Source: an uncultured Bacilli bacterium (GTDB taxonomy: Bacteria > Bacillota_I > Bacilli_A > RFN20 > CAG-826). From it: a stretch of DNA of 64,000 nucleotides. This document shows, piece after piece, positions 1 to 64,000 of this stretch; positions within the stretch are counted from its first letter, which is position 1, and each line of letters begins with the position of its first letter. The stretch is from assembly GCA_944358985.1 (NCBI GenBank), contig CALVSI010000002.1, positions 51,413-115,412 on the forward strand, written 5' to 3'. Below the pieces are notes generated by a model. It was given only the letters and a program-made list of their open reading frames with translations, made no database searches and was not told the DNA's origin. The position numbers and the translations under genes are program-made.

Positions 1-886
1 ATTTAATTTGCTTATTTATATTAGAAAATACATCATATTTTTTTATTTTAGCTTTCATAATTGGCATAGTATAATTTCCACCTTGAAAGTGTTCATGATT
101 TAATATCGATCCGCCAACGATAGGTATATCAGCATTAGAGCCTATAAATAAAAATTTATACATCTTTGCAAAATCTAATAATGCTGAAATATTATTTTTA
201 TCCACTGCCATTGGGACATGTTCTTTTTTTATCACAACAATATGCTGATAAAAATAGCTATATGGTGAAAACTGCATAAACCAGTCGCTTTTATTTAAAC
301 GTAAGGGCACTACTCTTAAATCTTTTTTAAAAATAGATTTAGACTTATTAAAATATCCAACATTTTCATAACAAAGAACACATTTAGGATATGAATCATT
401 ACTAATATTTAAAGATTTAACAATATCTTTATTACTTTTTTCTGGTTTAGATAAATTTATTGTTACGACAAGATTTAGGTTAGTTAAATTATCTTTAACA
501 ACAATATTTTTTTGAATATCCCTTTTTTTAATATAATTATTGTTTATTTGCAAATGATATAAGTAATTAAAAGCTCTCTTTTTACTTTTAATACTCAAGT
601 CATTATACTTATTAATAACAGATGATGGCGTTGGGGTTAAAATAGATAAAATTTCATCGAAAATTATATCAAGTTTTTTCGCATTTATATAATCATTTAA
701 ATCATCAATTATTGTGTATAAATCATCTTGTTTTATATTTATTTTTTTAAAATCGTATTCATTAATATCTATTTGAAGAATATTAGATAACACATTATAA
801 AAATATACAAGGTCTTCCTTTCTCAAATCCAAATATTTTAAAGCATAATTTAATAATTTTATAATCGTTAGTTTTATATCAATCAT
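1..886 (-). CDS. galT: Galactose-1-phosphate uridylyltransferase, Gram-positive type (GalT family 2). N-terminal part only; the 3' end runs off the window start.
   Basis: Hand translation of the minus strand from ATG at 884-886 gives MIDIKLTIIKLL...IPIVGGSILNHEHFQGGNY, matching the GalT-2 'GGSILxHxHxQGG' region. ATGA start/stop overlap with galM. Not in the ORF track because it is truncated. Confidence 0.7.
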   Translation of the reverse strand, partial: MIDIKLTIIKLLNYALKYLDLRKEDLVYFYNVLSNILQIDINEYDFKKINIKQDDLYTIIDDLNDYINAKKLDIIFDEILSILTPTPSSVINKYNDLSIKSKKRAFNYLYHLQINNNYIKKRDIQKNIVVKDNLTNLNLVVTINLSKPEKSNKDIVKSLNISNDSYPKCVLCYENVGYFNKSKSIFKKDLRVVPLRLNKSDWFMQFSPYSYFYQHIVVIKKEHVPMAVDKNNISALLDFAKMYKFLFIGSNADIPIVGGSILNHEHFQGGNYTMPIMKAKIKKYDVFSNINKQIK

Positions 887-1866
887 TTTCTATCCTTATA
901 CATAAATTTATAAGTTATATATTTTTCATATATTTTATTTTTTGGCCATAAATGACTTTCTAGTAAGTCGTCTTGACACTCCAAAGTTACCCCTCTTCTT
1001 ATTTTATTTTTTGAATTAGTTACAATATCGTCGATTTTGTTATCGCTATATAATTGAAAACCATTAAAATTTGTAACAACCTGCAAAATATAATGTGAAG
1101 ATGATAGTTCAATTTCATAATAGCCGCTATTTTGTTTAGAAAAACAAATATGATTATCGTACCCTCTTATTCCATTTTTAATCAAGGCGTCTTCATCAAT
1201 ATATTTATCAATCGATAACCCATCATTAAAATCAAAAAATTTATTAACAGGACAATACTGATTTGGAATTAAATCATTATCAACATCAATGTATTTATCG
1301 TTTCTGCATTTCAAAATAAGATTTTTATTATCGTTTTCTCCAAGATTAAAATAACAATGATTAGTTAAATTTAAAAGAGTATCTTTATCACAAATAGCGG
1401 AATAAGTTATTTTTATTTCTCCATTTGAAGAAATATCATAAATTACATCTAAATGTAAATTGCCTGGATATCCGCTTTCAAGATCGTGGCTTAAATAAGA
1501 ATAAGTTATACATATATTATCTTGATTAATTTCTTTTATTTGGCTTTTGAAATATTGTGTTGATAATCCAAAATATCCGCCATGTAGGGTGGTTGTGTTT
1601 TCATTATTTGCAAGATGGTAAATATGATTATCAATAAGCACAAGTGAATTTTTTATTCTATTAGCATTACGACCAATTGTTTTTCCAAAATAAGCTGTTT
1701 CTTTTTTAAAATCATTAACATATAAAGGATAAACAACCATATCTTTACCATATAATTCTACTTTGTATATAGATGCTCCAAGATTTGCTAAACATACAAA
1801 AAAAGATGATGAAAATTCAATTTCAATAAATTCGACTTGTTCTTTTACATACTTATTAATTTTCAT
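883..1866 (-). CDS. galM: Aldose 1-epimerase (galactose mutarotase).
   Basis: 327 aa. 'TTTLHGGYFG' mutarotase motif. Sits in a Leloir-pathway context. Confidence 0.8.
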   Translation of the reverse strand: MKINKYVKEQVEFIEIEFSSSFFVCLANLGASIYKVELYGKDMVVYPLYVNDFKKETAYFGKTIGRNANRIKNSLVLIDNHIYHLANNENTTTLHGGYFGLSTQYFKSQIKEINQDNICITYSYLSHDLESGYPGNLHLDVIYDISSNGEIKITYSAICDKDTLLNLTNHCYFNLGENDNKNLILKCRNDKYIDVDNDLIPNQYCPVNKFFDFNDGLSIDKYIDEDALIKNGIRGYDNHICFSKQNSGYYEIELSSSHYILQVVTNFNGFQLYSDNKIDDIVTNSKNKIRRGVTLECQDDLLESHLWPKNKIYEKYITYKFMYKDRK

Positions 1867-4186
1867 TTTTATTCACCTTTTCTATTATAAACACATGACT
1901 ATTAAAATCACCATATACCGATACTTCATTATTATAACCAGTTCCAAGCCATTGTTGGTTTAATTTTAGTGCACCACTTCTTAAAGCTTTTCCACTAACA
2001 ACATAAGAAAATGTTTCTCCATCAAGCTGTTTATATTTTGCAATGGTTTGAACTAAAAATCCTCTTTCATTCATATGAAATGGCAACAATGTATTAATTA
2101 ATCCACCAAAGGTTGTAATGTTATTTTTATAATCTTTGACTCTAACATTATATAAGGTGTTATCATCTAAACCAATAATTGTAAAATCAAAAGGCTTAGG
2201 ATTTAATTTTTGTAAACCATTAAAAATTCCAACAATAGCGGTAGTTTTGTCTTTGCTAACAACATACATAATAGTGTATCCATCATCATTAATATTTCTA
2301 TATTGATAAAATTGACCATTTAAAATTGTTTCACGATATTTTTTATAAAATTCTACTTGCCCGCTGATGGATTTTTTTTCATAAGGTAAAAGTGTTGATA
2401 AATCTAATTCATATCCAAGATTACCAAACATTGCAACATTAAATCTGTTGTCTAATGTAGTGTTTCTTAAAACTGAATGGGATGGTACTTGACTAACATG
2501 ATTTGAAATGACTTTTAAAGGATATCCTAAAGCAAGTCCTTTTTGTATAGTAAGTCTTTCAAAACTATCAGTGTCATCACTTGCCCAAATGGAATTGCAA
2601 TAAGATAACATGCCTAAATCAAATCTATTTCCACCGCTTGCACATCCTTCGATATAAACATCACTAAAATTTGTTTTTATATAAGAAAATATTTTATATA
2701 AGCCCATAATATAACGGTGATATTTTTCACCACAATCATCTACATCACTTATATTTCTATTCATATCCCATTTAATGTATTTTATAGGTGCACTTTTTAA
2801 AAGTGTATCTAAAGAATATATTATATAATCGACAACGTCTTTTTTTGATAAATCTAAAACAAATTGATGACGACCTTTACTTGGTTTATATAATGGTGAA
2901 TAAATAATCCATTCTGGATGTAATTTATATAATTTAGAATCTTCATTACACATTTCTGGTTCAACCCAAATACCAAACAATAATTTTTTATTTGATGCGG
3001 TTTTTGCAAGCCTTTTTAAACCAAATGGTAACTTTTTCTTATTGACATCATAATCTCCAAGACCATGATAATCATCATTTCTATTTGAAAACCAACCATC
3101 ATCCAAAACAAACAATTCTAAATTAAAATCACTCGCTTTTCGTATTATTGATTTAATCTTTTTATAAGTAAATTTAAAGTAAGTAGCTTCCCAATTGTTA
3201 ATTAAAATTGGAGGCATTTTATCTTGATAATTCAAAGGCAACACATGTTCTAATATAAAATTATGAAAGTTTTGAGAAAGTTTATTTAAACCATTACTAG
3301 AAAAGGTCATAACAGCAAAAGGAGTCTCAAATATATCATCTTTATTTAGTTTAAAATTAAATTGAAAATCATTAATTCCATTTTGAATTCTTATTTGATG
3401 AAATGATGTTTTTTCCACTAATTCAAAATGATTTCCAGAATACATTAAATTGAAACCATATGCTTTACCATAATTTTCATCACACTTTTTATTTTTAACT
3501 ATGAAAAATGGGTTTCGTCTATTGCTAGAATTACCTGTTTTAGAATCATTTAGATATGTTAAATTTTCAATGTTAGAAATACTAACTTGACCTTCAAATC
3601 CCCATCCGCCATATAAATTTAAAAGTTGATAATCATCATTTAATAAATCTAGTTGTAAAGATGCTGCTTTTAATATTTCTAAAGTATTGTTAGATTTATT
3701 TTTAATGTTTATATTTCTCACAATAACATCATTATCATAATCTACTATATAATTTAAAATTAATTCTACACCCTTTTGTCTATCTTCACATTTGATTGAT
3801 AACGAAGTTAAATTATCACCATGAACACTTGGCATTGTTTTAAGTTTTATTGGATTGTTTGAAATTTTAAAATCAACATATTTAAAATCAAATAAATATC
3901 CATCTTTATTTTTAAATATTAATGATGGATTACGATAATCGCCTTTTCCAAAATATGAAAATTCTAACAAAAATATATCTAAGGAATAATTTTCATCTTG
4001 ATCATCATCATAATTTACACTCGTGCCATATGGAGTTGGATTTTTAAATAATATAAAACTTAAATCATTATCATCGATTCTTTCGCCATAATATTGATGT
4101 AAAAGATGATTAAATTTTGAGATAGAAAAAATATATGAAGTATTTTTGGTATCGAGTTTAAAAATATTGTCTTTAAAAATTATCAT
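1856..4186 (-). CDS. Alpha-galactosidase, GH36 (melibiase/raffinose-type).
   Basis: 776 aa. 'YIKWDMNR' and 'CASGGNRFD' GH36 catalytic-region motifs. N-terminus is AgaA-like. Confidence 0.85.
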   Translation of the reverse strand: MIIFKDNIFKLDTKNTSYIFSISKFNHLLHQYYGERIDDNDLSFILFKNPTPYGTSVNYDDDQDENYSLDIFLLEFSYFGKGDYRNPSLIFKNKDGYLFDFKYVDFKISNNPIKLKTMPSVHGDNLTSLSIKCEDRQKGVELILNYIVDYDNDVIVRNINIKNKSNNTLEILKAASLQLDLLNDDYQLLNLYGGWGFEGQVSISNIENLTYLNDSKTGNSSNRRNPFFIVKNKKCDENYGKAYGFNLMYSGNHFELVEKTSFHQIRIQNGINDFQFNFKLNKDDIFETPFAVMTFSSNGLNKLSQNFHNFILEHVLPLNYQDKMPPILINNWEATYFKFTYKKIKSIIRKASDFNLELFVLDDGWFSNRNDDYHGLGDYDVNKKKLPFGLKRLAKTASNKKLLFGIWVEPEMCNEDSKLYKLHPEWIIYSPLYKPSKGRHQFVLDLSKKDVVDYIIYSLDTLLKSAPIKYIKWDMNRNISDVDDCGEKYHRYIMGLYKIFSYIKTNFSDVYIEGCASGGNRFDLGMLSYCNSIWASDDTDSFERLTIQKGLALGYPLKVISNHVSQVPSHSVLRNTTLDNRFNVAMFGNLGYELDLSTLLPYEKKSISGQVEFYKKYRETILNGQFYQYRNINDDGYTIMYVVSKDKTTAIVGIFNGLQKLNPKPFDFTIIGLDDNTLYNVRVKDYKNNITTFGGLINTLLPFHMNERGFLVQTIAKYKQLDGETFSYVVSGKALRSGALKLNQQWLGTGYNNEVSVYGDFNSHVFIIEKVNKNEN

Positions 4187-5766
4187 AATTTACTACCTGG
4201 CGATGTCTTCTCATTAATTTCTTTTAAAATTCTTTTGTAATTGTTTTCGTCAATCTTATAAAATTTCTTAACTAAGAAATAGCATAAGATGTAAAGCAAT
4301 AATGGTAGAATAGCCACACCTAATTTATAGACGATAACTTGCCAAAATTCTGCTTGTGATGTAAATAAATCACATGATGTATTAGCGATTTCTTGTGTAA
4401 TGCTTCCCATAGCAAGTTGTTGTTGAATTGAAGATATTTCATTAACGATTGGCAAAAGTGATGCACATATTAAAAATAAATATAAGACACCTTGTTGTAA
4501 TGCACTGCCAAGTTGAGCGGTAAGAGGACGTAGTGAAAATATAACTGATTCTTTTCTTTCCCCAAACTTCCATTGATTATATTCAATAGTGTTTGCCATC
4601 ATCATAATCAACATTAGATAAAATAGACCTTGGCTAGAAAATATAATGATCCCAAAAATAGCTAACGGAATTAAATATAAAATATTCATTTCCCCATTTA
4701 CTAAGGGAGCAGGAGATAAATAATTACCATTGCCGATAGGAAGTCCATATATAAAGAAGAACAAATATCCAATAACTGTCAAAATTATACAAATATTAAA
4801 TAATTGACCTCGAGTAAATTTTTTGCTTAAAAGAGGAAATATAAATTGCGATACAATCATGCCAATTGCATAAATAACAGTAAAAATAGTCATCACTGTC
4901 GAACCAACTGTAAAATTAACAGCAAAATAGAAATAATTCATCCCAAGAGCGTTTAAAATACCACTTGCAACATAATATATAAGTAATATAATTGTCATCC
5001 ATCTTACTTGATCGTTATTTTTAATAACTAAAAACATGTCTTTAAATTTTGGTGTAGGATGTTTCTTTTCTTCTTCAACATCTCTTTTATGTTCTTTAAC
5101 AAAGAAAAATAAAATTACTTGGAGGATAGCAAAAACCAAAACAATTATAATAGTGGCCCAAAGATAAGAGCTTTGGTAACCAAAACTACCAGATAATATT
5201 GGCATTAAACCCGCTGTTGCAAATTGACCAACACTACAAAATATCGACATAATTGTTGTTATCGATGTTCTTTGTTTTTCATCACTTGTCAAAGAAGGCA
5301 ACATTGACCAATATGCAATATCATTCATTGTAAATGTTAAACCATACAATAAATAAAATATAGCAAACCAAATAACATATCCCCATCCTTGTAAACCATT
5401 GACATACATAGGAATAACGAAAAGAGCCAAAACCACAATCGAATTTGTTAAACCACCAATCAAAATCCAAGGCTTATATTTCCCGCTTTTAAAATGACAT
5501 TTTTCAATTAATACACCCATAAATGGATCATTTAATGCATCAAAAATACGATATCCGACAACCAATCCAGAAATAACACCAAACATTGCAATAAATCCGG
5601 CTTCATCTGGAACACCACCAGGGGTTAATATTCCAGAATATTGTATAAATGTTAATAAAAATAAGCTTACCAATGCATAACAAGCATCTCGACCAACGCT
5701 GACAACACTATAAAGCCACTTATTTTTCTTATCTAGTTCGCCCTGAAAAGTATCAGAATATTTCAT
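4183..5766 (-). CDS. Glycoside-pentoside-hexuronide (GPH) family sugar:cation symporter (MelB-like).
   Basis: 12-TM MFS-like protein next to the alpha-galactosidase, with a 'KYKPWIL' MelB-like loop. Start moved to M22 (ATG 5764-5766), which has an AAAGAGGT RBS; the longer track ORF lacks one. Confidence 0.7.
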   Translation of the reverse strand: MKYSDTFQGELDKKNKWLYSVVSVGRDACYALVSLFLLTFIQYSGILTPGGVPDEAGFIAMFGVISGLVVGYRIFDALNDPFMGVLIEKCHFKSGKYKPWILIGGLTNSIVVLALFVIPMYVNGLQGWGYVIWFAIFYLLYGLTFTMNDIAYWSMLPSLTSDEKQRTSITTIMSIFCSVGQFATAGLMPILSGSFGYQSSYLWATIIIVLVFAILQVILFFFVKEHKRDVEEEKKHPTPKFKDMFLVIKNNDQVRWMTIILLIYYVASGILNALGMNYFYFAVNFTVGSTVMTIFTVIYAIGMIVSQFIFPLLSKKFTRGQLFNICIILTVIGYLFFFIYGLPIGNGNYLSPAPLVNGEMNILYLIPLAIFGIIIFSSQGLFYLMLIMMMANTIEYNQWKFGERKESVIFSLRPLTAQLGSALQQGVLYLFLICASLLPIVNEISSIQQQLAMGSITQEIANTSCDLFTSQAEFWQVIVYKLGVAILPLLLYILCYFLVKKFYKIDENNYKRILKEINEKTSPGSKL

Positions 5767-5836
5767 ATTTAAATACCTCTTTAATTTAATTATAAAAAAT
5801 GTCCTTATATTAGTAAATATAATATACAATATTAGT

Positions 5837-6979
5837 ATGGATGTAAAAAATCTTATAAAAGAAGAATATAGAAAAATTTTTAATCAAGAACCACAACATA
5901 TAATCAAAGCCTCATCTAGATTTGAGATTCTTGGTAACCACACCGATCACAATCATGGTTTGTGTCTATCTTCAACTTGTCCGCTTTATACATATGCAGC
6001 AGTTAAAAAAAGTTATAACAATAAAATTGCATTTTTTTCACATGGATTTAAAAAAATAGAAATAGACGTAAGTAAATTAGATTATCAGGAAGAGGACAAA
6101 CAAACCAGTCGGGGATTAATTAAAGGTATATTGCTTTATCTTAAAAATAAAAATTATTCCATAGGTGGTTTTAATTGTTATTGTTATTCTCAAGTTGAAG
6201 TTGGATCTGGATTATCTTCTAGTGCTTCGTTTGAAATATTAATTGCAAATATTATTTCTAAACTTTTTAACAAAAATAAAATCGATAACATTGAAAAAGC
6301 AAAGGCGTCTCAATATGCCGAAAATAACTTTTATGGAAAACCATCCGGACTTCTTGATCAAATATCTATTGTTTATCCAAAAATAAAATTTATAGATTTT
6401 AAAGATTTAAACAATATTAAAATTAAGATATTACCAACTGACATTTTTAAAAAATTGCAAATAACAATAATTAAGCCACCCGGCAATCATCAAAACTTAG
6501 AATATCTATATAAACAAATACCAGACACAATGTATGAGATAGCAAATATCTTTAATGAAAGATTTTTGATAAATGTTAAAGAAAAAGATATTAAAAAATA
6601 TTCAAAAACAAATGAAATTAATAAAGACAAATTAAAAGTAGTTAAACACTTTTATGCTGAAAATAGACGCGTCAAAAAAGGCGTAAAAGCGATATTAAAT
6701 AATAACATCGATTTGCTTTTTAAACTAATTAAAGAAAGTGCAAAATCTAATCAAATTAATTTGAAAAACTCACAAATCGGCAATAATTATAATAATTCAT
6801 TACAACAAGTTATTGATTTTTGTAATGAAAATTTGAAAGATGATGTGGCAATTAAATTAACTGGTGGTGGTTATTTAGGTGCTCTTATTTGTTTTATTAA
6901 AAATAACAAACTAAAACAATTAACTAATTTAATAAACGTCTATCATCCAAATTGGAAAATTACAGTTATAAAGAATTAA
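5837..6979 (+). CDS. galK: Galactokinase (GHMP kinase).
   Basis: 'RFEILGNHTDHNHG' galactokinase signature and 'GSGLSSSASFE' GHMP motif. Confidence 0.85.
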   Translation: MDVKNLIKEEYRKIFNQEPQHIIKASSRFEILGNHTDHNHGLCLSSTCPLYTYAAVKKSYNNKIAFFSHGFKKIEIDVSKLDYQEEDKQTSRGLIKGILLYLKNKNYSIGGFNCYCYSQVEVGSGLSSSASFEILIANIISKLFNKNKIDNIEKAKASQYAENNFYGKPSGLLDQISIVYPKIKFIDFKDLNNIKIKILPTDIFKKLQITIIKPPGNHQNLEYLYKQIPDTMYEIANIFNERFLINVKEKDIKKYSKTNEINKDKLKVVKHFYAENRRVKKGVKAILNNNIDLLFKLIKESAKSNQINLKNSQIGNNYNNSLQQVIDFCNENLKDDVAIKLTGGGYLGALICFIKNNKLKQLTNLINVYHPNWKITVIKN

Positions 6980-8265
6980 TTTTTAAAATATTTACCAATC
7001 ATTTCATTGTTAACACAATGTTTCTCAATAATCTCTTTATATAAATATCCTGATGTTCTAATATGGCATAAATTATTTTCATAATCGTATTGAACCAAAC
7101 CAAATTTTGCACTTTCCCCTTCTAACCATTCAAAATTATCCATTAAAGTCCAGTAGTAATATCTTTTAACAAATTTTAAATCTTTAATAGCGTATAAGTG
7201 TGAATAGATAAATTCTTTTCGAAATTTGTCTTCTTTATCAGCGGTCCCATTTTCAGTCACATAAATATCTTTTTTAAATAGACTATAATATTTTTTAAGC
7301 ATTTTGTTAAAGCTCGATGGAGCAATCGCCCAACCTAAATCGTTTTGATAATATTTTTCATTTGGAGAATAAGAAAAATTCGCTACTTCATTTTGAGTGT
7401 AAAAATTAATTCCCAAATAATCCATATATGATTTCTTTTTGATAGATAATAAACCGAATGGAAAAACAAATCTTTTACCGCTCATGGCAAATAAACAGGC
7501 ATTGTTAAAACATTTATCAAAAATTTTAGTTTCGATTTTGTTTATTAATTTATTATCTTTACTAACAAAATCTTGAATGTGCATAGCAAAGCCAACATTT
7601 GTTTTTGAATCAATTTCTTTAATTGTTTTATAAGCTAATCTATGTGCTAAAGACATATTCTTCATAACTTTAATAGTTTTTGTTAATGATTTTTCTTCAT
7701 TTAGCCAAATTCCAAAGAAAAAAGAATTTACCGCGTATACATTTGGTTCATTAATTGTGCAATAATCGCTAACCAATCCCTTTAATTTTGTCGTTATATA
7801 TTTAACATATTTTATAAAATAAATTATGTTTTTCTTTTTTAAAAAACCTTTCTTTTCTTCAAACCAAATAGGATGAGAAAAATGATGAAGAGTAACAAAA
7901 GGTAAAATATTATTTTTCTTTAATATTTGAATTTGATCAATATAATGTTGCATAACTTCTTCATCAAAATAATTTTCTTTTGGATTCAATTTGGCCCAAT
8001 CAATTGAAAAACGATAACTTTGTATGTTTAATGATTTCATTAAATCAATATCGCGCACATAAAATTTATAAGATTGATTACAACGTAAAGAAGAAGTTTT
8101 ATCTTTAATTTTTCCTTTTTGACAAAATAGTGTCCAATTGCTATTTTTATCATCACCTTCTATTTGTGTTGACGCTGTTGCGACTCCAAGTAACAAATTT
8201 TTATCCAGTTTAAAAGGAACGAATTTATCTAAATTAATGTCTTTTAATATATACTCTGGCTTCAT
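6976..8265 (-). CDS. GH1 beta-glycosidase (beta-glucosidase/beta-galactosidase type, probably not the phospho-form).
   Basis: 'TINEPN' acid/base and 'YVTENGTA' nucleophile motifs. Lacks the C-terminal S-x-S-K-K-S-Y phosphate-binding motif of 6-P-beta-glucosidases. Converging TAA overlap with galK. Confidence 0.75.
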   Translation of the reverse strand: MKPEYILKDINLDKFVPFKLDKNLLLGVATASTQIEGDDKNSNWTLFCQKGKIKDKTSSLRCNQSYKFYVRDIDLMKSLNIQSYRFSIDWAKLNPKENYFDEEVMQHYIDQIQILKKNNILPFVTLHHFSHPIWFEEKKGFLKKKNIIYFIKYVKYITTKLKGLVSDYCTINEPNVYAVNSFFFGIWLNEEKSLTKTIKVMKNMSLAHRLAYKTIKEIDSKTNVGFAMHIQDFVSKDNKLINKIETKIFDKCFNNACLFAMSGKRFVFPFGLLSIKKKSYMDYLGINFYTQNEVANFSYSPNEKYYQNDLGWAIAPSSFNKMLKKYYSLFKKDIYVTENGTADKEDKFRKEFIYSHLYAIKDLKFVKRYYYWTLMDNFEWLEGESAKFGLVQYDYENNLCHIRTSGYLYKEIIEKHCVNNEMIGKYFKN

Positions 8266-9910
8266 AAGGCATCAAGTAGTTTAAATCATTATTGTAATTT
8301 TTCAAAATGCATTCATATTTATCAAGTTCTATAGATAATTTATTAGGTAATTTTATAATGTTATTTTTAAAAGAACAAATAACAAGCATTTCACTATCAT
8401 TATCATTTCTTTTGTATATGAATAAATTTTTATTGTTTTTATATAGCAATTTAAAATTGCCATTTTTAATAACGCTATATTTTTTCCTAATCTCAATTAA
8501 TTTTTGATAATAACGATATATGGAATGATGACTTTCCAAATCTCTTTTTACATTAATACGATTTTTATTTTTATTGACCCTTAACCAAGGCTCTTTCTTT
8601 GAAAATCCACCATAAATTGAATCATCCCAACACATCGGCGTTCTAGCATTATCTCTTGATTGTTCTAAAATATTCTTTGTTATTAATTTCCTAACAAAGT
8701 AATTTTTAGAACACAAATTCAACATGTTATGTGTTTCAACATCTTTTATTTCATCAACGTTTTCAAAATATGCATTAGTCATGCCTATTTCTTGTCCTTG
8801 ATAAATAAATGGGGTGCCTTTTAACATCATATACGATGTAGCAAGCATCATTGCAGAAGGACGACGAAATTTTTTATCATCGGTTAAAAATCTTCCTACA
8901 CTTCTTCTTTGATCATGATTTTCCAAAAATAATGGATACCAAATATTATTTTTATCAATGTTGTTTTCCCATTTATTTATGACTTTTTTAAATCTTTTCA
9001 ACGAAAATTTTCTTTTTAAATATTTAACACCAAAATAGTTATCACAATCTGTATGTTCAAAACTAAAAGCCATATCTAACTCTTCTCTTTTGGGGTCACA
9101 TAATTTTTTTAAATCTTCCATAGAAGAGAAAACTGTTTCACCAACGGTCATGCAATCATAATCTTTTAAAGCTTCTGTATATAATTGATGTAAAAATTCA
9201 TGCAATCTTGGTCCATTAATATAGGCATCGCTTCCAGTTAAGATTAATTTAGGAAAACGTGATTTAAAATCTTGTTTTTTACTAATTAAGTTAATGACAT
9301 CGCATCTAAAACCATCCACTCCTAAATCAAGCCAAAATCTTAAAATGTCCACTACTTCTTTTCTAACCTTTGGATTTTCCCAATTTAAATCAGGTTGTTC
9401 TTTACTAAATAGATGTAGATAATATTCATCAGAATTTTCATCAACTTTGCTCCAAGTACCTTCACCAAAAAAACCTTGCCAATTATTTGGCGGTTTTTTA
9501 TTATTTTTCTTTCCTTTTTTAAAATAATAATAATCATGATATGGACTTGACTTATCACTTATTGCTTTTAAAAACCATTCGTGTTTATCACTAGTATGAT
9601 TTACTACTAAATCCATCAAGATTTTAATTCCGAGATTATGAGCTTTTTTTATCAATTCTTTCACATCATTAAGCGTCCCAAATTTTGGATAAATATCTTT
9701 ATAATTTGCTATATCATAACCATTATCAACTTGTGGTGAATCAAATATAGGAGAAAGCCAAATACAATTAATGCCAAGTTCTTTTAAATAATCTAGTTTT
9801 GAAATAATTCCTTTAATATCACCAAAACCATCATCATTGCCATCACAAAATGAACGTGGATAAATTTGATAAATAATAGCGTCTTTATACCAATTTGTGT
9901 GTTTAGACAT
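8234..9910 (-). CDS. GH13 alpha-glucosidase / oligo-1,6-glucosidase family.
   Basis: 'DLVVNHTSDKHEWF', 'GVDGFRCDVINLI', 'GETV' and 'LENHDQRR' GH13 regions I-IV. AGAGGAA RBS. Confidence 0.85.
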   Translation of the reverse strand: MSKHTNWYKDAIIYQIYPRSFCDGNDDGFGDIKGIISKLDYLKELGINCIWLSPIFDSPQVDNGYDIANYKDIYPKFGTLNDVKELIKKAHNLGIKILMDLVVNHTSDKHEWFLKAISDKSSPYHDYYYFKKGKKNNKKPPNNWQGFFGEGTWSKVDENSDEYYLHLFSKEQPDLNWENPKVRKEVVDILRFWLDLGVDGFRCDVINLISKKQDFKSRFPKLILTGSDAYINGPRLHEFLHQLYTEALKDYDCMTVGETVFSSMEDLKKLCDPKREELDMAFSFEHTDCDNYFGVKYLKRKFSLKRFKKVINKWENNIDKNNIWYPLFLENHDQRRSVGRFLTDDKKFRRPSAMMLATSYMMLKGTPFIYQGQEIGMTNAYFENVDEIKDVETHNMLNLCSKNYFVRKLITKNILEQSRDNARTPMCWDDSIYGGFSKKEPWLRVNKNKNRINVKRDLESHHSIYRYYQKLIEIRKKYSVIKNGNFKLLYKNNKNLFIYKRNDNDSEMLVICSFKNNIIKLPNKLSIELDKYECILKNYNNDLNYLMPYEARVYIKRH

Positions 9911-9971
9911 ATAAAAATTCCTCTATACAAATTTATTTTATCTAAAAGATAATAGTTAGTATAATATTTTT

Positions 9972-10406
9972 ATGAAAATTTTACTCGTAAGTGATTCACA
10001 TGGTGAAATAAACATTTTAAAAAGTTTAGTAAAAATGTATCCAAAAATGGATTTATATCTCCACTGCGGTGATAGTGAACTTGATCCATACACAATATCA
10101 CCATTTTTTTCTTGCAAAGGGAATTGCGATTATCATGAAGACTTTTTAAAACAAATCAAAATTAATACCCCATATGGATATTTATTCATGCAACATAAAA
10201 ACGATTTTCCATTAAATGTAGTTTACGATGAATCAATAAAAATATTTTTATCTGGACATACACATATCCCAAGCATTAAAAAAATAGGAGATAAATATTT
10301 TATAAATCCTGGATCGATAACAAGACCTCGAGGTGGCAATAATCCAAGTTATGTAATCTTAACAATAGAAAAAGATAAAATTGACGCAAAAATAATTTAT
10401 ATTTGA
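9972..10406 (+). CDS. YfcE/MJ0936-family metallophosphoesterase.
   Basis: 144 aa, with 'LVSDSHG', 'HCGD' and 'GHTH' calcineurin-like motifs. Confidence 0.7.
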   Translation: MKILLVSDSHGEINILKSLVKMYPKMDLYLHCGDSELDPYTISPFFSCKGNCDYHEDFLKQIKINTPYGYLFMQHKNDFPLNVVYDESIKIFLSGHTHIPSIKKIGDKYFINPGSITRPRGGNNPSYVILTIEKDKIDAKIIYI

Positions 10407-10415
10407 GCAAAATCC

Positions 10416-12026
<1,611 letters not shown>

Positions 12027-12085
12027 CTAGAATAGTATATATTTTTTATCAAACTTAATAAACATTAAAAGTTTAAAGATAAATA

Positions 12086-13021
12086 TTACAAACCCAAATT
12101 TTTCCGCTCAGTTTTTTCTATTTTTATATTATACTTTTTTAACAATTCATCTTGTTTTTTAAAATATTTATAAAATAATTTGAAGTATCCTTTTGTGTTT
12201 GCGTTGATATAATAATCAGGTACTGTAAAGTCTTTTTTTATTTTTTCAAAATCATATTTTGGTGTAACTTTCCATGTATCCATGATTCCAAAATCAATTG
12301 CATTGGTAGGACAATTCATGACGCATCTCATACATAGCGAACAATTTTTATTAAACTTTATTTGTCCATTTTTATTAATATAAATTGCGTGTGTAGGACA
12401 AGAATTAAGACATATTTTACATTCATTACAAAGATAGGGCTTAATTTTGCAAAAAGGAGCGTTAATTTTAGGTGCTAACCACTCAATACGTAAAATAAAA
12501 GAAACAAATATATAAAAAAGGTTAAAATGTGGCTTATCAATTTCGCCATTTGCTAACCTTTTAACTAACATATTACAAAGCGGATCTAAATACATATATT
12601 GTTGTTTAACAACTTCATCTTTATAACGAAACATAATGTTATAAGGCATAATAAAATGATGTTCCATTATGTACTCATATTTTTTTCTTTTTAACAAACG
12701 ATACGATTTATAAGACGAGGCACTATTTAAAGCAAAAGGTTCGCCAGAAGTTTTGAAAATAAAATATTTTTTATTGCAAATCGGCAATAATTTTAAAAAT
12801 TTATAAAAAACTTCAGGTGGATTAAAAGCATGAATTGGATAACCAAAACCAATTAAATCATAATCGGAGGGATCAATAATGTTATTGATTTTATTATAAA
12901 AATATTCAAATAAGGTTACGTCCCAGCCTAAAGATTTAAAATGCTCCGCTATATGATAAGCACATAATCTGGTGTTTCCTGTTCCAGAAAAGTAATAAAG
13001 AATAACTTTTTTATTTTTCAT
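12086..13021 (-). CDS. Flavodoxin-like domain fused to a 2x[4Fe-4S] ferredoxin (EFR1-type).
   Basis: 'YYFSGTGNTRL' flavodoxin motif plus two CxxCxxCxxxCP clusters. Confidence 0.7.
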   Translation of the reverse strand: MKNKKVILYYFSGTGNTRLCAYHIAEHFKSLGWDVTLFEYFYNKINNIIDPSDYDLIGFGYPIHAFNPPEVFYKFLKLLPICNKKYFIFKTSGEPFALNSASSYKSYRLLKRKKYEYIMEHHFIMPYNIMFRYKDEVVKQQYMYLDPLCNMLVKRLANGEIDKPHFNLFYIFVSFILRIEWLAPKINAPFCKIKPYLCNECKICLNSCPTHAIYINKNGQIKFNKNCSLCMRCVMNCPTNAIDFGIMDTWKVTPKYDFEKIKKDFTVPDYYINANTKGYFKLFYKYFKKQDELLKKYNIKIEKTERKNLGL

Positions 13022-13023
13022 TA

Positions 13024-14034
13024 TTATTTAAAACTATGATTTGGATAACAAGCATCCATTGTTTCTTCAATAGCTTCTTTTAAACCTCCGCGCGAAACAT
13101 GCAATAAATTATTAACTTCGTCCATGACATTATTTGGTACAACAATTTCATCACTAGACATGATTTCTTTCATGACACGCACTAAATCTAATCCTGGTTC
13201 ATTGCCCATTTTCTTTTCTTTTTTAACAATAGATTTCGCTCCCATGGCACACAAAAACGCTGGTGGGTTAATAATTTTACGCTTTTTCCCAAGAGCATGT
13301 TCCATCATTGTATCAAGCATCCAATTGTAAGTTCTATTTTCATCACCTATTGGATAACATTTACCATCTTCTCCATATAATAAAGCACCAATTGCCGCTT
13401 CTGCAATATGGCTAACAGCGGTCATTGTTGTTGTTCCTTTTGGGAAAAATATAGTTTTTTTACCATATGCAAAACGATCTAAAAATGTTTGTTTCCACAA
13501 TGGTGTTCTTTTTGGCATACTTCCAAAAATATAAGGCAATTGTAATACCACTACTTCCATATTTTCTTTTTCGGCGTTTAAAATTTGAGCTTGTTCCACT
13601 CTTGCACGTATATATGGGTGATATGTAGATAATTTTAATTGAGGATAAATTTCATCAAAATATGCAAAATAAGAATTAAACACGACAGCTTTTTTTACTC
13701 CTGCTTTTCTTGCTGCACGAAAACATTTTGCACAATCAATAACTAAATGTTGATGAAAAAAATCATAACTAGGTGCCTTAGGAGTGTCTCGATCATCTGG
13801 TCCAATAGAATAAACCATATAATCATAACCTTTCATTAAATTGGCTAATTCATCTTCACTAGCTTTAAAAACATCGACAAAATGTGTTTTTATTTCTTTT
13901 GGATACCAACCTTCTAAGTCAATATCATCTAAAGATATGCTAGCAACATCAAAACCTTTCTCTAACGCTAGTAAGGCAGTGTGATAACCTAAAAAACCAG
14001 TCCCGCCCATAATCATTAATTTTTCTTTCGCCAT
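13024..14034 (-). CDS. NAD(P)-dependent epimerase/dehydratase-family (SDR/NmrA-like) oxidoreductase.
   Basis: 'IMGGTGFLGYH' Rossmann motif. 336 aa. Confidence 0.65.
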   Translation of the reverse strand: MAKEKLMIMGGTGFLGYHTALLALEKGFDVASISLDDIDLEGWYPKEIKTHFVDVFKASEDELANLMKGYDYMVYSIGPDDRDTPKAPSYDFFHQHLVIDCAKCFRAARKAGVKKAVVFNSYFAYFDEIYPQLKLSTYHPYIRARVEQAQILNAEKENMEVVVLQLPYIFGSMPKRTPLWKQTFLDRFAYGKKTIFFPKGTTTMTAVSHIAEAAIGALLYGEDGKCYPIGDENRTYNWMLDTMMEHALGKKRKIINPPAFLCAMGAKSIVKKEKKMGNEPGLDLVRVMKEIMSSDEIVVPNNVMDEVNNLLHVSRGGLKEAIEETMDACYPNHSFK

Positions 14035-14132
14035 AAATTATTATCCTTTCAATATTAAACAAACTACTTACATTATACATAGCAGGATAAAAAATTTTCA
14101 ACAAAATAATAAAGAGTGTTGATTAATTTAAA

Positions 14133-14151
14133 AATACGGCGTAGCCGTATT
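14133..14151 (-). terminator. Rho-independent terminator hairpin (8-bp perfect stem, 3-nt loop) directly downstream of the membrane-protein gene.
   Basis: aatacggc-gta-gccgtatt. Flanked by A/T runs on both sides, so it could act in both directions. Confidence 0.6.
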
Positions 14152-14159
14152 ATTTTATA

Positions 14160-14876
14160 TTATTCTTCTTTGTCCTTTACTTGTGCATCCACACTAACTG
14201 TTCGTTTATAATTTTCATCAACATCATTTTTAAAATTATAATCATAAAGAAGTAAGTTTGACAAAAGAAGATAAAAAGAAATACTGCTGAAAGCTTGGAA
14301 AACAAGTGGCCATTGATTGTGCGCTGATTCAAAAAATATTGAATTAACACCAAGTAAGATAATAAATACAACTGCAAAAATAAAACCTAAAATAGCAAAA
14401 ATAGCACCGACTACACCACAAACAAAACCGATAAGTGATAAAGGTTTAATTTTTACAAAGTAAGATAAAATAAACATTACAAATAAAGCAAAAATAAAAA
14501 TAAAACCAAGCAAGTCAAAAATTAAATAAACACCATATGGCCATGATGGCATAATTTCACTATTTAAATTTGCTGAAATATATTCTCCTTGACCGATATT
14601 TACAAACGCTGATGTTCCTGCCGATATCATAATAATATAAAATCCAATATTAAACAGTGTTTTCCTTTTTGTTATTATCCCAAAAATAATAAAAGCAACA
14701 ATTGTTATATTAAAAATAAAATTCAAAAACATTGAAACATCAAATGAATAAATAACCCAATATCCGACACTATAAACAAATCTTGATAAGACATATACAC
14801 CGCTAAAAACCATAATAAAAATAGAAGACAAAGTTTTTAAATGTAATTTTTCAATTATCATATTTATTGTTTTCAT
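14160..14876 (-). CDS. Polytopic membrane protein of unknown function.
   Basis: About 7 predicted TM helices. Start placed at internal ATG (14874-14876) preceded by GGAGGAT; the upstream 48 codons of the track ORF look non-coding. Confidence 0.5.
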   Translation of the reverse strand: MKTINMIIEKLHLKTLSSIFIMVFSGVYVLSRFVYSVGYWVIYSFDVSMFLNFIFNITIVAFIIFGIITKRKTLFNIGFYIIMISAGTSAFVNIGQGEYISANLNSEIMPSWPYGVYLIFDLLGFIFIFALFVMFILSYFVKIKPLSLIGFVCGVVGAIFAILGFIFAVVFIILLGVNSIFFESAHNQWPLVFQAFSSISFYLLLSNLLLYDYNFKNDVDENYKRTVSVDAQVKDKEE

Positions 14877-15005
14877 ACTTAATCGTATCCTCCAAAAATG
14901 ACAACAAATTCTATCTATACATATTATATAGGATTTATGAAACAAATTTAAATAAATTTGAAAATTGGAAACATCCATAAAATTGGACACCAAATAGTGA
15001 TAAAC

Positions 15006-15034
15006 TTGACAAAAAAACAAAATAATAGTTTAAT
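15006..15034 (+). promoter_or_regulatory. Candidate sigma-A-type promoter (TTGACA - 17 nt - TTTAAT) for the sipW operon.
   Basis: Sequence read directly. About 95 nt upstream of the ATG at 15131, which has an AAAGGAGAA RBS. Confidence 0.4.
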
Positions 15035-15130
15035 AAAGGTCAGCAGTGTCAAGGGAGCTTGAATATTTTAATAAAAAATCAAGGTTTCCATTTATTATTG
15101 GCACTTAATTAAAAAGGAGAATTTGAAAAA

Positions 15131-15907
15131 ATGAGCAAATCTTACAAAAAAGCGATAACAGTTGGCGTTGCTGCATTTAGCGCGGTTGCACTCTTAACGA
15201 CAGGTACCGCAGCATTTATTTTGGCAACGGAACAAACTAAAACAACAACTGGAAACGTCACAGTTGGACAAGTAGTTGATAACAACATCGTTTTAAAAGT
15301 CAATGCACCAACAAATGAGATTGTTTTTGATGCATCAAGCGGTGATACAACTGGTAAAGTTCAATGGGATGGAACAGATAGTGAGAATTTAACCACTAAA
15401 GTTACTGGCTATGTCTTACCTCAAGAATTTGCCACTGCTTATGATAGTGGAACTACTAGCTTTGATTCTGATTCACAAAGTGCATTAGCGGCTACTCTTG
15501 CTAACTATGATTTATATTGGACATTAACAATTTCCACTGATGGTGCAGAAGAGACTGGTGATAAAGATGCTTTTGAAGGATTAGTTTCTTACTATACTGG
15601 TAATGCTAGCAGTTCAGAAAAACATACCGCATCTAGCGAAGTTGCAGTATTAGATAGCGGCATTTATTATGGTGCTGATTCTAAAAATGTTTTAACTCCA
15701 AATGAAAATGGTGAATTTGAAATTACTCTTTCATTTACTTGGGGAAGTTTATATGGAAATAAGAATCCGTCTGTTTATTTCGATGAAGACTCTCAAGCAA
15801 ATATAGATCATGCTTCCTTAGTTTCTAGTTTAGAAGCTATGAATACACTTGATGGCATCAATTTTGATATTACCATCTATGCAAAATATAAAGCAGCAGG
15901 AAATTAA
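15131..15907 (+). CDS. TasA/camelysin-like secreted protein with a SipW-cognate-type N-terminal signal.
   Basis: 258 aa (TasA is 261 aa). N-terminal K-rich region plus hydrophobic helix, followed by 'TTGTAAFILATEQ', which resembles the 'GGGTWAAFND' cleavage region of TasA. Sits immediately upstream of the SipW-like peptidase. Confidence 0.6.
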   Translation: MSKSYKKAITVGVAAFSAVALLTTGTAAFILATEQTKTTTGNVTVGQVVDNNIVLKVNAPTNEIVFDASSGDTTGKVQWDGTDSENLTTKVTGYVLPQEFATAYDSGTTSFDSDSQSALAATLANYDLYWTLTISTDGAEETGDKDAFEGLVSYYTGNASSSEKHTASSEVAVLDSGIYYGADSKNVLTPNENGEFEITLSFTWGSLYGNKNPSVYFDEDSQANIDHASLVSSLEAMNTLDGINFDITIYAKYKAAGN

Positions 15908-15965
15908 TTAAGATCATTAATAATTAATTATTTAATTTTTTTAAATAATTCGTTAATATAAGTTC

Positions 15966-16964
15966 ATGACAAACGAGGAAATTTTAACTCTTGTAGTTAC
16001 TTCGTTGTGTGTTGTTTCATTATCTATAGTTTTTACATTGTTTTATGTCCACTACTACAAAAACTCAATTAAAACTATTGATGAAGGACGTAAAGATATT
16101 GAAATTATTGATGATAATATAGACGAACAACTCAAAGCCAAAAGCAAAAAACATAAAATATTTGTTATTGTAATTAAAACAATATCATATTTATTTAGTG
16201 CATTGGTTTTTGGGGTGTTCGTCTTGTCTGTAATTAATCGTATCTCTGGCGGATCAATTGTTGTTGGAAATTCCACTGTCATGGTCGTGGAAACTGGTTC
16301 AATGTCATATAAAAATGAAGTTAACACTTATCTCGAATCACATGACAATCAAATAGCCACTTATTCAATAATTGGTCTTGATAAAGTTGAAGAAAATGAA
16401 TTAAAACTATACGACGTCATCGCATTTAAAAATAATGAAAATGAAATCATAATTCATAGAATTATTGGTATTGAAAATGACCGGTATTTAACACGTGGTG
16501 ACGCAAACGATTCAACGGACCCTTATCGTCCTGTGTTTGAAGATGTTATAGGGGTTTATAATGGGTTCAATATTCCCTACTTAGGAATATTTATAATATT
16601 CCTTCAATCTAATTCTGGTATTGTTACAGTGATTGCTATTCTATATTGCCTAATATTATTTGGAATATTATCAGATAAAATTGAGAGAAAATTAGAAACA
16701 AGAAAAAAAGAACTTCTAGAAGTTATTGACGTTGATATCAACAACAAAAACTTAAATCATGATTTTATAGAACGAATATATTACAAAGGCTATGTATATA
16801 GTTTTAATAACAATAATTTTATTGGAAAAGAAAAAATTAAAGACGATGATATTAATACCCCAAATGAAAAATCTGAGATTATAACAATAATAGAAGATAA
16901 AGATAAAAATCTAACTATAAAAAAAGATAAAATTCATCATGCCGATGAGGAGGAGAAAGTATGA
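15966..16964 (+). CDS. sipW: Signal peptidase I of the archaeal/ER type (SipW-like, S26B), with an extra N-terminal TM hairpin and a charged C-terminal tail.
   Basis: Catalytic 'VVETGSMSY' matches 'SGSMEP', and 'YLTRGDANDSTDP' matches SipW 'ITKGDNNxxxD'. C-terminal TM segment followed by a K/E/D-rich tail. No RBS in front of this ATG, so the start is uncertain. Confidence 0.75.
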   Translation: MTNEEILTLVVTSLCVVSLSIVFTLFYVHYYKNSIKTIDEGRKDIEIIDDNIDEQLKAKSKKHKIFVIVIKTISYLFSALVFGVFVLSVINRISGGSIVVGNSTVMVVETGSMSYKNEVNTYLESHDNQIATYSIIGLDKVEENELKLYDVIAFKNNENEIIIHRIIGIENDRYLTRGDANDSTDPYRPVFEDVIGVYNGFNIPYLGIFIIFLQSNSGIVTVIAILYCLILFGILSDKIERKLETRKKELLEVIDVDINNKNLNHDFIERIYYKGYVYSFNNNNFIGKEKIKDDDINTPNEKSEIITIIEDKDKNLTIKKDKIHHADEEEKV

Positions 16965-18781
16965 AAAAGATCTACTTTACAAGAAAAAATTTAATCGAAC
17001 TAGGATTTGTATTTCTATTTTTTGCATTATTTTTATTTGTTTATGTTTGTGTTGATGGAAACCACACATTTATGGCAAAAGAAAATCCAGTTGAATTAAT
17101 ATATTTAGGTTTTAATTTCCCAAGTGTTGGATTAGGCATAATGGGATATTTAGTTGGACTTTTATTCACTATCTATGGCGTAGTTTATGATGCTGGACTA
17201 ATTTTAATTAGACGATTAGTTAAGTTTAGAAAAGAAAGATTTTGGTCCACAAAATGGGTATTAATAAATATTGGTTGGTTAATACTTTGTTTATTATTGT
17301 CTCTTGGTCTTGGAGCAGGACTTGCCGCGATCATTGAACCAGAAAACGTTTCACTAATAATGATGGCTTTTGGAGGTTCATTACTTATTAGTGTTTTGGT
17401 TTATATCATAGCTGCAATGATAATCGGTGCGGTTTTCTTATTAATTGTTAACTTTAAAAACATTGATAAGCCCTATCGTTTCTTTAATATTGATGAGCAA
17501 GAACAATATGAACAATCAATAGATGAAGAAATAAAACAAGAAGAAGATTCACAAGCTAATATTGAACAGCAATTTGGCGATACACCAATTAATAAAAACA
17601 TATCAAATAACAATATCGTTGGACAAGGTGGTGCTGTTATGAGTGCAACCACGTCCGCTAGTAATGAAATTGTTTTAGGAGATCGAGAAAAAGTATTTCC
17701 ATCTTTATCTAGCATCGATAAAGATTTTTCTGGTTTTGAGGAAAATAACTTAGCGGATATTGATATTAATTTAGACAAATTATGTAACGAATTTAGAAAC
17801 TATCTTTGTAAAGAAGAAAATTTATATTTTGATATTGAAACAATTAGAAGTTTTATTTCCGCGTTAGCGACTTCAAGAATTATTATTTTAGAAGGTTTAT
17901 CTGGTACTGGTAAATCATCACTACCTAGATATTTTTCAAAATTTATTTCTAGCGATTCTACTTTTATCGCAGTTCAAACTACATTTAGAGATAAATCATC
18001 GTTGATTGGTTATTTTAATGATTTTAGTCAAACTTATAATGAAACAGATTTTTTAAAAGCATTGTATAAAGCAAACTATACAAAAGACCATATCAATGTC
18101 ATGGTTTTGGATGAATTTAATATTGCTAGAGTGGAATATTATTTTGCAGATTTTTTAAGCGTATTAGAGTATCCAAAACAAGATTGGAAAATTCGCGTGA
18201 TGAATTTACCATACGAATTTGACGCTCCAACAATGTTGCATGATGGCGTTTTAAAAATCGAAGAAAATACATATTTTGTATGTACAGCAAACAAAGACGA
18301 TTCAACTTATTCTATTTCTGATAAAGTCTATGATAGAGCTATAATTCTTGACTTTGATGATAAAAACGAACCATTTACTGTTAAGGAAGAAGTTAAACCA
18401 ATTCGTTTAGGATATCATCAATTACAAAAATTGTTTAATGATGCATTAAAAGATAAAAACAATCGTCTTACTGATGACGATTTAAAACAATTCAGTGCAA
18501 TTACAAATTATGTATTAGAAAACTTCGATGTTGCTTTTGGTAATCGTATTTTGAACCAAATTAACACATTTGTCCCAGTCTATGTCAAAACAGGCGGAAC
18601 AAAACTTGAAGCATTAGATTTTATGTTTGCGCGTAAGATTTTATATAAGTTGGAAGGACGATTTGAAGATTACGTCAAAAATAATCTTATTACTTTAAAA
18701 CATTTGATTGAAAAAACTTATTCAACAAACGAATTTAAAATATCAAAGCGTATGATTGATCAAATGATTAAGCGTTTATAA
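16961..18781 (+). CDS. Membrane-anchored AAA_5 (McrB/MoxR-type) ATPase.
   Basis: About 5 N-terminal TM helices, an acidic Q/E-rich linker, then Walker A 'LEGLSGTGKSS', 'VQTTFRDKSSLIGYF', Walker B 'VMVLDEFNIARVEYYFADFLSVLE' and sensor 'FVCTANKDDSTYSISDKVYDRA'. These are collinear with E. coli McrB 'IFIIDEINRANLSKVFGE...GLMNTADRS'. GAGGAGGAG RBS. ATGA overlap with sipW. Confidence 0.7.
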   Translation: MKKIYFTRKNLIELGFVFLFFALFLFVYVCVDGNHTFMAKENPVELIYLGFNFPSVGLGIMGYLVGLLFTIYGVVYDAGLILIRRLVKFRKERFWSTKWVLINIGWLILCLLLSLGLGAGLAAIIEPENVSLIMMAFGGSLLISVLVYIIAAMIIGAVFLLIVNFKNIDKPYRFFNIDEQEQYEQSIDEEIKQEEDSQANIEQQFGDTPINKNISNNNIVGQGGAVMSATTSASNEIVLGDREKVFPSLSSIDKDFSGFEENNLADIDINLDKLCNEFRNYLCKEENLYFDIETIRSFISALATSRIIILEGLSGTGKSSLPRYFSKFISSDSTFIAVQTTFRDKSSLIGYFNDFSQTYNETDFLKALYKANYTKDHINVMVLDEFNIARVEYYFADFLSVLEYPKQDWKIRVMNLPYEFDAPTMLHDGVLKIEENTYFVCTANKDDSTYSISDKVYDRAIILDFDDKNEPFTVKEEVKPIRLGYHQLQKLFNDALKDKNNRLTDDDLKQFSAITNYVLENFDVAFGNRILNQINTFVPVYVKTGGTKLEALDFMFARKILYKLEGRFEDYVKNNLITLKHLIEKTYSTNEFKISKRMIDQMIKRL

Positions 18782-18791
18782 TGGAGAGCAT

Positions 18792-20171
18792 ATGCGGCTT
18801 AATAATGTTCAAACGCTTTTAAATACATCTGATGAATTACTTAATGTCTTTGCAAAAGTAGAAACAAAAAAAGATGCATATAAGGCTTTAATTAATCATC
18901 AACTTAAAGACATTACAAAAGATGACTTTAAATTGGACTATGAGTTTTTAGATTCTTTAAACTCTATTTTAAACACTATTTTAAATATATGTAGGAATCA
19001 TTATAAAACTACTAAAAATAATGAGTTAATATTAAGGAGTTCTTTAATTTCTAATTTTGATAATCAAAGTTTTTTTAAAACCATGAAAGACTTTTCTCTT
19101 TGGAAGAAAAAAGATAGTAATATGGTTCCAGAATTTGCATATAGTAACGAATTAGTGGATGATAATAATACTTATGAAAATCGTGTTGTGATGTCATTAG
19201 TTAAACATATTGAACTCATAATAAAAAATTATGATTATTATTATGATAAAAAGATTTTAATATTAGAAAATACGGCATCTAAAAATGACTTTACATATGG
19301 AAGTATGTTTTATAAGCAAAACAAAGCATTGATAAGCAATCTTTTAACAAATAAATATCAAGATTTTATTAAAATTAGTGAATACATCAACAAATTAAAA
19401 AAGAAAATAAAAAAGATTGAAAGCACTCCATTTTATCATTCACTTAAATCTTTCCATCCAATAATTGGAGAGATTATTATGACTAATATTTTCAAAGAAA
19501 ATTTAAATTACAATAAAATATATCGTTTTTATAAATTAACAAATAGTATTATCGATGTTAAAAAAGGAAATATAGCGTTAACAAATTACGTTTTATATTT
19601 GCTAATCCAATCTTTACAAAGATTAGGATATGAATATGTTAATCGTTATCCATACGCTAAATACACTTCATATGGTAAAAATTTAATTGTTTCTGATAAA
19701 ACTTTTTATTTTAAAAATTCTATGTTTAATATATCAATTGAATATGAAGGAGATATAAAAGCCTATATCATTGATATTTCCAATTCAAACAATGAAAATG
19801 ACAATTCCAAGAATTTATTAATACCTTATTACGCTATTAACGGCCAAATAAACATAAATATGTCAAAAATTGATTGTAGTTTGTACAATAATATTATTAT
19901 TTTTGGCTATGATTTTGTTAAAAAATATAAAAATAACGAATATAAGAAGATTAACATATCTCTTAATCAAAAAGATTATGAAATCATAGATGTTCTTTTA
20001 TCATCTTTTACATACACGATTAATGCTTTAAAAGATATATATGAAACGATGTGTCCAATATGCGGAGCACATCAAGTAGAACCAACTTCAAATGATATTG
20101 AATGCATGAATTGTAATAATCACTATTCATTTTTAAATGACAAACTTGTTTGGATTAAATCAATAGTTTAA
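18792..20171 (+). CDS. Partner protein of the AAA_5 ATPase, with a C-terminal zinc ribbon. Possibly McrC/PD-(D/E)xK-like, but this is unproven.
   Basis: 459 aa, no TM. C-terminal 'CPICGAHQVEPTSNDIECMNCNNH'. A possible nuclease-like 'LIVSD...x19...EYEGDIK' motif. Sits in the position where McrC follows McrB. Confidence 0.4.
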   Translation: MRLNNVQTLLNTSDELLNVFAKVETKKDAYKALINHQLKDITKDDFKLDYEFLDSLNSILNTILNICRNHYKTTKNNELILRSSLISNFDNQSFFKTMKDFSLWKKKDSNMVPEFAYSNELVDDNNTYENRVVMSLVKHIELIIKNYDYYYDKKILILENTASKNDFTYGSMFYKQNKALISNLLTNKYQDFIKISEYINKLKKKIKKIESTPFYHSLKSFHPIIGEIIMTNIFKENLNYNKIYRFYKLTNSIIDVKKGNIALTNYVLYLLIQSLQRLGYEYVNRYPYAKYTSYGKNLIVSDKTFYFKNSMFNISIEYEGDIKAYIIDISNSNNENDNSKNLLIPYYAINGQININMSKIDCSLYNNIIIFGYDFVKKYKNNEYKKINISLNQKDYEIIDVLLSSFTYTINALKDIYETMCPICGAHQVEPTSNDIECMNCNNHYSFLNDKLVWIKSIV

Positions 20172-20183
20172 AGGAAAAGTATT

Positions 20184-20948
20184 ATGGAAGAAGAAATTAA
20201 ACAACAAGCAATAGCAATTAAAATTTCTAATTTAAATAAGTCATATGGCAAAAAACAAGTTCTCCATGATTTAAATTTAGAAGTCTATGAAGGAGAATTA
20301 TTTGGTTATGTTGGAAAAAATGGTGTTGGTAAATCCACTACTATTGATTGCTTAATAGGTGCTAAAAAATTTGATAGTGGACAAATTTTAATTAATGGAT
20401 TTGATATTAAAAAAGAATCATATAAAGCTAAAAAACAATTTGGTTATGTCGCTAGCGAACCAACGACATATGAAATGATGACAGGTTATGAATATTTGCA
20501 ATTCATTGGCTCTGTTTATGATATGAACGATGAAACATTCAAAAATAATGTTACTTATTTATCAAACAAATTAGACTTGCCTGATTCTGATTTAAAAATG
20601 GTTATATCTAGTTACTCACATGGTATGAAACAAAAACTTTGCTTGATAGCATCATTATTATCAAATCCAAAAGTGTGGATATTAGATGAACCCACTGTCG
20701 GTTTAGATATTATGGTATTTGAAACATTAAAAGAAATGATGCAAGAATTTGTAAAACATGGCAAAACAATTTTTATCACATCGCATAATATTGATTTAGT
20801 TGCTAAAATTTGTGATCGTGTTGCATTAGTAAATAAGGGTAAAATTCAAAAAATAATAGATTTAAAACAAGATCCTGATAAACGCTATCAGTTAAATAAA
20901 ATCTTTTTAGATATGTATAAGGAGGATAAAGATGATTGCCTTGCTTAA
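20184..20948 (+). CDS. EcsA-like ABC transporter ATP-binding protein.
   Basis: Walker A 'GKNGVGKSTTI'. Atypical signature 'YSHGMKQK', like EcsA 'FSKGMKQK' rather than LSGGQ. Walker B 'ILDEPTVGLD'. Confidence 0.7.
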   Translation: MEEEIKQQAIAIKISNLNKSYGKKQVLHDLNLEVYEGELFGYVGKNGVGKSTTIDCLIGAKKFDSGQILINGFDIKKESYKAKKQFGYVASEPTTYEMMTGYEYLQFIGSVYDMNDETFKNNVTYLSNKLDLPDSDLKMVISSYSHGMKQKLCLIASLLSNPKVWILDEPTVGLDIMVFETLKEMMQEFVKHGKTIFITSHNIDLVAKICDRVALVNKGKIQKIIDLKQDPDKRYQLNKIFLDMYKEDKDDCLA

Positions 20949-29873: not shown

Positions 29874-32423
29874 TTAGTTCGTATGAAGCACTAATACACC
29901 ATAAGGTGGAACAGTGCATTCATTTTGTGAAACATTTGCACCATTTAAGGCGTAAGGTGTGCCACCTTCAACATTAATAGTAGCGGTCATATTGCTCTTA
30001 CCGGTATTAATATAAACGGCAAATGAACCATTATCTGATGTGACAACAAAATGATAAACATCAACACAATCATTAAATTCATAACCATTGAATTTAGCAT
30101 TTTTACCATACATTTTCTTAATGGTTGTTAATTGTTTGAAGAAATCAAGCATATCATTATCCGTATCGCTTTCACTTTGTTCGTTTGCGGATTTAATAGT
30201 GCTGTTATAAGAGTCCCATTCAACATCATAACTATTAAATGAATAATCTGTTGTCGTATCATCTCCCCATTTAAATGGTTGACGATACCATAGGTCTTCA
30301 TTATTTTCATTACCATACATTTCAATGTGCTTATTGGTATTACCAGACATACCTAATTCATCACCATAATAAATCCATGAAATACCTGGAGTTAATATTG
30401 TTGAAGCTGCACCTACTCTTGCTCTTTGAATTTGTTCAGTAGTGCCAGTCACATTCGTCGTATCTGACATTTGATTTATTAATCTAGCCGTATCGTGGTT
30501 AGAAGTAAATGGCGAATTAATAAAATCGCCTCTTTTTCCACCAGGAACGGTTGTTGAAGTACCATCTAATTGAATATTGCTGCTGGTAGTAAAACAATCA
30601 TATGTTTCAGCTTGATGTAAACTAGATGCTTGTGAAGCGGTAATTGTGCCAGCGCCTCCACCATCATATAACCATTCACGATTATGGTAATATAAACCAA
30701 AATCAAATTGAGAATCTAAGGCTTGGTAATATGGTGCAATTCTTTTGCCCCAACCATCAAAGTTTTCACCAACTAAGAAACATTCTGGATAAATAGCTTT
30801 TAATCGATTAGCAAATTCTTTCCAAAAATTAACATTTTTAGTTAAATCGCTAGAATAGTCAAAATCCACTGTGACCTGTTCCATTTTTTCTTCGTCGTAA
30901 TATGTTCTTTCGCCAGTATCAGAAATAATAATATCACCAGCAAAATCATCAACCTCATCACGCATGTAAATATGTTTAACAGCATCCAATCTAAAGCCAT
31001 CTAGTCCAAAACCCAACCAATATAAAGCCATGTTAATAACTAAATCTCTTGTTGATTGACAATCATAATTTAATTCCGCCATGTCGGAACCAAACTTACC
31101 ATAATAATAATACTTAGATTCACCATCTTTATACCAATCTGGATGATCTTCAACATTTACTTGGACATAATTGCCATTTTGATATAACCAAACTTTATCA
31201 CCTTCAAATTTCCAATGATACATATCACGATAATTAATTTCATTACCAAATTCATCATGGCCAACTTCTCCAAGTTGAGATTTTTCAAACCAAACATTGT
31301 TTTTAGAAGTGTGATTTATAACTAAATCCATCAAAACTTTCATTCCTTTTTGATGTGCTTTATAAATTAATTCGCGATAATCGTTAATAGTACCAAATTT
31401 AGAATCTACTTCATAAAAATCGGTAATATCATAACCATGATAAGATTCACTAGCTTGAATTGGTGTTAGCCATAAAACTTGAACACCTAAATCTTCTAAA
31501 TAATCTAATGAATTAATAATTCCGCGAATATCACCTAAACCATCACCATTGCTATCTTTAAATGATGCAACAAAAATTTGATATCCAACACCTAATGATT
31601 CAAATGAATCAGCGGTAGAAGAAACACCATAAATACTAGAAGAAGAATCCACATTTGTTTCGCTTCGATATTGACCAGTTGTATCTGTCACTATCGGATT
31701 AGTGGCAGCTTCATCACTATAAGTAAAAGTAAATTGTTTTACCATTCCTTGAATACAATAAATGTGAACATATCCTTTTTTAGCTAGTTCAACATCAAAA
31801 TCAGTAATATAGGTATTTGAACCACCATCGCTTGTCCAATGACTTCCACCACCCATGCTATTTTGATCAATAATTAAAAAGCCTAATCTTGTCGCACCTG
31901 ATAAAGAAACTGGTTCGCCAGTTCTTCCACCTAATAAATCAGTGCGATTTAAATCTATATCCATAACGCGACCGCTTTGGTCGATAGATTGTCCGCTTCC
32001 TCCAATGTCATTCATCCAGGAAGTAGACATTTCATAAAAGACATCTTGAACAGTTTGATTAGAAGCACCCCAAAGTGTTCCTTCTGAATCAATTGGGGCG
32101 TTTTGCCAAAGCCAAATTGCATAGTTATTATACTCTTCCATTGTCGCGTTATCTCTTCGATAGTGAATATATAAATGACCTGGCTCTGACCAAGTATCAG
32201 TCCAAGCATCATAATCATCCACCATTGTGGTGGAAATTGGTGACTCAGATGTTGTACTTGTGATAACGCTAGTTGTTGTTGTGCTTGTTGTGGAAGATGT
32301 TGTACTTGTGATAACGCTAGTTGTCGTTCCACTTGTCGTGGAAGATGTTGGATTATCTGGCGTACAACTAGTTACTGTTAGAGTCAACATTAATAGTGAT
32401 ATCAATAAATATTGTTTTTTCAT
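29874..32423 (-). CDS. GH13 alpha-amylase-family lipoprotein with a Ser/Thr-rich linker.
   Basis: Lipobox 'VTSC'. 'DLVINHTS', 'GFRLDAVKH', 'FLVGENFDGW' and 'FTSNHDTAR' GH13 regions I-IV. 849 aa. Confidence 0.85.
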   Translation of the reverse strand: MKKQYLLISLLMLTLTVTSCTPDNPTSSTTSGTTTSVITSTTSSTTSTTTTSVITSTTSESPISTTMVDDYDAWTDTWSEPGHLYIHYRRDNATMEEYNNYAIWLWQNAPIDSEGTLWGASNQTVQDVFYEMSTSWMNDIGGSGQSIDQSGRVMDIDLNRTDLLGGRTGEPVSLSGATRLGFLIIDQNSMGGGSHWTSDGGSNTYITDFDVELAKKGYVHIYCIQGMVKQFTFTYSDEAATNPIVTDTTGQYRSETNVDSSSSIYGVSSTADSFESLGVGYQIFVASFKDSNGDGLGDIRGIINSLDYLEDLGVQVLWLTPIQASESYHGYDITDFYEVDSKFGTINDYRELIYKAHQKGMKVLMDLVINHTSKNNVWFEKSQLGEVGHDEFGNEINYRDMYHWKFEGDKVWLYQNGNYVQVNVEDHPDWYKDGESKYYYYGKFGSDMAELNYDCQSTRDLVINMALYWLGFGLDGFRLDAVKHIYMRDEVDDFAGDIIISDTGERTYYDEEKMEQVTVDFDYSSDLTKNVNFWKEFANRLKAIYPECFLVGENFDGWGKRIAPYYQALDSQFDFGLYYHNREWLYDGGGAGTITASQASSLHQAETYDCFTTSSNIQLDGTSTTVPGGKRGDFINSPFTSNHDTARLINQMSDTTNVTGTTEQIQRARVGAASTILTPGISWIYYGDELGMSGNTNKHIEMYGNENNEDLWYRQPFKWGDDTTTDYSFNSYDVEWDSYNSTIKSANEQSESDTDNDMLDFFKQLTTIKKMYGKNAKFNGYEFNDCVDVYHFVVTSDNGSFAVYINTGKSNMTATINVEGGTPYALNGANVSQNECTVPPYGVLVLHTN
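32248..32345. repeat. About 2.3 copies of a 48-bp tandem repeat inside the amylase gene, encoding the T/S-rich linker.
   Basis: 'gatgttgtacttgtgataacgctagttgt' occurs at 32248 and again at 32296. Encodes '...TSVITSTTSSTTSTTTTSVITSTTS'. Confidence 0.7.
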
Positions 32424-32432
32424 ATAGACTCC

Positions 32433-32852
32433 TTATTCAACATAATCCCAAATGCCATATAAAGTTAAGACAGGAGGATAAATATTAGGAGGAATTAAAT
32501 CATTTTCAAAATCCCACAAATCATCTTCTGTCGCTATTAATGGTTTTGTTGACCAGCCAATAAAAGTATTAAATTCTTCATATTTTGACACTGGGTCAGC
32601 CGGTTTATCTGTAATTAATTCATTAGTCTTGCCTTTACCAGAATAATACGTTTCACCAGAATAACTTTCATAAATACTAGCGTAATAATAAATTGTTACA
32701 TCTTGAACTACAACGTTAGTTGTTGAAGTAGTTGTGCTTGTTGTTTGAGAAGTGTTTGTACTACCACTAGTGGATGTAACATCATTATTTACACAACTTG
32801 AAACCAATAATGTTAAAGGAAGTAATGCTAATAATAATTTATTTTTCTTCAT
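32433..32852 (-). CDS. Small lipoprotein with a T/S-rich linker and one Listeria-Bacteroides (Flg_new) repeat.
   Basis: Lipobox 'VSSC'. 'TFIGWSTKP...LTLYGIWD'. Confidence 0.55.
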   Translation of the reverse strand: MKKNKLLLALLPLTLLVSSCVNNDVTSTSGSTNTSQTTSTTTSTTNVVVQDVTIYYYASIYESYSGETYYSGKGKTNELITDKPADPVSKYEEFNTFIGWSTKPLIATEDDLWDFENDLIPPNIYPPVLTLYGIWDYVE

Positions 32853-32871
32853 GATTATTCGCTCCTTTCAC

Positions 32872-35800
32872 TTACATCTTAAATATGGCGAATTGTCTTG
32901 CACCCATTGAAATTCGACCATTGCCATAAGTAATCCCATCCATCTCGCTTGTATTTTGAGCGGAATTATAAACTAATTGTGCTTGTCCTACTTCTGACCA
33001 GCTAATATCGCTAGCGATTCTTCCGGTGAAGAAAATCCAATAACGATCACCAGTATTTGCCTCATCGCCTGTATAGAAGTAAACACCAATCATAGTTGCA
33101 CCATTAGATTGTGATTCGTCATCGTTATTATACCAAGCTGACAAATGATCAGGTGCACTTGGGAAAGACATATGACCAGTGAATTGTTTTCTTGTTTGGA
33201 ATAATCTTACAAATCCTTGATAAACTTCATAAACACTGACATCTTGTCCTTGATATTCGATATTTATTTTACGATCGTATTTAAATGAATTAGTTTCATC
33301 TGAACTACGATAAGAGTTATGAGAAATAATTTTTCCAAACATTGTTACTTCACTAGTGGAGGTCACAACACTTGGATCTTCAGAATAAGTTGGATATTCT
33401 GGGTAAGGACGTACCTCATATGATTCATTAGCAGGATCAACTTCCTTACTTCTGAATAGTTCTTCACCGCCTTGAATAAAGGCAATGCCTTGTGAAAACG
33501 CTACACTAGCATGAGCTGCTAAAGAAGCATAAGCAACATCTAGCGGATTAGGTTCAAGACTAGCCGGTGGGTTTTGAGATGTCGTGCCAGTATAATCAGC
33601 AAGAGTATAATTTAATTGATCAAATAAAGCGTAATTATCATGACATGAAACATAATTTATTGTTTGATATGGATTGGCACCAGGAGCATATGTATTAGTA
33701 CCTTTAATCATATCAGCAACATAATTAGCGTTGTTACCATCTCTTCCTTGGGCAATAAATCCCCAACCAGGATAAGCGTTATTGGTTCCCCAACCGCCAT
33801 CATTACCACCTCTAACGCCATTTCTTCCAGCATCATTAAATCCACCCAAATGGCCAGGTGATGTTTCACTAGCGTATAAATCTGAATAAACATGGGTGTT
33901 ATCAGTTCCAACAGTGCCTTCTTCACCACCATAACCACCACTTGTCCATCCTTCACCATATACAACAAAGTCTTTGTCAATGTTATATAAAGTGTCTTTA
34001 ACTTCACGCATCGTTTCAGTATCAATAAGACCCATTAAGTCAAATCTATAACCTTTGACTTTATATTCTGTTGCCCAAAATACAACACTATCAACGATGA
34101 ATTTACGCATCATCGTAGATTCTGTTTTTACTTCATTTCCACATCCAGCACCATCTTTATAATATCCATCTTCTGTCATTCTAAAATAATAGCCTGGCAT
34201 AATCTTTTGGAAATTAGAAGATGTTGCACTGCTAACGTGGTTATAAACAACGTCCATAATGACACGAGTATGATTATCATTAAGAGCGTATGCCTTAATT
34301 AACTCTTTAAATTCTTTAACACGAACTTCACCATTGTATGGATTAGATGAATAACCACCTTCCACGACATTATAATTTAATGGATTATATCCCCAGTTAA
34401 ATGAAACATTAGCTTCATTATTAGATTGATCAAATACTGGAAGAATTTGAATTGCATTAACTCCTAATTCTTCAATATGATCAAAACCAGTAGTTACGGT
34501 TATTCCATCTTCACTATATGTTGTACCATTTTCATAGAAAGCTTGATATGTTCCAGGAGTGGATGTTCCATTCCAAGTATCATCCATTGTTAAATCACGA
34601 ATATGAATTTCATAAACCGCAAGATCACTAGGAGCATTAATATCAAATCCTTCTTGGCCATCCCAAACAAGTGGAACTTCACCCCAACCATCTGGATCGG
34701 TCGTATCCAAATCTAATATCATTCCTCTTTCGCCATTAATTCCCGCTGACTTAGCGTATGGATCAACAACTTCATTTATACCTTGATTGTTATAAACATA
34801 ATATGTGTAATATTTGCCGTTTAAATCTTCTTCGACTTCGCATGACCAAACACCGCCAGCCATGTAATTCATACGATATAATTTATATGAATCGTTAATC
34901 ATAGAACCACCTGTTGGATCTAAATAACGAGGTGTGCCCGTTCTATATATTCTTAATTCAACACGTGCAGACATTGGAGACCAAAGTCTAAATGTTGTTT
35001 TCTCTTTTGTATAAATTGCACCTAATTGGCCATCATAGGTGTAATATTTTTCAAATCTTTCATCGCCATATAACAAATCATAGTCAACTGGTCGAGTTTT
35101 TGGTCGTTCAGGATAATTGACAAATGAACAGCGAACTTGATATACCACTGACGGAGGCATATGGTATTGGAAAGATATAGTAATTGTTGAACTTGGTTCG
35201 CTGACAGTTGCACTTAGTATGGCATAGCTTTCATAACGAGAATTTTGTTCATTTAAACCTAGATTATAATAACCAGGAGTTAAAGCATAAACTGTATAAC
35301 CACTAATAGGGCCAGTTGCTCTTACTTCAATTGTTTTCCAATCGGTAAACTTAGCATATGTTACTTTATCACCTAAAGTTTCTTCTAAAGTAGCGAATAC
35401 GTCTATACTACCACCTGTTCCATCAATCGCCCACACTTCTAAATTACCTTCTTCATCGGGTGGAAATTTATCATATTCAATAGTGGTATCTGTCGATTGA
35501 CCTGCCCAAGTATTCATTACTTTGATAATAAAATAAAAAGTATCATGACTTGGAAAATCTCTTTTTGGATAAAGAGTAATATACATTCCAAAATCATCAA
35601 CGCCATCGGCTTCTAATTCGACACCATCTAAACCACCAGCCCAAACATAAAATCTTTTCGTATCATATGATGTTGGTGGATCCATTTGATAATGAATAGT
35701 AAGAGTTTCTGGAATGTTAATTGTCTCTTCTTCAGAGGCATAACGTGGTCCTAAATATTCACCTTTAGGATCATCACTAAATTGTGCCATGACTTGTTCA

Positions 35801-35892
35801 TCTTCTTTTGAAAGTGTTTCTGGACTTGTATTTGCACAAATTCCAATTGTCATGACTAATAAACTTAGCAAAGCTAAATGTCTTGCTTTCAT
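32872..35892 (-). CDS. pulA: Pullulanase (GH13, type I), secreted or lipid-anchored.
   Basis: 'YNWGYNP' pullulanase signature. 'GYRFDLMGL', 'YGEGW' and 'YVSCHDNY' catalytic regions. 1006 aa. Confidence 0.85.
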   Translation of the reverse strand: MKARHLALLSLLVMTIGICANTSPETLSKEDEQVMAQFSDDPKGEYLGPRYASEEETINIPETLTIHYQMDPPTSYDTKRFYVWAGGLDGVELEADGVDDFGMYITLYPKRDFPSHDTFYFIIKVMNTWAGQSTDTTIEYDKFPPDEEGNLEVWAIDGTGGSIDVFATLEETLGDKVTYAKFTDWKTIEVRATGPISGYTVYALTPGYYNLGLNEQNSRYESYAILSATVSEPSSTITISFQYHMPPSVVYQVRCSFVNYPERPKTRPVDYDLLYGDERFEKYYTYDGQLGAIYTKEKTTFRLWSPMSARVELRIYRTGTPRYLDPTGGSMINDSYKLYRMNYMAGGVWSCEVEEDLNGKYYTYYVYNNQGINEVVDPYAKSAGINGERGMILDLDTTDPDGWGEVPLVWDGQEGFDINAPSDLAVYEIHIRDLTMDDTWNGTSTPGTYQAFYENGTTYSEDGITVTTGFDHIEELGVNAIQILPVFDQSNNEANVSFNWGYNPLNYNVVEGGYSSNPYNGEVRVKEFKELIKAYALNDNHTRVIMDVVYNHVSSATSSNFQKIMPGYYFRMTEDGYYKDGAGCGNEVKTESTMMRKFIVDSVVFWATEYKVKGYRFDLMGLIDTETMREVKDTLYNIDKDFVVYGEGWTSGGYGGEEGTVGTDNTHVYSDLYASETSPGHLGGFNDAGRNGVRGGNDGGWGTNNAYPGWGFIAQGRDGNNANYVADMIKGTNTYAPGANPYQTINYVSCHDNYALFDQLNYTLADYTGTTSQNPPASLEPNPLDVAYASLAAHASVAFSQGIAFIQGGEELFRSKEVDPANESYEVRPYPEYPTYSEDPSVVTSTSEVTMFGKIISHNSYRSSDETNSFKYDRKINIEYQGQDVSVYEVYQGFVRLFQTRKQFTGHMSFPSAPDHLSAWYNNDDESQSNGATMIGVYFYTGDEANTGDRYWIFFTGRIASDISWSEVGQAQLVYNSAQNTSEMDGITYGNGRISMGARQFAIFKM

Positions 35893-35947
35893 AAATGTTA
35901 CTCCTTAAAACTAATATGTATATTTCATTATGTTCTAATTAATAAAA

Positions 35948-36904
35948 TTAAATGTCACCTTTGCAATATAACCAATAAATAATCGCACCTGGCCAGAAAA
36001 ATATAATAAGAATAATAAATATTGCCATATTCATTTCTTCTCTTTGCTTTTTAACTGGTGTTGGACCTTGATTAGCATTGTAATTATTATTCGGAATATA
36101 ATAAGGATTTGAATTATAGCAATATAAGCAGTTTGGATTATTTTCATTTAAAATCGCACCGCAATGCTTACATTCATTTACATTTGGATTATCATCTATA
36201 ATAACAACATTTTCGTTTTCTAATTTGTTTAGTTGATTAATATCTTCTTTTAAAGCTCTAATTTCTAAAACTGTATAATTTATTAATCCTAAACCAACTT
36301 TATTAAAATGTTCGATATAATGTGTCTTTAATAATTCAGCAATATCATTAATATGATTTTTAATATCTTGATAAGCAATATTGTTGTCAGTTAGATATTT
36401 GGTAATAATATCTTTTAAAGACATATTAATTTCCCGATTAGCGTAAATTGTCAAAGATTGTCTTAAAATTGTACCTTGACTTAAAAAACGATTTAACAAA
36501 GAATTTAAAAATGTTTGATAATCATTAATTTTAAAAGAAAATTGCCCTCTTGTTCTTAAATGCAATAAAACTTCTTTATGTTTTATATCATTTATATCAA
36601 TTGTTTCTTTACTGCCCCATAATCCAGAAAAAGTCGAATTTAAATTGTTAATAAAATAAATGGAAAATGGGAGAGGATTATCTGTTTTTTTATAACTTGT
36701 AATCGAATCAATAAGAACATCATCTAATACATAATTACCATTAGATAAGATTTTGATAATCTTATTTGTTTCATCGCAAATTAAAACACTTTGATTTTCA
36801 TCAACATAAATTTTACTCCCATAAGTATAATCTCTTGGAGAATATTTTGCTAAAATCCAATCATTAAAATCATTTTTGTAAGTGATCAATTTTTTATTTG
36901 ACAT
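35948..36904 (-). CDS. SPFH/Band_7_1-like protein with a zinc ribbon and a C-terminal TM anchor (tentative).
   Basis: N-terminal region 'KIYVDENQSVLICDETNKIIKI' resembles the YdjI-type Band_7_1 family. 'CKHCGAILNENNPNCLYC' zinc ribbon. C-terminal TM 'MAIFIILIIFFWPGAIIYWLY'. GAGGT RBS. Confidence 0.4.
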   Translation of the reverse strand: MSNKKLITYKNDFNDWILAKYSPRDYTYGSKIYVDENQSVLICDETNKIIKILSNGNYVLDDVLIDSITSYKKTDNPLPFSIYFINNLNSTFSGLWGSKETIDINDIKHKEVLLHLRTRGQFSFKINDYQTFLNSLLNRFLSQGTILRQSLTIYANREINMSLKDIITKYLTDNNIAYQDIKNHINDIAELLKTHYIEHFNKVGLGLINYTVLEIRALKEDINQLNKLENENVVIIDDNPNVNECKHCGAILNENNPNCLYCYNSNPYYIPNNNYNANQGPTPVKKQREEMNMAIFIILIIFFWPGAIIYWLYCKGDI

Positions 36905-36920
36905 ATTTACCTCGCTTTTA

Positions 36921-39077
36921 TTATTTATTACTATGTTTTTTCTTTTTAAGAATAACCGCGACTATGATAATAGCGGTTACATTGCTTGCAATAACTAATG
37001 ATATCATACAAATGAGGATTTGAGTATCATTAATGTTGTTATATAAATATGGCGCTAATAACAAATCAACACCTCTTGACATGAAGTCAGGATATTCGCT
37101 CGCACCATATTTTTGAATAATATAATCATATCTTTCCACACATAAAGCAATATCATCACTTCCACTGCTAGCTGCAGTTTTAAATAATTGTTTATCTTCC
37201 GCGGATAGTGTCATAAACAAACTGCTTAAATTATTCCAAACATCTTTACTTGGTGCACTATTACCACTTGGATTACAAACTAAATCATTTAAAAAGTCGT
37301 TTGCAAATTCACTAGCGCTATAGGATTGTTCCACTAATTTATATAATTGGATAGCGGATTGGTTTTGATAACTAGCTGATTTGTAATATCTAAATCCATG
37401 CCAACCACTATTAAAACGAAAATGGGCACTTGAAGATGCAATATCGGTTGAATTACCAACATAAGAAATTGAATTAGAAGGTGCCGGTGAGGAAGAAACA
37501 TCAATTCTGTTATCGTTTTTGCTACTATAAATGTATCTTGTTCCATCATAACAAATATTATATGCACCACTTGTCCCGCTTATCTCAACAGCATAACTTG
37601 CCGCGTCAGTGTCACTTATAACACCATCATCAATAGAAAACTCAACATAATTGCCAGATGAATTAACATTATCTGCTCCTGGATTAAAAACATAACCTAA
37701 ACTATTAGAAGATTCATAAACAATTAAATAAGTTCCATTATAATCATTTAATTGACTATCAACTTTTTCAAAACTTCCACTTACAGCAGAACTACTCACG
37801 ACATTAATTGTCGCTGTCGCAGTAATATTATTATTCATTAAAGATGTTGCTTTAATAGTGGTACTTCCTTGTCCAATACCTCTAACTAAACCTTGGGTAT
37901 TAACACTAGCAACACTTGGATTTGATGATTCATATTTGACACTGCTACTCGCATTACTAGGAGTTGGAGTAATTTTTAATTGCAATGTTTCATTAATTTT
38001 AATTGTTTCAAAACTTGGAGAAATAGCAATGCTTTCTAAAACAATAGCTTTGCTAACTGTAATATTGCAAGATGCAGTTAATAAATCACTTCCAAAATAT
38101 GCTTGAGCGGTTATAACTGCATTTCCTTCACTAACTGCAGTTAATAAGCCATCGCTATCGACAGTAACTACATCATTATTATTTGAAGAATAATTAACAT
38201 CAATATCTGGATAACCATTCACATAAGCATCTAATTGATATTGTTCCCCAACTTGTAATGACAAATTTGAAGGCATAACAATATTATCGCCATCGCCCCA
38301 AATATAATTAGCAAATTCTGGATGATCCACAAACGGATTTCGATTGCCTTGATTTTCATAAACAGCGTTATTACGGAAAATATCACGATCAGTAACCGAA
38401 TAAGTATTATGCCAATCTAAACATGTTTCCACACTATCAAAAATATCAGTGATTTCATAATCATAATAAATACAGCAATACATAACAGCGCGAGCAACTT
38501 CCCCTTTCGCCTCGTCACATGGTTCAAAATAACTGCCTGTCGTATAACAATCTCTTGCTACTCCGTAAGTTTTCACTTGATTTGCGGAAGTATGAGCTAC
38601 TTCACCAAAATGTTTGCTTCCTCTAACGTTGTTAATATAACCTTCACAAGCAAAAATATTGTGATTATCAGTCTTAGAATTTGGAAAAGCAGTTTGAGTA
38701 AATATATGTTCTCTATTCCATGTTGTAGATGAATAACTACCGCCAGCATGAGCACTCTTATCAAATAACACTCGACTATATAAACAAATTACTTTATTGT
38801 TATGTCCCTCGGCTTCATCTGCATCTTCATATCTATCCCAATCATAACTTTTCGAACGAGGATTGTTAAAAGTCGCTAATTCGTTACGAAGTTCATCTCC
38901 TGTCAAATTCAAGCAATCATCATAATAACCATTAGGATAATCACTAACTTGCTCACCACTATAAGCATACGCACTTTCTATTGAATCATATTTAACAATT
39001 GAACTTGTTGTTGATGACACAATAGAAAAAGCAAACGCCGCTAATAAGAATAACTTTGTTATTGATTTTGTTTTCAT
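36921..39077 (-). CDS. Membrane-anchored extracellular nuclease of the endonuclease I (EndA/Vvn) family, with two Big_2 Ig-like domains.
   Basis: 'NREHIFTQ', 'DNHNIFACEGYINNVRGSKHFGEV' and 'FEPCDEAKGEVARAVMY' match the 'EHVWP / DLHNL..N..RGN / FEPPD..KGDVAR' blocks. Big_2-like 'VTVDSDGLLTAVSEGNAVITAQA'. C-terminal TM plus KKKKHSNK tail. GAAGGAGAAA RBS. Confidence 0.75.
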   Translation of the reverse strand: MKTKSITKLFLLAAFAFSIVSSTTSSIVKYDSIESAYAYSGEQVSDYPNGYYDDCLNLTGDELRNELATFNNPRSKSYDWDRYEDADEAEGHNNKVICLYSRVLFDKSAHAGGSYSSTTWNREHIFTQTAFPNSKTDNHNIFACEGYINNVRGSKHFGEVAHTSANQVKTYGVARDCYTTGSYFEPCDEAKGEVARAVMYCCIYYDYEITDIFDSVETCLDWHNTYSVTDRDIFRNNAVYENQGNRNPFVDHPEFANYIWGDGDNIVMPSNLSLQVGEQYQLDAYVNGYPDIDVNYSSNNNDVVTVDSDGLLTAVSEGNAVITAQAYFGSDLLTASCNITVSKAIVLESIAISPSFETIKINETLQLKITPTPSNASSSVKYESSNPSVASVNTQGLVRGIGQGSTTIKATSLMNNNITATATINVVSSSAVSGSFEKVDSQLNDYNGTYLIVYESSNSLGYVFNPGADNVNSSGNYVEFSIDDGVISDTDAASYAVEISGTSGAYNICYDGTRYIYSSKNDNRIDVSSSPAPSNSISYVGNSTDIASSSAHFRFNSGWHGFRYYKSASYQNQSAIQLYKLVEQSYSASEFANDFLNDLVCNPSGNSAPSKDVWNNLSSLFMTLSAEDKQLFKTAASSGSDDIALCVERYDYIIQKYGASEYPDFMSRGVDLLLAPYLYNNINDTQILICMISLVIASNVTAIIIVAVILKKKKHSNK

Positions 39078-39229
39078 ATTAAAGTTTTCTCCTTCGTAGT
39101 TTTATATTATGTTAAAACCCTACGATTATTAGTATAGCAAATTTAAAAGAAATAGGGTTTTCAAATAAAAGAAAGTAAACAAAATTTTAAAATAGTTGAT
39201 TAAAATCAAAGAAAGTTTAGGAAATTGAT

Positions 39230-42200
39230 TTAAACAAATTTTGAATATCTTTGTATCAAATACATTATATCCGAATAACTTATCAGACCTTTTCCGATAG
39301 ATACCTTTAGATAAGGGACTGGAAAATGAGAATAAAATTCATACGAAATTAAATCTTTAAAATCATCATATGTGAATAGCCCATATTTATCTATGTCTGC
39401 TTTCATCAACTCTTCATCGTATTTTAAATTTGCATCGTATTCAAATATATTAAATAATCCAGAAATTCCGCCAGGCATAGATAAGATATCTTCAGTAAAA
39501 TAATTTAAATGCCATGATGAAACAGGCGAATAAACTTTTGTATATTTCTGCTCGATATGTGCTTCTAATAACGTAACTATAGAAGCATTGCCACTAGAAT
39601 CAATGGCATAGAAATTATGACCAACAAAATCTATGTAGTTATTTTCAGTAAAATATACATATTTATTTAAATCAATGTCAAAAAATCCATGTTCCGACAC
39701 TACCCCTACATTTTTATTATTACTAAATTTCAAATTGATAACAACGCATTTTCTAAAAGGCTCAGAATCATTAAAAACAACTGGTGCAATGTCAATAATG
39801 CCTTTTTCATGATTGAATACTTTTACCATATCACCAGAAACAATATCTTTTACATATTTGACAGAGCCATCAGCCATAGTAATAAGAGTATCAGGCAATA
39901 AACATGGTGGTTTTTCGTCAGCTTTTGCGTGCCCTGAATAGTAGCCCATTTCAAACTTGTATTCCAAACCTGGAGCAGTATCAGCGTTTCCAGCTAAAAA
40001 TGCTCCGCTTACAGAACTTGTCGTATCATTAATCCATTCTGTTGTCGGTTGTGGACTAAAATTTGGGTCATTTGTGGTTATATAATTGTTTGCTGTGAAT
40101 CCATTTTGCCCGCTCCACGAGATAATAGTGTCGCCTTCTACCCACTCATATCCTATCCTAAAATAGTATCCTTTTTTAACATAATGTTCAGCAATTCCAG
40201 CAGCTTGTAGACGATATGTTTCTGTCCAAGGTCCATCTTGTGAAAGAGATTCTTCAATATAATATCTTGTGTGACCGGTGCCTGCTGACCATTCTGCCTC
40301 ATTATCATCAAAATTAGGATCTTTAAAAACACTGAGCGATACTTTAACACCTTCTGTTGGAACAATATTGATCTCAAAATTCCCATCAACATAAATCCAC
40401 GATGAATCACTGTAACTTATAGTTTCAATTCCGTTTTTTGTAATAGAAACTTGAACAGCATCGTTAACAACAATATTGAAATATAGTCCGCTTGCGATTT
40501 CTGTACTCCCATCATTGCTTGAATTTACTAATGAACTATCATAAGCATTTGATCCATCAGAATTTTGAGAAATAGTAATAGTGTAATCAAAAACAGGATG
40601 CACAATGCTCTTATCATATGTAACTGAAATTGTGAAAGTTGTGGAAAATAAGCCATCCCAATAGTAGTTAGAACCATCACTATTAGAAGTATATGTAGTT
40701 TGTGCTGAGAATTGACCACTAATAATTGTGCCATTGGAAATAAAATTGCCTGATGAAGTAACAATGACAGACACATTAGCAGTTCCTTCTTTAGCTTCCG
40801 CGCTTAAATAACTATTTGCTGAAATGTTTGAAAAATCCAAAAAAGCTTTTCCGGTTGTAGACGTGTGTGTAATGATTGCACCCAAATAGCCATTATTTTG
40901 TGAATCGGCATTTACTTTAATAGTGCCGTTAACAAGAAGTAACGCATCGTCTTTGCCAGTAGAATCATATCTTATTCCTAAATCTGCATTTACTTCTGGA
41001 GCGACACTTGAATTATAAAAAACTAGACTTTCATTAACATTTAGTGTTCCACCTTCTTCCACAATCATTTTAGAGCCCATCAAAAACTTTACTTTTTGAT
41101 TGCAATTAAAAATGCCGTCATCTCTAACGTAAATGGAGATTTTTGAAGATAATGGAAGATGAAATAGCCTTGTATCCAAAGTTATTCCGTAAACATCTAA
41201 TTCAATATAACCGATGTCTATCTCCCCATTAATAACAATACTGGTGCCATTAATATTTGTTGATCTTGAACCATATAATACATTAGTCGGTTTGTATTCT
41301 AATTCAATACTACCAGATTTAGTATAAATCAACGAAGGATCTCTGCTAGAGGAAGGTAAGATAGCAGCCAAATTGCTCGAGTATGACATATTACTTGGTC
41401 CTACTACTATAGCATTTGTATACATGCTTGCACCATGTTCAATAGTTGTATATGTCTGAAGTGCTTGAAAATCAAAAACATTAAATGGTGATTGATTTAC
41501 ACTAATTGCGCCAGTTAAATTACCACCACTTAAAACATCATATAAAGCTATGTATGTATTCAACACAGCACCATCATTAACTTTCAAAAATCTTTCGTTA
41601 TCAAAAGAATTATCAATAATATTTTCATATTGGCTCATTCCAGAATGCCTAGCATTGCTACTATCTTCCTTTAAATAACCGAAACAATTAAAAGTTGATC
41701 CTGGATTGCACGTAATAGAACTTTTTTCACCAAGATTAATTTCACAATAATAACCATTGTTCCCATTATATGATGTCGCCCCTCCAAGATTTAAAATTCC
41801 GTTTAATATAATATCTGAACTATTTCTCATATTTATAAGAATAGAGCGATAAGTATCGACATTACCTTGTGCATCGCCTAATTTATTACCATACAAATTT
41901 CTATCGTCGGAACTTTTAATTTTATATAGTGTTTCTTCGTTGTTGATGTTGCCTCCTGTCGCTGAACTATTATTGGCTTTTCCGATAAAAGGAATTGTTA
42001 ACGTTACCCCGCTTTTTATTTCGATTGTTTCATAACAATTTATTATCGTTTTAACATAAACGATTATTTCTTGTCCGGAATCTGCTTCTTCTAAAGCTTT
42101 GTTTAAAGTTCGATAATTTGTTCCTGTATCGCTGTTATAACAAATATATGGTGCCGTTTCATCAACTACAGCTGTTGCATTATCATAATTTAAATCACCA

Positions 42201-42289
42201 TAAACTATCCATGCAGCTTGACCAATGCTAAAAAATGCAAGGAGAGCAGAAATCCATATAGTAAAAGAAAATATCGTTCTTTTTAGCAT
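39230..42289 (-). CDS. 1019-aa secreted beta-helix-rich surface protein with a C-terminal Hint (bacterial intein-like) domain and an ~85-aa C-terminal tail.
   Basis: N-terminal signal followed by 'GQAAWIVYGD'. Hint block A 'CLLPDTLITMADGSVKYVKDIVSGDMVKVF', block B 'VVSEHGFF', and a C-terminal 'VYSPVSSWHLNYFTEDIL'. Confidence 0.65.
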   Translation of the reverse strand: MLKRTIFSFTIWISALLAFFSIGQAAWIVYGDLNYDNATAVVDETAPYICYNSDTGTNYRTLNKALEEADSGQEIIVYVKTIINCYETIEIKSGVTLTIPFIGKANNSSATGGNINNEETLYKIKSSDDRNLYGNKLGDAQGNVDTYRSILINMRNSSDIILNGILNLGGATSYNGNNGYYCEINLGEKSSITCNPGSTFNCFGYLKEDSSNARHSGMSQYENIIDNSFDNERFLKVNDGAVLNTYIALYDVLSGGNLTGAISVNQSPFNVFDFQALQTYTTIEHGASMYTNAIVVGPSNMSYSSNLAAILPSSSRDPSLIYTKSGSIELEYKPTNVLYGSRSTNINGTSIVINGEIDIGYIELDVYGITLDTRLFHLPLSSKISIYVRDDGIFNCNQKVKFLMGSKMIVEEGGTLNVNESLVFYNSSVAPEVNADLGIRYDSTGKDDALLLVNGTIKVNADSQNNGYLGAIITHTSTTGKAFLDFSNISANSYLSAEAKEGTANVSVIVTSSGNFISNGTIISGQFSAQTTYTSNSDGSNYYWDGLFSTTFTISVTYDKSIVHPVFDYTITISQNSDGSNAYDSSLVNSSNDGSTEIASGLYFNIVVNDAVQVSITKNGIETISYSDSSWIYVDGNFEINIVPTEGVKVSLSVFKDPNFDDNEAEWSAGTGHTRYYIEESLSQDGPWTETYRLQAAGIAEHYVKKGYYFRIGYEWVEGDTIISWSGQNGFTANNYITTNDPNFSPQPTTEWINDTTSSVSGAFLAGNADTAPGLEYKFEMGYYSGHAKADEKPPCLLPDTLITMADGSVKYVKDIVSGDMVKVFNHEKGIIDIAPVVFNDSEPFRKCVVINLKFSNNKNVGVVSEHGFFDIDLNKYVYFTENNYIDFVGHNFYAIDSSGNASIVTLLEAHIEQKYTKVYSPVSSWHLNYFTEDILSMPGGISGLFNIFEYDANLKYDEELMKADIDKYGLFTYDDFKDLISYEFYSHFPVPYLKVSIGKGLISYSDIMYLIQRYSKFV

Positions 42290-42292
42290 GGT

Positions 42293-42970
42293 TTATTCCG
42301 CCGTTACAACAAGATTTAAATTGAAAGATGGAACATTTGTTGAATCAAATCCATTCCCAATTTTTAAAAGATTAGAATTAAAAACATATGATAATTCGGC
42401 TTTCGCAATATCATTTTCATTCAAAATATTGCTGATAGCAAAAGTTGACTGTATTGTTTCGTTTATTGTGTCGTTGTTTTTATCTATATCAACATTACCA
42501 AGTGGAGCAATTGTTGAAGTACCACTTAAAATTCTAAAAGTAACCGAATTTAAAACTATTTGTGATGAATTATTAAAATGGTTAGTATCATTTAATGACA
42601 GACTGCTTTGAAAGATGGTTTGTTTATCATTCGTAAACAATCCATTTTGCTCAGCAAATCTCATATTTATTTGAAGGTAAAACGTAAGTGTGCCAGTATC
42701 AACAATCTCGCTGTTCGATACGAAACCTTCATCGCAAAACGAAAAACAAGAATATCCGCTAGGATATATTGAAGTATCAAACGCGATAAATCCTTCAACA
42801 CCACCAACATTAATATTTTCACTATACTTTACAAAATTATCATCATAACCAATTAAAAAACTAGCAAATCCACCAGAAATTAGAGATAAAGATATTAAAA
42901 ATAGTAATCCTCCACCATAGAGATGTTTGGATAGAATTTTAAGCAAAGTTTTTTTAAAATTTTCTTTCAT
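42293..42970 (-). CDS. TasA-like small secreted protein carrying a SipW-cognate-type signal. Second copy, and first gene of the Hint-protein operon.
   Basis: 225 aa. '...GGGLLFLISLSLISGGFASFLIGYDDN' resembles the 'GGGTxAxFxD' SipW-cognate motif. 3-nt spacing to the downstream gene. Confidence 0.5.
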   Translation of the reverse strand: MKENFKKTLLKILSKHLYGGGLLFLISLSLISGGFASFLIGYDDNFVKYSENINVGGVEGFIAFDTSIYPSGYSCFSFCDEGFVSNSEIVDTGTLTFYLQINMRFAEQNGLFTNDKQTIFQSSLSLNDTNHFNNSSQIVLNSVTFRILSGTSTIAPLGNVDIDKNNDTINETIQSTFAISNILNENDIAKAELSYVFNSNLLKIGNGFDSTNVPSFNLNLVVTAE

Positions 42971-43076
42971 AATTGCCTGGTTGATATTTTACATGCAATG
43001 TAAAAATAATGCAAGTTCAGGCAAAACTTGAAATTATGAGTGTCTAAAAAAGTGCCCATATATAGTGGAAATATTC

Positions 43077-43460
43077 TTAGACATTATTTATTTTGTCTAA
43101 ATAAAAAATATAATTCTTTCTTATAACAAAATTATTGTTTCCATTAGATACAATTGTTAGTTGATTGTTTTCATATTTTAAAATGATGATGCTAGTTACA
43201 CGATCTCTTATCACACAAGAATTAATATTATGTGATTTAAAATAGTCAATTAATGCATCATTTAGACTAACGTTATTTATATTAAAATCCGTTAAATCAA
43301 GGAAATCACCACTTGCAAATGTTGTTTTCCAAATTAATCCTTTGTTTACTTCCGCATTAGTGGTTGAAGAATGAATTGCGAATCCATCAGCGGATCTATC
43401 TGGATTTTCATTAAAAATTTTAATGAATAAATTTTCATGTCGATACGCATATAAATTCAT
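43077..43460 (-). CDS. Small cytoplasmic hypothetical protein (~127 aa from an internal ATG).
   Basis: ORF with no signal peptide. Start ambiguous: neither candidate ATG has a good RBS. Confidence 0.35.
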   Translation of the reverse strand: MNLYAYRHENLFIKIFNENPDRSADGFAIHSSTTNAEVNKGLIWKTTFASGDFLDLTDFNINNVSLNDALIDYFKSHNINSCVIRDRVTSIIILKYENNQLTIVSNGNNNFVIRKNYIFYLDKINNV

Positions 43461-43650
43461 AATATTTCCACTTTCATAAATTAAAAAAATCATAAATAGA
43501 ATAATGGCTGAGTTACCCGCTGATTATCTATTGTGGTAAGTAGATATCGCTAGCCAAATTCAAATCTATCACTTTCAAATCTTTTATTAAGTAGTTCAAT
43601 TTCTTTTTTTCTACCATATGGATAAATAGACATGCTTCCTGCTAGCGTTT

Positions 43651-43685
43651 TACTAACTACGTTGTTACTAACTACGTTGTTACTA
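43651..43685. repeat. 15-bp tandem direct repeat (tactaactacgttgt, x2.3) in the intergenic region upstream of ung.
   Basis: Read directly from sequence. Confidence 0.6.
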
Positions 43686-43740
43686 TAATTAATAACTAGT
43701 TTTATTTTTTATCAATTAATATCGTGTTAAAAATAGTTAA

Positions 43741-44424
43741 CTAATTTTTATTCCACTTTATTTCTTCAATATTATGTTTTTTTAAATATTCATTGCATAA
43801 AATAAAATGATTGTTATTAAACCATCCACCTTTATTTGCACTTAATGGAGATGGATGATTAGCTTTTAATATTAAATGATTTGGATTATTTAAATATTTT
43901 GCTAATCCTTTTGCGTATCCTCCCCAAAGCATAAATACAATTGGTCTATCTAAATCATTGATAAATTTTAAAACATCTTGAAAAAATAAATCATATTCCT
44001 CTCTTTTATGAGATAATGGTTTACCTTTCTCTACACTTAAAATAGAATTTAATAACAAGCATCCCTGTGTTGCTAAATATGTTAAGTCTCCATCTTGTTT
44101 AGACATATTGACATGATATTCGTTTTCTATTTCTTTATATATGTTTATCAATGATGGAGGCAATTTTACACCACTTCTAACAGAAAAACATAATCCCATA
44201 GCTTGTTTGGGTTCATGATATGGATCTTGCCCAATAATAACAACTTTTAAATTAGAAACGGGCGTCAATAAAAAAGCTTTAAACATTTCATTTCTAGGAG
44301 GATATATTATTTTATTTTTATATTCTTCATCTAAAAACATTTTTAAACTTTTCGAATATTCTTTTTCTTTAATTTGTTTAAAAAAATCATTCCATGTTAA
44401 TTCCATATGAGATAATTTTATCAT
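43741..44424 (-). CDS. ung: Uracil-DNA glycosylase (family 1).
   Basis: 'GQDPYH' and 'HPSPLS' UDG motifs. 227 aa. Confidence 0.9.
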   Translation of the reverse strand: MIKLSHMELTWNDFFKQIKEKEYSKSLKMFLDEEYKNKIIYPPRNEMFKAFLLTPVSNLKVVIIGQDPYHEPKQAMGLCFSVRSGVKLPPSLINIYKEIENEYHVNMSKQDGDLTYLATQGCLLLNSILSVEKGKPLSHKREEYDLFFQDVLKFINDLDRPIVFMLWGGYAKGLAKYLNNPNHLILKANHPSPLSANKGGWFNNNHFILCNEYLKKHNIEEIKWNKN

Positions 44425-44478
44425 TTTTATTCGTTTATTTATAAAATAGATTAAATAAATTATAATTTATTATTAGAT

Positions 44479-45561
44479 ATGAAAATTTTAATCGTATTTA
44501 ATCATCCAGCTCCTTATAAAGTTGATTTATTTAATCAAATTAATAAAGAATTACCAATTGAGGTGATTTTTGAGCGATCAAAAGCTAAAAATAGAGATAA
44601 CAAATTTTACTTTAATAAAGAAATGAATTTTAAATACCAAATTATAGATAAAGGTAATTTTTCTGATGAAAATTCTTTTTCTTTTAGAATTAAAAACATC
44701 ATAAAAAATAATAATTATGATTTGATTGTTATGAATGGTTATTCTACTTTAAGCGAAATGATAACGATAAATTATTTAAATAAAAAACATATGCCCTGGG
44801 TTCTTATGATAAATGGCGGAATTATTAAAAATGATAATTATTTTAAAAAATTAATTAAAACACACTATATCTCTTCTGCTTCATATTATTTATCTCCGTG
44901 TCTTGAAAGCGATAAATATTTAAAATATTATGGCGCTAAAAACAAAATTTATAATTATCCATATTCCACGATTTATGAAAATGAAATATTAGATAAACCA
45001 ATTAATCTCAAAGAAAAACAATTATTAAAACAAGAATTAAACTTACCTGATAAAAAAGTATTTATTGCTCCTTCACAATTTATAAAAAGAAAAAATAATG
45101 AGTTTTTGCTAGATATTTTTAAAGATTTACCTAATTATTTTCTTCTTTTAGTGGGAAGTGGAAAGCTTTTAAATAAATACAAAACATTTATCAAAAAGCA
45201 TAATTTAAATAATGTTAGGATAATTGGTTATTTATCTAAACAAGATTTAATAAAATATTATCGTGCAAGCGATGCTTTGATTAACTTATCTAAAGAAGAC
45301 ATTTATTGTCATACGATTAATGAAGCTCTCGGCCAAGGTATCCCATGTATTGCGTCAAATTGTATTGTAAGCGCTAATCACTTAATAAAAGATGGTATTA
45401 ATGGTTATGTTGTTAATTTAAAAAACAAAAAAGACATTGTTAATGCTATGAATAAAGTTGATAATAATATGTCGATTAATTGTTTAAAAATTGCAAAAGA
45501 AAATACAATTGAAAAATCAGCAGAAAAATTAATTAAAATATTTAAAGAGTTAGCAAAATGA
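44479..45561 (+). CDS. Glycosyltransferase family 4 (GT4, group 1).
   Basis: C-terminal 'EALGQGIPCIASN' E-x7-E-type motif. 360 aa. Confidence 0.7.
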   Translation: MKILIVFNHPAPYKVDLFNQINKELPIEVIFERSKAKNRDNKFYFNKEMNFKYQIIDKGNFSDENSFSFRIKNIIKNNNYDLIVMNGYSTLSEMITINYLNKKHMPWVLMINGGIIKNDNYFKKLIKTHYISSASYYLSPCLESDKYLKYYGAKNKIYNYPYSTIYENEILDKPINLKEKQLLKQELNLPDKKVFIAPSQFIKRKNNEFLLDIFKDLPNYFLLLVGSGKLLNKYKTFIKKHNLNNVRIIGYLSKQDLIKYYRASDALINLSKEDIYCHTINEALGQGIPCIASNCIVSANHLIKDGINGYVVNLKNKKDIVNAMNKVDNNMSINCLKIAKENTIEKSAEKLIKIFKELAK

Positions 45562-46730
45562 AAAAGATAATTTATATCACTACAACAATGAATGAAGAAG
45601 ACTATGTTGATTATATGGAACATTGGAAAATTAAACCAAATCCATCAAATCAAAATTTTCATAATAAATTTATTCGTTCATTAGCGATAGATAATTTTGT
45701 TGATGTAATAAGTATTCGCCCTTTTTCAAGAAATTTGTGTTCATTAAAAAGATTGCCTAAAGATATAAAAATTGAAAACAACATAACTTGGCACTACTTA
45801 TCAATAGCTAGAAACGTATTTGTTAGAATTAATTCTTGTCTTAGACAAATATATCAACTTATTAATGAAATCGCAGATAAAAATACAATTATTTTTACCG
45901 ACACTATTAACATGAGTATTGTTTATTATCTAAAACATGTCTTGAAAAAGAAAAAAATTCGTGTCGTTGGATTATTAACTGATTCTCCTTCAAATATATC
46001 AAATACAAGAAAGTCATATACAACATTCATATTAAACAATACAAACCAATATGATGCATATATTGCACTGACAAGAGAATTAAATGATTTATATAACACA
46101 AACAATAAACCATATTTAGTCAATGAAGGAATTGTTGAAGAAAAACATACTTTTAAAAAAGATAAATTAGCGATTAAATATTTCTTCTTTGCGGGTGCGA
46201 TAATGGAAAGATATGGAATATATAATTTAATTGAAGCATTTAAAAAAATAAATATTAAATATCCTAATTATTATTTATTGATTGCTGGGCATCACGCTGA
46301 CGAACAATATTTATTCAATAAAATTAAAGATTGCCATAACATTCGATACTTATACACTTTAAGTTATGATGATGTTTTATATTATGAAAAATATGCAGTT
46401 GCCAATATAAATCCTCGTCCGTTTAGTGAAGATTTAGACCACTTCTCTATTCCAAGCAAAACATTAGAATATTCTTGTAGCGGAGCTATAACAATATCGG
46501 TTAAAAATTCTAAATTAATTAAATATTTTCCACAAGAAATCGTTTGGTGCAAATCATCAAATATCGATGATTTATATGAAGCAATGGAAAAAGTAATTAC
46601 TAATGATGATGACTTAAATAAAGAAATAGCCACAAAGGCTAAAGAAATTGTTTTAGATAATTTTTCATTAGAAGCTGTTAATAAAAAAGTTAATGACTTT
46701 TTAGATAAGGTTTTTAAAGATGAACAATAA
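45558..46730 (+). CDS. Glycosyltransferase (GT4-like), second in the cluster.
   Basis: Rossmann-like GT-B C-terminal half. Overlaps the upstream GT by 4 nt. Confidence 0.55.
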   Translation: MKKIIYITTTMNEEDYVDYMEHWKIKPNPSNQNFHNKFIRSLAIDNFVDVISIRPFSRNLCSLKRLPKDIKIENNITWHYLSIARNVFVRINSCLRQIYQLINEIADKNTIIFTDTINMSIVYYLKHVLKKKKIRVVGLLTDSPSNISNTRKSYTTFILNNTNQYDAYIALTRELNDLYNTNNKPYLVNEGIVEEKHTFKKDKLAIKYFFFAGAIMERYGIYNLIEAFKKINIKYPNYYLLIAGHHADEQYLFNKIKDCHNIRYLYTLSYDDVLYYEKYAVANINPRPFSEDLDHFSIPSKTLEYSCSGAITISVKNSKLIKYFPQEIVWCKSSNIDDLYEAMEKVITNDDDLNKEIATKAKEIVLDNFSLEAVNKKVNDFLDKVFKDEQ

Positions 46731-48210
46731 CATTCGCGTTAATGTAATTATAAATTTAATTCGAACAGTAGCGTTAACAATACTATCATTTATTACTTTT
46801 CCTTATGTTTGCCGTGTATTAGGTGATGATGTTTTTGGGGCGTATACTTGGGCAAATACTTTCGTCTATTATTTTTTAATCTTGGCAAAAATTGGTATTC
46901 CAAATTTAGCCATTCGAGAATGTGTTAAAGTAAGAGATAATAAAGAACTTCTATCAAACAAAGCACAAGCCTTTTTTATTTTACAAGGTATTGCAACTTC
47001 TTTATCTTTTGGCCTTATGTGTATTTTTGTTTTTTCAGTTCCACAACTTTTTGATGTCAAAGGTATTATATTTTTATTATCTTTAAATTTTATTACTGGG
47101 GCCTTTTCATTTGAATGGATTTTTATTGCCTTAGAAAAGCAAGTTTATATGTCAATAAGATCAATACTGGTTTTAACATTAAGTGCAATTTTAATTATTG
47201 TGTTAGTTAAAAATCCTGATGATGTATACATTTATGCTTTAATTACCGCTGGATTAACATTAATCATTTCAATTGCTAATGTCATATATTTAAAAGGCAA
47301 GATTTCTTTTTTAAAAACAATGCCGTATAATTTCAAACAATATTTTAAGCCTTTATTGACATTATTTTCTCTTTCGATGGTTTTAGCTTTATATAATCAA
47401 AGCGATACTTTTATTTTAGGCTTTTTAGATACAAACAAAACTGCGGTCGCATCATATTCGGTTGGTATTAAAGGAATAGATATAATTATTGCAATAATTG
47501 CTAACCTTTCCACGGTATTCATACCACGAGCAGCACATTTATATATTCAAGAAGATAAATCCTACTTTCGTCGTTTGTTAAAATATTCTATTAATATTTG
47601 TTTATTTATTGTTTTGCCAGCAATTGTAACTATGTCAACATTATCTAACCAAATATGTACCTTAATCGCTGGAGAACAAGGTTATGATGGCGCGGATATT
47701 GTTTTAATATCTCTTTCATTTATGATGTTAACATATTCGATTGGTGATATTATTTATGGCCAAATACTTTTGCCAGCAAAAAAAGAAAAATATTATTTGT
47801 TTTCAGTATTAATTGCCACTTTATTAAATATTGGGTGTTCTTTAATATTCGGTTTATTTATTTTCAAAGATTCTCCACATATCGGCGTTGCAATTTCAAC
47901 AATGATAATTGACGCCCTATTATTGTTTGCATTAATCGCTATGTCGTTTGATTGGATTAAAAAAGCTTTATTTAACATTAATACATTAAAATTATTTATT
48001 GCAAACGCAATAATATGCGTCGTAAGTATTTTATTAGTTATTGTTTTCCCAATAGAAAATTTATACGCTGAACAACTAAGTATTACTAATAGTTACATGC
48101 TTACACTTGCCGTTATCGTGGCTATTGACGCCATCATATATCTACTGACATTATTTTTCTTAAAAGAGGATTTAGTAATGTCTTTTTTTAAAAAGAAAAC
48201 AGCAAACTAA
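46720..48210 (+). CDS. MOP-superfamily polysaccharide flippase (Wzx-like).
   Basis: 496 aa with about 14 TM helices. Follows the two GT genes, overlapping by 11 nt. Confidence 0.6.
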   Translation: MNNNIRVNVIINLIRTVALTILSFITFPYVCRVLGDDVFGAYTWANTFVYYFLILAKIGIPNLAIRECVKVRDNKELLSNKAQAFFILQGIATSLSFGLMCIFVFSVPQLFDVKGIIFLLSLNFITGAFSFEWIFIALEKQVYMSIRSILVLTLSAILIIVLVKNPDDVYIYALITAGLTLIISIANVIYLKGKISFLKTMPYNFKQYFKPLLTLFSLSMVLALYNQSDTFILGFLDTNKTAVASYSVGIKGIDIIIAIIANLSTVFIPRAAHLYIQEDKSYFRRLLKYSINICLFIVLPAIVTMSTLSNQICTLIAGEQGYDGADIVLISLSFMMLTYSIGDIIYGQILLPAKKEKYYLFSVLIATLLNIGCSLIFGLFIFKDSPHIGVAISTMIIDALLLFALIAMSFDWIKKALFNINTLKLFIANAIICVVSILLVIVFPIENLYAEQLSITNSYMLTLAVIVAIDAIIYLLTLFFLKEDLVMSFFKKKTAN

Positions 48211-48274
48211 AAATCAAAACAATATCAAAATAGAATAATAATATTGCAAAAACTAAATATTTTTAATTTATTTA

Positions 48275-49225
48275 TTAATAACTGATGTAAAACAATACAT
48301 TAAAGTTCCAAGTATTATTTGATGGTGAAGAATAAGTACTAACATAACAATCAATTGCAAATAAAGGCTCATTATCCTCATCATAAATGATTTGATAATA
48401 ATCATCATATTCTGTTGTAGAATTTGCACTATCGAGCAAATAATTTTTTGCTAATAGTTGACTAATAAAATCTTCAACAGAAACAATTGATACATCTTCT
48501 TCATCGTGACTGGTATTATATTCACAGTGAATATCAATATCAACATAAGGATATCCATTAAACGTATAACATGCATAAGACACATTATTTAAATACATTG
48601 GCTCAAACTCAAATAAAGAAGCATATTCACGATCTAACATTAACAAATCGGATATTAAAATTGCATCTTGATTATTTTGATTAGGCCATGATGTAGAAAG
48701 ATATTTTGTATCTATATAAGCATCCACAGTTAGACAAGACAAAGTGTAATCATAATAAATATTTAAATAAAAACGTGAATTGATAGTACTAGTATTATCT
48801 AATTGTTTATATAAATAATAAATTTTTTCTTGTTCACTGCTCGCTGTTTGTAGTTCATTATCTATAACAAAAGTCTCACCATAATTTGTTAAAACAAAAT
48901 TATAATAATCATCAACAATTTCCACACTGGCAGTTTCATAAGTTAACGCTAAAACATTCGTGGTGAAATAATATGTTAACAAATAATTACTAGTGGAAAC
49001 TTGTGATGAACTTGTATCTAAAGATATCGAAGTATAAAACAAGGAAGGATCAAATGGAATTATATTACCTTCGCCTAAATAATCATTCATCAACAGCAAA
49101 TCACTTTCGGTCCAATCGTAGATATAATTATTAGATGTTGATGTGTTGTTATTATTTTGATCACACCCCGCTAATAGACCAAGAAGAATAGGAGCCAATA
49201 ATAGTAACTTTATATTTTTTCTCAT
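48275..49225 (-). CDS. Lipoprotein of unknown function.
   Basis: Lipobox 'LLAGC'. GGAGGT RBS. Last gene of the opp-LRR transcription unit. Confidence 0.55.
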   Translation of the reverse strand: MRKNIKLLLLAPILLGLLAGCDQNNNNTSTSNNYIYDWTESDLLLMNDYLGEGNIIPFDPSLFYTSISLDTSSSQVSTSNYLLTYYFTTNVLALTYETASVEIVDDYYNFVLTNYGETFVIDNELQTASSEQEKIYYLYKQLDNTSTINSRFYLNIYYDYTLSCLTVDAYIDTKYLSTSWPNQNNQDAILISDLLMLDREYASLFEFEPMYLNNVSYACYTFNGYPYVDIDIHCEYNTSHDEEDVSIVSVEDFISQLLAKNYLLDSANSTTEYDDYYQIIYDEDNEPLFAIDCYVSTYSSPSNNTWNFNVLFYISY

Positions 49226-49237
49226 ATACTACCTCCG

Positions 49238-51304
49238 TTATTTTTCCACTAGTGGAACAGGTTTTCCATCGCTACCAAATTCCCATTCACCTAAAAAATA
49301 AACGACGCACGAATCATCATACCATCCATTTTGAACACGTGTTGATGAGGTATCTTCTTCAACAACTTCTAAATAAATTGGCATACGTGAAGAATATGTT
49401 CCGTCAGCGTTTTGTGGACGACATTGAGTGAAAGCATAACGATCTAAAGTAATACGATTCGATACGTTATATGGAATGTAAACATATTCTAGATTGTAAT
49501 TATGATGGAAAGAATATTCTCTAAAAATATAAACATTTTCACTTAAATTGAGTGATTGCAAACTTTCACAATTATAAAATGTTCTTACATTAATAGCGGT
49601 TAATTCGCTAGTTGAATCCGGCATGACGATAGTTTTTAAAGATGTCATATTTTCAAAAGCTGAATCTTCAATTTCATCAACTGTATTTGGTAAAACGAGT
49701 TCTTCGATACTAGTGCAATTATAAAAACTGCGATAAGAAATAGATTCAATACCTTCAATATTTATTCCAACACGTCTAGTTTCAAATGTAACATTTTTTA
49801 AAGATGTGTTATTAGAAAACATTTGATAAGCTGTTTCTTTAATTGTATAAGGAATAAAAACACTAGTTATAGAAGTATCATCTGCAAATATTGAACCATT
49901 AGAAGCCAAATTTGAAACTGTGCTAGGAATGGTAATAACGTTAGCGTTAGTGACGTTATTGTAATTATCATCATATAAAATAATACTTTTTAAATTTGTA
50001 CATTTATCAAATGCACCAACGTCAATACGAACAATGCCTGTTGTAGTAGATAAACCATGTTTATCATATGTGACTTTTCCTTCGTACATTCTAACTGTTT
50101 CTAATGCAGAATTTCCTGCAAATAAATTAGCAGAAATAACCGAAACATTTTTAGGAATATCAAATGATTCAATTGCGGTATTAGCAAAAGCATATTGCCC
50201 TATTGATCTTGTCGTTTCAAAACCATTGCCATCAAATGAGAACGATTTTAAATTAGTGCAGTTATTAAAAATATGGCTCGGAATAGAAGAAAGATTTCCT
50301 GGCCAAACAAATTCTTCAATACGCGTGCATCCTTCAAAAGCATGTGAACCAATATTTACCATTGAGACAGGTAAATCTATTTTAGAAACGCCGGTATTAG
50401 CAAAACTATAATCGCCAATGCTGACAACTGATTCGCCAATTTCAATATCAATTAAACTAGTACATCCATTAAAAGCAGAATTTCCAATTGATGTAACAGA
50501 ATCTGGTAAATTCACACCTTCAAGATTAATACATCCGTTAAAAGTATTAGTAGGAATATCTTTTAGATATGAAGGAATTTCAATATAAACAAGTCCTTCC
50601 ATATTTGCAAACAAGCCATCAGACCAAACACTAATATCATATTCATCAGTATCAAGGTAAACGATATTGTAATTATCGTTTTGATATTTAGCAGGTATCG
50701 TTGATTCTTCACTATTTAAGACAACAGTGTTTTCAGTAATCATATTCTCCCCTATTTTGAATAAGATTGATGAAATAACTGTTATATCATCACCTGGAAG
50801 ATTATTTAAAAATGGTGTGTTGTAAAAAGCTCCAATACCTAAAGAGGTAATGTTTTTAGAGAAATTAATTGTTGCAAGATTAGAACAATTAGCAAAAGCG
50901 TATTCACCGATTGAAGTGACGCTGTCGGGAATTGTTACAGATGTCAAACGTTCACATCCATCAAAAGCGGAAGCATTAATTGTAGTAACTGGCATACCAT
51001 TAACTTCACTAGGAATAGTAAAATTGCTTGGATAACCACTCTCTGGTTTTAATCTTGTAATCGTTGCGGTAGGATTTTCAACATTTGCACTATAAGAATA
51101 CTCAACATATTGCATATTAGATAAGTTGACAAGCCAAACATTAACAGCCAAAGAATAAATAACTGTCAAAAGAATAATAACAACACCTAAAATGGAAAAA
51201 CCAACAATGTAGTTGCGTTTTTTATTTTTTTGCATTTTTAAAAATTCTTCTTGTTGTTTTTTTGTTTTAACTTCCATTAGTTGAAATTTATCAATTTCTG
51301 GCAT
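49238..51304 (-). CDS. BspA-type leucine-rich-repeat (LRR_5) surface protein with an N-terminal signal-anchor.
   Basis: Repeated 'IPDSVTSIGEYAFANCSNLATI' and 'LPDSVTSIGNSAFNGCTSLIDI' units. AGGAGGT RBS. Overlaps the oppF stop by 1 nt. Confidence 0.7.
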   Translation of the reverse strand: MPEIDKFQLMEVKTKKQQEEFLKMQKNKKRNYIVGFSILGVVIILLTVIYSLAVNVWLVNLSNMQYVEYSYSANVENPTATITRLKPESGYPSNFTIPSEVNGMPVTTINASAFDGCERLTSVTIPDSVTSIGEYAFANCSNLATINFSKNITSLGIGAFYNTPFLNNLPGDDITVISSILFKIGENMITENTVVLNSEESTIPAKYQNDNYNIVYLDTDEYDISVWSDGLFANMEGLVYIEIPSYLKDIPTNTFNGCINLEGVNLPDSVTSIGNSAFNGCTSLIDIEIGESVVSIGDYSFANTGVSKIDLPVSMVNIGSHAFEGCTRIEEFVWPGNLSSIPSHIFNNCTNLKSFSFDGNGFETTRSIGQYAFANTAIESFDIPKNVSVISANLFAGNSALETVRMYEGKVTYDKHGLSTTTGIVRIDVGAFDKCTNLKSIILYDDNYNNVTNANVITIPSTVSNLASNGSIFADDTSITSVFIPYTIKETAYQMFSNNTSLKNVTFETRRVGINIEGIESISYRSFYNCTSIEELVLPNTVDEIEDSAFENMTSLKTIVMPDSTSELTAINVRTFYNCESLQSLNLSENVYIFREYSFHHNYNLEYVYIPYNVSNRITLDRYAFTQCRPQNADGTYSSRMPIYLEVVEEDTSSTRVQNGWYDDSCVVYFLGEWEFGSDGKPVPLVEK

Positions 51305-52365
51305 TATTTCTTACCTCCTATCTTTGACAATTCTTTTTTATATTCTTCTAATTCTATTTTGTTTGCACGTACAAAATGTCCTTCCTCAACTTCATAAAAT
51401 TGTGGAACATCATCTTCTGTATAATCATGCATTAAAGGATCATAAACAACTATCTTTTTTCGTTTTTCTATTTGTGGATCAGGAATAGGCACTGCACTTA
51501 ATAATGATTTAGTGTATGGATGTAAAGGTGCGGCAAATAATCTTTCAGCAGGTGCTAATTCCACTAGTTTACCAGCATAAATTACAGCGATACGATCGGA
51601 AATATATTTAACAATACTTAAGTCGTGAGCGATAAATAACACTGTTAAATTATTGCGTTCTTTAAATTCTCGAATGAGATTCAAAACTTGTGCACGTATT
51701 GACATATCAAGTGCACTAATTGGTTCGTCAGCAATAACAAACTCTGGATTCATTACCATACATCTTGCAATACCAATTCTTTGTCTTTGACCACCTGAAA
51801 ATTCATGTGGATAACGATTTAAATATTCAGGTCTTAAACCAACCTTTTCCATAATATCGCTTATTTTATTTAAACGATCTTCTTCATTATCATACATGTG
51901 ATAAGCTCTTAAACCTTCGCTGACAATATAATCAATATTGGCTCTTTCATTTAATGAAGCACTTGGGTCTTGGAAAATCATTTGGATTTTGGTTTTTAAA
52001 AGTTTTGCTCTTTCTTTTGAAATTTTTCCAGAAATAGGAATGTTATTATAAGTAATAACGCCGCTTCTAACAGGATTAATACGAATGATAGCACGTCCAA
52101 TAGTGGTTTTTCCTGAACCAGATTCACCAACTAAACCCAAAATCTCGCCACGACGGATATCTAAATCTAGATGATTTATAATTACTCGCTCTGAACCACC
52201 CGTCTTAAATGAAATTTTTACATCTTTCATTTTTACGATGATATCATCGGGGTTTTCTTTTTGTGAAACAGCAAATTCATCAACTTCTGGTTGATATCTT
52301 TTTTTATTTAAATGCAATTTTTCCGCTAAAGAAGAAATATGTTTGACATTCTTTTTATTTTTCAT
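51304..52365 (-). CDS. oppF: Oligopeptide ABC transporter ATP-binding protein.
   Basis: Walker A 'GESGSGKTT', 'FSGGQRQR' and '[10 protein letters not shown]'. Confidence 0.85.
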
Positions 52366-53722
52366 TTTCTATTTCTCCTTTAATGTTATTTTCTTTTAAC
52401 AATTCATCAGCAGCCCGTTTCATTCTTTGACGCAACTCTAAAATAACTTTAGGTTTAGTAACTTTAGGTGCTCGCTTATCTAACAACCATGTTTTAACAG
52501 AATGAGTAGGACTAACTTGAATCATCGGTGGATTGCTAATAAAATCAATCGCTAAAGCATATTGGTTTCTTTCTGCAAATGGATCGCCAATAATTTCTTT
52601 TGCAAATGAAGGTGGATTTCCCGGAATATAATTTAATGGCTCATCTTTACTTCCTAATTGTGGTAAAGAAGAAAGCAATGCCCAAGTATATGGATGTTCT
52701 GGACGATAGAAAATATCTTCTGCTGTTCCATATTCAACAATTTCTCCACCATACATAACAGCGATACGATCAGCGATATTAGCGACAACACCCAAATCGT
52801 GGGTAATAAAAATTGTTGTCCAATTATATTCTTGTTGAAGTTCTTTAATCAATTGAAGAATTTGGCTTTGAACAGTAACATCTAAAGCCGTTGTGGGTTC
52901 ATCACAAATTAATACTTTAGGATGACAAGCAAGAGCAATAGCGATGACAACTCTTTGTCTCATACCGCCAGAATATTGATACGGATAATCTTTATAACGT
53001 TTTTCAGCATTAGAAATTTTAACTTTTCTTAGCAATTCAATAGCTTCTTTTTTTGCTTGTCGTGCTGACATTCCATGAGGTTTGCCTTTAATTTGATTGT
53101 TAGTTAAACGAATCGCTTCTAATTTAACTAAAAGTTTTGTTAAAAAATTAACTTTTGTTTCTTTTTTTAGCAATTGTTCATAATTTTCTTGTAAAAGTTC
53201 GCTTTTTTTAATTTTTTTATTTTCAAAGTAGTCTTTTCTTTCATCACTTGACATACCTTGAAGTTTGGATTTCTCCACTAATTTCTCGTTTTTACGACGT
53301 TCGCGATATTCTTTGATTTCATCTTTTGAAGGTTTTGAATGTAATCTTAAAACTTCGCTAATTTGATATCCAATAGAAAACAAAGGATTCAAACTTGTCA
53401 TAGGATCTTGGAAAATTGTAGCTATTTTTCTTCCGCGAATGTTAAGCCAATCTTTATTGTTTTTGATTTGAACCAAATCTTTTCCTTCAAACATGATAGA
53501 CCCGCTACTTATAAAACCATTAGAATCTAACATGCCAGTAAAAGTTTTAGTAAAAACTGATTTTCCTGAACCAGATTCACCAACAATTGCTAATGTTTCC
53601 CCTTCATAAATATCAAGGAAAATATCTCTTAAAACATGGCTTTTATGACCACGTGTAACGAATCCTAAAGATAGGTCTTTGACTTCGATGACTTTATTTA
53701 ATTTTTTTTCTTTTTCCATCAC
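52355..53722 (-). CDS. oppD: Oligopeptide ABC transporter ATP-binding protein with a Mollicute-style internal insertion.
   Basis: 'GESGSGKSV', 'YSGGMRQR' and '[10 protein letters not shown]', plus a ~100-aa K/E-rich insert between the Q-loop and the signature. Confidence 0.85.
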
Positions 53723-53735
53723 TTAAAGACCTCCT

Positions 53736-54815
53736 TTAACGATGCGATTTAGGATCAGTAGCATCCGCAATTGCTAAACCTAGATAGAAAAATGCTACCG
53801 TCAGCGGAACCATAACAATAAGTGGTCCCAGCAGTAAATATGGATGCTCCATCCACGCCATTCCTTTCGTTGCTTGAGTTAAAACTTGTCCTAAAGTAAT
53901 ATCACCATCGCTGACCTTAAATGATAAATTAAAGTAAGCAAGACCAACTTCACTTGAAATAGCAGCAGGAATTGATGTTGATGCCACTGTAACAATTACG
54001 CTTACTAAATATGGTAATAAATTGTGTGTAATCATTGTTGTGGAAGATGAACCAAGTGTTTGAGAAGCAATATTATATTCACGATTACGAATAATAATAA
54101 TTTGATTTCTAACAAAACCCGCTAAACCTAACCAGCCAAGAGCACACAATAAGAATACTACAATAATAAATCCAAAATCTTTCATATAAGGAGATAGTAA
54201 TTGCATTAACAAAATATCTAATAAGATTGTTGGAATATTACTAACAAAGTTTCTAAATTCAATCATAATGGGGTCGAGCCATTTAAAGTAACCCCAGGCC
54301 GCTCCAATCACGATACCTAATACAACATCAATCGCGGCAACAGTAACACCTAACAATAATGATAATCTTGAACCTGTCCAAACAACTGACCACATATCAG
54401 TTCCTTCAAACCATGTTCCCATATTATCACCGCATACACCAAACCAGTATTGAGCGTTTGGCCCAACATAATAAGGAGGAGCAACATCAGGCAACGGATT
54501 ATGTAATATTGTTGATCCATCAATAATTAAAGGTGGATAATAATTAATCAAAGGTCCAAAAATAGTAAAGAAAATAATTAATGCTAAAATTGCTAAGCAT
54601 ATAATTACGAAAGGTTTTTTAAATAATTCAGTAAATGTTATACGCCAATAAGAATATGGAACAGCATTTAATCTTTCAACATTTTCTAAATTAGTTCCAA
54701 CAACTTTAAACAATTCATCAACGTTTTGATTAACATTGTTATAAACATTTGTTGTTTCATCTACTTCTTGGAAGATGTAATCGTTATTTTGTTTTTCTTT
54801 TGCCATAATTTTCAC
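53736..54815 (-). CDS. oppC: Oligopeptide ABC transporter permease.
   Basis: BPD_transp_1-type permease, 359 aa. Confidence 0.8.
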   Translation of the reverse strand: MKIMAKEKQNNDYIFQEVDETTNVYNNVNQNVDELFKVVGTNLENVERLNAVPYSYWRITFTELFKKPFVIICLAILALIIFFTIFGPLINYYPPLIIDGSTILHNPLPDVAPPYYVGPNAQYWFGVCGDNMGTWFEGTDMWSVVWTGSRLSLLLGVTVAAIDVVLGIVIGAAWGYFKWLDPIMIEFRNFVSNIPTILLDILLMQLLSPYMKDFGFIIVVFLLCALGWLGLAGFVRNQIIIIRNREYNIASQTLGSSSTTMITHNLLPYLVSVIVTVASTSIPAAISSEVGLAYFNLSFKVSDGDITLGQVLTQATKGMAWMEHPYLLLGPLIVMVPLTVAFFYLGLAIADATDPKSHR

Positions 54816-54820
54816 ACCTC

Positions 54821-55996
54821 CTAAACTTCATCACCTGAGAATGATACACGTGGATCGACCATCGCTGTAACAATATCGCCAAGCAAGAAAGAAATAATAG
54901 ATAATATTGCACTTATGATAACAATAGCTTGAAGAAGAGGTGCGTTATGGTGATCATTTGCGGTTATTAACGCTGCACCTATTCCATCAATAGAATACAT
55001 ATTTTCTAAATAATAAGTTCCAAGTAAAGCACCTATAACTGCACTTGGAATAGATCTAACTAGAGGAACAATCGCATTTCTTAAAATATGAGTAAACATA
55101 ATTCGATTTTCAGAAAGACCTTTTGCTCTAGCAAACTTAACATAGTCAGAATTAAATTCATCTACCATGAAACGTCTAACCCACATAGCAATACCAGCCA
55201 TACCGGTGAAACCCATTGTTAATATTGCCGGTAACCAACTTAAGAAATCACCATCATTATATGCGTATGGTAAGGCACATAAGCCACATAATAGAGCCAT
55301 CCAAATATAGTAATATGCAACACCTGGAATTGCATCGATAGAAATAATGTATCCAAGACCAATTTTATCTAATATGCCGCCTTTATATTTAGCCATCAAG
55401 ACACCAAGTGGATATCCTAACGCTAATTGCAAGACGACAGCTATAATACCTATTTTAAAAGATGTCCCCATTCTAGGAATCATATAATCTAAAACATATG
55501 TGCCATCAGCGATACCTGGCAAATCACTAGTTTTACCGAAATCGATAATAAATGTACGACAATCGCTAACAAAAAATGTCATTGTATTTAAATCTAAAGA
55601 TGTACGACATAATGTCTTTGGAAAAGGCAAAATAGAATAAAAGAAATTTATCATTTGTTCAAATAAAGAACCAGATAAACCCATTTCATCTTTCCAAGCA
55701 TTACATTGTAAATCAAACAATTCCTGAGTAATGTGTGGGCCAGAAAATTTAGTAATGCAAGTTGCATCAGCGGGTTGTGATGCACGAATTAAAAAGAAAG
55801 TAACTAAAATAGTAAGTAATAAAGAAATAAGTGCAGATCCTAATCTTCTTATAGAATAATGAAGCAATGGATGTGCAAATATTCTTTGCATAACAGGTGT
55901 ATTCCCGAATAGGATTTTTCTTTTAACTAATATTGAAAATACAATGAATAAAATCAAAAATCCAATTATGGAATACCCAACTAAATATGTAGTCAT
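54821..55996 (-). CDS. oppB: Oligopeptide ABC transporter permease.
   Basis: Permease with a large periplasmic-side loop, 391 aa. Confidence 0.8.
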   Translation of the reverse strand: MTTYLVGYSIIGFLILFIVFSILVKRKILFGNTPVMQRIFAHPLLHYSIRRLGSALISLLLTILVTFFLIRASQPADATCITKFSGPHITQELFDLQCNAWKDEMGLSGSLFEQMINFFYSILPFPKTLCRTSLDLNTMTFFVSDCRTFIIDFGKTSDLPGIADGTYVLDYMIPRMGTSFKIGIIAVVLQLALGYPLGVLMAKYKGGILDKIGLGYIISIDAIPGVAYYYIWMALLCGLCALPYAYNDGDFLSWLPAILTMGFTGMAGIAMWVRRFMVDEFNSDYVKFARAKGLSENRIMFTHILRNAIVPLVRSIPSAVIGALLGTYYLENMYSIDGIGAALITANDHHNAPLLQAIVIISAILSIISFLLGDIVTAMVDPRVSFSGDEV

Positions 55997-56037
55997 TCAA
56001 ACTCCTTTCCTATTTAATTAATAAGTTGATTAATAAA

Positions 56038-56069
56038 GCAAGAAAGAGGTGCACGACCTCTTATCTTGC
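56038..56069 (-). terminator. Stem-loop between oppA and oppB (gcaagaaagaggt-gcacg-acctcttatcttgc). Candidate partial terminator/attenuator setting the oppA:oppBCDF ratio.
   Basis: Read directly. T-rich tract follows on the minus strand. Confidence 0.5.
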
Positions 56070-56121
56070 TTAAATCACTAATTAAATTATAAATGAATTT
56101 TTATAATTTTAATAACACTTA

Positions 56122-58524
56122 TTAATAAATATTAATAGTGCCGTGTGCTGCTAAATATGCGGCTTTGCTTTCCTCATATTTGGTATAAGCAGCTGTTCTA
56201 TCTTCACGGTTAATAGTTTCGGCTAAAACATATAAACCATCTAAACGTGAGTTAGCTAAACCATAAGAACCGCTTGGAGAATGATAACCACTGGCACGTG
56301 AGACAGACACTTGTCTACCTTGACCACGCATAGTTAATGGTTTAAAGATTGCTAATTCATTGAGCAACATGTATTCTGCTTCAGCAAATCCATCATAACG
56401 GTCATTAATATCTTCATATTCTTCATCAGCAGCATCGACCATATCAGTGTATTCTTCCAATAAATTATTGCTAACTAATTTACCAGTGCTATCAACATAG
56501 TAGTTAATAGTTTCTTCATCACCGACATAACCAAAGATGCTTGCCCAGTCACCATGGACTGTGAATGTATTTAAATATGACATTGGATCACCATAGTCAG
56601 GACCCCAACCCCATGTTGCAGAGATTTCAAAGTTGCCGCCATTTGTAACCAATTCATAATTTTGTTGAGTAACATCAGCGGTTGGAATAACTAAGAAGTT
56701 AATGCCAGATGTACTCTTATCAAAACTCATTTGATTTGGCATATTATTTAAACGTTGATTCATTGCTAAGATGGTTCTGCCATCGTAGTATCTTGATTCT
56801 TCGTTTGCTGACCAAATTGACATGAATTCCATTTGAATTGGGAAAGTAATACGATCTTCGGCTTCAGCTTGTGCATTGTATAGTTCAATAGCTTCTAAAG
56901 CTGCTTCTCTTAAAGGTGCTAAATCATCATATGAAGCGTTAGTGCCATCATATTGACCTTGAGCAAGTTTTTCTGTTGCTTCTTCAACAGTAATACCTTC
57001 GTGATTTGCATAAGTTGGGATGTAGTGGTTAGTAGTATAATCTAAACCATCATCATCTTGAACGAATCCTTGTGGAACGTAAGTGTTAATCATGTATTGT
57101 GGTTGATATTCTACTAATGTGGAATATTGTTCACAATAAACCGCTAAGTCAAAACTTGCGATGACTAATTGACGAACTTCTTCGATAGATAATGCTCTTT
57201 CAGCATTTAAAATATCGGTAATGTTACCACCCATTGTAGTTGCATAACTTGTTCTTGCGGTAGCACCATTTGTGCTATTGCTTGCACGATTAACATTGAT
57301 ATGCAATCCATAGACATAGTCAATATAGTCGTATGTACGAGAGTTGACGCTTGGATCATAAGGATTTTCAATTGTTCCGGTGTTATCTGGACCAGTAATA
57401 TATTTTTGCCATCCATCAGCATCATCTGTTGTTAATGTAAATCCATCGATTTCACCAGCTTCAAATCTAATACGAGCATAATCTGGTTCGGCTGCCATAC
57501 TGATGATTTGATAGTTAATTGTTTCCACATGTACATTATCAATATTCCAGTAAAGTGGATTTCTATGATAAACAACTTGTGAAGGAGTGGAAGCATAAAG
57601 TGTAAATGGACCACAATATAACAAGTGAGAGTTATCAGTACCAAACGTGTTAACTCTAATTTCATCTAAGAAATGTTGGTTAACTGGTAAATAACATGAA
57701 TAAGTTAATAATGTTGGGAAATAGAAAGCTGGATGATCAAGTGTATAAGTAATGGTTCCACCACCATTAGATGTTGGATCTTCAGTTACTTTAATACCAA
57801 CACGTTGGAAATTACGAATATCTTCAATGTCATCAACGGTTGCGTTGTTTGCTACACCAGTGTTTTCTTCCACTAAACGATTCAAGTATTGAACATACAT
57901 TTGAGGATTTTTTTCATAAATTTGCCATGAAGGACCACCATTTGCGATTTGATAATCGATAAAGGTAGCTTGATAATATTCCATCGCACCTTCGATAAAA
58001 TTAGTAATTAAATAATAAGTTTCGGATTGAGTGGAAAAATTCAATACTGTCTTTGCCGATGTTAAGAAGTCATTAGCGCTGACATATTGAGGAGTAGAAA
58101 CACCATTAATCGATGTGGTGTATTGTGTTCCATCCCATCTAACCCATGGAACACCACTTTTAACCTTAATGGTAAATGTTTGGTAATTATTTTCAGCTTT
58201 AATACTTTCAGCAAGTTGCTTTTCTAATGTACCAAATTCATTTTGAAGTAACAAACCATCAACAAAGTTAGCAAAATGGCTTGCTGCACTAGCATCTTGA
58301 GTTGCTAGGTAGTTTAGACCACCGGTAATACCAGTAGCTAAAAGTGCATTGTAACTATTTTTTGCAACTTTACCTGGGAAATAAGGATCATCACTAGGAA
58401 TAACGAATGTATTTCCAGCACTTGAACCTGATGTAGAGGAACTAGTTGCAGGTGGAGTACAAGATACTAAAGCAAATATTGCTGCCGCAGCGACTATTGG
58501 CAATATTCTAAGTTCTTTTTTCAT
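56122..58524 (-). CDS. oppA: Oligopeptide-binding lipoprotein, long Mollicute-type.
   Basis: Lipobox 'LVSC'. About 800 aa. Start set at M9 (ATG 58522-58524), which has an AAAGGAGA RBS. Confidence 0.75.
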   Translation of the reverse strand: MKKELRILPIVAAAAIFALVSCTPPATSSSTSGSSAGNTFVIPSDDPYFPGKVAKNSYNALLATGITGGLNYLATQDASAASHFANFVDGLLLQNEFGTLEKQLAESIKAENNYQTFTIKVKSGVPWVRWDGTQYTTSINGVSTPQYVSANDFLTSAKTVLNFSTQSETYYLITNFIEGAMEYYQATFIDYQIANGGPSWQIYEKNPQMYVQYLNRLVEENTGVANNATVDDIEDIRNFQRVGIKVTEDPTSNGGGTITYTLDHPAFYFPTLLTYSCYLPVNQHFLDEIRVNTFGTDNSHLLYCGPFTLYASTPSQVVYHRNPLYWNIDNVHVETINYQIISMAAEPDYARIRFEAGEIDGFTLTTDDADGWQKYITGPDNTGTIENPYDPSVNSRTYDYIDYVYGLHINVNRASNSTNGATARTSYATTMGGNITDILNAERALSIEEVRQLVIASFDLAVYCEQYSTLVEYQPQYMINTYVPQGFVQDDDGLDYTTNHYIPTYANHEGITVEEATEKLAQGQYDGTNASYDDLAPLREAALEAIELYNAQAEAEDRITFPIQMEFMSIWSANEESRYYDGRTILAMNQRLNNMPNQMSFDKSTSGINFLVIPTADVTQQNYELVTNGGNFEISATWGWGPDYGDPMSYLNTFTVHGDWASIFGYVGDEETINYYVDSTGKLVSNNLLEEYTDMVDAADEEYEDINDRYDGFAEAEYMLLNELAIFKPLTMRGQGRQVSVSRASGYHSPSGSYGLANSRLDGLYVLAETINREDRTAAYTKYEESKAAYLAAHGTINIY

Positions 58525-58658
58525 TTCAGATTTTCTCCTTTCTTTCAATCATGAATGATTGACTAAAAATATACTACAATCAAAAATAAAAAACAACGTA
58601 TTTTTTGTACATACACACGAACAACATATATATACGCACACGCGTTAGAGAAAACTTA

Positions 58659-59030
58659 TTAACCGTAAAATGGATAATATCCACACACAGCAAAATAAAT
58701 TTCAAGTATTAATGCCGTGATAAGAATAAGAAGAGCGGCAATATAAAATGGCAACTGTCTTTTCCATGAAGCAATTATTACTTCATCAGGTAATTTGTTG
58801 TCCCAATTTTTGGTTTTTCTACGTACATTATTTCTATAAAGATCGCCCCAGATAAAGCCGATTAAAAAATATAAAGCCATCATTGCCCACATCACATATG
58901 GGTAAGCACTAAAACCACTATTTAAACTTGGAATAGACAAAATTCCACCTATTATAAGCGGAATATATCCAAGAAATCCTAATATCCCACCTATTACATA
59001 AATTTTATAATCTTTTAATGCTTGTTTCAT
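58659..59030 (-). CDS. Small membrane protein (4 TM), unknown function.
   Basis: Start placed at internal M27. The N-terminal 26 codons of the track ORF overlap the divergent gene. Weak support. Confidence 0.35.
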   Translation of the reverse strand: MKQALKDYKIYVIGGILGFLGYIPLIIGGILSIPSLNSGFSAYPYVMWAMMALYFLIGFIWGDLYRNNVRRKTKNWDNKLPDEVIIASWKRQLPFYIAALLILITALILEIYFAVCGYYPFYG

Positions 59031-59078
59031 ATTAAATACAATACCACAAATAATTGGAAAATATAGTATACTATTTTC

Positions 59079-59987
59079 ATGAATGAAAAAGTTACAAGAA
59101 AAAATCATTTAAAATTCTTTCTAGCGTCGTTAATTAGAAAACCAATAAAATTAATTTCTAAAAAATTATATATTTCTTTGGAATATCGATATATAACTCA
59201 CCATAAATTGAATTGGAAAAATCCAACTAGATATACGGAAAAAATTCAATATCTCAGATATTACGTGTATCCAAATTGGCCATTAGTAACAAAATGCGCT
59301 GGAAGGTGTGGTGTTAGAGATTATGTTAAAGAAAATGGATTAGAAGATATCCTAATTCCTATATATGGAATTTATGATAAATTTGATGATATAGATTTTG
59401 ATAAATTGCCAAATCAATTTGTTATGAAATGTTCACATGCTTGTGCTTTTAATGAAATAGTTTTAGATAAAAAAAGTTTAAATTTGCATGATTTAAGAAA
59501 AAAATTTAACAAATGGTTGAAAACAAATTACGCAAAAAAAACATTAGAATTGCACTATTTAAAAATAAAACCACAAATTATTATCGAAAAATATATTGGT
59601 CAATCGCCATTAGAATATAAAATCCATGTATTTAATGGAAAAGCAAAATATTTATATCTCGTCAGCGGTCGTTTTAAAGATATTCGATATAACAATTATT
59701 ACATCGATTTTACTCCATTTGATGAGGCACAATTCAATGGTTGGAAAAAATCAGATTATCCTTTTGAAAAACCAAATGAATTCGATAAGATGATCAAAAT
59801 AAGTGAGCAGCTTGCAAAACCCTTTCCGTTTGTTAGAGTGGATTTATATGACATTGAAGGGAAAATTTATTTTTCAGAAATGACATTTACTCCCGCGAAA
59901 GGAACATTAATTTTTGATGATGATAAAGCCGATTTTATTATTTCGAAATGGCTAGATATTTCAAAATTTATAACCAATAAGAATTAG
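59079..59987 (+). CDS. TupA-like ATP-grasp protein (teichuronopeptide/capsule-associated, PF14305-like).
   Basis: 'NWKNPTRYTEKIQYLRYY', 'GVRDYV' and 'LPNQFVMKCSHACAFNEIV' match the TupA-like pattern 'NLKNPKTFNEKLQWLK...FVIK.NHGSG'. Confidence 0.6.
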   Translation: MNEKVTRKNHLKFFLASLIRKPIKLISKKLYISLEYRYITHHKLNWKNPTRYTEKIQYLRYYVYPNWPLVTKCAGRCGVRDYVKENGLEDILIPIYGIYDKFDDIDFDKLPNQFVMKCSHACAFNEIVLDKKSLNLHDLRKKFNKWLKTNYAKKTLELHYLKIKPQIIIEKYIGQSPLEYKIHVFNGKAKYLYLVSGRFKDIRYNNYYIDFTPFDEAQFNGWKKSDYPFEKPNEFDKMIKISEQLAKPFPFVRVDLYDIEGKIYFSEMTFTPAKGTLIFDDDKADFIISKWLDISKFITNKN

Positions 59988-60768
59988 GAAGCAATAATTC
60001 ATATAACATCAAAGCGTAATTAATATCATCATCTTTGTCTTTGTAATCATCGCTTTTAAATTCATAATCTATCTTAATTCCACACATTCTTTTTAAACTT
60101 TGTGATAATGATTTTAACTTGAAAGCCAAAAATACATAAGTATCATTGTTATTTCTTTCAGTCATATTCGTTGGAATATTATCTAAATCAATTTCTACTT
60201 TTAGAGCGTTATAATTAACACCACTTCTCATATAAAAAGTAATGTACAATATGACATGAGAATAATGTGGAGACACATGACTGCCATCTGGATTATCTGC
60301 CGCGGCTTTAAAATTTAAAGCAAAATAGTCATAGTCATACATTTCTTTTGCAAACATCATTCCAAAACCACCTTCATCAATTTGAATTCTAGATAATTGG
60401 AAATCACCATTACAAAACATTTGACCATCAAATAATTTAGATACATATCCGATTTTAAAAGAATCATCAATTAATGATAATTTTTTATTTTCAGCATACG
60501 AACTAGTGTAATCTAATCTTGACATATCTTCATCATAATAATTTTCAATCGCAGATTCATATGTTCTTACATATTCTCCAGGATTCAAAGTTTCTTTAAT
60601 TGGATTTACAGATTCAAAAACATCAGGACATTCGCGATAATAATTATTTACAAAAATGGGATCATTATATTCATCACCATCAAATACTTCTTGTAAGTCT
60701 TTTCCGCACGCTGTTAAAACAAAAACTAAACAAATAGATAAACATTTAAATATAAATTTATTTTTCAT
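59968..60768 (-). CDS. Lipoprotein of unknown function.
   Basis: Lipobox 'LTAC'. 266 aa. Confidence 0.5.
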   Translation of the reverse strand: MKNKFIFKCLSICLVFVLTACGKDLQEVFDGDEYNDPIFVNNYYRECPDVFESVNPIKETLNPGEYVRTYESAIENYYDEDMSRLDYTSSYAENKKLSLIDDSFKIGYVSKLFDGQMFCNGDFQLSRIQIDEGGFGMMFAKEMYDYDYFALNFKAAADNPDGSHVSPHYSHVILYITFYMRSGVNYNALKVEIDLDNIPTNMTERNNNDTYVFLAFKLKSLSQSLKRMCGIKIDYEFKSDDYKDKDDDINYALMLYELLLPNSYWL

Positions 60769-62194
60769 TTGTTTCTTTGGCTCCTTCTTTTACAATCGCA
60801 TCCACTACAACACTATCTTGTTTTAATAGCGATTCTTTGAGCTTCTTTTTACTCGTAAATGTATACCCAATTAAAAATACAACAATTAAAAACATTGGAT
60901 TTTGAACCATTGGAATAATATTTAGATAATGACTATATGGCTGCATATCAAAAGCAAATAAGGAATAAACAAAAAACATCATAACAAAACTATTAATTAA
61001 TGATTTGGTTAATTCGCTATCTTTACTAATTTTGTTATATCTAACAATAGATATTATACTAAATACAACAAAACATATAAAAGATATAGCTCCAAATAAA
61101 CCAGATGTTATCATTGTATCAAATAACCATGAACCAGTTGGAACTATCTCATATATATTTCTAGAATCTCCAAATATTTTTTCAAAACTTAATAAACCAT
61201 CTAAAGCTTGTTTATAAACTATTGATAAACGATTGTTATTAAACAATTTATTTAAAATAGAGTTGCTGGAAATTAAATTTTGCAATCCCTTGACAAAGTC
61301 CCAAGAACTTTGAGCATTTAAGAAAAATATTATAAATAACACACCAAGCATTCCTAAAATAACATAAATAGAAATTCTTAATGCTAAATAATTTTTCTTT
61401 ACAAAAATCAAAAAGATAATAACACCAATAGCTAAAATAAATGTAATCAAATTAACCTTGTTGATTGTAAAAAGAATACTAACTAAGCCGAGTATGGCAA
61501 AGCAAAGATAAGCTATAAATAGTTTTTTTTCTTTTTTAAAAGATATATATTTAAGACCAATAACGCTTGAAAAAAGCATTGTGCCATAAAGTTGGAAATG
61601 TTGAATGGAAACATCATTAAATTCAAACCCCATCAAAAATTTAATAGTGTCATAAATAGTGCTTCTTTCCCCATCATAATAAATGTATTTTCCTTCATAT
61701 ATCCAAGTATAAAAAGGTATGTAACAAACCATCGAATATATAAAAGAAATTAAAACTAATAAAAATAACGCTCCATAAATGACAAGAAAAACATACTTAA
61801 GATTAAACTTTTCAATATATTTAGATAAATACCCTAGACCCACAAAACAAAGTAGTCCAACAAAAGTTAAAACGTTTGTAAATGCGTCGATTTGATTAAG
61901 TGAAAATCTAGAACAAACTGTCAACAAAATAAAAAGAAAAAAGGGTATTAAAAATATTAAAAAGAACAAGCCGTCTTCTTTTTCTTTTTTTAAAGAATCG
62001 TAAGAAAATAATATAGCAAAAATAAACAAAATGACGCTAATAAGTGCATACAATATAAAAGAATTTGCAAAAGAAAAACCTAAAAAAGCGAATAATTCTA
62101 AAACAAAAAAAACTAAAACTTCACTATATTTAGATAAGGTTTTTGAAATGCTAACATCTGATTCTAATTTTGGTTTGTTTTTACTCTTAAACAT
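60758..62194 (-). CDS. Polytopic membrane protein, possibly an O-antigen polymerase/ligase-like (Wzy-type) protein.
   Basis: More than 10 TM helices and a large loop. Adjacent to the TupA-like gene. Confidence 0.35.
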   Translation of the reverse strand: MFKSKNKPKLESDVSISKTLSKYSEVLVFFVLELFAFLGFSFANSFILYALISVILFIFAILFSYDSLKKEKEDGLFFLIFLIPFFLFILLTVCSRFSLNQIDAFTNVLTFVGLLCFVGLGYLSKYIEKFNLKYVFLVIYGALFLLVLISFIYSMVCYIPFYTWIYEGKYIYYDGERSTIYDTIKFLMGFEFNDVSIQHFQLYGTMLFSSVIGLKYISFKKEKKLFIAYLCFAILGLVSILFTINKVNLITFILAIGVIIFLIFVKKNYLALRISIYVILGMLGVLFIIFFLNAQSSWDFVKGLQNLISSNSILNKLFNNNRLSIVYKQALDGLLSFEKIFGDSRNIYEIVPTGSWLFDTMITSGLFGAISFICFVVFSIISIVRYNKISKDSELTKSLINSFVMMFFVYSLFAFDMQPYSHYLNIIPMVQNPMFLIVVFLIGYTFTSKKKLKESLLKQDSVVVDAIVKEGAKETNEK

Positions 62195-62264
62195 AATAAA
62201 AAAATATAATACTATTCATATTATATTTATTATTCAACAAAAAAACATTTAAAAAATAAAAAAA

Positions 62265-62390
62265 CTAGAAAGGTAAAAACTCTTCATCTAGATTATCATC
62301 GAGGTTTTCATCCAAAAATAGTGCTTCTAAAACTTCTATTTCTTCTTCATCAGTTAATTCTTTTTTGTTTTCATCATTAAAATAGTCCAT
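62265..62390 (-). CDS. Candidate 41-aa highly acidic small protein (MDYFNDENKKELTDEEEIEVLEALFLDENLDDNLDEEFLPF).
   Basis: Hand translation. AGGA about 9 nt upstream. Lies between two divergent genes. Could be a chance ORF. Confidence 0.3.
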   Translation of the reverse strand: MDYFNDENKKELTDEEEIEVLEALFLDENLDDNLDEEFLPF

Positions 62391-62555
62391 AATAGTTGTC
62401 CTAAATGGTGGCTAGATTATTTTATATAAATTAACCACGTGTCTAATTTAACATACAGATGAAATATTTTTAACAGCAAATATTGCTGTTTTCTAAACAT
62501 TGTCTAATAAAATAAACAATTGAAAAAATATTTTTTTAATTTAATATTAAAATGC

Positions 62556-63236
62556 ATGAATAAAATTAAAAAAGATGAAAAACAAATATTAGCAAACAAT
62601 CTAGCATATTATCGAAAAAATGCAAAGATGACCCAATTAGATTTAGCTACTCATTTCAATTACTCTGATAAAGCAATTTCTAAATGGGAAAAAGGAGAAA
62701 GTGCTCCTAGTATTTTCGTTTTGCGTTCTTTAGCGGAATTTTATGGTATCACTGTTGATGACTTTTTTAATGAAACACCTAAAAAACCATTCTTTAATAA
62801 AGCAAGAAAACATATTCTCATCACAATTTTATCAATGGTTTTAGTTTATTTAGTAGTTACAATATTATTCGTTTTGCTTACATCCGTATTCGATGTCATC
62901 CAATACAAAGAATATTTCTTTACTTGGTATCTTTGGATTTTAGGCATTCCTATTTGTTCAATTTTAGGAATTGTATTTTCTAGTATTTGGGGTAATAAGA
63001 TTTTAACAAGTATTGCCATATCTGTTTTAGTTTGGAGTACAACAGTGTGTGTTTATTTGCCACTACAAATAATTGTTAAAGCTCCTAACATGTATTTATT
63101 ATTTTTTATTCCTGTTCCGCTTCAAGTAATGGTCATTCTTTGGTATTTTTTAAAAAAACCGATATTTAAAAAGCGTGTAAAGAACACGCCTAATGCTTTA
63201 GATAACAATGATGTTGATTCTAATTTAGAACATTAA
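62556..63236 (+). CDS. Membrane-bound XRE-family (HTH_3) transcriptional regulator with 4 C-terminal TM helices.
   Basis: 'MTQLDLATHFNYSDKAISKWEKGESAPSIFVLRSLAEFYGITVDDFF' HTH. The track start at 62520 is a TTG; the first ATG, at 62556, precedes the HTH. Confidence 0.65.
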   Translation: MNKIKKDEKQILANNLAYYRKNAKMTQLDLATHFNYSDKAISKWEKGESAPSIFVLRSLAEFYGITVDDFFNETPKKPFFNKARKHILITILSMVLVYLVVTILFVLLTSVFDVIQYKEYFFTWYLWILGIPICSILGIVFSSIWGNKILTSIAISVLVWSTTVCVYLPLQIIVKAPNMYLLFFIPVPLQVMVILWYFLKKPIFKKRVKNTPNALDNNDVDSNLEH

Positions 63237-64000
63237 TCATGTCCTTCATCACCATCATTTATGTACAAAATACCTAGTGTTTTTTCTCCACAGTGAGATG
63301 TAATAGTTGAACCTGCAACTGTTTTATAAATTGTTTTAAAACCAGCTTTTTTTAATGCTTCGACACCAATTTCATATACTTCATCATCATATTTTGTTGC
63401 GGTTACAAAAGCAATACTGTGATCTGGGTTATTAAATTCCGCTAATGTGTCTTGGCAATATTTACCAACAACAATTTTATCGTTTGATCCTAAATATTTT
63501 TTCCCAGGACGCATCGCTCCATCATCTACTAAAATTTGTGGTCTTATTTTAAATGCTTTTGCAGCTAGTGCACTTAATTTAGAACATCTGCCACCTTTAT
63601 ATAAATAATCTAATCTTGCCAAAACAAAACTAGCTTGAACATGCGGAACTCTTTCACTACATTTTTTAACAATTTCTTCACAAGTATATTTGTTGGAATC
63701 AACTAATTTTCTTGCATATATTGTTTGCAAACCTATACCAGTTGATAAACTTTTAGAATCGATAATATTAACAACACCTTCTTTAAAATGTTTGCTTGCT
63801 GCATCCGCGTGGCTCCAAGAACTAGAAATTTTACTAGATAAAGCGAAATGAATAATCGCATCATATCCTTTATCAAGTAATGATTTAAAATATTCTTCAT
63901 ATTGAAATTCGTTAATCGCGGTTGTTTTTGGTAAGACACCTGTTTTTGAAACATATTCAAATATTTCATCAGGCACAATATCACCATCAAGACCGACCTT
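63233..64000 (-). CDS. DegV-family (FakB-like fatty-acid-binding) protein, 5' end beyond the window.
   Basis: DegV-like 'GSTITSHCGEKTLGI'. The reading frame stays open to position 64000. Confidence 0.6.
   Translation of the reverse strand, partial: KVGLDGDIVPDEIFEYVSKTGVLPKTTAINEFQYEEYFKSLLDKGYDAIIHFALSSKISSSWSHADAASKHFKEGVVNIIDSKSLSTGIGLQTIYARKLVDSNKYTCEEIVKKCSERVPHVQASFVLARLDYLYKGGRCSKLSALAAKAFKIRPQILVDDGAMRPGKKYLGSNDKIVVGKYCQDTLAEFNNPDHSIAFVTATKYDDEVYEIGVEALKKAGFKTIYKTVAGSTITSHCGEKTLGILYINDGDEGHD

What the first reader, a model, noticed from the sequence alone, without database searches (positions are those of the whole stretch)
16961..20171. Membrane-anchored McrB/MoxR-type AAA_5 ATPase plus a zinc-ribbon partner: defence module or secretion motor?
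The ATPase core aligns motif-by-motif with E. coli McrB. Walker A, the VQFHQSYSYEDF-like block, DEINRA-like Walker B and the MNTADRS-like sensor are all in order. Unlike McrB, its N-terminus is about 5 TM helices plus an acidic linker instead of a DNA-binding domain. The next gene (459 aa) sits where McrC would and ends in a CxxC...CxxC zinc ribbon, with a possible D...E-x-D-I-K nuclease-like motif. It could be a membrane-tethered McrBC-like restriction module that guards DNA entry. Alternatively it could be an AAA+ chaperone/translocase for the adjacent SipW substrates. Either would be unusual.
Basis: partly seen in the sequence, partly recalled or inferred. Interest (0 to 1): 0.8.

Follow-up and report, generated by a model that had tools for sequence, protein, structure and literature searches.

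The report
McrBC-like GTPase in surface-fibre operon
A membrane-anchored relative of the McrB restriction GTPase and a McrC-like partner without nuclease residues are fixed members of an eight-gene signal-peptidase and surface-protein operon in uncultured gut Bacilli, so a former defence motor was probably recruited to build or control a cell-surface fibre.

Summary

The nuclease idea fails. The E-G-D-I-K motif (residues 319-323) is not conserved, and no charged residue is conserved anywhere in residues 280-410 across 126 homologues.

The pair is not in a defence island. In about 50 of 89 related loci it sits in the same operon: secreted proteins with SipW-type signals, SipW, GTPase, partner, ABC ATPase, permease, an ~800-aa protein and a lipoprotein. 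All genes co-diverge (Mantel r 0.72-0.92), and the flanks are housekeeping genes.

The GTPase belongs to the branch of McrB relatives that holds CoCoNuT and "CoCoPALM" (pilus-assembly-linked McrBC). CoCoPALM was named in one paragraph of a 2024 census and never studied. This 4-TM lineage is a new variant of it.

Best reading: an exapted GTP-driven switch or motor of a SipW-dependent surface-fibre machine. The mechanism is inferred, not shown.

The parts
15131..15907 (+). 258-aa secreted protein with a SipW-type signal peptide (…LLTTGTAAF…). Candidate fibre subunit; relatives carry 1-6 paralogues.
   Evidence: The signal region aligns with the TasA signal and cleavage region only; no homology is detectable in the mature part.
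15966..16964 (+). SipW-type (archaeal/ER-type) signal peptidase I, 332 aa, with an extra N-terminal TM helix and a ~90-aa charged C-terminal tail. Its stop codon overlaps the ATPase start (ATGA).
   Evidence: NCBIfam TIGR02228 59.8 bits (cut-off 51.85). Motifs GSM(111), HR(164), GDAND(178). Lies immediately upstream of the ATPase in 72 of 89 loci.
16961..18781 (+). Membrane-anchored McrB-like (AAA_5) GTPase homologue, 606 aa.
16982..17458 (+). Four-TM anchor domain of the GTPase (residues 8-166), N-in/C-in. Conserved juxtamembrane motifs FTRKN (6-10), N42-P43, R85 and N164…D169-x-P171…F175.
   Evidence: hydropathy; AF2 helices; invariant columns.
17459..17683 (+). Acidic helix (residues 177-204) followed by a disordered linker (204-240).
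17894..17920 (+). Walker A, G-L-S-G-T-G-K-S-S (residues 312-320).
   Evidence: mostly invariant in 32 homologues (L313-K318 and S320; G312 and S319 near-invariant); aligned to McrB GPPGVGKT.
18104..18121 (+). Walker B, V-L-D-E-F-N (residues 382-387).
18290..18301 (+). N444-K-D-D447, the McrB-family Nx(x)D signature. It reads as NxD followed by D, as in the CoCoNuT/CoCoPALM branch.
   Evidence: motif definition from PMC11090510.
18792..20171 (+). McrC-like partner, 459 aa, cytoplasmic (no TM segment).
18927..19622 (+). DUF2357-type McrC N-terminal domain (about residues 46-277): a helical bundle plus a beta-hairpin extension (strands 73-82 and 104-124). It holds nearly all conserved residues: R82, D100, W104, K105, P113, E114, D123, Y128-E129-N130, T231-N232, Y240.
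19632..20024 (+). Beta-rich domain (residues 281-411) in the position of the McrC nuclease. It has no conserved charged residue, so it is probably an inactivated nuclease-derived domain. It includes the non-conserved E-G-D-I-K at nt 19746-19760.
   Evidence: The Foldseek alignment to E. coli McrC spans 419 columns but is weak (E=0.034).
20052..20156 (+). C4 zinc ribbon (C421, C424, C438, C441).
   Evidence: C421, C424 and C441 invariant and C438 in 125 of 126 homologues; profile hit to the eL43 zinc ribbon, E=0.002.
20184..20948 (+). ABC transporter ATPase, 254 aa.
   Evidence: Pfam ABC_tran 2.8e-27; conserved position.
20932..22527 (+). Multi-TM permease, 531 aa. The orthologue in L001 is recorded as PF09847 12TM_1.
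22529..24952 (+). 807-aa exported or anchored protein of unknown family, conserved in every full operon.
24956..26062 (+). 368-aa lipoprotein with a Flg_new (Listeria-Bacteroides repeat) domain; last gene of the operon.
   Evidence: Pfam PF09479 6.3e-7.

Best explanation
The two genes are an exapted McrBC-type pair.

The first protein is a McrB-lineage GTPase. Its DNA-binding N-terminus has been replaced by a four-helix membrane anchor, so a (probably hexameric) ring sits at the cytoplasmic face of the membrane. The second protein is a McrC homologue. It keeps the DUF2357 bundle-plus-finger domain, which in McrBC plugs into the McrB ring and triggers GTP hydrolysis. It has lost the nuclease active site and ends in a zinc ribbon.

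The pair is a fixed component of an eight-gene operon: secreted proteins with SipW-type signal peptides, SipW, GTPase, partner, ABC ATPase, permease, an ~800-aa surface protein and a lipoprotein. I infer that this operon builds a SipW-processed surface fibre or matrix in uncultured gut Bacilli. The most likely role of the pair is a partner-stimulated GTP-hydrolysing switch or motor. It would couple cytoplasmic energy or a checkpoint to processing, export, anchoring or polymerisation of the fibre subunits, through its TM domain and the neighbouring membrane proteins.

Shown: domain identities, motif conservation, loss of nuclease residues, operon fixation and co-divergence.
Inferred: hexamer formation, GTP use, stimulation by the partner, the fibre itself, and what the motor acts on.
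For: Lineage of the GTPase:
- hhalign to E. coli McrB gives 90% probability, E=1.6e-6, over 164 columns. To RavA (MoxR) it gives 3%, over the Walker A stretch only.
- PADLOC PDC-M26A, E=6e-37.
- N-x-D-D is conserved in all relatives.
- The tblastn E-value is about 1e-90 to the GTPase of locus L071. That locus has the CoCoNuT gene set: VWA, Ser/Thr kinase, PP2C, a UPF1-like helicase, a McrB-like gene and a DUF2357 gene.

Partner:
- Orthologues score 24.5-43 bits on DUF2357, cut-off 23.3.
- The AF2 model has pLDDT 91.
- Conserved residues are confined to residues 55-250 and the zinc ribbon. No charged position is conserved in residues 280-410 in 126 homologues.

Anchor: four TM helices, conserved across the clade.

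Integration in the operon:
- 84 of 89 loci have the partner immediately downstream; four of the other five are visibly cut by a contig end or split, and in L075 the partner HMM finds none.
- 72 of 89 loci have SipW immediately upstream, and about 50 have the full eight-gene order.
- Pairwise identities of the GTPase co-vary with those of every other operon gene (Mantel r 0.72-0.92, p<=0.001).
- The sipW stop overlaps the GTPase start.
- The flanks are CTP synthase, amylases and other housekeeping genes.
- The family is large and full-length: more than 3,600 clusters at 90% identity.

SipW linkage recurs in a second, more distant clade of these GTPases, where neighbouring proteins carry TasA/camelysin-type signals …STASYAWFS….

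Prior independent note: PMC11090510 names CoCoPALM, McrBC homologues with TM fusions linked to signal-peptidase 'pilus assembly factors'.
Against: - No experiment exists, and no structure of the complex.
- The secreted proteins show no detectable homology to TasA or any solved fibre subunit beyond the signal peptide. That they form a fibre is therefore an inference from SipW and the signal type.
- B. subtilis TasA fibres need no NTPase (established knowledge), so no known step obviously requires a motor.
- Standalone 4-TM GTPase plus zinc-ribbon partner pairs occur without SipW in other genomes (L051, L062, L064, L065). The pair can therefore work without the rest of the operon.
- Relatives on plasmids sit in defence-like contexts, and PADLOC lists a related protein as a defence candidate.
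- The loci were collected with the GTPase as bait, so operons that lack it could not be seen.
Confidence: 0.55

Rival explanations
1. Fibre-linked immunity. The pair is still a defence or surveillance module without its own nuclease. Anchored at the base of the surface fibre (a likely phage receptor), it senses infection or incoming nucleic acid through the zinc-ribbon protein. It responds by shutting down or altering fibre production, or by triggering dormancy or death.
For: - McrBC ancestry, with nearest named relatives (CoCoNuT) predicted to be defence systems.
- PADLOC candidate PDC-M26A, E=6e-37.
- Plasmid relatives lie next to a helicase or a type I R-M system.
- Two records labelled 'Bacteriophage sp.' carry relatives.
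- An invariant zinc ribbon could bind nucleic acid.
Against: - No effector of any kind is recognisable in the operon.
- The GTPase is among the most conserved genes of the operon: 46% mean identity, against 27-40% for five of the six other operon genes compared; only the ABC ATPase is higher, at 58%. It co-diverges with the operon. That is unlike fast-turnover, sporadically distributed defence genes.
- The flanks are housekeeping genes.
Confidence: 0.2
2. One reading: a membrane-tethered McrBC-like restriction enzyme that cuts (modified) DNA as it enters the cell.
For: McrB-like core and McrC-like partner in the canonical gene order; zinc ribbon; an E-G-D-I-K string in the window's own protein.
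Against: - The string is not conserved, and no acidic or basic residue is conserved in the whole putative nuclease region in 126 homologues.
- No Pfam nuclease domain is found in any of about 20 partners scanned.
- There is no DNA-binding domain on the GTPase.
- There is no defence island, and the operon is fixed.
Confidence: 0.05
3. A self-contained two-gene membrane module (for example a regulator or quality-control device) that is merely co-transcribed with the surface-protein genes in this lineage and has no mechanistic link to them.
For: The same 4-TM GTPase plus zinc-ribbon partner occurs alone among unrelated housekeeping genes in L051, L062, L064 and L065. In L060, L066 and L068 the partner carries a fused GNAT domain.
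Against: - SipW lies immediately upstream in 72 of 89 loci, and in two separate clades of the GTPase tree.
- The sipW stop and the GTPase start overlap.
- Co-divergence with all operon genes is tight.
Confidence: 0.15
4. A MoxR-type AAA+ chaperone that matures or inserts a partner protein, as RavA-ViaA, CbbQ-CbbO and NorQ-NorD do.
For: Foldseek of the whole GTPase model ranks RavA first (E=7e-5) and lists NorQ. Pfam places it in AAA_5, the family that also holds MoxR proteins.
Against: - The Foldseek hits are generic: MCM, Lon and dynein score alike, and the model has low-confidence loops.
- hhalign to RavA covers the Walker A stretch only, probability 3%, against 90% for McrB.
- There is no VWA protein in the operon.
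- The partner is McrC-like.
Confidence: 0.03

Closest known systems
[quoted passage not shown]
   Same: - A McrB-like GTPase with the N-x-D-[DE] form of the signature motif.
- A membrane-spanning N-terminal fusion.
- A DUF2357 McrC homologue.
- Genomic linkage to SipW-family signal peptidases and secreted proteins with SipW-type signals.
   Different: - The paper describes an FtsB-like single TM plus coiled coil on the GTPase, and coiled coils on both proteins. The window protein has a four-helix TM domain and a short acidic helix, and its partner has no long insertion.
- In an unbootstrapped NJ tree the window clade is separate from the single-TM, SipW-linked clade. It groups with CoCoNuT-like and standalone 4-TM pairs.
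- The fixed eight-gene operon with an ABC transporter, an ~800-aa protein and a Flg_new lipoprotein is not described there.
- No function has been tested for CoCoPALM, and no later paper in the library uses the name.
E. coli / T. gammatolerans McrBC type IV restriction enzyme (PDB 6HZ4, 6UT5, 6UT6)
   Same: AAA+ GTPase core with Walker A/B, the Nx(x)D signature and an Arg motif in the same order. The partner has a McrC-type N-terminal domain. The gene order is B then C.
   Different: - No DNA-binding N-terminal domain; a membrane anchor instead.
- No conserved PD-(D/E)xK residues.
- A zinc ribbon is added.
- The pair is embedded in a surface-protein operon rather than next to R-M genes.
CoCoNuT systems (CnuB/CnuC), same paper
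   Same: The same NxD branch of GTPases, with about 39-45% identity over the GTPase domain to the CoCoNuT-type loci L071 and L076. CnuC proteins also combine DUF2357 with an often inactivated nuclease fold and a zinc ribbon.
   Different: No coiled-coil fusion, helicase, HEPN domain or TerY-P triad. A TM anchor and SipW linkage instead.
tapA-sipW-tasA (B. subtilis) and sipW-bsaABC (C. perfringens) matrix-fibre operons
   Same: A SipW-type signal peptidase is encoded next to one or more secreted proteins whose signal peptides end in the T-G/x-x-A-A-F/W type of motif (PMC11580942).
   Different: Those operons contain no NTPase, McrC-like protein or ABC transporter. The mature parts of the window's secreted proteins show no detectable similarity to TasA.

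Membership tests
McrB-like GTPases (AAA_5, McrB clade) | AAA+ core with Walker A and Walker B | tested here: met
   Pfam AAA_5 22.8 bits (cut-off 22); 31 of 32 homologues hit AAA_5; motifs invariant.
McrB-like GTPases (AAA_5, McrB clade) | Nx(x)D signature motif in the sensor-1 position | tested here: met
   N444-K-D-D447 aligns with McrB N-T-A-D. It is conserved as N-x-D-D in all relatives.
McrB-like GTPases (AAA_5, McrB clade) | Profile similarity to McrB exceeds that to other AAA_5 groups (MoxR) | tested here: met
   McrB: probability 90%, E=1.6e-6, 164 columns. RavA: probability 3%, 41 columns. The fold search did not discriminate.
McrB-like GTPases (AAA_5, McrB clade) | N-terminal nucleic-acid-binding specificity domain | tested here: not met
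   Residues 1-170 are four TM helices.
McrB-like GTPases (AAA_5, McrB clade) | GTP-specific hydrolysis in a hexamer, stimulated by the partner | not testable with these tools
   Needs biochemistry or a complex structure.
McrC | N-terminal DUF2357 domain (helical bundle plus finger) | tested here: met
McrC | C-terminal PD-(D/E)xK nuclease with conserved catalytic D, D/E and K | tested here: not met
   No column with 60% or more acidic or basic residues in residues 280-410 of 126 homologues. No nuclease Pfam hit in any partner. Whether the fold is a degenerate nuclease fold was not resolved.
CoCoPALM (PMC11090510) | NxD-branch McrB-like GTPase | tested here: inconclusive
   N-K-D-D fits NxD followed by D, but can also be read as NxxD. 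The close similarity to the CoCoNuT-type L071 GTPase supports the NxD branch.
CoCoPALM (PMC11090510) | GTPase fused to an FtsB-like TM plus coiled-coil domain | tested here: not met
   Four TM helices plus a 28-residue acidic helix. A separate clade of relatives (L072-L089) has the single hydrophobic segment.
CoCoPALM (PMC11090510) | Association with signal-peptidase-family genes | tested here: met
   SipW is immediately upstream here and in 72 of 89 loci.
CoCoPALM (PMC11090510) | Coiled coils fused to both McrB and McrC homologues | not tested
   No coiled-coil predictor was run. The AF2 models show no long coiled-coil insertion.
MoxR AAA+ chaperones | VWA/MIDAS partner protein encoded alongside | tested here: not met
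   No VWA domain in any of the eight operon proteins.
Anti-phage defence system (type IV restriction) | Nuclease or other effector, and a variable defence-island context | tested here: not met
   No effector found. Housekeeping flanks and a fixed, co-diverging operon. Only the GTPase hits a PADLOC candidate model; the partner hits none.
SipW-dependent fibre operon (TasA type) | SipW-type signal peptidase with Ser/His/Asp motifs | tested here: met
   TIGR02228 above its cut-off. GSM, HR and GDxN…D motifs read directly from the sequence. Their catalytic role is taken from knowledge of B. subtilis SipW.
SipW-dependent fibre operon (TasA type) | Substrate with a TasA-like fold that polymerises by donor-strand exchange | tested here: inconclusive
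   Only the signal peptide resembles TasA. A profile search against PDB finds no TasA.

The most novel reading that the evidence does not exclude
The operon encodes a previously uncharacterised, widespread Gram-positive surface-filament machine. Its subunits are Sec-exported and cut by SipW. Unlike TasA fibres, their assembly, anchoring or turnover is powered or gated from the cytoplasm by a domesticated McrBC GTPase ring, with a nuclease-dead McrC as its activator, working with an ABC transporter. That would be a new class of NTP-driven fibre biogenesis system and a clear case of an immune motor recruited to a cell-surface function.
Probability: 0.35. Interest if true: 0.85.

Novelty: new variant of a known kind. 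Interest (0 to 1): 0.6.

Why it matters
McrBC is the textbook GTP-driven restriction enzyme. Here its two-protein core is kept under strong purifying selection with the nuclease residues gone and a membrane anchor added. It sits inside an operon for secreted, SipW-processed proteins that is very common in uncultured human- and animal-gut Bacilli (more than 3,600 sequence clusters).

If the pair drives or gates fibre assembly, three things follow:
- a new energy-dependent route to Gram-positive surface filaments;
- the first function for the unexplored CoCoPALM branch;
- a documented case of a defence motor turned to a cell-surface function.

If the pair instead guards the fibre against phages, it would be an immune system without a nuclease, wired to a phage receptor. 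Either outcome can be tested with the constructs defined here.

Tried and rejected
1. The word-indexed homologue search found only 5-6 relatives of the low-complexity partner, both as a single sequence and as a profile. The exhaustive representative search was needed.
It was redone with admissible sequences.
3. Foldseek of the full GTPase model gave only generic AAA+ hits (RavA, MCM, Lon, dynein), with McrB outside the top 50. It does not discriminate, so I relied on profile comparisons instead.
4. The FlhB lead. The GTPase profile hit FlhB TM3-TM4 plus an 'IDxPFxxF/W' motif in PDB at E=1.2e-4. hhalign against E. coli FlhB is null, and no member hits Pfam Bac_export_2. I treat it as compositional or a short-motif resemblance.
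6. TasA homology of the secreted protein. The PDB profile search gave only weak, unrelated hits: an archaeal pilin at 0.008 and adenovirus fibre knobs.
7. The promoter scan was uninformative in this AT-rich DNA: 90 sites against 88 expected.
8. The supplements of PMC11090510 held as text contain nothing on CoCoPALM. 'PDC-M26' appears in no paper. The single 'McrB' mention in the C. perfringens bsa paper is an E. coli strain genotype.
9. The MoxR and restriction-enzyme readings were rejected for the reasons given under the rival explanations.

Full report
**What is there.** The window is about 27% G+C with intact table-11 ORFs. The finding covers two co-directional genes: 16961-18781 (606 aa) and 18792-20171 (459 aa). 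They lie inside a tight run of eight + strand genes from 15131 to 26062. Gaps or overlaps between neighbours are at most about 60 nt, and the sipW stop overlaps the ATPase start.

The eight genes are, in order:
- a 258-aa secreted protein;
- a 332-aa signal peptidase that passes the NCBIfam cut-off for the archaeal/SipW type (59.8 bits against 51.85);
- the ATPase;
- the partner;
- an ABC ATPase;
- a 531-aa multi-TM permease;
- an 807-aa protein with an N-terminal anchor;
- a 368-aa Flg_new lipoprotein.

Both sides of the run carry housekeeping genes: CTP synthase, an epimerase, a ferredoxin-type protein, a flavoprotein, a phosphoesterase and GH13 amylases.

**The ATPase.** A profile of 32 homologues aligns to E. 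coli McrB with 90% probability (E=1.6e-6, 164 columns). The same profile aligns to the MoxR protein RavA only over the Walker A stretch (3%).

Invariant or near-invariant positions include G312-LSGTGKS-S320, V338-Q-x-T-x-R-D344, L383-D-E-x-N387, T442-A-N-K-D-D-S-T449, D458-R459, G527-N-R529 and G566-R-x-E569. PADLOC's candidate model PDC-M26A matches at 6e-37.

The AF2 model (pLDDT 77) and hydropathy agree on the architecture:
- four TM helices (8-30, 59-89, 97-125, 127-166);
- an acidic helix (177-204);
- a disordered linker to residue 240;
- the AAA+ domain.

Charge distribution puts both termini in the cytoplasm. So there are four TM helices, not five. Foldseek of the whole model returned only generic AAA+ hits and could not separate McrB from MoxR.

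**The partner.** No library matches the window protein itself. Its positional orthologues do match. The protein after the ATPase in related loci exceeds Pfam's threshold for DUF2357 in every more distant lineage tested: 24.5-43 bits against 23.3. DUF2357 is the N-terminal domain of McrC, which contacts and activates the McrB ring (PMC11090510).

Conservation is lopsided:
- Residues 55-250 carry R82, D100, W104, K105, P113, E114, D123, Y128-E129-N130, T231-N232 and Y240.
- The four zinc-ribbon cysteines are invariant or nearly so (C438 in 125 of 126).
- The beta-rich domain between them (281-411) has only hydrophobic core positions conserved.

No partner anywhere in the family hits a nuclease domain. 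So the partner is a McrC homologue that keeps the activator module and has no nuclease active site.

**Context across relatives.** The ATPase family is large: more than 3,600 clusters at 90% identity, full length, 45-55% identical. The named members come from MAGs labelled Bacilli, Erysipelotrichaceae or Clostridiales. The window's own genome is an uncultured gut bin (98% identity).

I collected 89 loci, with these results:
- 84 have the DUF2357 partner immediately downstream. Four of the other five are visibly cut by a contig end or split; in L075 the partner HMM finds none.
- 72 have SipW immediately upstream.
- About 50 show the identical eight-gene order, with one to six paralogues of the secreted protein.
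- Among 34 diverged full operons, mean identity to the window is 0.46 for the GTPase. It is 0.27 for the partner, 0.40 for SipW, 0.58 for the ABC ATPase, 0.29 for the permease, 0.39 for the 807-aa protein and 0.37 for the lipoprotein.
- Pairwise identity matrices of the GTPase and each other gene are strongly correlated (Mantel r 0.72-0.92, p<=0.001).

The block has therefore been inherited as a unit, with the GTPase under strong constraint. One caveat: all loci were found with the GTPase as bait, so operons lacking it would not have been seen.

**Wider family.** More distant GTPases (35-45% identity over residues ~230-606) fall into four kinds:
- A clade with a single ~40-residue hydrophobic segment, flanked by one or two SipW genes. 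Neighbouring proteins carry classic TasA/camelysin-type signals (…STASYAWFS…).
- Standalone 4-TM GTPase plus zinc-ribbon partner pairs among housekeeping genes.
- Pairs whose partner carries a GNAT domain.
- Two loci with no TM segment next to VWA, Ser/Thr kinase, PP2C and a UPF1-like helicase. That is the CoCoNuT layout described in PMC11090510.

All share N-x-D-D. Plasmid-borne relatives at 25-39% identity sit in defence-like settings. One is helicase / AAA ATPase / 'DUF2357 domain-containing protein'. Another is an 'AAA ATPase' plus 'nuclease domain-containing protein' close to a type I R-M gene. An unbootstrapped NJ tree puts the window's clade with the CoCoNuT-like and standalone 4-TM pairs, separate from the single-TM, SipW-linked clade.

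[quoted passage not shown] The paper defers them to a future publication. No other paper in the library uses the term. The single-TM clade fits that description. The window's 4-TM clade, with its fixed eight-gene operon, is a related but distinct variant.

**Interpretation.** What is shown:
- a McrB-lineage NTPase with a membrane anchor;
- a McrC-lineage partner with the activator domain kept and the nuclease residues absent;
- obligate pairing of the two;
- fixation in a SipW and surface-protein operon;
- housekeeping surroundings.

From this I infer a membrane-bound, partner-stimulated GTPase switch or motor that serves the SipW-dependent surface structure, rather than a DNA-cutting enzyme (confidence 0.55).

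The main rival (0.2) is a nuclease-free surveillance or defence role tied to the fibre, which is a likely phage receptor. It draws on the family's defence ancestry. A merely co-located independent module (0.15) is suggested by the standalone pairs. Classical restriction (0.05) and a MoxR-type chaperone (0.03) are contradicted by tested features.

Whether the secreted proteins form a fibre is itself an inference. Only their signal peptides resemble TasA's, and their mature parts match nothing solved.

**Verdict.** It is a new variant of a kind that has been named but never studied, which makes it moderately to highly interesting and directly testable.

Noticed in passing
window 15966-16964 (+): The SipW homologue is 332 aa, much longer than the ~190 aa I recall for B. 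subtilis SipW. It has an extra N-terminal TM helix (residues 4-31) and a ~90-residue highly charged cytoplasmic tail after the last TM (residues 241-332). Its stop codon overlaps the GTPase start (ATGA). The tail is a candidate docking site for the GTPase or its partner.
   Followed up: partly
window 22529-24952 (+) and 24956-26062 (+): An 807-aa anchored or exported protein with no family assignment, and a Flg_new lipoprotein. Both are present in every full operon and co-diverge with the GTPase. Their roles are unknown.
   Followed up: partly
window 17270-17620 (+), GTPase residues ~103-220: The family profile hits FlhB (PDB 8z5s, E=1.2e-4) over TM3-TM4, an 'IDxPFxxF/W' juxtamembrane motif and the following charged helix. 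hhalign to E. coli FlhB is null, so this is probably a compositional or short-motif resemblance.
   Followed up: yes
loci L060 11089-14232, L066 11021-14392, L068 7595-11167: In one related clade the McrC-like partner is 1,047-1,190 aa. In L060 and L066 it carries a GNAT acetyltransferase domain after DUF2357 (L068 was not scanned), and the GTPase is 800-870 aa with a 4-TM region. No SipW lies nearby.
   Followed up: partly
window 15131-15907 (+) and paralogues in related loci: The secreted-protein family has an invariant W204-G205…P213 motif (F208 near-invariant) near its C-terminus and a …TG(F/T)AA(F/W)… signal end. The copy number varies from 1 to 6 per operon. The profile weakly hits an archaeal type IV pilin (Natrinema PilA2, E=0.008) through the hydrophobic N-terminus.
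   Followed up: partly
window 36921-39077 (-); 8234-9910 (-); 29874-32423 (-); 32872-35892 (-): A protein with Endonuclease_1 and Big_2 domains, probably secreted (no signal peptide was checked), and three GH13 amylase/pullulanase-type genes. Together they suggest extracellular DNA and starch degradation by this organism.
   Followed up: no
locus L009 (CAVHUN010000006.1): The record is titled 'uncultured Prevotella sp.' but carries the same eight-gene operon as the Bacilli-labelled MAGs, at 47% GTPase identity. This is probably a binning error.
   Followed up: no
window 14160-15020 (-): A divergently oriented 286-aa multi-TM protein directly upstream of the operon, with no family hit. Whether it is linked to the operon was not examined.
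   Followed up: no
phage-collection records MT835511.1 39950-41206 and MT837127.1: Two unannotated 'Bacteriophage sp.' contigs from human faeces encode relatives of the GTPase domain (31% identity over 99% of the domain in MT835511.1; 30% over 50% in MT837127.1). They may be mis-assigned bacterial contigs or genuine phage-borne copies.
   Followed up: no

Follow-up and report, generated by a model that had tools for sequence, protein, structure and literature searches.

Remnant of a second sipW operon and a shared signal-end motif on hypervariable proteins of an uncultured gut Bacilli bacterium

Why do two exported proteins encoded far from a SipW-type signal peptidase gene begin like the product of the gene that adjoins it? 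This question is raised by a gene pair within the window, which is the whole 64,000-nucleotide stretch of DNA from an uncultured Bacilli bacterium that was analysed. The pair encodes a small protein of 225 amino acids and a giant protein of 1019 amino acids. A sequence-only reading had proposed that both share a SipW-cognate signal motif with a 258-amino-acid protein encoded beside sipW, and that the substrates of this peptidase form a dispersed set. All three ORFs are real as described there (Table 1), and the N-terminal strings quoted for them are found in each. The stop codon of the 225-aa gene and the start codon of the 1019-aa gene are separated by 3 nt, and therefore the two genes form one operon. 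A scan for promoters and terminators was uninformative in this AT-rich DNA, with 28 sites found versus 29.8 expected. The pair lies 22.3 kb from sipW, rather than the 23 kb given previously. It is correct that only the 258-aa gene adjoins sipW in the window, but the second locus was not originally part of a dispersed set.

The arrangement is explained by a sister strain whose locus, L001, has approximately 94% nucleotide identity to the window. In L001, the 225/1019 pair closes a gene cluster, with a second peptidase gene (sipW2) and three further motif genes located immediately upstream. The 5.85 kb of L001 that the window lacks encodes an AAA_14 protein, a SipW paralogue of 298 amino acids, and motif proteins of 225 aa (GSGFSAWHF) and 210 aa (GIGYSAWYF), as well as most of a third of 753 aa (SGLSAWYF). 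What is left of the latter gene in the window is an ORF without a signal peptide. Because the pair in L001 is preceded by its own sipW2, the seemingly dispersed locus is the remnant of a decayed second sipW operon, which suffered a 5.85-kb deletion in the window strain. This contradicts the idea that the substrate set was dispersed originally. L001 thus retains a pair of SipW paralogues, and motif genes surround each of them.

Table 1. Positions in the window of the features discussed in the text (arrows mark predicted cleavage).
Feature	Position	Strand	Remarks
258-aa exported protein, directly upstream of sipW	15131..15907	+	Neighbour of sipW in every sipW1-type locus examined
Motif GTAAFILATE, 258-aa protein	15203-15232	+	A27↓A28
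SipW1, SipW-like ER-type signal peptidase I	15966..16964	+	TIGR02228; sole copy left in window
1019-aa exported protein, Hint-like module at C-terminus	39230..42289	-	19 near-full-length homologues
Hint-like self-processing module (predicted) from Cys796, then conserved ~110-aa tail	39233..39904	-	Residues 796-1019 of 1019-aa protein
Motif GQAAWIVYGD, 1019-aa protein	42194..42223	-	A25↓A26; P2' W27
225-aa small exported protein	42293..42970	-	Family of 34 members at E<=0.001
Motif GFASFLIGYD, 225-aa protein	42842..42871	-	A36↓S37; P3 G34, P2 F35, P2' F38
Conserved 5' cassette: 157 bp upstream and first 39 codons of 225-aa gene, through motif	42855..43128	-	Versus L006
138-aa ORF, 3' stump of 753-aa motif-bearing gene	43077..43493	-	Aligns with C-terminus of L001 6953-9214
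Deletion junction	43506..43580	.	blastn of window versus L001, and junction sequences; sister strain has 5.85 kb (L001 2930-8783)

The peptidase that remains, SipW1, belongs to the ER/archaeal-type signal peptidase I family, with a score of 59.8 bits against TIGR02228 (cut-off 51.85). Against the Bacillus SipW equivalog model NF046067, it reaches about 65 bits (65.3) versus a cut-off of 190, and the deleted paralogue reaches 31.5 bits. Both are SipW-like proteins and not SipW orthologues. Five members of the clade share invariant boxes GSMS (S112), IIHR (H164), and RGDAN (D179), as in peptidases of the Ser-His rather than the Ser-Lys type, and we take these to correspond to the catalytic residues of SipW. 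A Ser-His dyad has been described for SipW (PMC10269814). SipW1 and SipW2 are only 35% identical, and therefore cross-processing of the orphaned proteins by SipW1 is an assumption. An approximate probe for P-type signal peptidase gave no match in 0.87 Mb of loci and is uninformative. The signal peptide of the 258-aa family is under purifying selection. Its first ~30 residues are almost invariant despite synonymous changes, and the mature part is 35% identical versus 70-84% for the neighbouring genes.

The pattern originally given for the shared motif, G-[GTQ]-[AF]-A-x-[FWI]-[IL]-x-x-x-[DE], is misaligned by a single residue and as such describes the 225-aa protein alone, but a shared motif is real once the register is shifted. 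The corrected 10-residue motif, G-x-A-[AS]-[FW]-[IL]-[ILV]-x-x-[DE], was fitted post hoc from three sequences. It matches the 258-, 1019-, and 225-aa proteins at residues 25, 23, and 34, respectively, and has no other match among the 50 window proteins (20,342 aa). In 2000 N-terminal shuffles it was never matched, and a loose version never reached three matches. In the register of TasA, which is cleaved at TWA↓AF, the motif offers Gly at P3, Ala at P1, a small residue at P1', and an aromatic residue at P2'. All three proteins thus show the small P1 and aromatic P2' residues that mark SipW-cognate signals in the TasA alignment, and the likeness to the TasA cleavage region that had been noticed earlier holds in its layout (PMC10269814).

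The N-terminal HMM scan that the same reading proposed does not discriminate, because lipoprotein signals score equally well. A short HMM built from 36 sipW-flanking N-termini of other genomes recovers the 225-aa protein at E=0.17 and does not find the 1019-aa protein. This model was therefore replaced by a weight matrix for the motif core, which comprises 13 columns and was trained solely on sipW-flanking proteins from other genomes. Among 19,742 positions scored, the top value is that of the 225-aa site (12.9), followed by the 258-aa site (11.8); no other position exceeds 6.4, and the 1019-aa site is only tenth (3.9). The same positions are conserved within the three families. Phe or Trp occupies P2' in 67 of 68 distinct homologues (21/21 in the 258 family, 18/18 in the 1019 family, and 28/29 in the 225 family, plus one Tyr), and Ala or Ser occupies P1 in 62 of 68 (21/21, 16/18, and 25/29, respectively). 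In addition, G34 is invariant across 29-31 members of the 225 family, and the pattern small-small-[WF]-hydrophobic-hydrophobic is present in all 18 members of the 1019 family. These data support the view that the motif is a real and selected feature common to otherwise unrelated proteins.

A metagenome scan based on a five-sequence SipW alignment was used to survey other genomes; an earlier two-sequence alignment had chosen poor patterns and found nothing. In 52 further gut-metagenome loci with this SipW clade, the loose motif is present on 104 of 335 non-sipW genes, all of which flank sipW. The co-occurrence that had been suggested as a check is therefore observed, and it supports a tight association of the motif with this SipW clade. 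A small motif gene followed by a giant gene is found in divergent orientation beside sipW in 28 of the 33 loci with enough upstream sequence. In the L013/L016 lineage, the small divergent gene lies 2.7 kb from sipW and encodes a homologue of the mature domain of the 225-aa protein (E 2e-7 to 2e-8); this is the one lineage in which such homology was confirmed for sipW-divergent small genes. The giant genes beside the small ones (L013-L066) were considered as members of the 1019 family and rejected, as they do not match its profile. They start at a non-ATG codon, and their signals have a related ending, SADWII or GYWII. The flank limit truncates the C-terminus of most of them, and the complete one, in L013, has no Hint match.

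The 225-aa protein opens with an n-region and a hydrophobic segment at residues 17-33; the motif follows, and residues 60-225 make up a beta-sandwich domain. Its AF2 model has a pLDDT of 79.8, with values >90 in the core and <50 for residues 28-57. Mean identity in its family is 27%, and the motif stretch is the best-conserved part. No member of the family has a Pfam or NCBIfam match. Near-full-length homologues of the 1019-aa protein are 34-94% identical, and all derive from MAGs of uncultured Bacilli or gut metagenomes. Across the loci compared, the gene order is constant, with a gene of ~200 aa directly upstream of one of ~1000 aa. The pair adjoins sipW in L001, and approximately eight further distinct contexts contain the pair with no sipW in the flanking sequence, which extends to at most 10 kb depending on the contig, and therefore its linkage to sipW is variable. 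The two genes probably represent a conserved module for exported surface proteins of uncultured low-GC gut Bacilli.

Known families offer little help in classifying these proteins. The three N-termini match neither the NCBIfam signal-peptide models nor Pfam Peptidase_M73 (whole proteins or isolated N-termini, E<=10). A TasA/camelysin fold is not supported for the window proteins, as there is no match to PF12389, no PDB sequence match, and no support from AF2 models. A single superfamily of the 225- and 258-aa proteins was rejected, since their full-length profile matches come from the signal region and the hhalign probability for the mature parts is 4%.

Comparison of the window with locus L006 reveals where these proteins vary. 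The 5' cassette of the 225-aa gene is 96.7% identical in the two loci, and similarity ends abruptly just after GGFASFL and resumes only past the end of the large gene. The mature coding parts have therefore been replaced allelically. Breakpoints directly after the motif are seen at both loci, in L006 versus the window and in L012 versus L014. These comparisons show an allelic exchange of mature parts whose boundary lies immediately behind the signal.

The system represents a diverged form of the known SipW/TasA-type arrangement, carried by hypervariable surface proteins of uncultured gut Bacilli. As in tapA-sipW-tasA of B. subtilis and sipW-tasA-calY of B. cereus, the gene for an ER-type signal peptidase lies amid those of its substrates, which here are putative. 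The signal ends follow the same order of small-aromatic-Ala↓small-aromatic residues (GTWA↓AF in TasA and, as predicted, GGFA↓SF in the 225-aa protein), and, as with TapA and TasA, the mature parts are unrelated and only the N-terminal segment is held in common (PMC10269814, PMC9674648). The window differs from these Bacillus systems in that its proteins match neither Peptidase_M73 nor curated signal models, and its peptidase is extended at both termini and falls below the SipW equivalog cut-off. Its cluster also contains a TM-AAA_5 gene, a DUF2357-like gene, and an ABC transporter set, and its putative substrates are hypervariable allele cassettes, one of which encodes a 1019-aa Hint protein. 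Another parallel is the sipW-bsaA-bsaB-bsaC cluster of Clostridium perfringens, in which one SipW has several presumed substrates, including BsaC, a large (70-kDa) vWA protein unrelated to TasA, and in which strain-to-strain rearrangement of substrate genes has been reported (PMC11580942). There, however, the substrate genes form an unbroken run with sipW, two of the products (BsaA and BsaB) are distant homologues of TasA, and no Hint domain is present, whereas here a sipW paralogue and three putative substrates have been deleted and two putative substrate genes orphaned.

These parallels suggest a mechanism. ER-type SipW processes TasA, and no aromatic P2' residue occurs among 143 LepB substrates (PMC10269814). 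The three proteins would carry Sec-type signals with the TasA-like end, namely Gly at P3, Ala or Ser at P1, a small P1', Phe or Trp at P2', and two hydrophobic residues. The aromatic P2' would make them poor substrates for P-type signal peptidase and commit them to the ER-type SipW, which in the window strain would be SipW1. Cleavage is predicted at the sites listed in Table 1, and the new N-terminus, [AS]-[FW]-hydrophobic-hydrophobic-x-x-acidic, might form an exposed beta-strand as in mature TasA and TapA. In TasA, residues 28-38 become the donor strand, which the N-terminus of TapA mimics (PMC9674648, PMC10269814); a similar strand-donor role may apply here by analogy.

Two other readings of the motif deserve weighing. 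One holds that these are ordinary Sec signals cut by any signal peptidase I, or that SipW is the sole signal peptidase, with the ending kept for the sake of the post-cleavage N-terminus or as a recombination anchor. The allelic breakpoints right after the motif are consistent with this, and G-x-A↓A also fits the general (-3, -1) rule. However, the motif is kept by family members that share 20-25% identity and by unrelated families, and synonymous changes accompany it, so recombination alone is an insufficient explanation. P-type peptidases avoid an aromatic P2' (PMC10269814), the sister strain keeps two SipW paralogues amid motif genes, and the only clear non-lipoprotein signal without the motif in the window, that of a 718-aa nuclease, is not near sipW. 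We therefore consider this reading rather unlikely.

The other takes the N-terminal segment as an uncleaved signal-anchor in reduced, possibly wall-less Bacilli, in which G-x-small-small-Trp/Phe would be an interfacial or helix-packing feature. In its favour are the length of the hydrophobic segments (17-19 residues) and a conservation of the N-terminal peptide well beyond that of ordinary cleaved signals. All three proteins also lack a C-terminal anchor, unlike the neighbouring nuclease, which combines an ordinary signal with a C-terminal transmembrane anchor. BsaA oligomers of C. perfringens are also membrane-anchored (PMC11580942). Against this stand the small residues at -3 and -1 that are canonical for a cleavage site, the residue-for-residue alignment with the experimentally cleaved TasA site (PMC10269814), and the clustering of the genes with that of a signal peptidase that has kept its catalytic boxes, which together make an anchor unlikely. 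That the three N-termini are alike by chance is extremely improbable: the post hoc motif, the initial pattern that fits one sequence, and the unspecific HMM would allow it, but the shuffles, the two leading matrix ranks, the family-wide aromatic residue, and the restriction to sipW-flanking genes in 52 loci all argue otherwise.

Taken as a whole, the reading we favour, and consider reasonably probable, is that of a second-sipW-operon remnant with SipW-type signals on variable surface proteins. The proposal that one SipW serves several substrates is partly supported, by motif layout and sipW clustering but not by the curated SipW-cognate and camelysin models, which do not match. The favoured reading extends the SipW/TasA-type arrangement to uncultured low-GC gut Bacilli with wholly unannotated substrate families, and a simple rule (small-small-aromatic after a hydrophobic core) might find such substrates where curated models fail. 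The natural loss of one sipW paralogue with two substrate genes kept provides a ready-made test of SipW cross-processing. For surface variation in gut commensals, two features are relevant: allele swaps that set in precisely behind the signal, and the repeated combination of SipW-type N-termini and C-terminal Hint modules.

The Hint assignment made previously for the 1019-aa protein is reasonable, since Cys796 and His867 (codon position checked), the expected nucleophile and His, are invariant in 18 sequences, although Pfam Hint scores remain below the gathering cut-off of 29.7 consistently across members (12.5 bits for the window protein and 20-29 bits for homologues). The module is reasonably predicted to be of the self-cleaving type. 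It resembles intein-like or Hedgehog-type Hint domains of secreted variable proteins in its C-terminal location, conserved first Cys and His, and large host protein, and differs from known Hint proteins in its sub-cut-off scores and in a tail that belongs to no known family and gives only weak matches in a PDB sequence search (E 0.26). A more elaborate, and quite doubtful, scenario is that 258-aa-family proteins form a fibre or scaffold on which unrelated cargo, the small beta-sandwich proteins and the giant protein among it, docks by a shared post-cleavage "plug" strand, with self-cleavage by Hint perhaps attaching the giant protein covalently. With mature parts swapped at the signal boundary, this would constitute an undescribed, antigenically variable modular surface organelle of gut Bacilli. 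The literature search returned no paper linking SipW with Mollicutes or with Hint domains, nor was the pairing of a Hint module with a SipW-type N-terminus found in the literature searched. This pairing recurs in a further protein, P0059, which combines the same Hint tail with a canonical camelysin-type N-terminus, GTTFAWFTD (PF12389 above threshold, residues 8-60), and whose neighbours are canonical small proteins of the TasA/camelysin type.

The window (G+C 28.8%, read cleanly with genetic code 11) encodes three exported proteins of 258, 1019, and 225 aa, none of whose families carries a Pfam or NCBIfam annotation. A sequence-only reading had proposed that these proteins share a signal motif of the kind processed by SipW peptidases. 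The N-terminal strings quoted there were found in place and the common motif is real, but its register was off by one residue, and in its original form the regular expression fits the 225-aa protein alone. When shifted by one residue, the motif becomes G-x-A-[AS]-[FW]-[IL]-[ILV]-x-x-[DE] and fits all three proteins, starting at residue 25 (258 aa), 23 (1019 aa), and 34 (225 aa). No further match exists among the 50 window proteins (20,342 aa), and none of 2000 N-terminal shuffles matched. Because the shifted motif was fitted post hoc, a 13-column weight matrix was built from 12 sipW-flanking proteins of other genomes, with no members of the 225 or 1019 families among them. Of the 19,742 positions scanned in window proteins, the sites of the 225-aa and 258-aa proteins rank first and second (scores 12.9 and 11.8), the next best site scores 6.4 (rank 3), and that of the 1019-aa protein is tenth (3.9). 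Thus, the motif evidence is strong for the 225-aa and 258-aa proteins and weaker for the 1019-aa protein alone.

Coordinates of the features discussed in the window and on contigs of other genomes or gut metagenomes (L numbers)
Feature	Sequence	Position	Strand	Remark
258-aa protein	window	15131-15907	+	ORF directly upstream of sipW1
SipW1, 332 aa	window	15966-16964	+	ER/archaeal-type signal peptidase I
Five genes 3' of sipW1	window	16961-24952	+	
718-aa protein	window	36921-39077	-	just downstream of 1019-aa gene
1019-aa protein	window	39230-42289	-	ORF
Hint-like module of 1019-aa protein	window	39233-39904	-	plus conserved ~110-aa tail
Cys50 of 1019-aa protein	window	42140-42142		xCYN
225-aa protein	window	42293-42970	-	ORF
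Cys79 of 225-aa protein	window	42734-42736		FxxCxxGF
Region replaced at 225/1019 pair	window	39250-42854		
Region replaced at 225/1019 pair	L006	5132-8950		
~45-bp element	window	43027-43074		
~45-bp element	L006	2374-2424		
~45-bp element	L001	9222-9265		
Stump of 753-aa gene	window	43077-43493		ORF, C-terminal part
Segments matched by L001	window	46517-43581; 43505-35001		
Stretch absent from window	L001	2930-8783		5.85 kb
258-family gene replacement	L012 (vs L014)	8095-8753		5' breakpoint just after signal and motif
P0059	L067	165-5447		
Two small-plus-large pairs	L011	3666-12844		226+1408 aa; 211+1146 aa
Degraded pair	L010	9534-12999		MAG UBA743

The SipW1 peptidase is classed as an ER/archaeal-type signal peptidase I by TIGR02228 (59.8 bits, cut-off 51.85), and its GSMS, HR, and RGDAN boxes are invariant across clade members. 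It scores 65 bits against the Bacillus SipW equivalog, whose cut-off is 190, and is therefore not an orthologue of Bacillus SipW. Five genes always lie 3' of sipW1, in the same order in L012-L066. The first codes for a ~600-aa protein that combines membrane helices at its N-terminus with an AAA_5 domain. Behind it come genes for a DUF2357-like protein (~400-460 aa), an ABC ATPase, a membrane protein (~530 aa), and a ~770-aa protein. This order is kept even where SipW identity is just 37-40%, and the five genes may form a dedicated export or assembly unit.

The gene for the 225-aa protein comes first and is separated by 3 nt from that for the 1019-aa protein; the two thus form a single operon. 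Contig L001 of a sister strain, about 94% identical to the window at the nucleotide level, encodes P0038, to which the 1019-aa protein is most closely related (94% identity). A stretch of L001 that is absent from the window carries, in this order, genes for an AAA_14/DUF4143 protein, a 225-aa protein (GSGFSAWHFQTE), a 298-aa SipW paralogue (SipW2, L001 5422-6318), a 210-aa protein (GIGYSAWYFADN), and a 753-aa protein (SGLSAWYFNH). SipW2 shares 35% identity with SipW1 (phmmer 7e-34), and its catalytic boxes are retained. Since a truncated remnant of the 753-aa gene persists in the window, where ~48 bp of filler marks the junction, it was the lineage of the window that underwent a deletion. The 225/1019 pair therefore once closed a sipW2 cluster of six genes, and SipW1, 22.3 kb away, is the only SipW left in the window to process it. 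Membership of all three proteins in a SipW-associated substrate set is very likely, as had been proposed, but the set is not dispersed by design; the separation from sipW stems from the recent loss of a second sipW operon.

Elsewhere the arrangement of the pair is conserved, with a ~200-aa gene directly before a ~1000-aa gene and the motif in both. MAGs labelled uncultured Bacilli or Bacillota provide roughly eight more distinct contexts; in these, no sipW occurs within the flanks examined, indicating that physical linkage to sipW is variable. One MAG (L011) has two small-plus-large pairs in divergent orientation, and all four of their proteins carry the motif. The pair in L010 looks degraded, with a small gene that lacks its N-terminus and a large gene broken into 409- and 264-aa fragments; pseudogene formation or an assembly error could account for this.

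When metagenome contigs were scanned with an alignment of five SipW sequences, 52 loci from human gut samples emerged, which together with the earlier ones give 57 sipW genes in eight clusters at 90% identity. The pattern G-x-[AS]-[AS]-[FWY]-x-[ILVFM] is present in the first 60 residues of 104 of the 335 non-sipW genes in the 52 loci, and all 104 flank sipW. Typically, two tandem genes with GFAAWVI and GFA[AS]WLI precede sipW, and a mature-only profile confirms that they belong to the 258 family. Among loci with >4 kb of upstream sequence, 28 of 33 have a divergent ~220-245-aa gene (GFS[ST]W[IV]I) and then a 1150-1590-aa gene, whose N-terminus ends in SADWII or GYWII. The small gene of the L013/L016 lineage encodes a mature-domain homologue of the window 225-aa protein (E 2e-7 to 2e-8), and those of two other lineages match only the full-length profile, largely via the signal. 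The large genes were considered as members of the 1019 family and rejected, as they form a different family. The system is a divergent variant of the known SipW-type kind, and the protein families of uncultured gut Bacilli in which it occurs are unannotated.

There are 35 relatives of the 258-aa protein, 19 near full-length relatives of the 1019-aa protein, and, for the 225-aa protein, two close relatives from a word search and 34 from an exhaustive HMMER search. Alignments were anchored on the aromatic residue and read in the register of TasA, which is cut between VGGGTWA and AFND with Phe at P2' (PMC10269814). The P2' residue is Phe or Trp in 21/21 (258 family), 18/18 (1019 family), and 28/29 sequences (225 family, plus one Tyr). 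For Ala or Ser at P1, the respective counts are 21/21, 16/18, and 25/29, and for Gly at P3 they are 21/21, 8/18, and 29/29. At a mean identity of 27% in the 225 family, the best-conserved stretch of the whole protein is LSLxSxGF[AS]SWxI. In the 258 family, the first ~30 residues are nearly invariant, the mature part is ~35% identical, and neighbouring housekeeping proteins are 70-84% identical; synonymous DNA differences in the signal region indicate selection on the peptide. Beyond the signal, the 225 and 258 families have no detectable relation (hhalign probability 4% for their mature parts), and, as far as sequence comparison can tell, what the two have in common is the signal.

The same boundary is seen in allele replacements. 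L006 and the window share 274 bp at 96.7% identity, comprising codons 1-39 of the small gene and the 157 bp before it, with similarity ending right after GGFASFL and resuming only downstream of the large gene. Between L012 and L014, whose flanks are 97% identical, a replacement in the 258-family genes begins near codon 32 and extends to the stop (48% amino-acid identity). Hence, the mature parts act like alleles that can be exchanged, the breakpoint lying at the signal boundary, as is typical for exposed surface antigens. Another reading of this conservation, which we regard as rather unlikely, is that the signal is an ordinary one, kept for a post-cleavage function or as a recombination anchor, with SipW possibly the only peptidase of the cell. 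It is quite improbable that the N-terminal segments are uncleaved signal-anchors, a possibility favoured by their long, unusually conserved hydrophobic cores and by the lack of a C-terminal anchor in the three proteins. Chance likeness of the three N-termini is excluded by the motif matches and shuffles, the matrix ranks, the confinement to sipW flanks, and the family-wide aromatic residue.

An aromatic P2' residue is poorly handled by P-type signal peptidase, being found in 0/143 LepB substrates, and TasA, with P2' Phe and P2 Trp, requires the ER-type SipW (PMC10269814). By analogy, SipW-dependent cleavage would occur between A36 and S37 (225 aa), A25 and A26 (1019 aa), and A27 and A28 (258 aa). 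In the TasA fibre, the N-terminal residues of the mature protein (28-38) form the donor strand, with contacts via F29, I32, and F39, and TapA has only that N-terminal segment in common with TasA (PMC9674648). That the new N-termini might likewise act as donor strands is a step more speculative than cleavage. The AF2 model of the 225-aa protein (pLDDT 79.8, pTM 0.71) has a confident beta-sandwich core at residues 60-225 and low confidence at residues 28-57, motif included, and does not support membership in the TasA fold family.

A large presumed substrate unrelated to TasA is also part of the C. perfringens sipW-bsaA-bsaB-bsaC system (PMC11580942). The 1019-aa protein ends in a Hint-like module in which Cys796 and His867 are invariant; Pfam Hint matches on its homologues are consistent and all below threshold. 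P0059, a 1760-aa protein from another organism, ends in the same Hint core and ~110-aa tail (28% identity over 272 residues). Its N-terminus is of the canonical camelysin type (GTTFAWFTD, with PF12389 above threshold), and its gene cluster is a classical TasA/camelysin-like one, in which the adjacent small proteins bear the canonical endings TLAFYT and SLAWFTD. P0059 is an independent case of a SipW-type N-terminus joined to this C-terminal module, a recurring combination for which the literature searched holds no report.

The 718-aa protein combines endonuclease I with two Big_2 domains. Its signal peptide is ordinary and lacks the motif, and it ends in a C-terminal transmembrane anchor, which makes it a useful internal contrast in the retention of surface proteins by this organism. 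The ~45-bp element from the 225-aa gene's promoter region is found again, at 88-98% identity, 5' of an unrelated lipoprotein gene in L006. Finally, both Cys79 (225-aa protein) and Cys50 (1019-aa protein) are well conserved and near the mature start, and an intermolecular disulfide between them is possible.

Follow-up and report, generated by a model that had tools for sequence, protein, structure and literature searches.

The window analysed here is a 64,000-nt stretch of DNA from a gut metagenome-assembled genome with around 28% GC and many lipoproteins. On its reverse strand lies a gene for a 1019-aa protein, which begins with a hydrophobic export signal or signal-anchor, continues with a long passenger and ends in a Hint domain and an acidic tail domain. 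The features are listed below, with the basis of each call in brackets.

39230..42289 (-), whole gene, 1019 aa, passenger plus Hint plus tail (open reading frame list and translation; stop codon 39230-39232)
42197..42289 (-), N-terminal hydrophobic export signal or signal-anchor, residues 1-31, MLKRTIFSFTIWISALLAFFSIGQAAWIVYG (read from the sequence)
39905..42196 (-), passenger, residues 32-795 (no match by sequence in Pfam or PDB)
39476..39904 (-), Hint domain, residues 796-938 (profile matches to solved Hint domains, AlphaFold2 and Foldseek, conservation)
39233..39475 (-), conserved acidic tail domain, 81 aa, residues 939-1019 (conservation, stand-alone fold, always directly after Hint)
42293..42970 (-), upstream co-oriented gene, 225 aa, whose N-terminus carries a hydrophobic motif of a similar kind (3 nt separate its stop codon from the ATG of the 1019-aa gene)

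The passenger is rich in beta structure and has recurring N-G-x-I motifs; its C-terminal end reads ...HAKADEKPP795. Its homologues (29–59% identity) are nearly all around 1000 aa long and carry the same C-terminal Hint and tail module. The identical 1019-aa protein is present in NCBI, ENA and Logan assemblies, strain orthologues are 1019–1022 aa long with identities of 94–99%, and a single-protein scan of genome contigs detected 3 loci.

The 225-aa upstream gene is probably co-transcribed with the 1019-aa gene, and its part in the function of the module is uncertain; it had no match in Pfam or NCBIfam, and the genes that precede family member P0026, a 379-aa protein with Ser or Gly at −1, are unrelated to it. 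Downstream, a 152-nt spacer is followed by a gene for an exported protein that combines Endonuclease_1 and Big_2 domains and is anchored in the membrane at its C-terminus, the surface nuclease of an earlier, preliminary description of this DNA. The spacer contains no small open reading frame, and no immunity-type gene follows, the latter also as previously described. The neighbourhoods of five other family members share no conserved gene, which fits a self-sufficient module. No Rfam families were detected in the window, nor was a second copy of the module.

A Hint domain without the residues for C-terminal chemistry

The preliminary description had proposed a Hint domain near the C-terminus, within positions 39230-39940 (residues 784-1019 and the stop codon). 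By family profile and predicted structure, residues 796-938 are confirmed as a genuine intein/Hedgehog-type (Hint) domain of mini-intein size. Scans with the single protein sequence were insignificant, with E = 0.11 and 12.5 bits for Pfam Hint PF01079 (cut-off 29.7) and E = 0.025 for TIGR01445 intein_Nterm, and the suggested search with PF07591 (PT-HINT) gave no match. In NCBIfam the sole matching model was that of the intein N-terminal region. Taken alone, the single-sequence Pfam scan would formally have refuted the earlier proposal by its own criterion; the Hint call is saved by the profile of the family together with the predicted structure. A profile built from 24 homologous modules and searched against the PDB matched BIL2 of Tetrahymena BUBL (6y75, E = 6.2e-7, profile positions 10–151) and Hedgehog (1at0, E = 6.6e-4). 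PF01079 itself matched 18 of the 24 modules (best E = 1.1e-8), with only weak PF07591 matches in four (best E = 4.7e-4). The AlphaFold2 model of Hint plus tail reached a pLDDT of 93.1 and a pTM of 0.90, and Foldseek searches with this model returned BIL2 (E = 1.7e-9), the Clostridium thermocellum BIL 2lwy (7e-8), Hedgehog 1at0 (4e-7) and also DnaB mini-inteins, with a probability of 1.0 and target TM scores of 0.74–0.82 over the Hint matches. The model thus predicts the horseshoe beta fold of the HINT superfamily.

The key residues of the domain are Cys796 (codon 39902-39904), Asp841, Glu866-His867 (His867 codon 39689-39691), His891, Ser921, His927 and Ser937-Met938, and the motifs quoted in the preliminary description are all present (CLLPDT...KVF at residues 796-825, SEHGFF at 865-870, VYSPVSSWHLNYF at 919-931). 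Blocks A, B (His) and F (His927) can be recognised, with block G degenerate. Among 168 family members, Cys1 (Cys796) is conserved in 168 and the block-B His (H867, His80 in family numbering) in 167, so the conservation of these two residues, on which the earlier proposal had been made to depend, is borne out. Glu79 (family numbering) is present in 156/168 and the block-F His in 144/168, and the position of D841, the equivalent of Hedgehog D46, holds Asp or Glu in 157/168. SEHGFF had been described as "TxxH-like", of which the His holds and the Thr does not, this position being Ile or Val across the family. The domain has the N-terminal Cys nucleophile and block-B His that characterise the HINT superfamily, and both align with those of Hedgehog and of BIL2.

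The C-terminal half of the intein reaction is a different matter. The earlier observation that a terminal His-Asn and a +1 nucleophile are lacking holds, as the His-Asn|Cys positions of inteins are occupied by Met938-Pro939-Gly940 (M in 131/168, P in 155/168 and G in 156/168 members). With Met-Pro-Gly in place of these residues, all that would be left to the domain is activation or cleavage of the junction at its N-terminus, Pro795|Cys796. The residue pattern therefore supports a Hint domain of the non-splicing, autoprocessing type, which agrees with the autoprocessing part of the earlier "BIL/PT-HINT-type autoprocessing" label; the PT-HINT part falls away, with PF07591 absent from the window protein and weak in 4/24 modules against 18/24 for PF01079. 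The invariance of Cys1 and His, on a module found with thousands of different passengers, suggests selection on activity rather than decay. Two features count against autoprocessing, namely the missing block-B Thr and the residue at −1. The N-terminal junction of the family is typically S/G/N|C-[LVI], and Pro at −1, as in the window protein (Pro795), is rare (4/167); in intein expression systems Pro at this position strongly slows N-terminal cleavage.

The tail domain and its family

The tail, given as approximately 85 aa in the preliminary description, is 81 aa long and consists of an extended PGGIxGLFNIFEYD segment followed by four helices. It is soluble and acidic, with a net charge of approximately −9 and a pI of 4.25, and modelled alone it folds at a pLDDT of 86.5. 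Near-invariant residues are N947, F949, D965, Y969, G970, L971, K1000 (codon 39290-39292) and G1001, and K1000 (166/168) lies in a G-K-G loop whose flanking glycines are conserved in 146/168 and 163/168 members. No match to the tail was found in Pfam, PDB sequences, PDB folds or BFVD.

The tail is as conserved as Hint, with a mean column identity of 46% over 24 distant members. Between strains it is 95–99% identical, and among six strain orthologues only 4 of its 81 columns vary, compared with 6.5% of columns in the passenger, which runs counter to the earlier suggestion of a variable module at the C-terminus that such a Hint domain would set free or rearrange. The two domains are also tightly joined. 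Hint ends exactly one residue before the tail in all 200 tail-bearing proteins of adequate length, the tail ends 0–8 aa from the C-terminus in 163/167 members, and no complete gene that had lost the tail was found among the members examined. Hint and tail identities to the window protein co-vary and passenger identity is decoupled from both (passenger first, 59/34/27% for P0236 and 30/60/60% for P0251), and the model of the two domains is rigid, as its pTM indicates. The tail is thus best explained as an obligate partner of Hint, probably an integral part of the machine and not its cargo. Stand-alone tail proteins of 80–180 aa dominated one homologue search; both of the two that were checked proved to be 5'-truncated relics.

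A search with the tail profile recovered 2,246 protein clusters (50% identity), mostly large exported proteins of gut and rumen Clostridia, and a hydrophobic N-terminal segment was present in 125 of 151 full-length family members, many N-termini sharing a G-[FY]-S-x-W-[IV]-[IV]-like motif. The passengers include Listeria-Bacteroides repeats, BspA leucine-rich repeats, subtilases and pilins. In a sample of 40, Flg_new was the domain found in 15 and LRR_5 in five, with subtilase, FctA and dockerin domains also present, and pilin-like features (FctA, N_methyl, camelysin-type signals) occur in some passengers. Neither Pfam nor NCBIfam has a named entry for the family, no description of the Hint and tail module was found in the literature, and the module was not found in plasmid and phage collections. 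LPXTG-like signals were absent from the window and from the family loci fetched. Judged by sequence, Hint plus tail is a new module with which uncharacterised surface proteins of gut Clostridia terminate in their thousands. One member lies among sporulation genes in a Clostridium that has a cell wall. Lipid anchoring in a mollicute-like, wall-less host was considered as a general explanation and set aside on account of this member and of the acidic, soluble tail.

Proposed mechanism and alternatives

We consider it likely that the final 224 residues form, at the C-terminus, a self-contained module for autoprocessing made of Hint and its obligate acidic helical domain, which would act in a single turnover because the nucleophilic Cys is part of the substrate itself. 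The analysis shows the fold, the conserved residues, the architecture, the size of the family and the lack of variability; that cleavage occurs, the site at which it occurs and the fate of the thioester are what we infer. The protein would first be exported by Sec and the module would fold outside the cell, where the thiol of Cys796 would attack the carbonyl of Pro795 (an N-to-S acyl shift) with the assistance of Glu866 and His867, leaving the 795-residue passenger held on the module by a thioester. Without Asn cyclisation and a +1 nucleophile there would be no splicing and no C-terminal cleavage, and resolution of the thioester would be the sole outcome, severing the passenger from the module. 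When placed by the topology of the Hint fold, the most conserved segment of the tail would begin at the intein +1 position, beside the thioester.

By analogy with the Hedgehog Hog domain and Tetrahymena BIL2, the tail may pick the nucleophile, so that the new C-terminus of the passenger is ligated to a putative acceptor, a suggestion which we make tentatively. Candidate acceptors could be an envelope amine or hydroxyl (a peptidoglycan stem peptide, wall polymer or glycolipid) or else a lysine side chain on a second subunit. A lipid is not favoured because the tail is soluble and very acidic, unlike the hydrophobic SRR of Hedgehog. More speculatively, the module might be a bacterial counterpart of Hog, that is a built-in, single-use ligase in which the thioester is passed to a specific nucleophile positioned by the conserved acidic tail, and not to water.

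Plain hydrolysis is a sub-case of autoprocessing that is possible to nearly the same degree as transfer. Here water would resolve the thioester, which would free the passenger or dispose of the module. The module would be an expendable pro-domain, perhaps one that tethers the passenger temporarily, helps it to fold or serves as a calcium-gated switch for its release, and the tail would be structural or regulatory, without a role in the choice of nucleophile. This would be in line with B-type BIL domains, which cleave their N-terminal junction (PMC7765530), and with the highly acidic, soluble character of the module, and no acceptor-related partner gene is conserved nearby. However, an 81-aa accessory domain would be needless for hydrolysis, yet N947, D965, Y969 and K1000 are near-invariant in approximately 2,000 clusters, and one would not expect a discarded pro-domain to equal the catalytic domain in conservation.

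The near-invariant K1000 with its flanking glycines raises the alternative that this lysine, or a lysine of another subunit, attacks the thioester to give a branched or polymerised protein. BIL2, the closest solved relative by sequence and structure, makes Lys-epsilon isopeptides (PMC8616854), and pilin-like passengers would suit such a reaction. We regard isopeptide formation as unlikely nonetheless, since an intramolecular branch would bring no obvious benefit and a conserved Lys could equally serve the fold or binding.

A polymorphic toxin of the PT-HINT type, in which Hint cuts to free a variable C-terminal effector with a cognate immunity gene nearby, is far less probable again. In its favour are the position of Hint, close to the C-terminal end of a protein that is large and exported, and the few weak PF07591 matches, and HINT peptidases directly precede toxin domains in polymorphic toxins (PMC3482391). 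However, the tail is one conserved domain in all 2,246 clusters and not a diverse set, varies less than the passenger between strains, and has an acidic, helical character that matches no toxin, Pfam entry or known fold; the gene that follows encodes an exported nuclease and not an immunity candidate, and a Hint domain without the residues for a C-terminal-side cut could not release the tail. An intein, whether a true (mini-)intein or a decayed and inactive remnant without present function, would explain the Hint fold and the weak matches to intein N-terminal models and mini-intein structures, but is the least credible reading of all, as there is no C-extein to a module that is terminal in nearly every member, no terminal Asn or +1 Cys/Ser/Thr, no insertion within a conserved host protein, and an invariant Cys1 and His that point to selection on activity.

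Hint domains are known to splice (inteins), to attach lipids (Hedgehog) and to cut (BIL, PT-HINT), and Gram-positive surface proteins normally bear anchoring signals at the C-terminus. The family described here is a very large bacterial one in which a fixed pairing of Hint with a new accessory domain forms the C-terminal end of surface proteins of the adhesin and enzyme types. If the module only cuts, it would be a widespread maturation step for the surface proteins of gut commensals. If transfer takes place, proteins would be anchored by a new chemistry, and Hedgehog autoprocessing would have a parallel, or possible ancestor, among prokaryotes. As a ligase, the module would provide sortase-independent covalent anchoring or polymerisation for thousands of surface proteins in gut Clostridia, and a compact, self-ligating tag of 224 aa would have obvious biotechnological use.

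Comparison with known systems

The module is not a class 1 intein, as neither the C-terminal (His-)Asn with +1 Cys/Ser/Thr nor an insertion in a conserved host protein is present. PT-HINT domains (PF07591) resemble it in that they too lie towards the C-terminus of large bacterial proteins that are exported. They precede toxin domains of diverse kinds, next to which immunity genes are found (PMC3482391), whereas the module has one conserved, non-toxin-like tail, no immunity gene and weak PF07591 matches.

Among bacterial intein-like domains, A-type BILs end in a C-terminal His-Asn, and B-type BILs have the intein motifs minus the C-terminal motif and are expected to cleave at the N-terminus (PMC7765530). 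The module shows the B-type motif pattern and not the A-type ending, and is likewise a bacterial Hint domain in non-conserved secreted proteins with the N-terminal motifs kept and the canonical C-terminal motif absent. Compared by description, B-type BILs lie in hypervariable regions with variable flanks, whereas in the module the N-terminal flank is variable and the C-terminal flank is one conserved domain. The closest solved relative by profile and structure is BIL2 of the Tetrahymena BUBL (BIL-ubiquitin-like) locus (6y75/6tmm), which conjugates its N-terminal flank to lysines via a thioester and not by conventional splicing (PMC8616854). Unlike the module, BIL2 keeps a His-Asn end, has ubiquitin-like flanks and is eukaryotic and cytoplasmic, and identity is only around 17%.

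The sortase/LPXTG system offers a functional analogy only. It too relies on a C-terminal element of Gram-positive surface proteins and a thioester at the new C-terminus of the passenger; the module differs in having no sortase and no LPXTG, its nucleophilic Cys is built into the substrate, and attachment to the wall is hypothetical. The passenger types Flg_new, LRR, pilin and subtilase commonly carry LPXTG.

Hedgehog provides the nearest architectural parallel. The Hog domain is defined as Hint plus SRR/ARR, and the addition of cholesterol in Hedgehog requires Hint plus SRR (PMC2362128). The module differs in its bacterial host, in an acidic, soluble tail which is not sterol- or membrane-binding, in the missing block-B Thr and in the junction, S/G/N|C-[LVI] in the module family compared with G|C-F in Hedgehog. 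An hhalign comparison of the family with an approximate Drosophila HhC sequence aligned C796 with C1, D841 with D46 and H867 with H72, over 84 Hint columns and no part of the tail, hence no similarity to SRR was seen. D841 falls on the acidic/His adduct-activating position of Hog (D46), which is not diagnostic; some inteins also have Asp there. The correspondence with Hog is therefore one of architecture, without SRR/ARR homology: PF01079 is the best Pfam model for the family, both systems are without the C-terminal Asn and +1 nucleophile, and both combine an exported, interchangeable passenger, a Hint domain and an obligate helical extension of 70–80 aa at the extreme C-terminus.

Hint fold and conserved tail

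The module occupies the C-terminus of a single gene, taken from the ORF list and its translation:

39230–42289, minus strand: ORF of 1019 aa, passenger followed by Hint domain and tail

Residues 1–31 form a hydrophobic N-terminus, and the Hint motifs quoted in the preliminary description were found at residues 796–825, 865–870 and 919–931. No curated threshold was reached by this sequence alone, with E = 0.11 for Pfam PF01079 (Hint; 12.5 bits against a cut-off of 29.7), E = 0.025 for NCBIfam intein_Nterm and E = 0.27 for phmmer against the PDB. The Pfam scan of the protein gave no match to PF07591 (PT-HINT), which had been proposed as a check. The Hint claim was therefore tested with relatives and with structure.

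Homologues of the last 243 residues numbered 56 (32–68% identity), most covering >85% of the query, tail included, and 24 trimmed modules were aligned for profile searches and AlphaFold2. PF01079 fell short on the single protein but matched 18 of the 24 relatives scanned singly (best E = 1.1e-8), alongside Hom_end_hint (n = 10), Intein_splicing (n = 8), Hint_2 (n = 6) and PT-HINT (only 4); NCBIfam matches of the family were confined to models containing the intein N-terminal region. Against the PDB, the profile matched Tetrahymena BUBL BIL2 (6y75/6tmm, E = 6e-7, profile positions 10–151), 8w20 (E = 1e-4) and Hedgehog 1at0 (E = 7e-4). The AlphaFold2 model (pLDDT 93.1, pTM 0.90) retrieved with Foldseek, each at probability 1.0, BIL2 (E = 1.7e-9), the C. 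thermocellum BIL 2lwy (7e-8), Hedgehog 1at0 (4e-7) and DnaB mini-inteins. These alignments (~145–188 columns) span essentially whole Hint targets of ~130–250 residues, with a target TM of ~0.8; the query TM of ~0.5 is consistent with a match that, within the 232-residue model, is limited to the Hint portion. We conclude that the Hint domain is genuine and belongs to the HINT superfamily.

The tail (residues 939–1019) had no match in Pfam, is covered by no Pfam or NCBIfam model, and returned no PDB sequence match and no fold match in the PDB (best E = 0.99) or BFVD (best E = 6.8). Modelled alone (pLDDT 86.5), it consists of an extended PGGIxGLFNIFEYD segment, then four helices, and judging by the pTM of the two-domain model it would pack rigidly on the Hint domain. 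With a mean net charge of -9 and a pI of 4.25, the tail is strongly acidic. Mean column identity among the 24 distant members was 46% for the tail vs 49% for the whole module, with N947, F949, D965, I966, Y969, G970, L971, K1000 and G1001 near-invariant. Comparison of the tail between strains, to look for hypervariability, had been proposed as a check; across six strain-level orthologues (94–99% identical) only 4/81 tail columns varied, along with 10/143 in the Hint domain and 50/764 in the passenger. The tail is not variable cargo.

Distribution and possible exchange of the module

Among 1.84 billion representative proteins, a profile of the tail detected 2,246 clusters at the E<=1e-3 threshold; at E<=1e-10 the number was 1,955. 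The Hint domain ends exactly one residue before the tail in 200 of the 203 proteins compared, the other three being fragments of 89–126 aa, and the tail ends 0–8 residues from the C-terminus in 163/167. Module-bearing proteins are between about 300 and 4,931 aa long. Their passengers are exported, with a hydrophobic signal at the N-terminus in 125 of the 151 that are full-length. Domains in 40 scanned members include Flg_new (Listeria-Bacteroides repeats, 15/40) and BspA-type LRRs (5/40), and also subtilase, dockerin, FctA pilin, M64 peptidase, Big_2 and type IV pilin or camelysin-type N-termini. Named hosts are gut and rumen Clostridia MAGs; one module locus lies amid sporulation genes, hence the family is not confined to wall-less bacteria.

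Nearly all homologues of the window's own passenger keep the module. Within this set, which includes P0242, passenger and module identities are decoupled (59% vs ~30% in P0236, 30% vs 60% in P0251), whereas those of Hint and tail track each other, which indicates that Hint and tail move as one unit and suggests that this unit is exchanged between genes. One 17-kb locus (L005) carries two module genes, both Flg_new, <5 kb apart in one MAG (8001–9140, plus, 379 aa; 10722–12866, minus, 714 aa), adjoined by a sigma-70-type regulator gene.

A few members (P0236, P0242; P0107/P0131/P0143) have 20–44 extra residues after the tail, e.g. ...EYQQIEWDWSYFKPLKPE or an acidic 44-aa extension. In the divergent, 3496-aa P0128/P0217, two modules (residues 336–549 and 1784–1995) are internal to a repetitive passenger and the C-terminus consists of transmembrane helices, so processing would cut the protein into pieces. 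Many database "proteins" of 80–180 aa are the tail alone or the tail with the 3' part of Hint. In loci L010–L012, an 87-aa tail ORF (6001–6264, recorded in 64 collection blocks) follows a V-ATPase subunit D gene by 15 nt with no Hint upstream, and in L013 an open frame (5650–6258) holds Hint positions 28–143 plus tail, without Cys1. Such frames resemble relics truncated at the 5' end, which recombination at the conserved module may have left behind. Near the L010 relic, a gene pair with a weak Guanylate_cyc match and PycTM (8323–9536) resembles a Pycsar-type defence system.

Genomic neighbourhood

Genes flanking the module gene, and others in the window, are as follows:

42293–42970, minus strand: upstream 225-aa gene, stop 3 nt before the ATG of the 1019-aa gene
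36921–39077, minus strand: downstream gene for an exported Endonuclease_1; it has two Big_2 domains and, at the C-terminus, a transmembrane anchor, then KKKKHSNK
35948–36904, minus strand: SPFH/Band_7-like protein with a CxxC...CxxC zinc-ribbon-like segment and C-terminal hydrophobic helix
16961–24952, plus strand: four consecutive large ORFs (606, 459, 531 and 807 aa)
24956–26062: Flg_new lipoprotein, after the four large ORFs
49238–51304: BspA-LRR protein with an N-terminal and without a C-terminal membrane anchor

No conserved neighbouring genes were found among the module loci compared, and the small genes upstream show no relation from one locus to another. The next gene is indeed a surface nuclease, as first described, and no immunity gene was found after the Hint gene. 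The nuclease's anchor means that this organism also uses C-terminal membrane anchors for surface retention. Many family members and the upstream 225-aa gene have in common a hydrophobic N-terminus that closes with a G-[FY]-S-x-W-[IV]-[IV]-like motif (SIGQAAWIVYGD and SGGFASFLIGYDD in the window). This motif recalls SipW/camelysin-type signals; elsewhere in the family the signal is a true GTTFAWFTD, or of the type IV pilin or lipoprotein kind. The four large ORFs, between which lies a further ORF of 254 aa, had no Pfam match at E<=1e-5 in a scan of these four; several have membrane-like N-termini. Lipoprotein-type exported proteins are numerous (29874–35892, minus strand; 48275–49225; 56122–58548; 59968–60768), their signals ending in Cys (LTSC, VTSC, LVSC, LTAC, LAGC), and among them are a pullulanase-like enzyme of 1006 aa and an amylase whose long linker is rich in Thr/Ser.

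Predicted chemistry and comparison with known Hint systems

Conservation of catalytic positions over 167 complete modules and the window's own (n = 168)
Cys796: 168/168
His867: 167/168
Glu866: 156/168
His891: 162/168
Ser921: 161/168
His927 (block F): 144/168
Ser937: 163/168

Loss of the Cys1 and block-B His in orthologues would have spoken against a Hint domain; the first is invariant and the second nearly so. The conserved positions show that the N-to-S acyl shift machinery is under strong selection. The block-B Thr position is Ile/Val. In register with BIL2, Met938-Pro939-Gly940 (M 131, P 155, G 156 of 168) replace the penultimate His, terminal Asn and +1 nucleophile, which bears out the reported lack of a terminal His-Asn or C+1 nucleophile; the apparatus that Asn cyclisation and trans-esterification require is missing. 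With this C-terminal set lost, and intein and Hedgehog chemistry being established, it follows that the sole predicted reaction would be thioester formation and resolution at Pro795|Cys796. Aligning the family with Drosophila HhC (hhalign, HhC sequence entered by hand; probability 79%, E = 1.7e-5) paired C796/C1, D841/D46 and H867/H72; an acidic residue (Asp or Glu) occupies position 841 in 157/168 modules, and we do not regard the D841/D46 correspondence as diagnostic. The -1 residue is Pro in the window gene and its strain orthologues (KPP|C; residues 794–795, 39905–39910, minus strand) and in only 4/167 relatives, most of which have S, G or N there. In intein fusions cleavage is slowed by a Pro at -1, and slower thioester formation is expected here.

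We propose that the module would fold after export, Cys796 would form a thioester with Pro795, and its resolution would separate passenger (1–795) from module (796–1019). In the Hint topology the last strand ends beside the first residue, and the most conserved tail segment starts at the position of the intein +1 nucleophile; we infer from this that the tail lies where it can shield the thioester or address it. Resolution by water, giving passenger release or pro-domain removal, is about as likely as transfer of the passenger to a nucleophile that the tail would select; transfer taken alone is less likely than not. Precedents for such transfer are Hedgehog, with Hint plus SRR (PMC2362128), and BIL2, which conjugates to lysine (PMC8616854). 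Between the two outcomes we lean slightly towards transfer, because hydrolysis requires no accessory domain, the tail retains polar near-invariant residues, and the module sits where comparable proteins carry their anchoring signals. A lipid acceptor is disfavoured, however, by the acidity and solubility of the tail.

An intein is ruled out (no Asn, +1 nucleophile or extein), as are an A-type BIL (no His-Asn) and a PT-HINT toxin system (the tail is conserved and an immunity gene is lacking). Of the original BIL/PT-HINT reading, the toxin part falls and compatibility with the loose definition of a B-type BIL (PMC7765530) stands. We found no description of the Hint and tail module in the literature searched. 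Its architecture mirrors that of Hog (Hedgehog), without homology of the tail, and a fixed C-terminal partner domain distinguishes it from B-type BILs.
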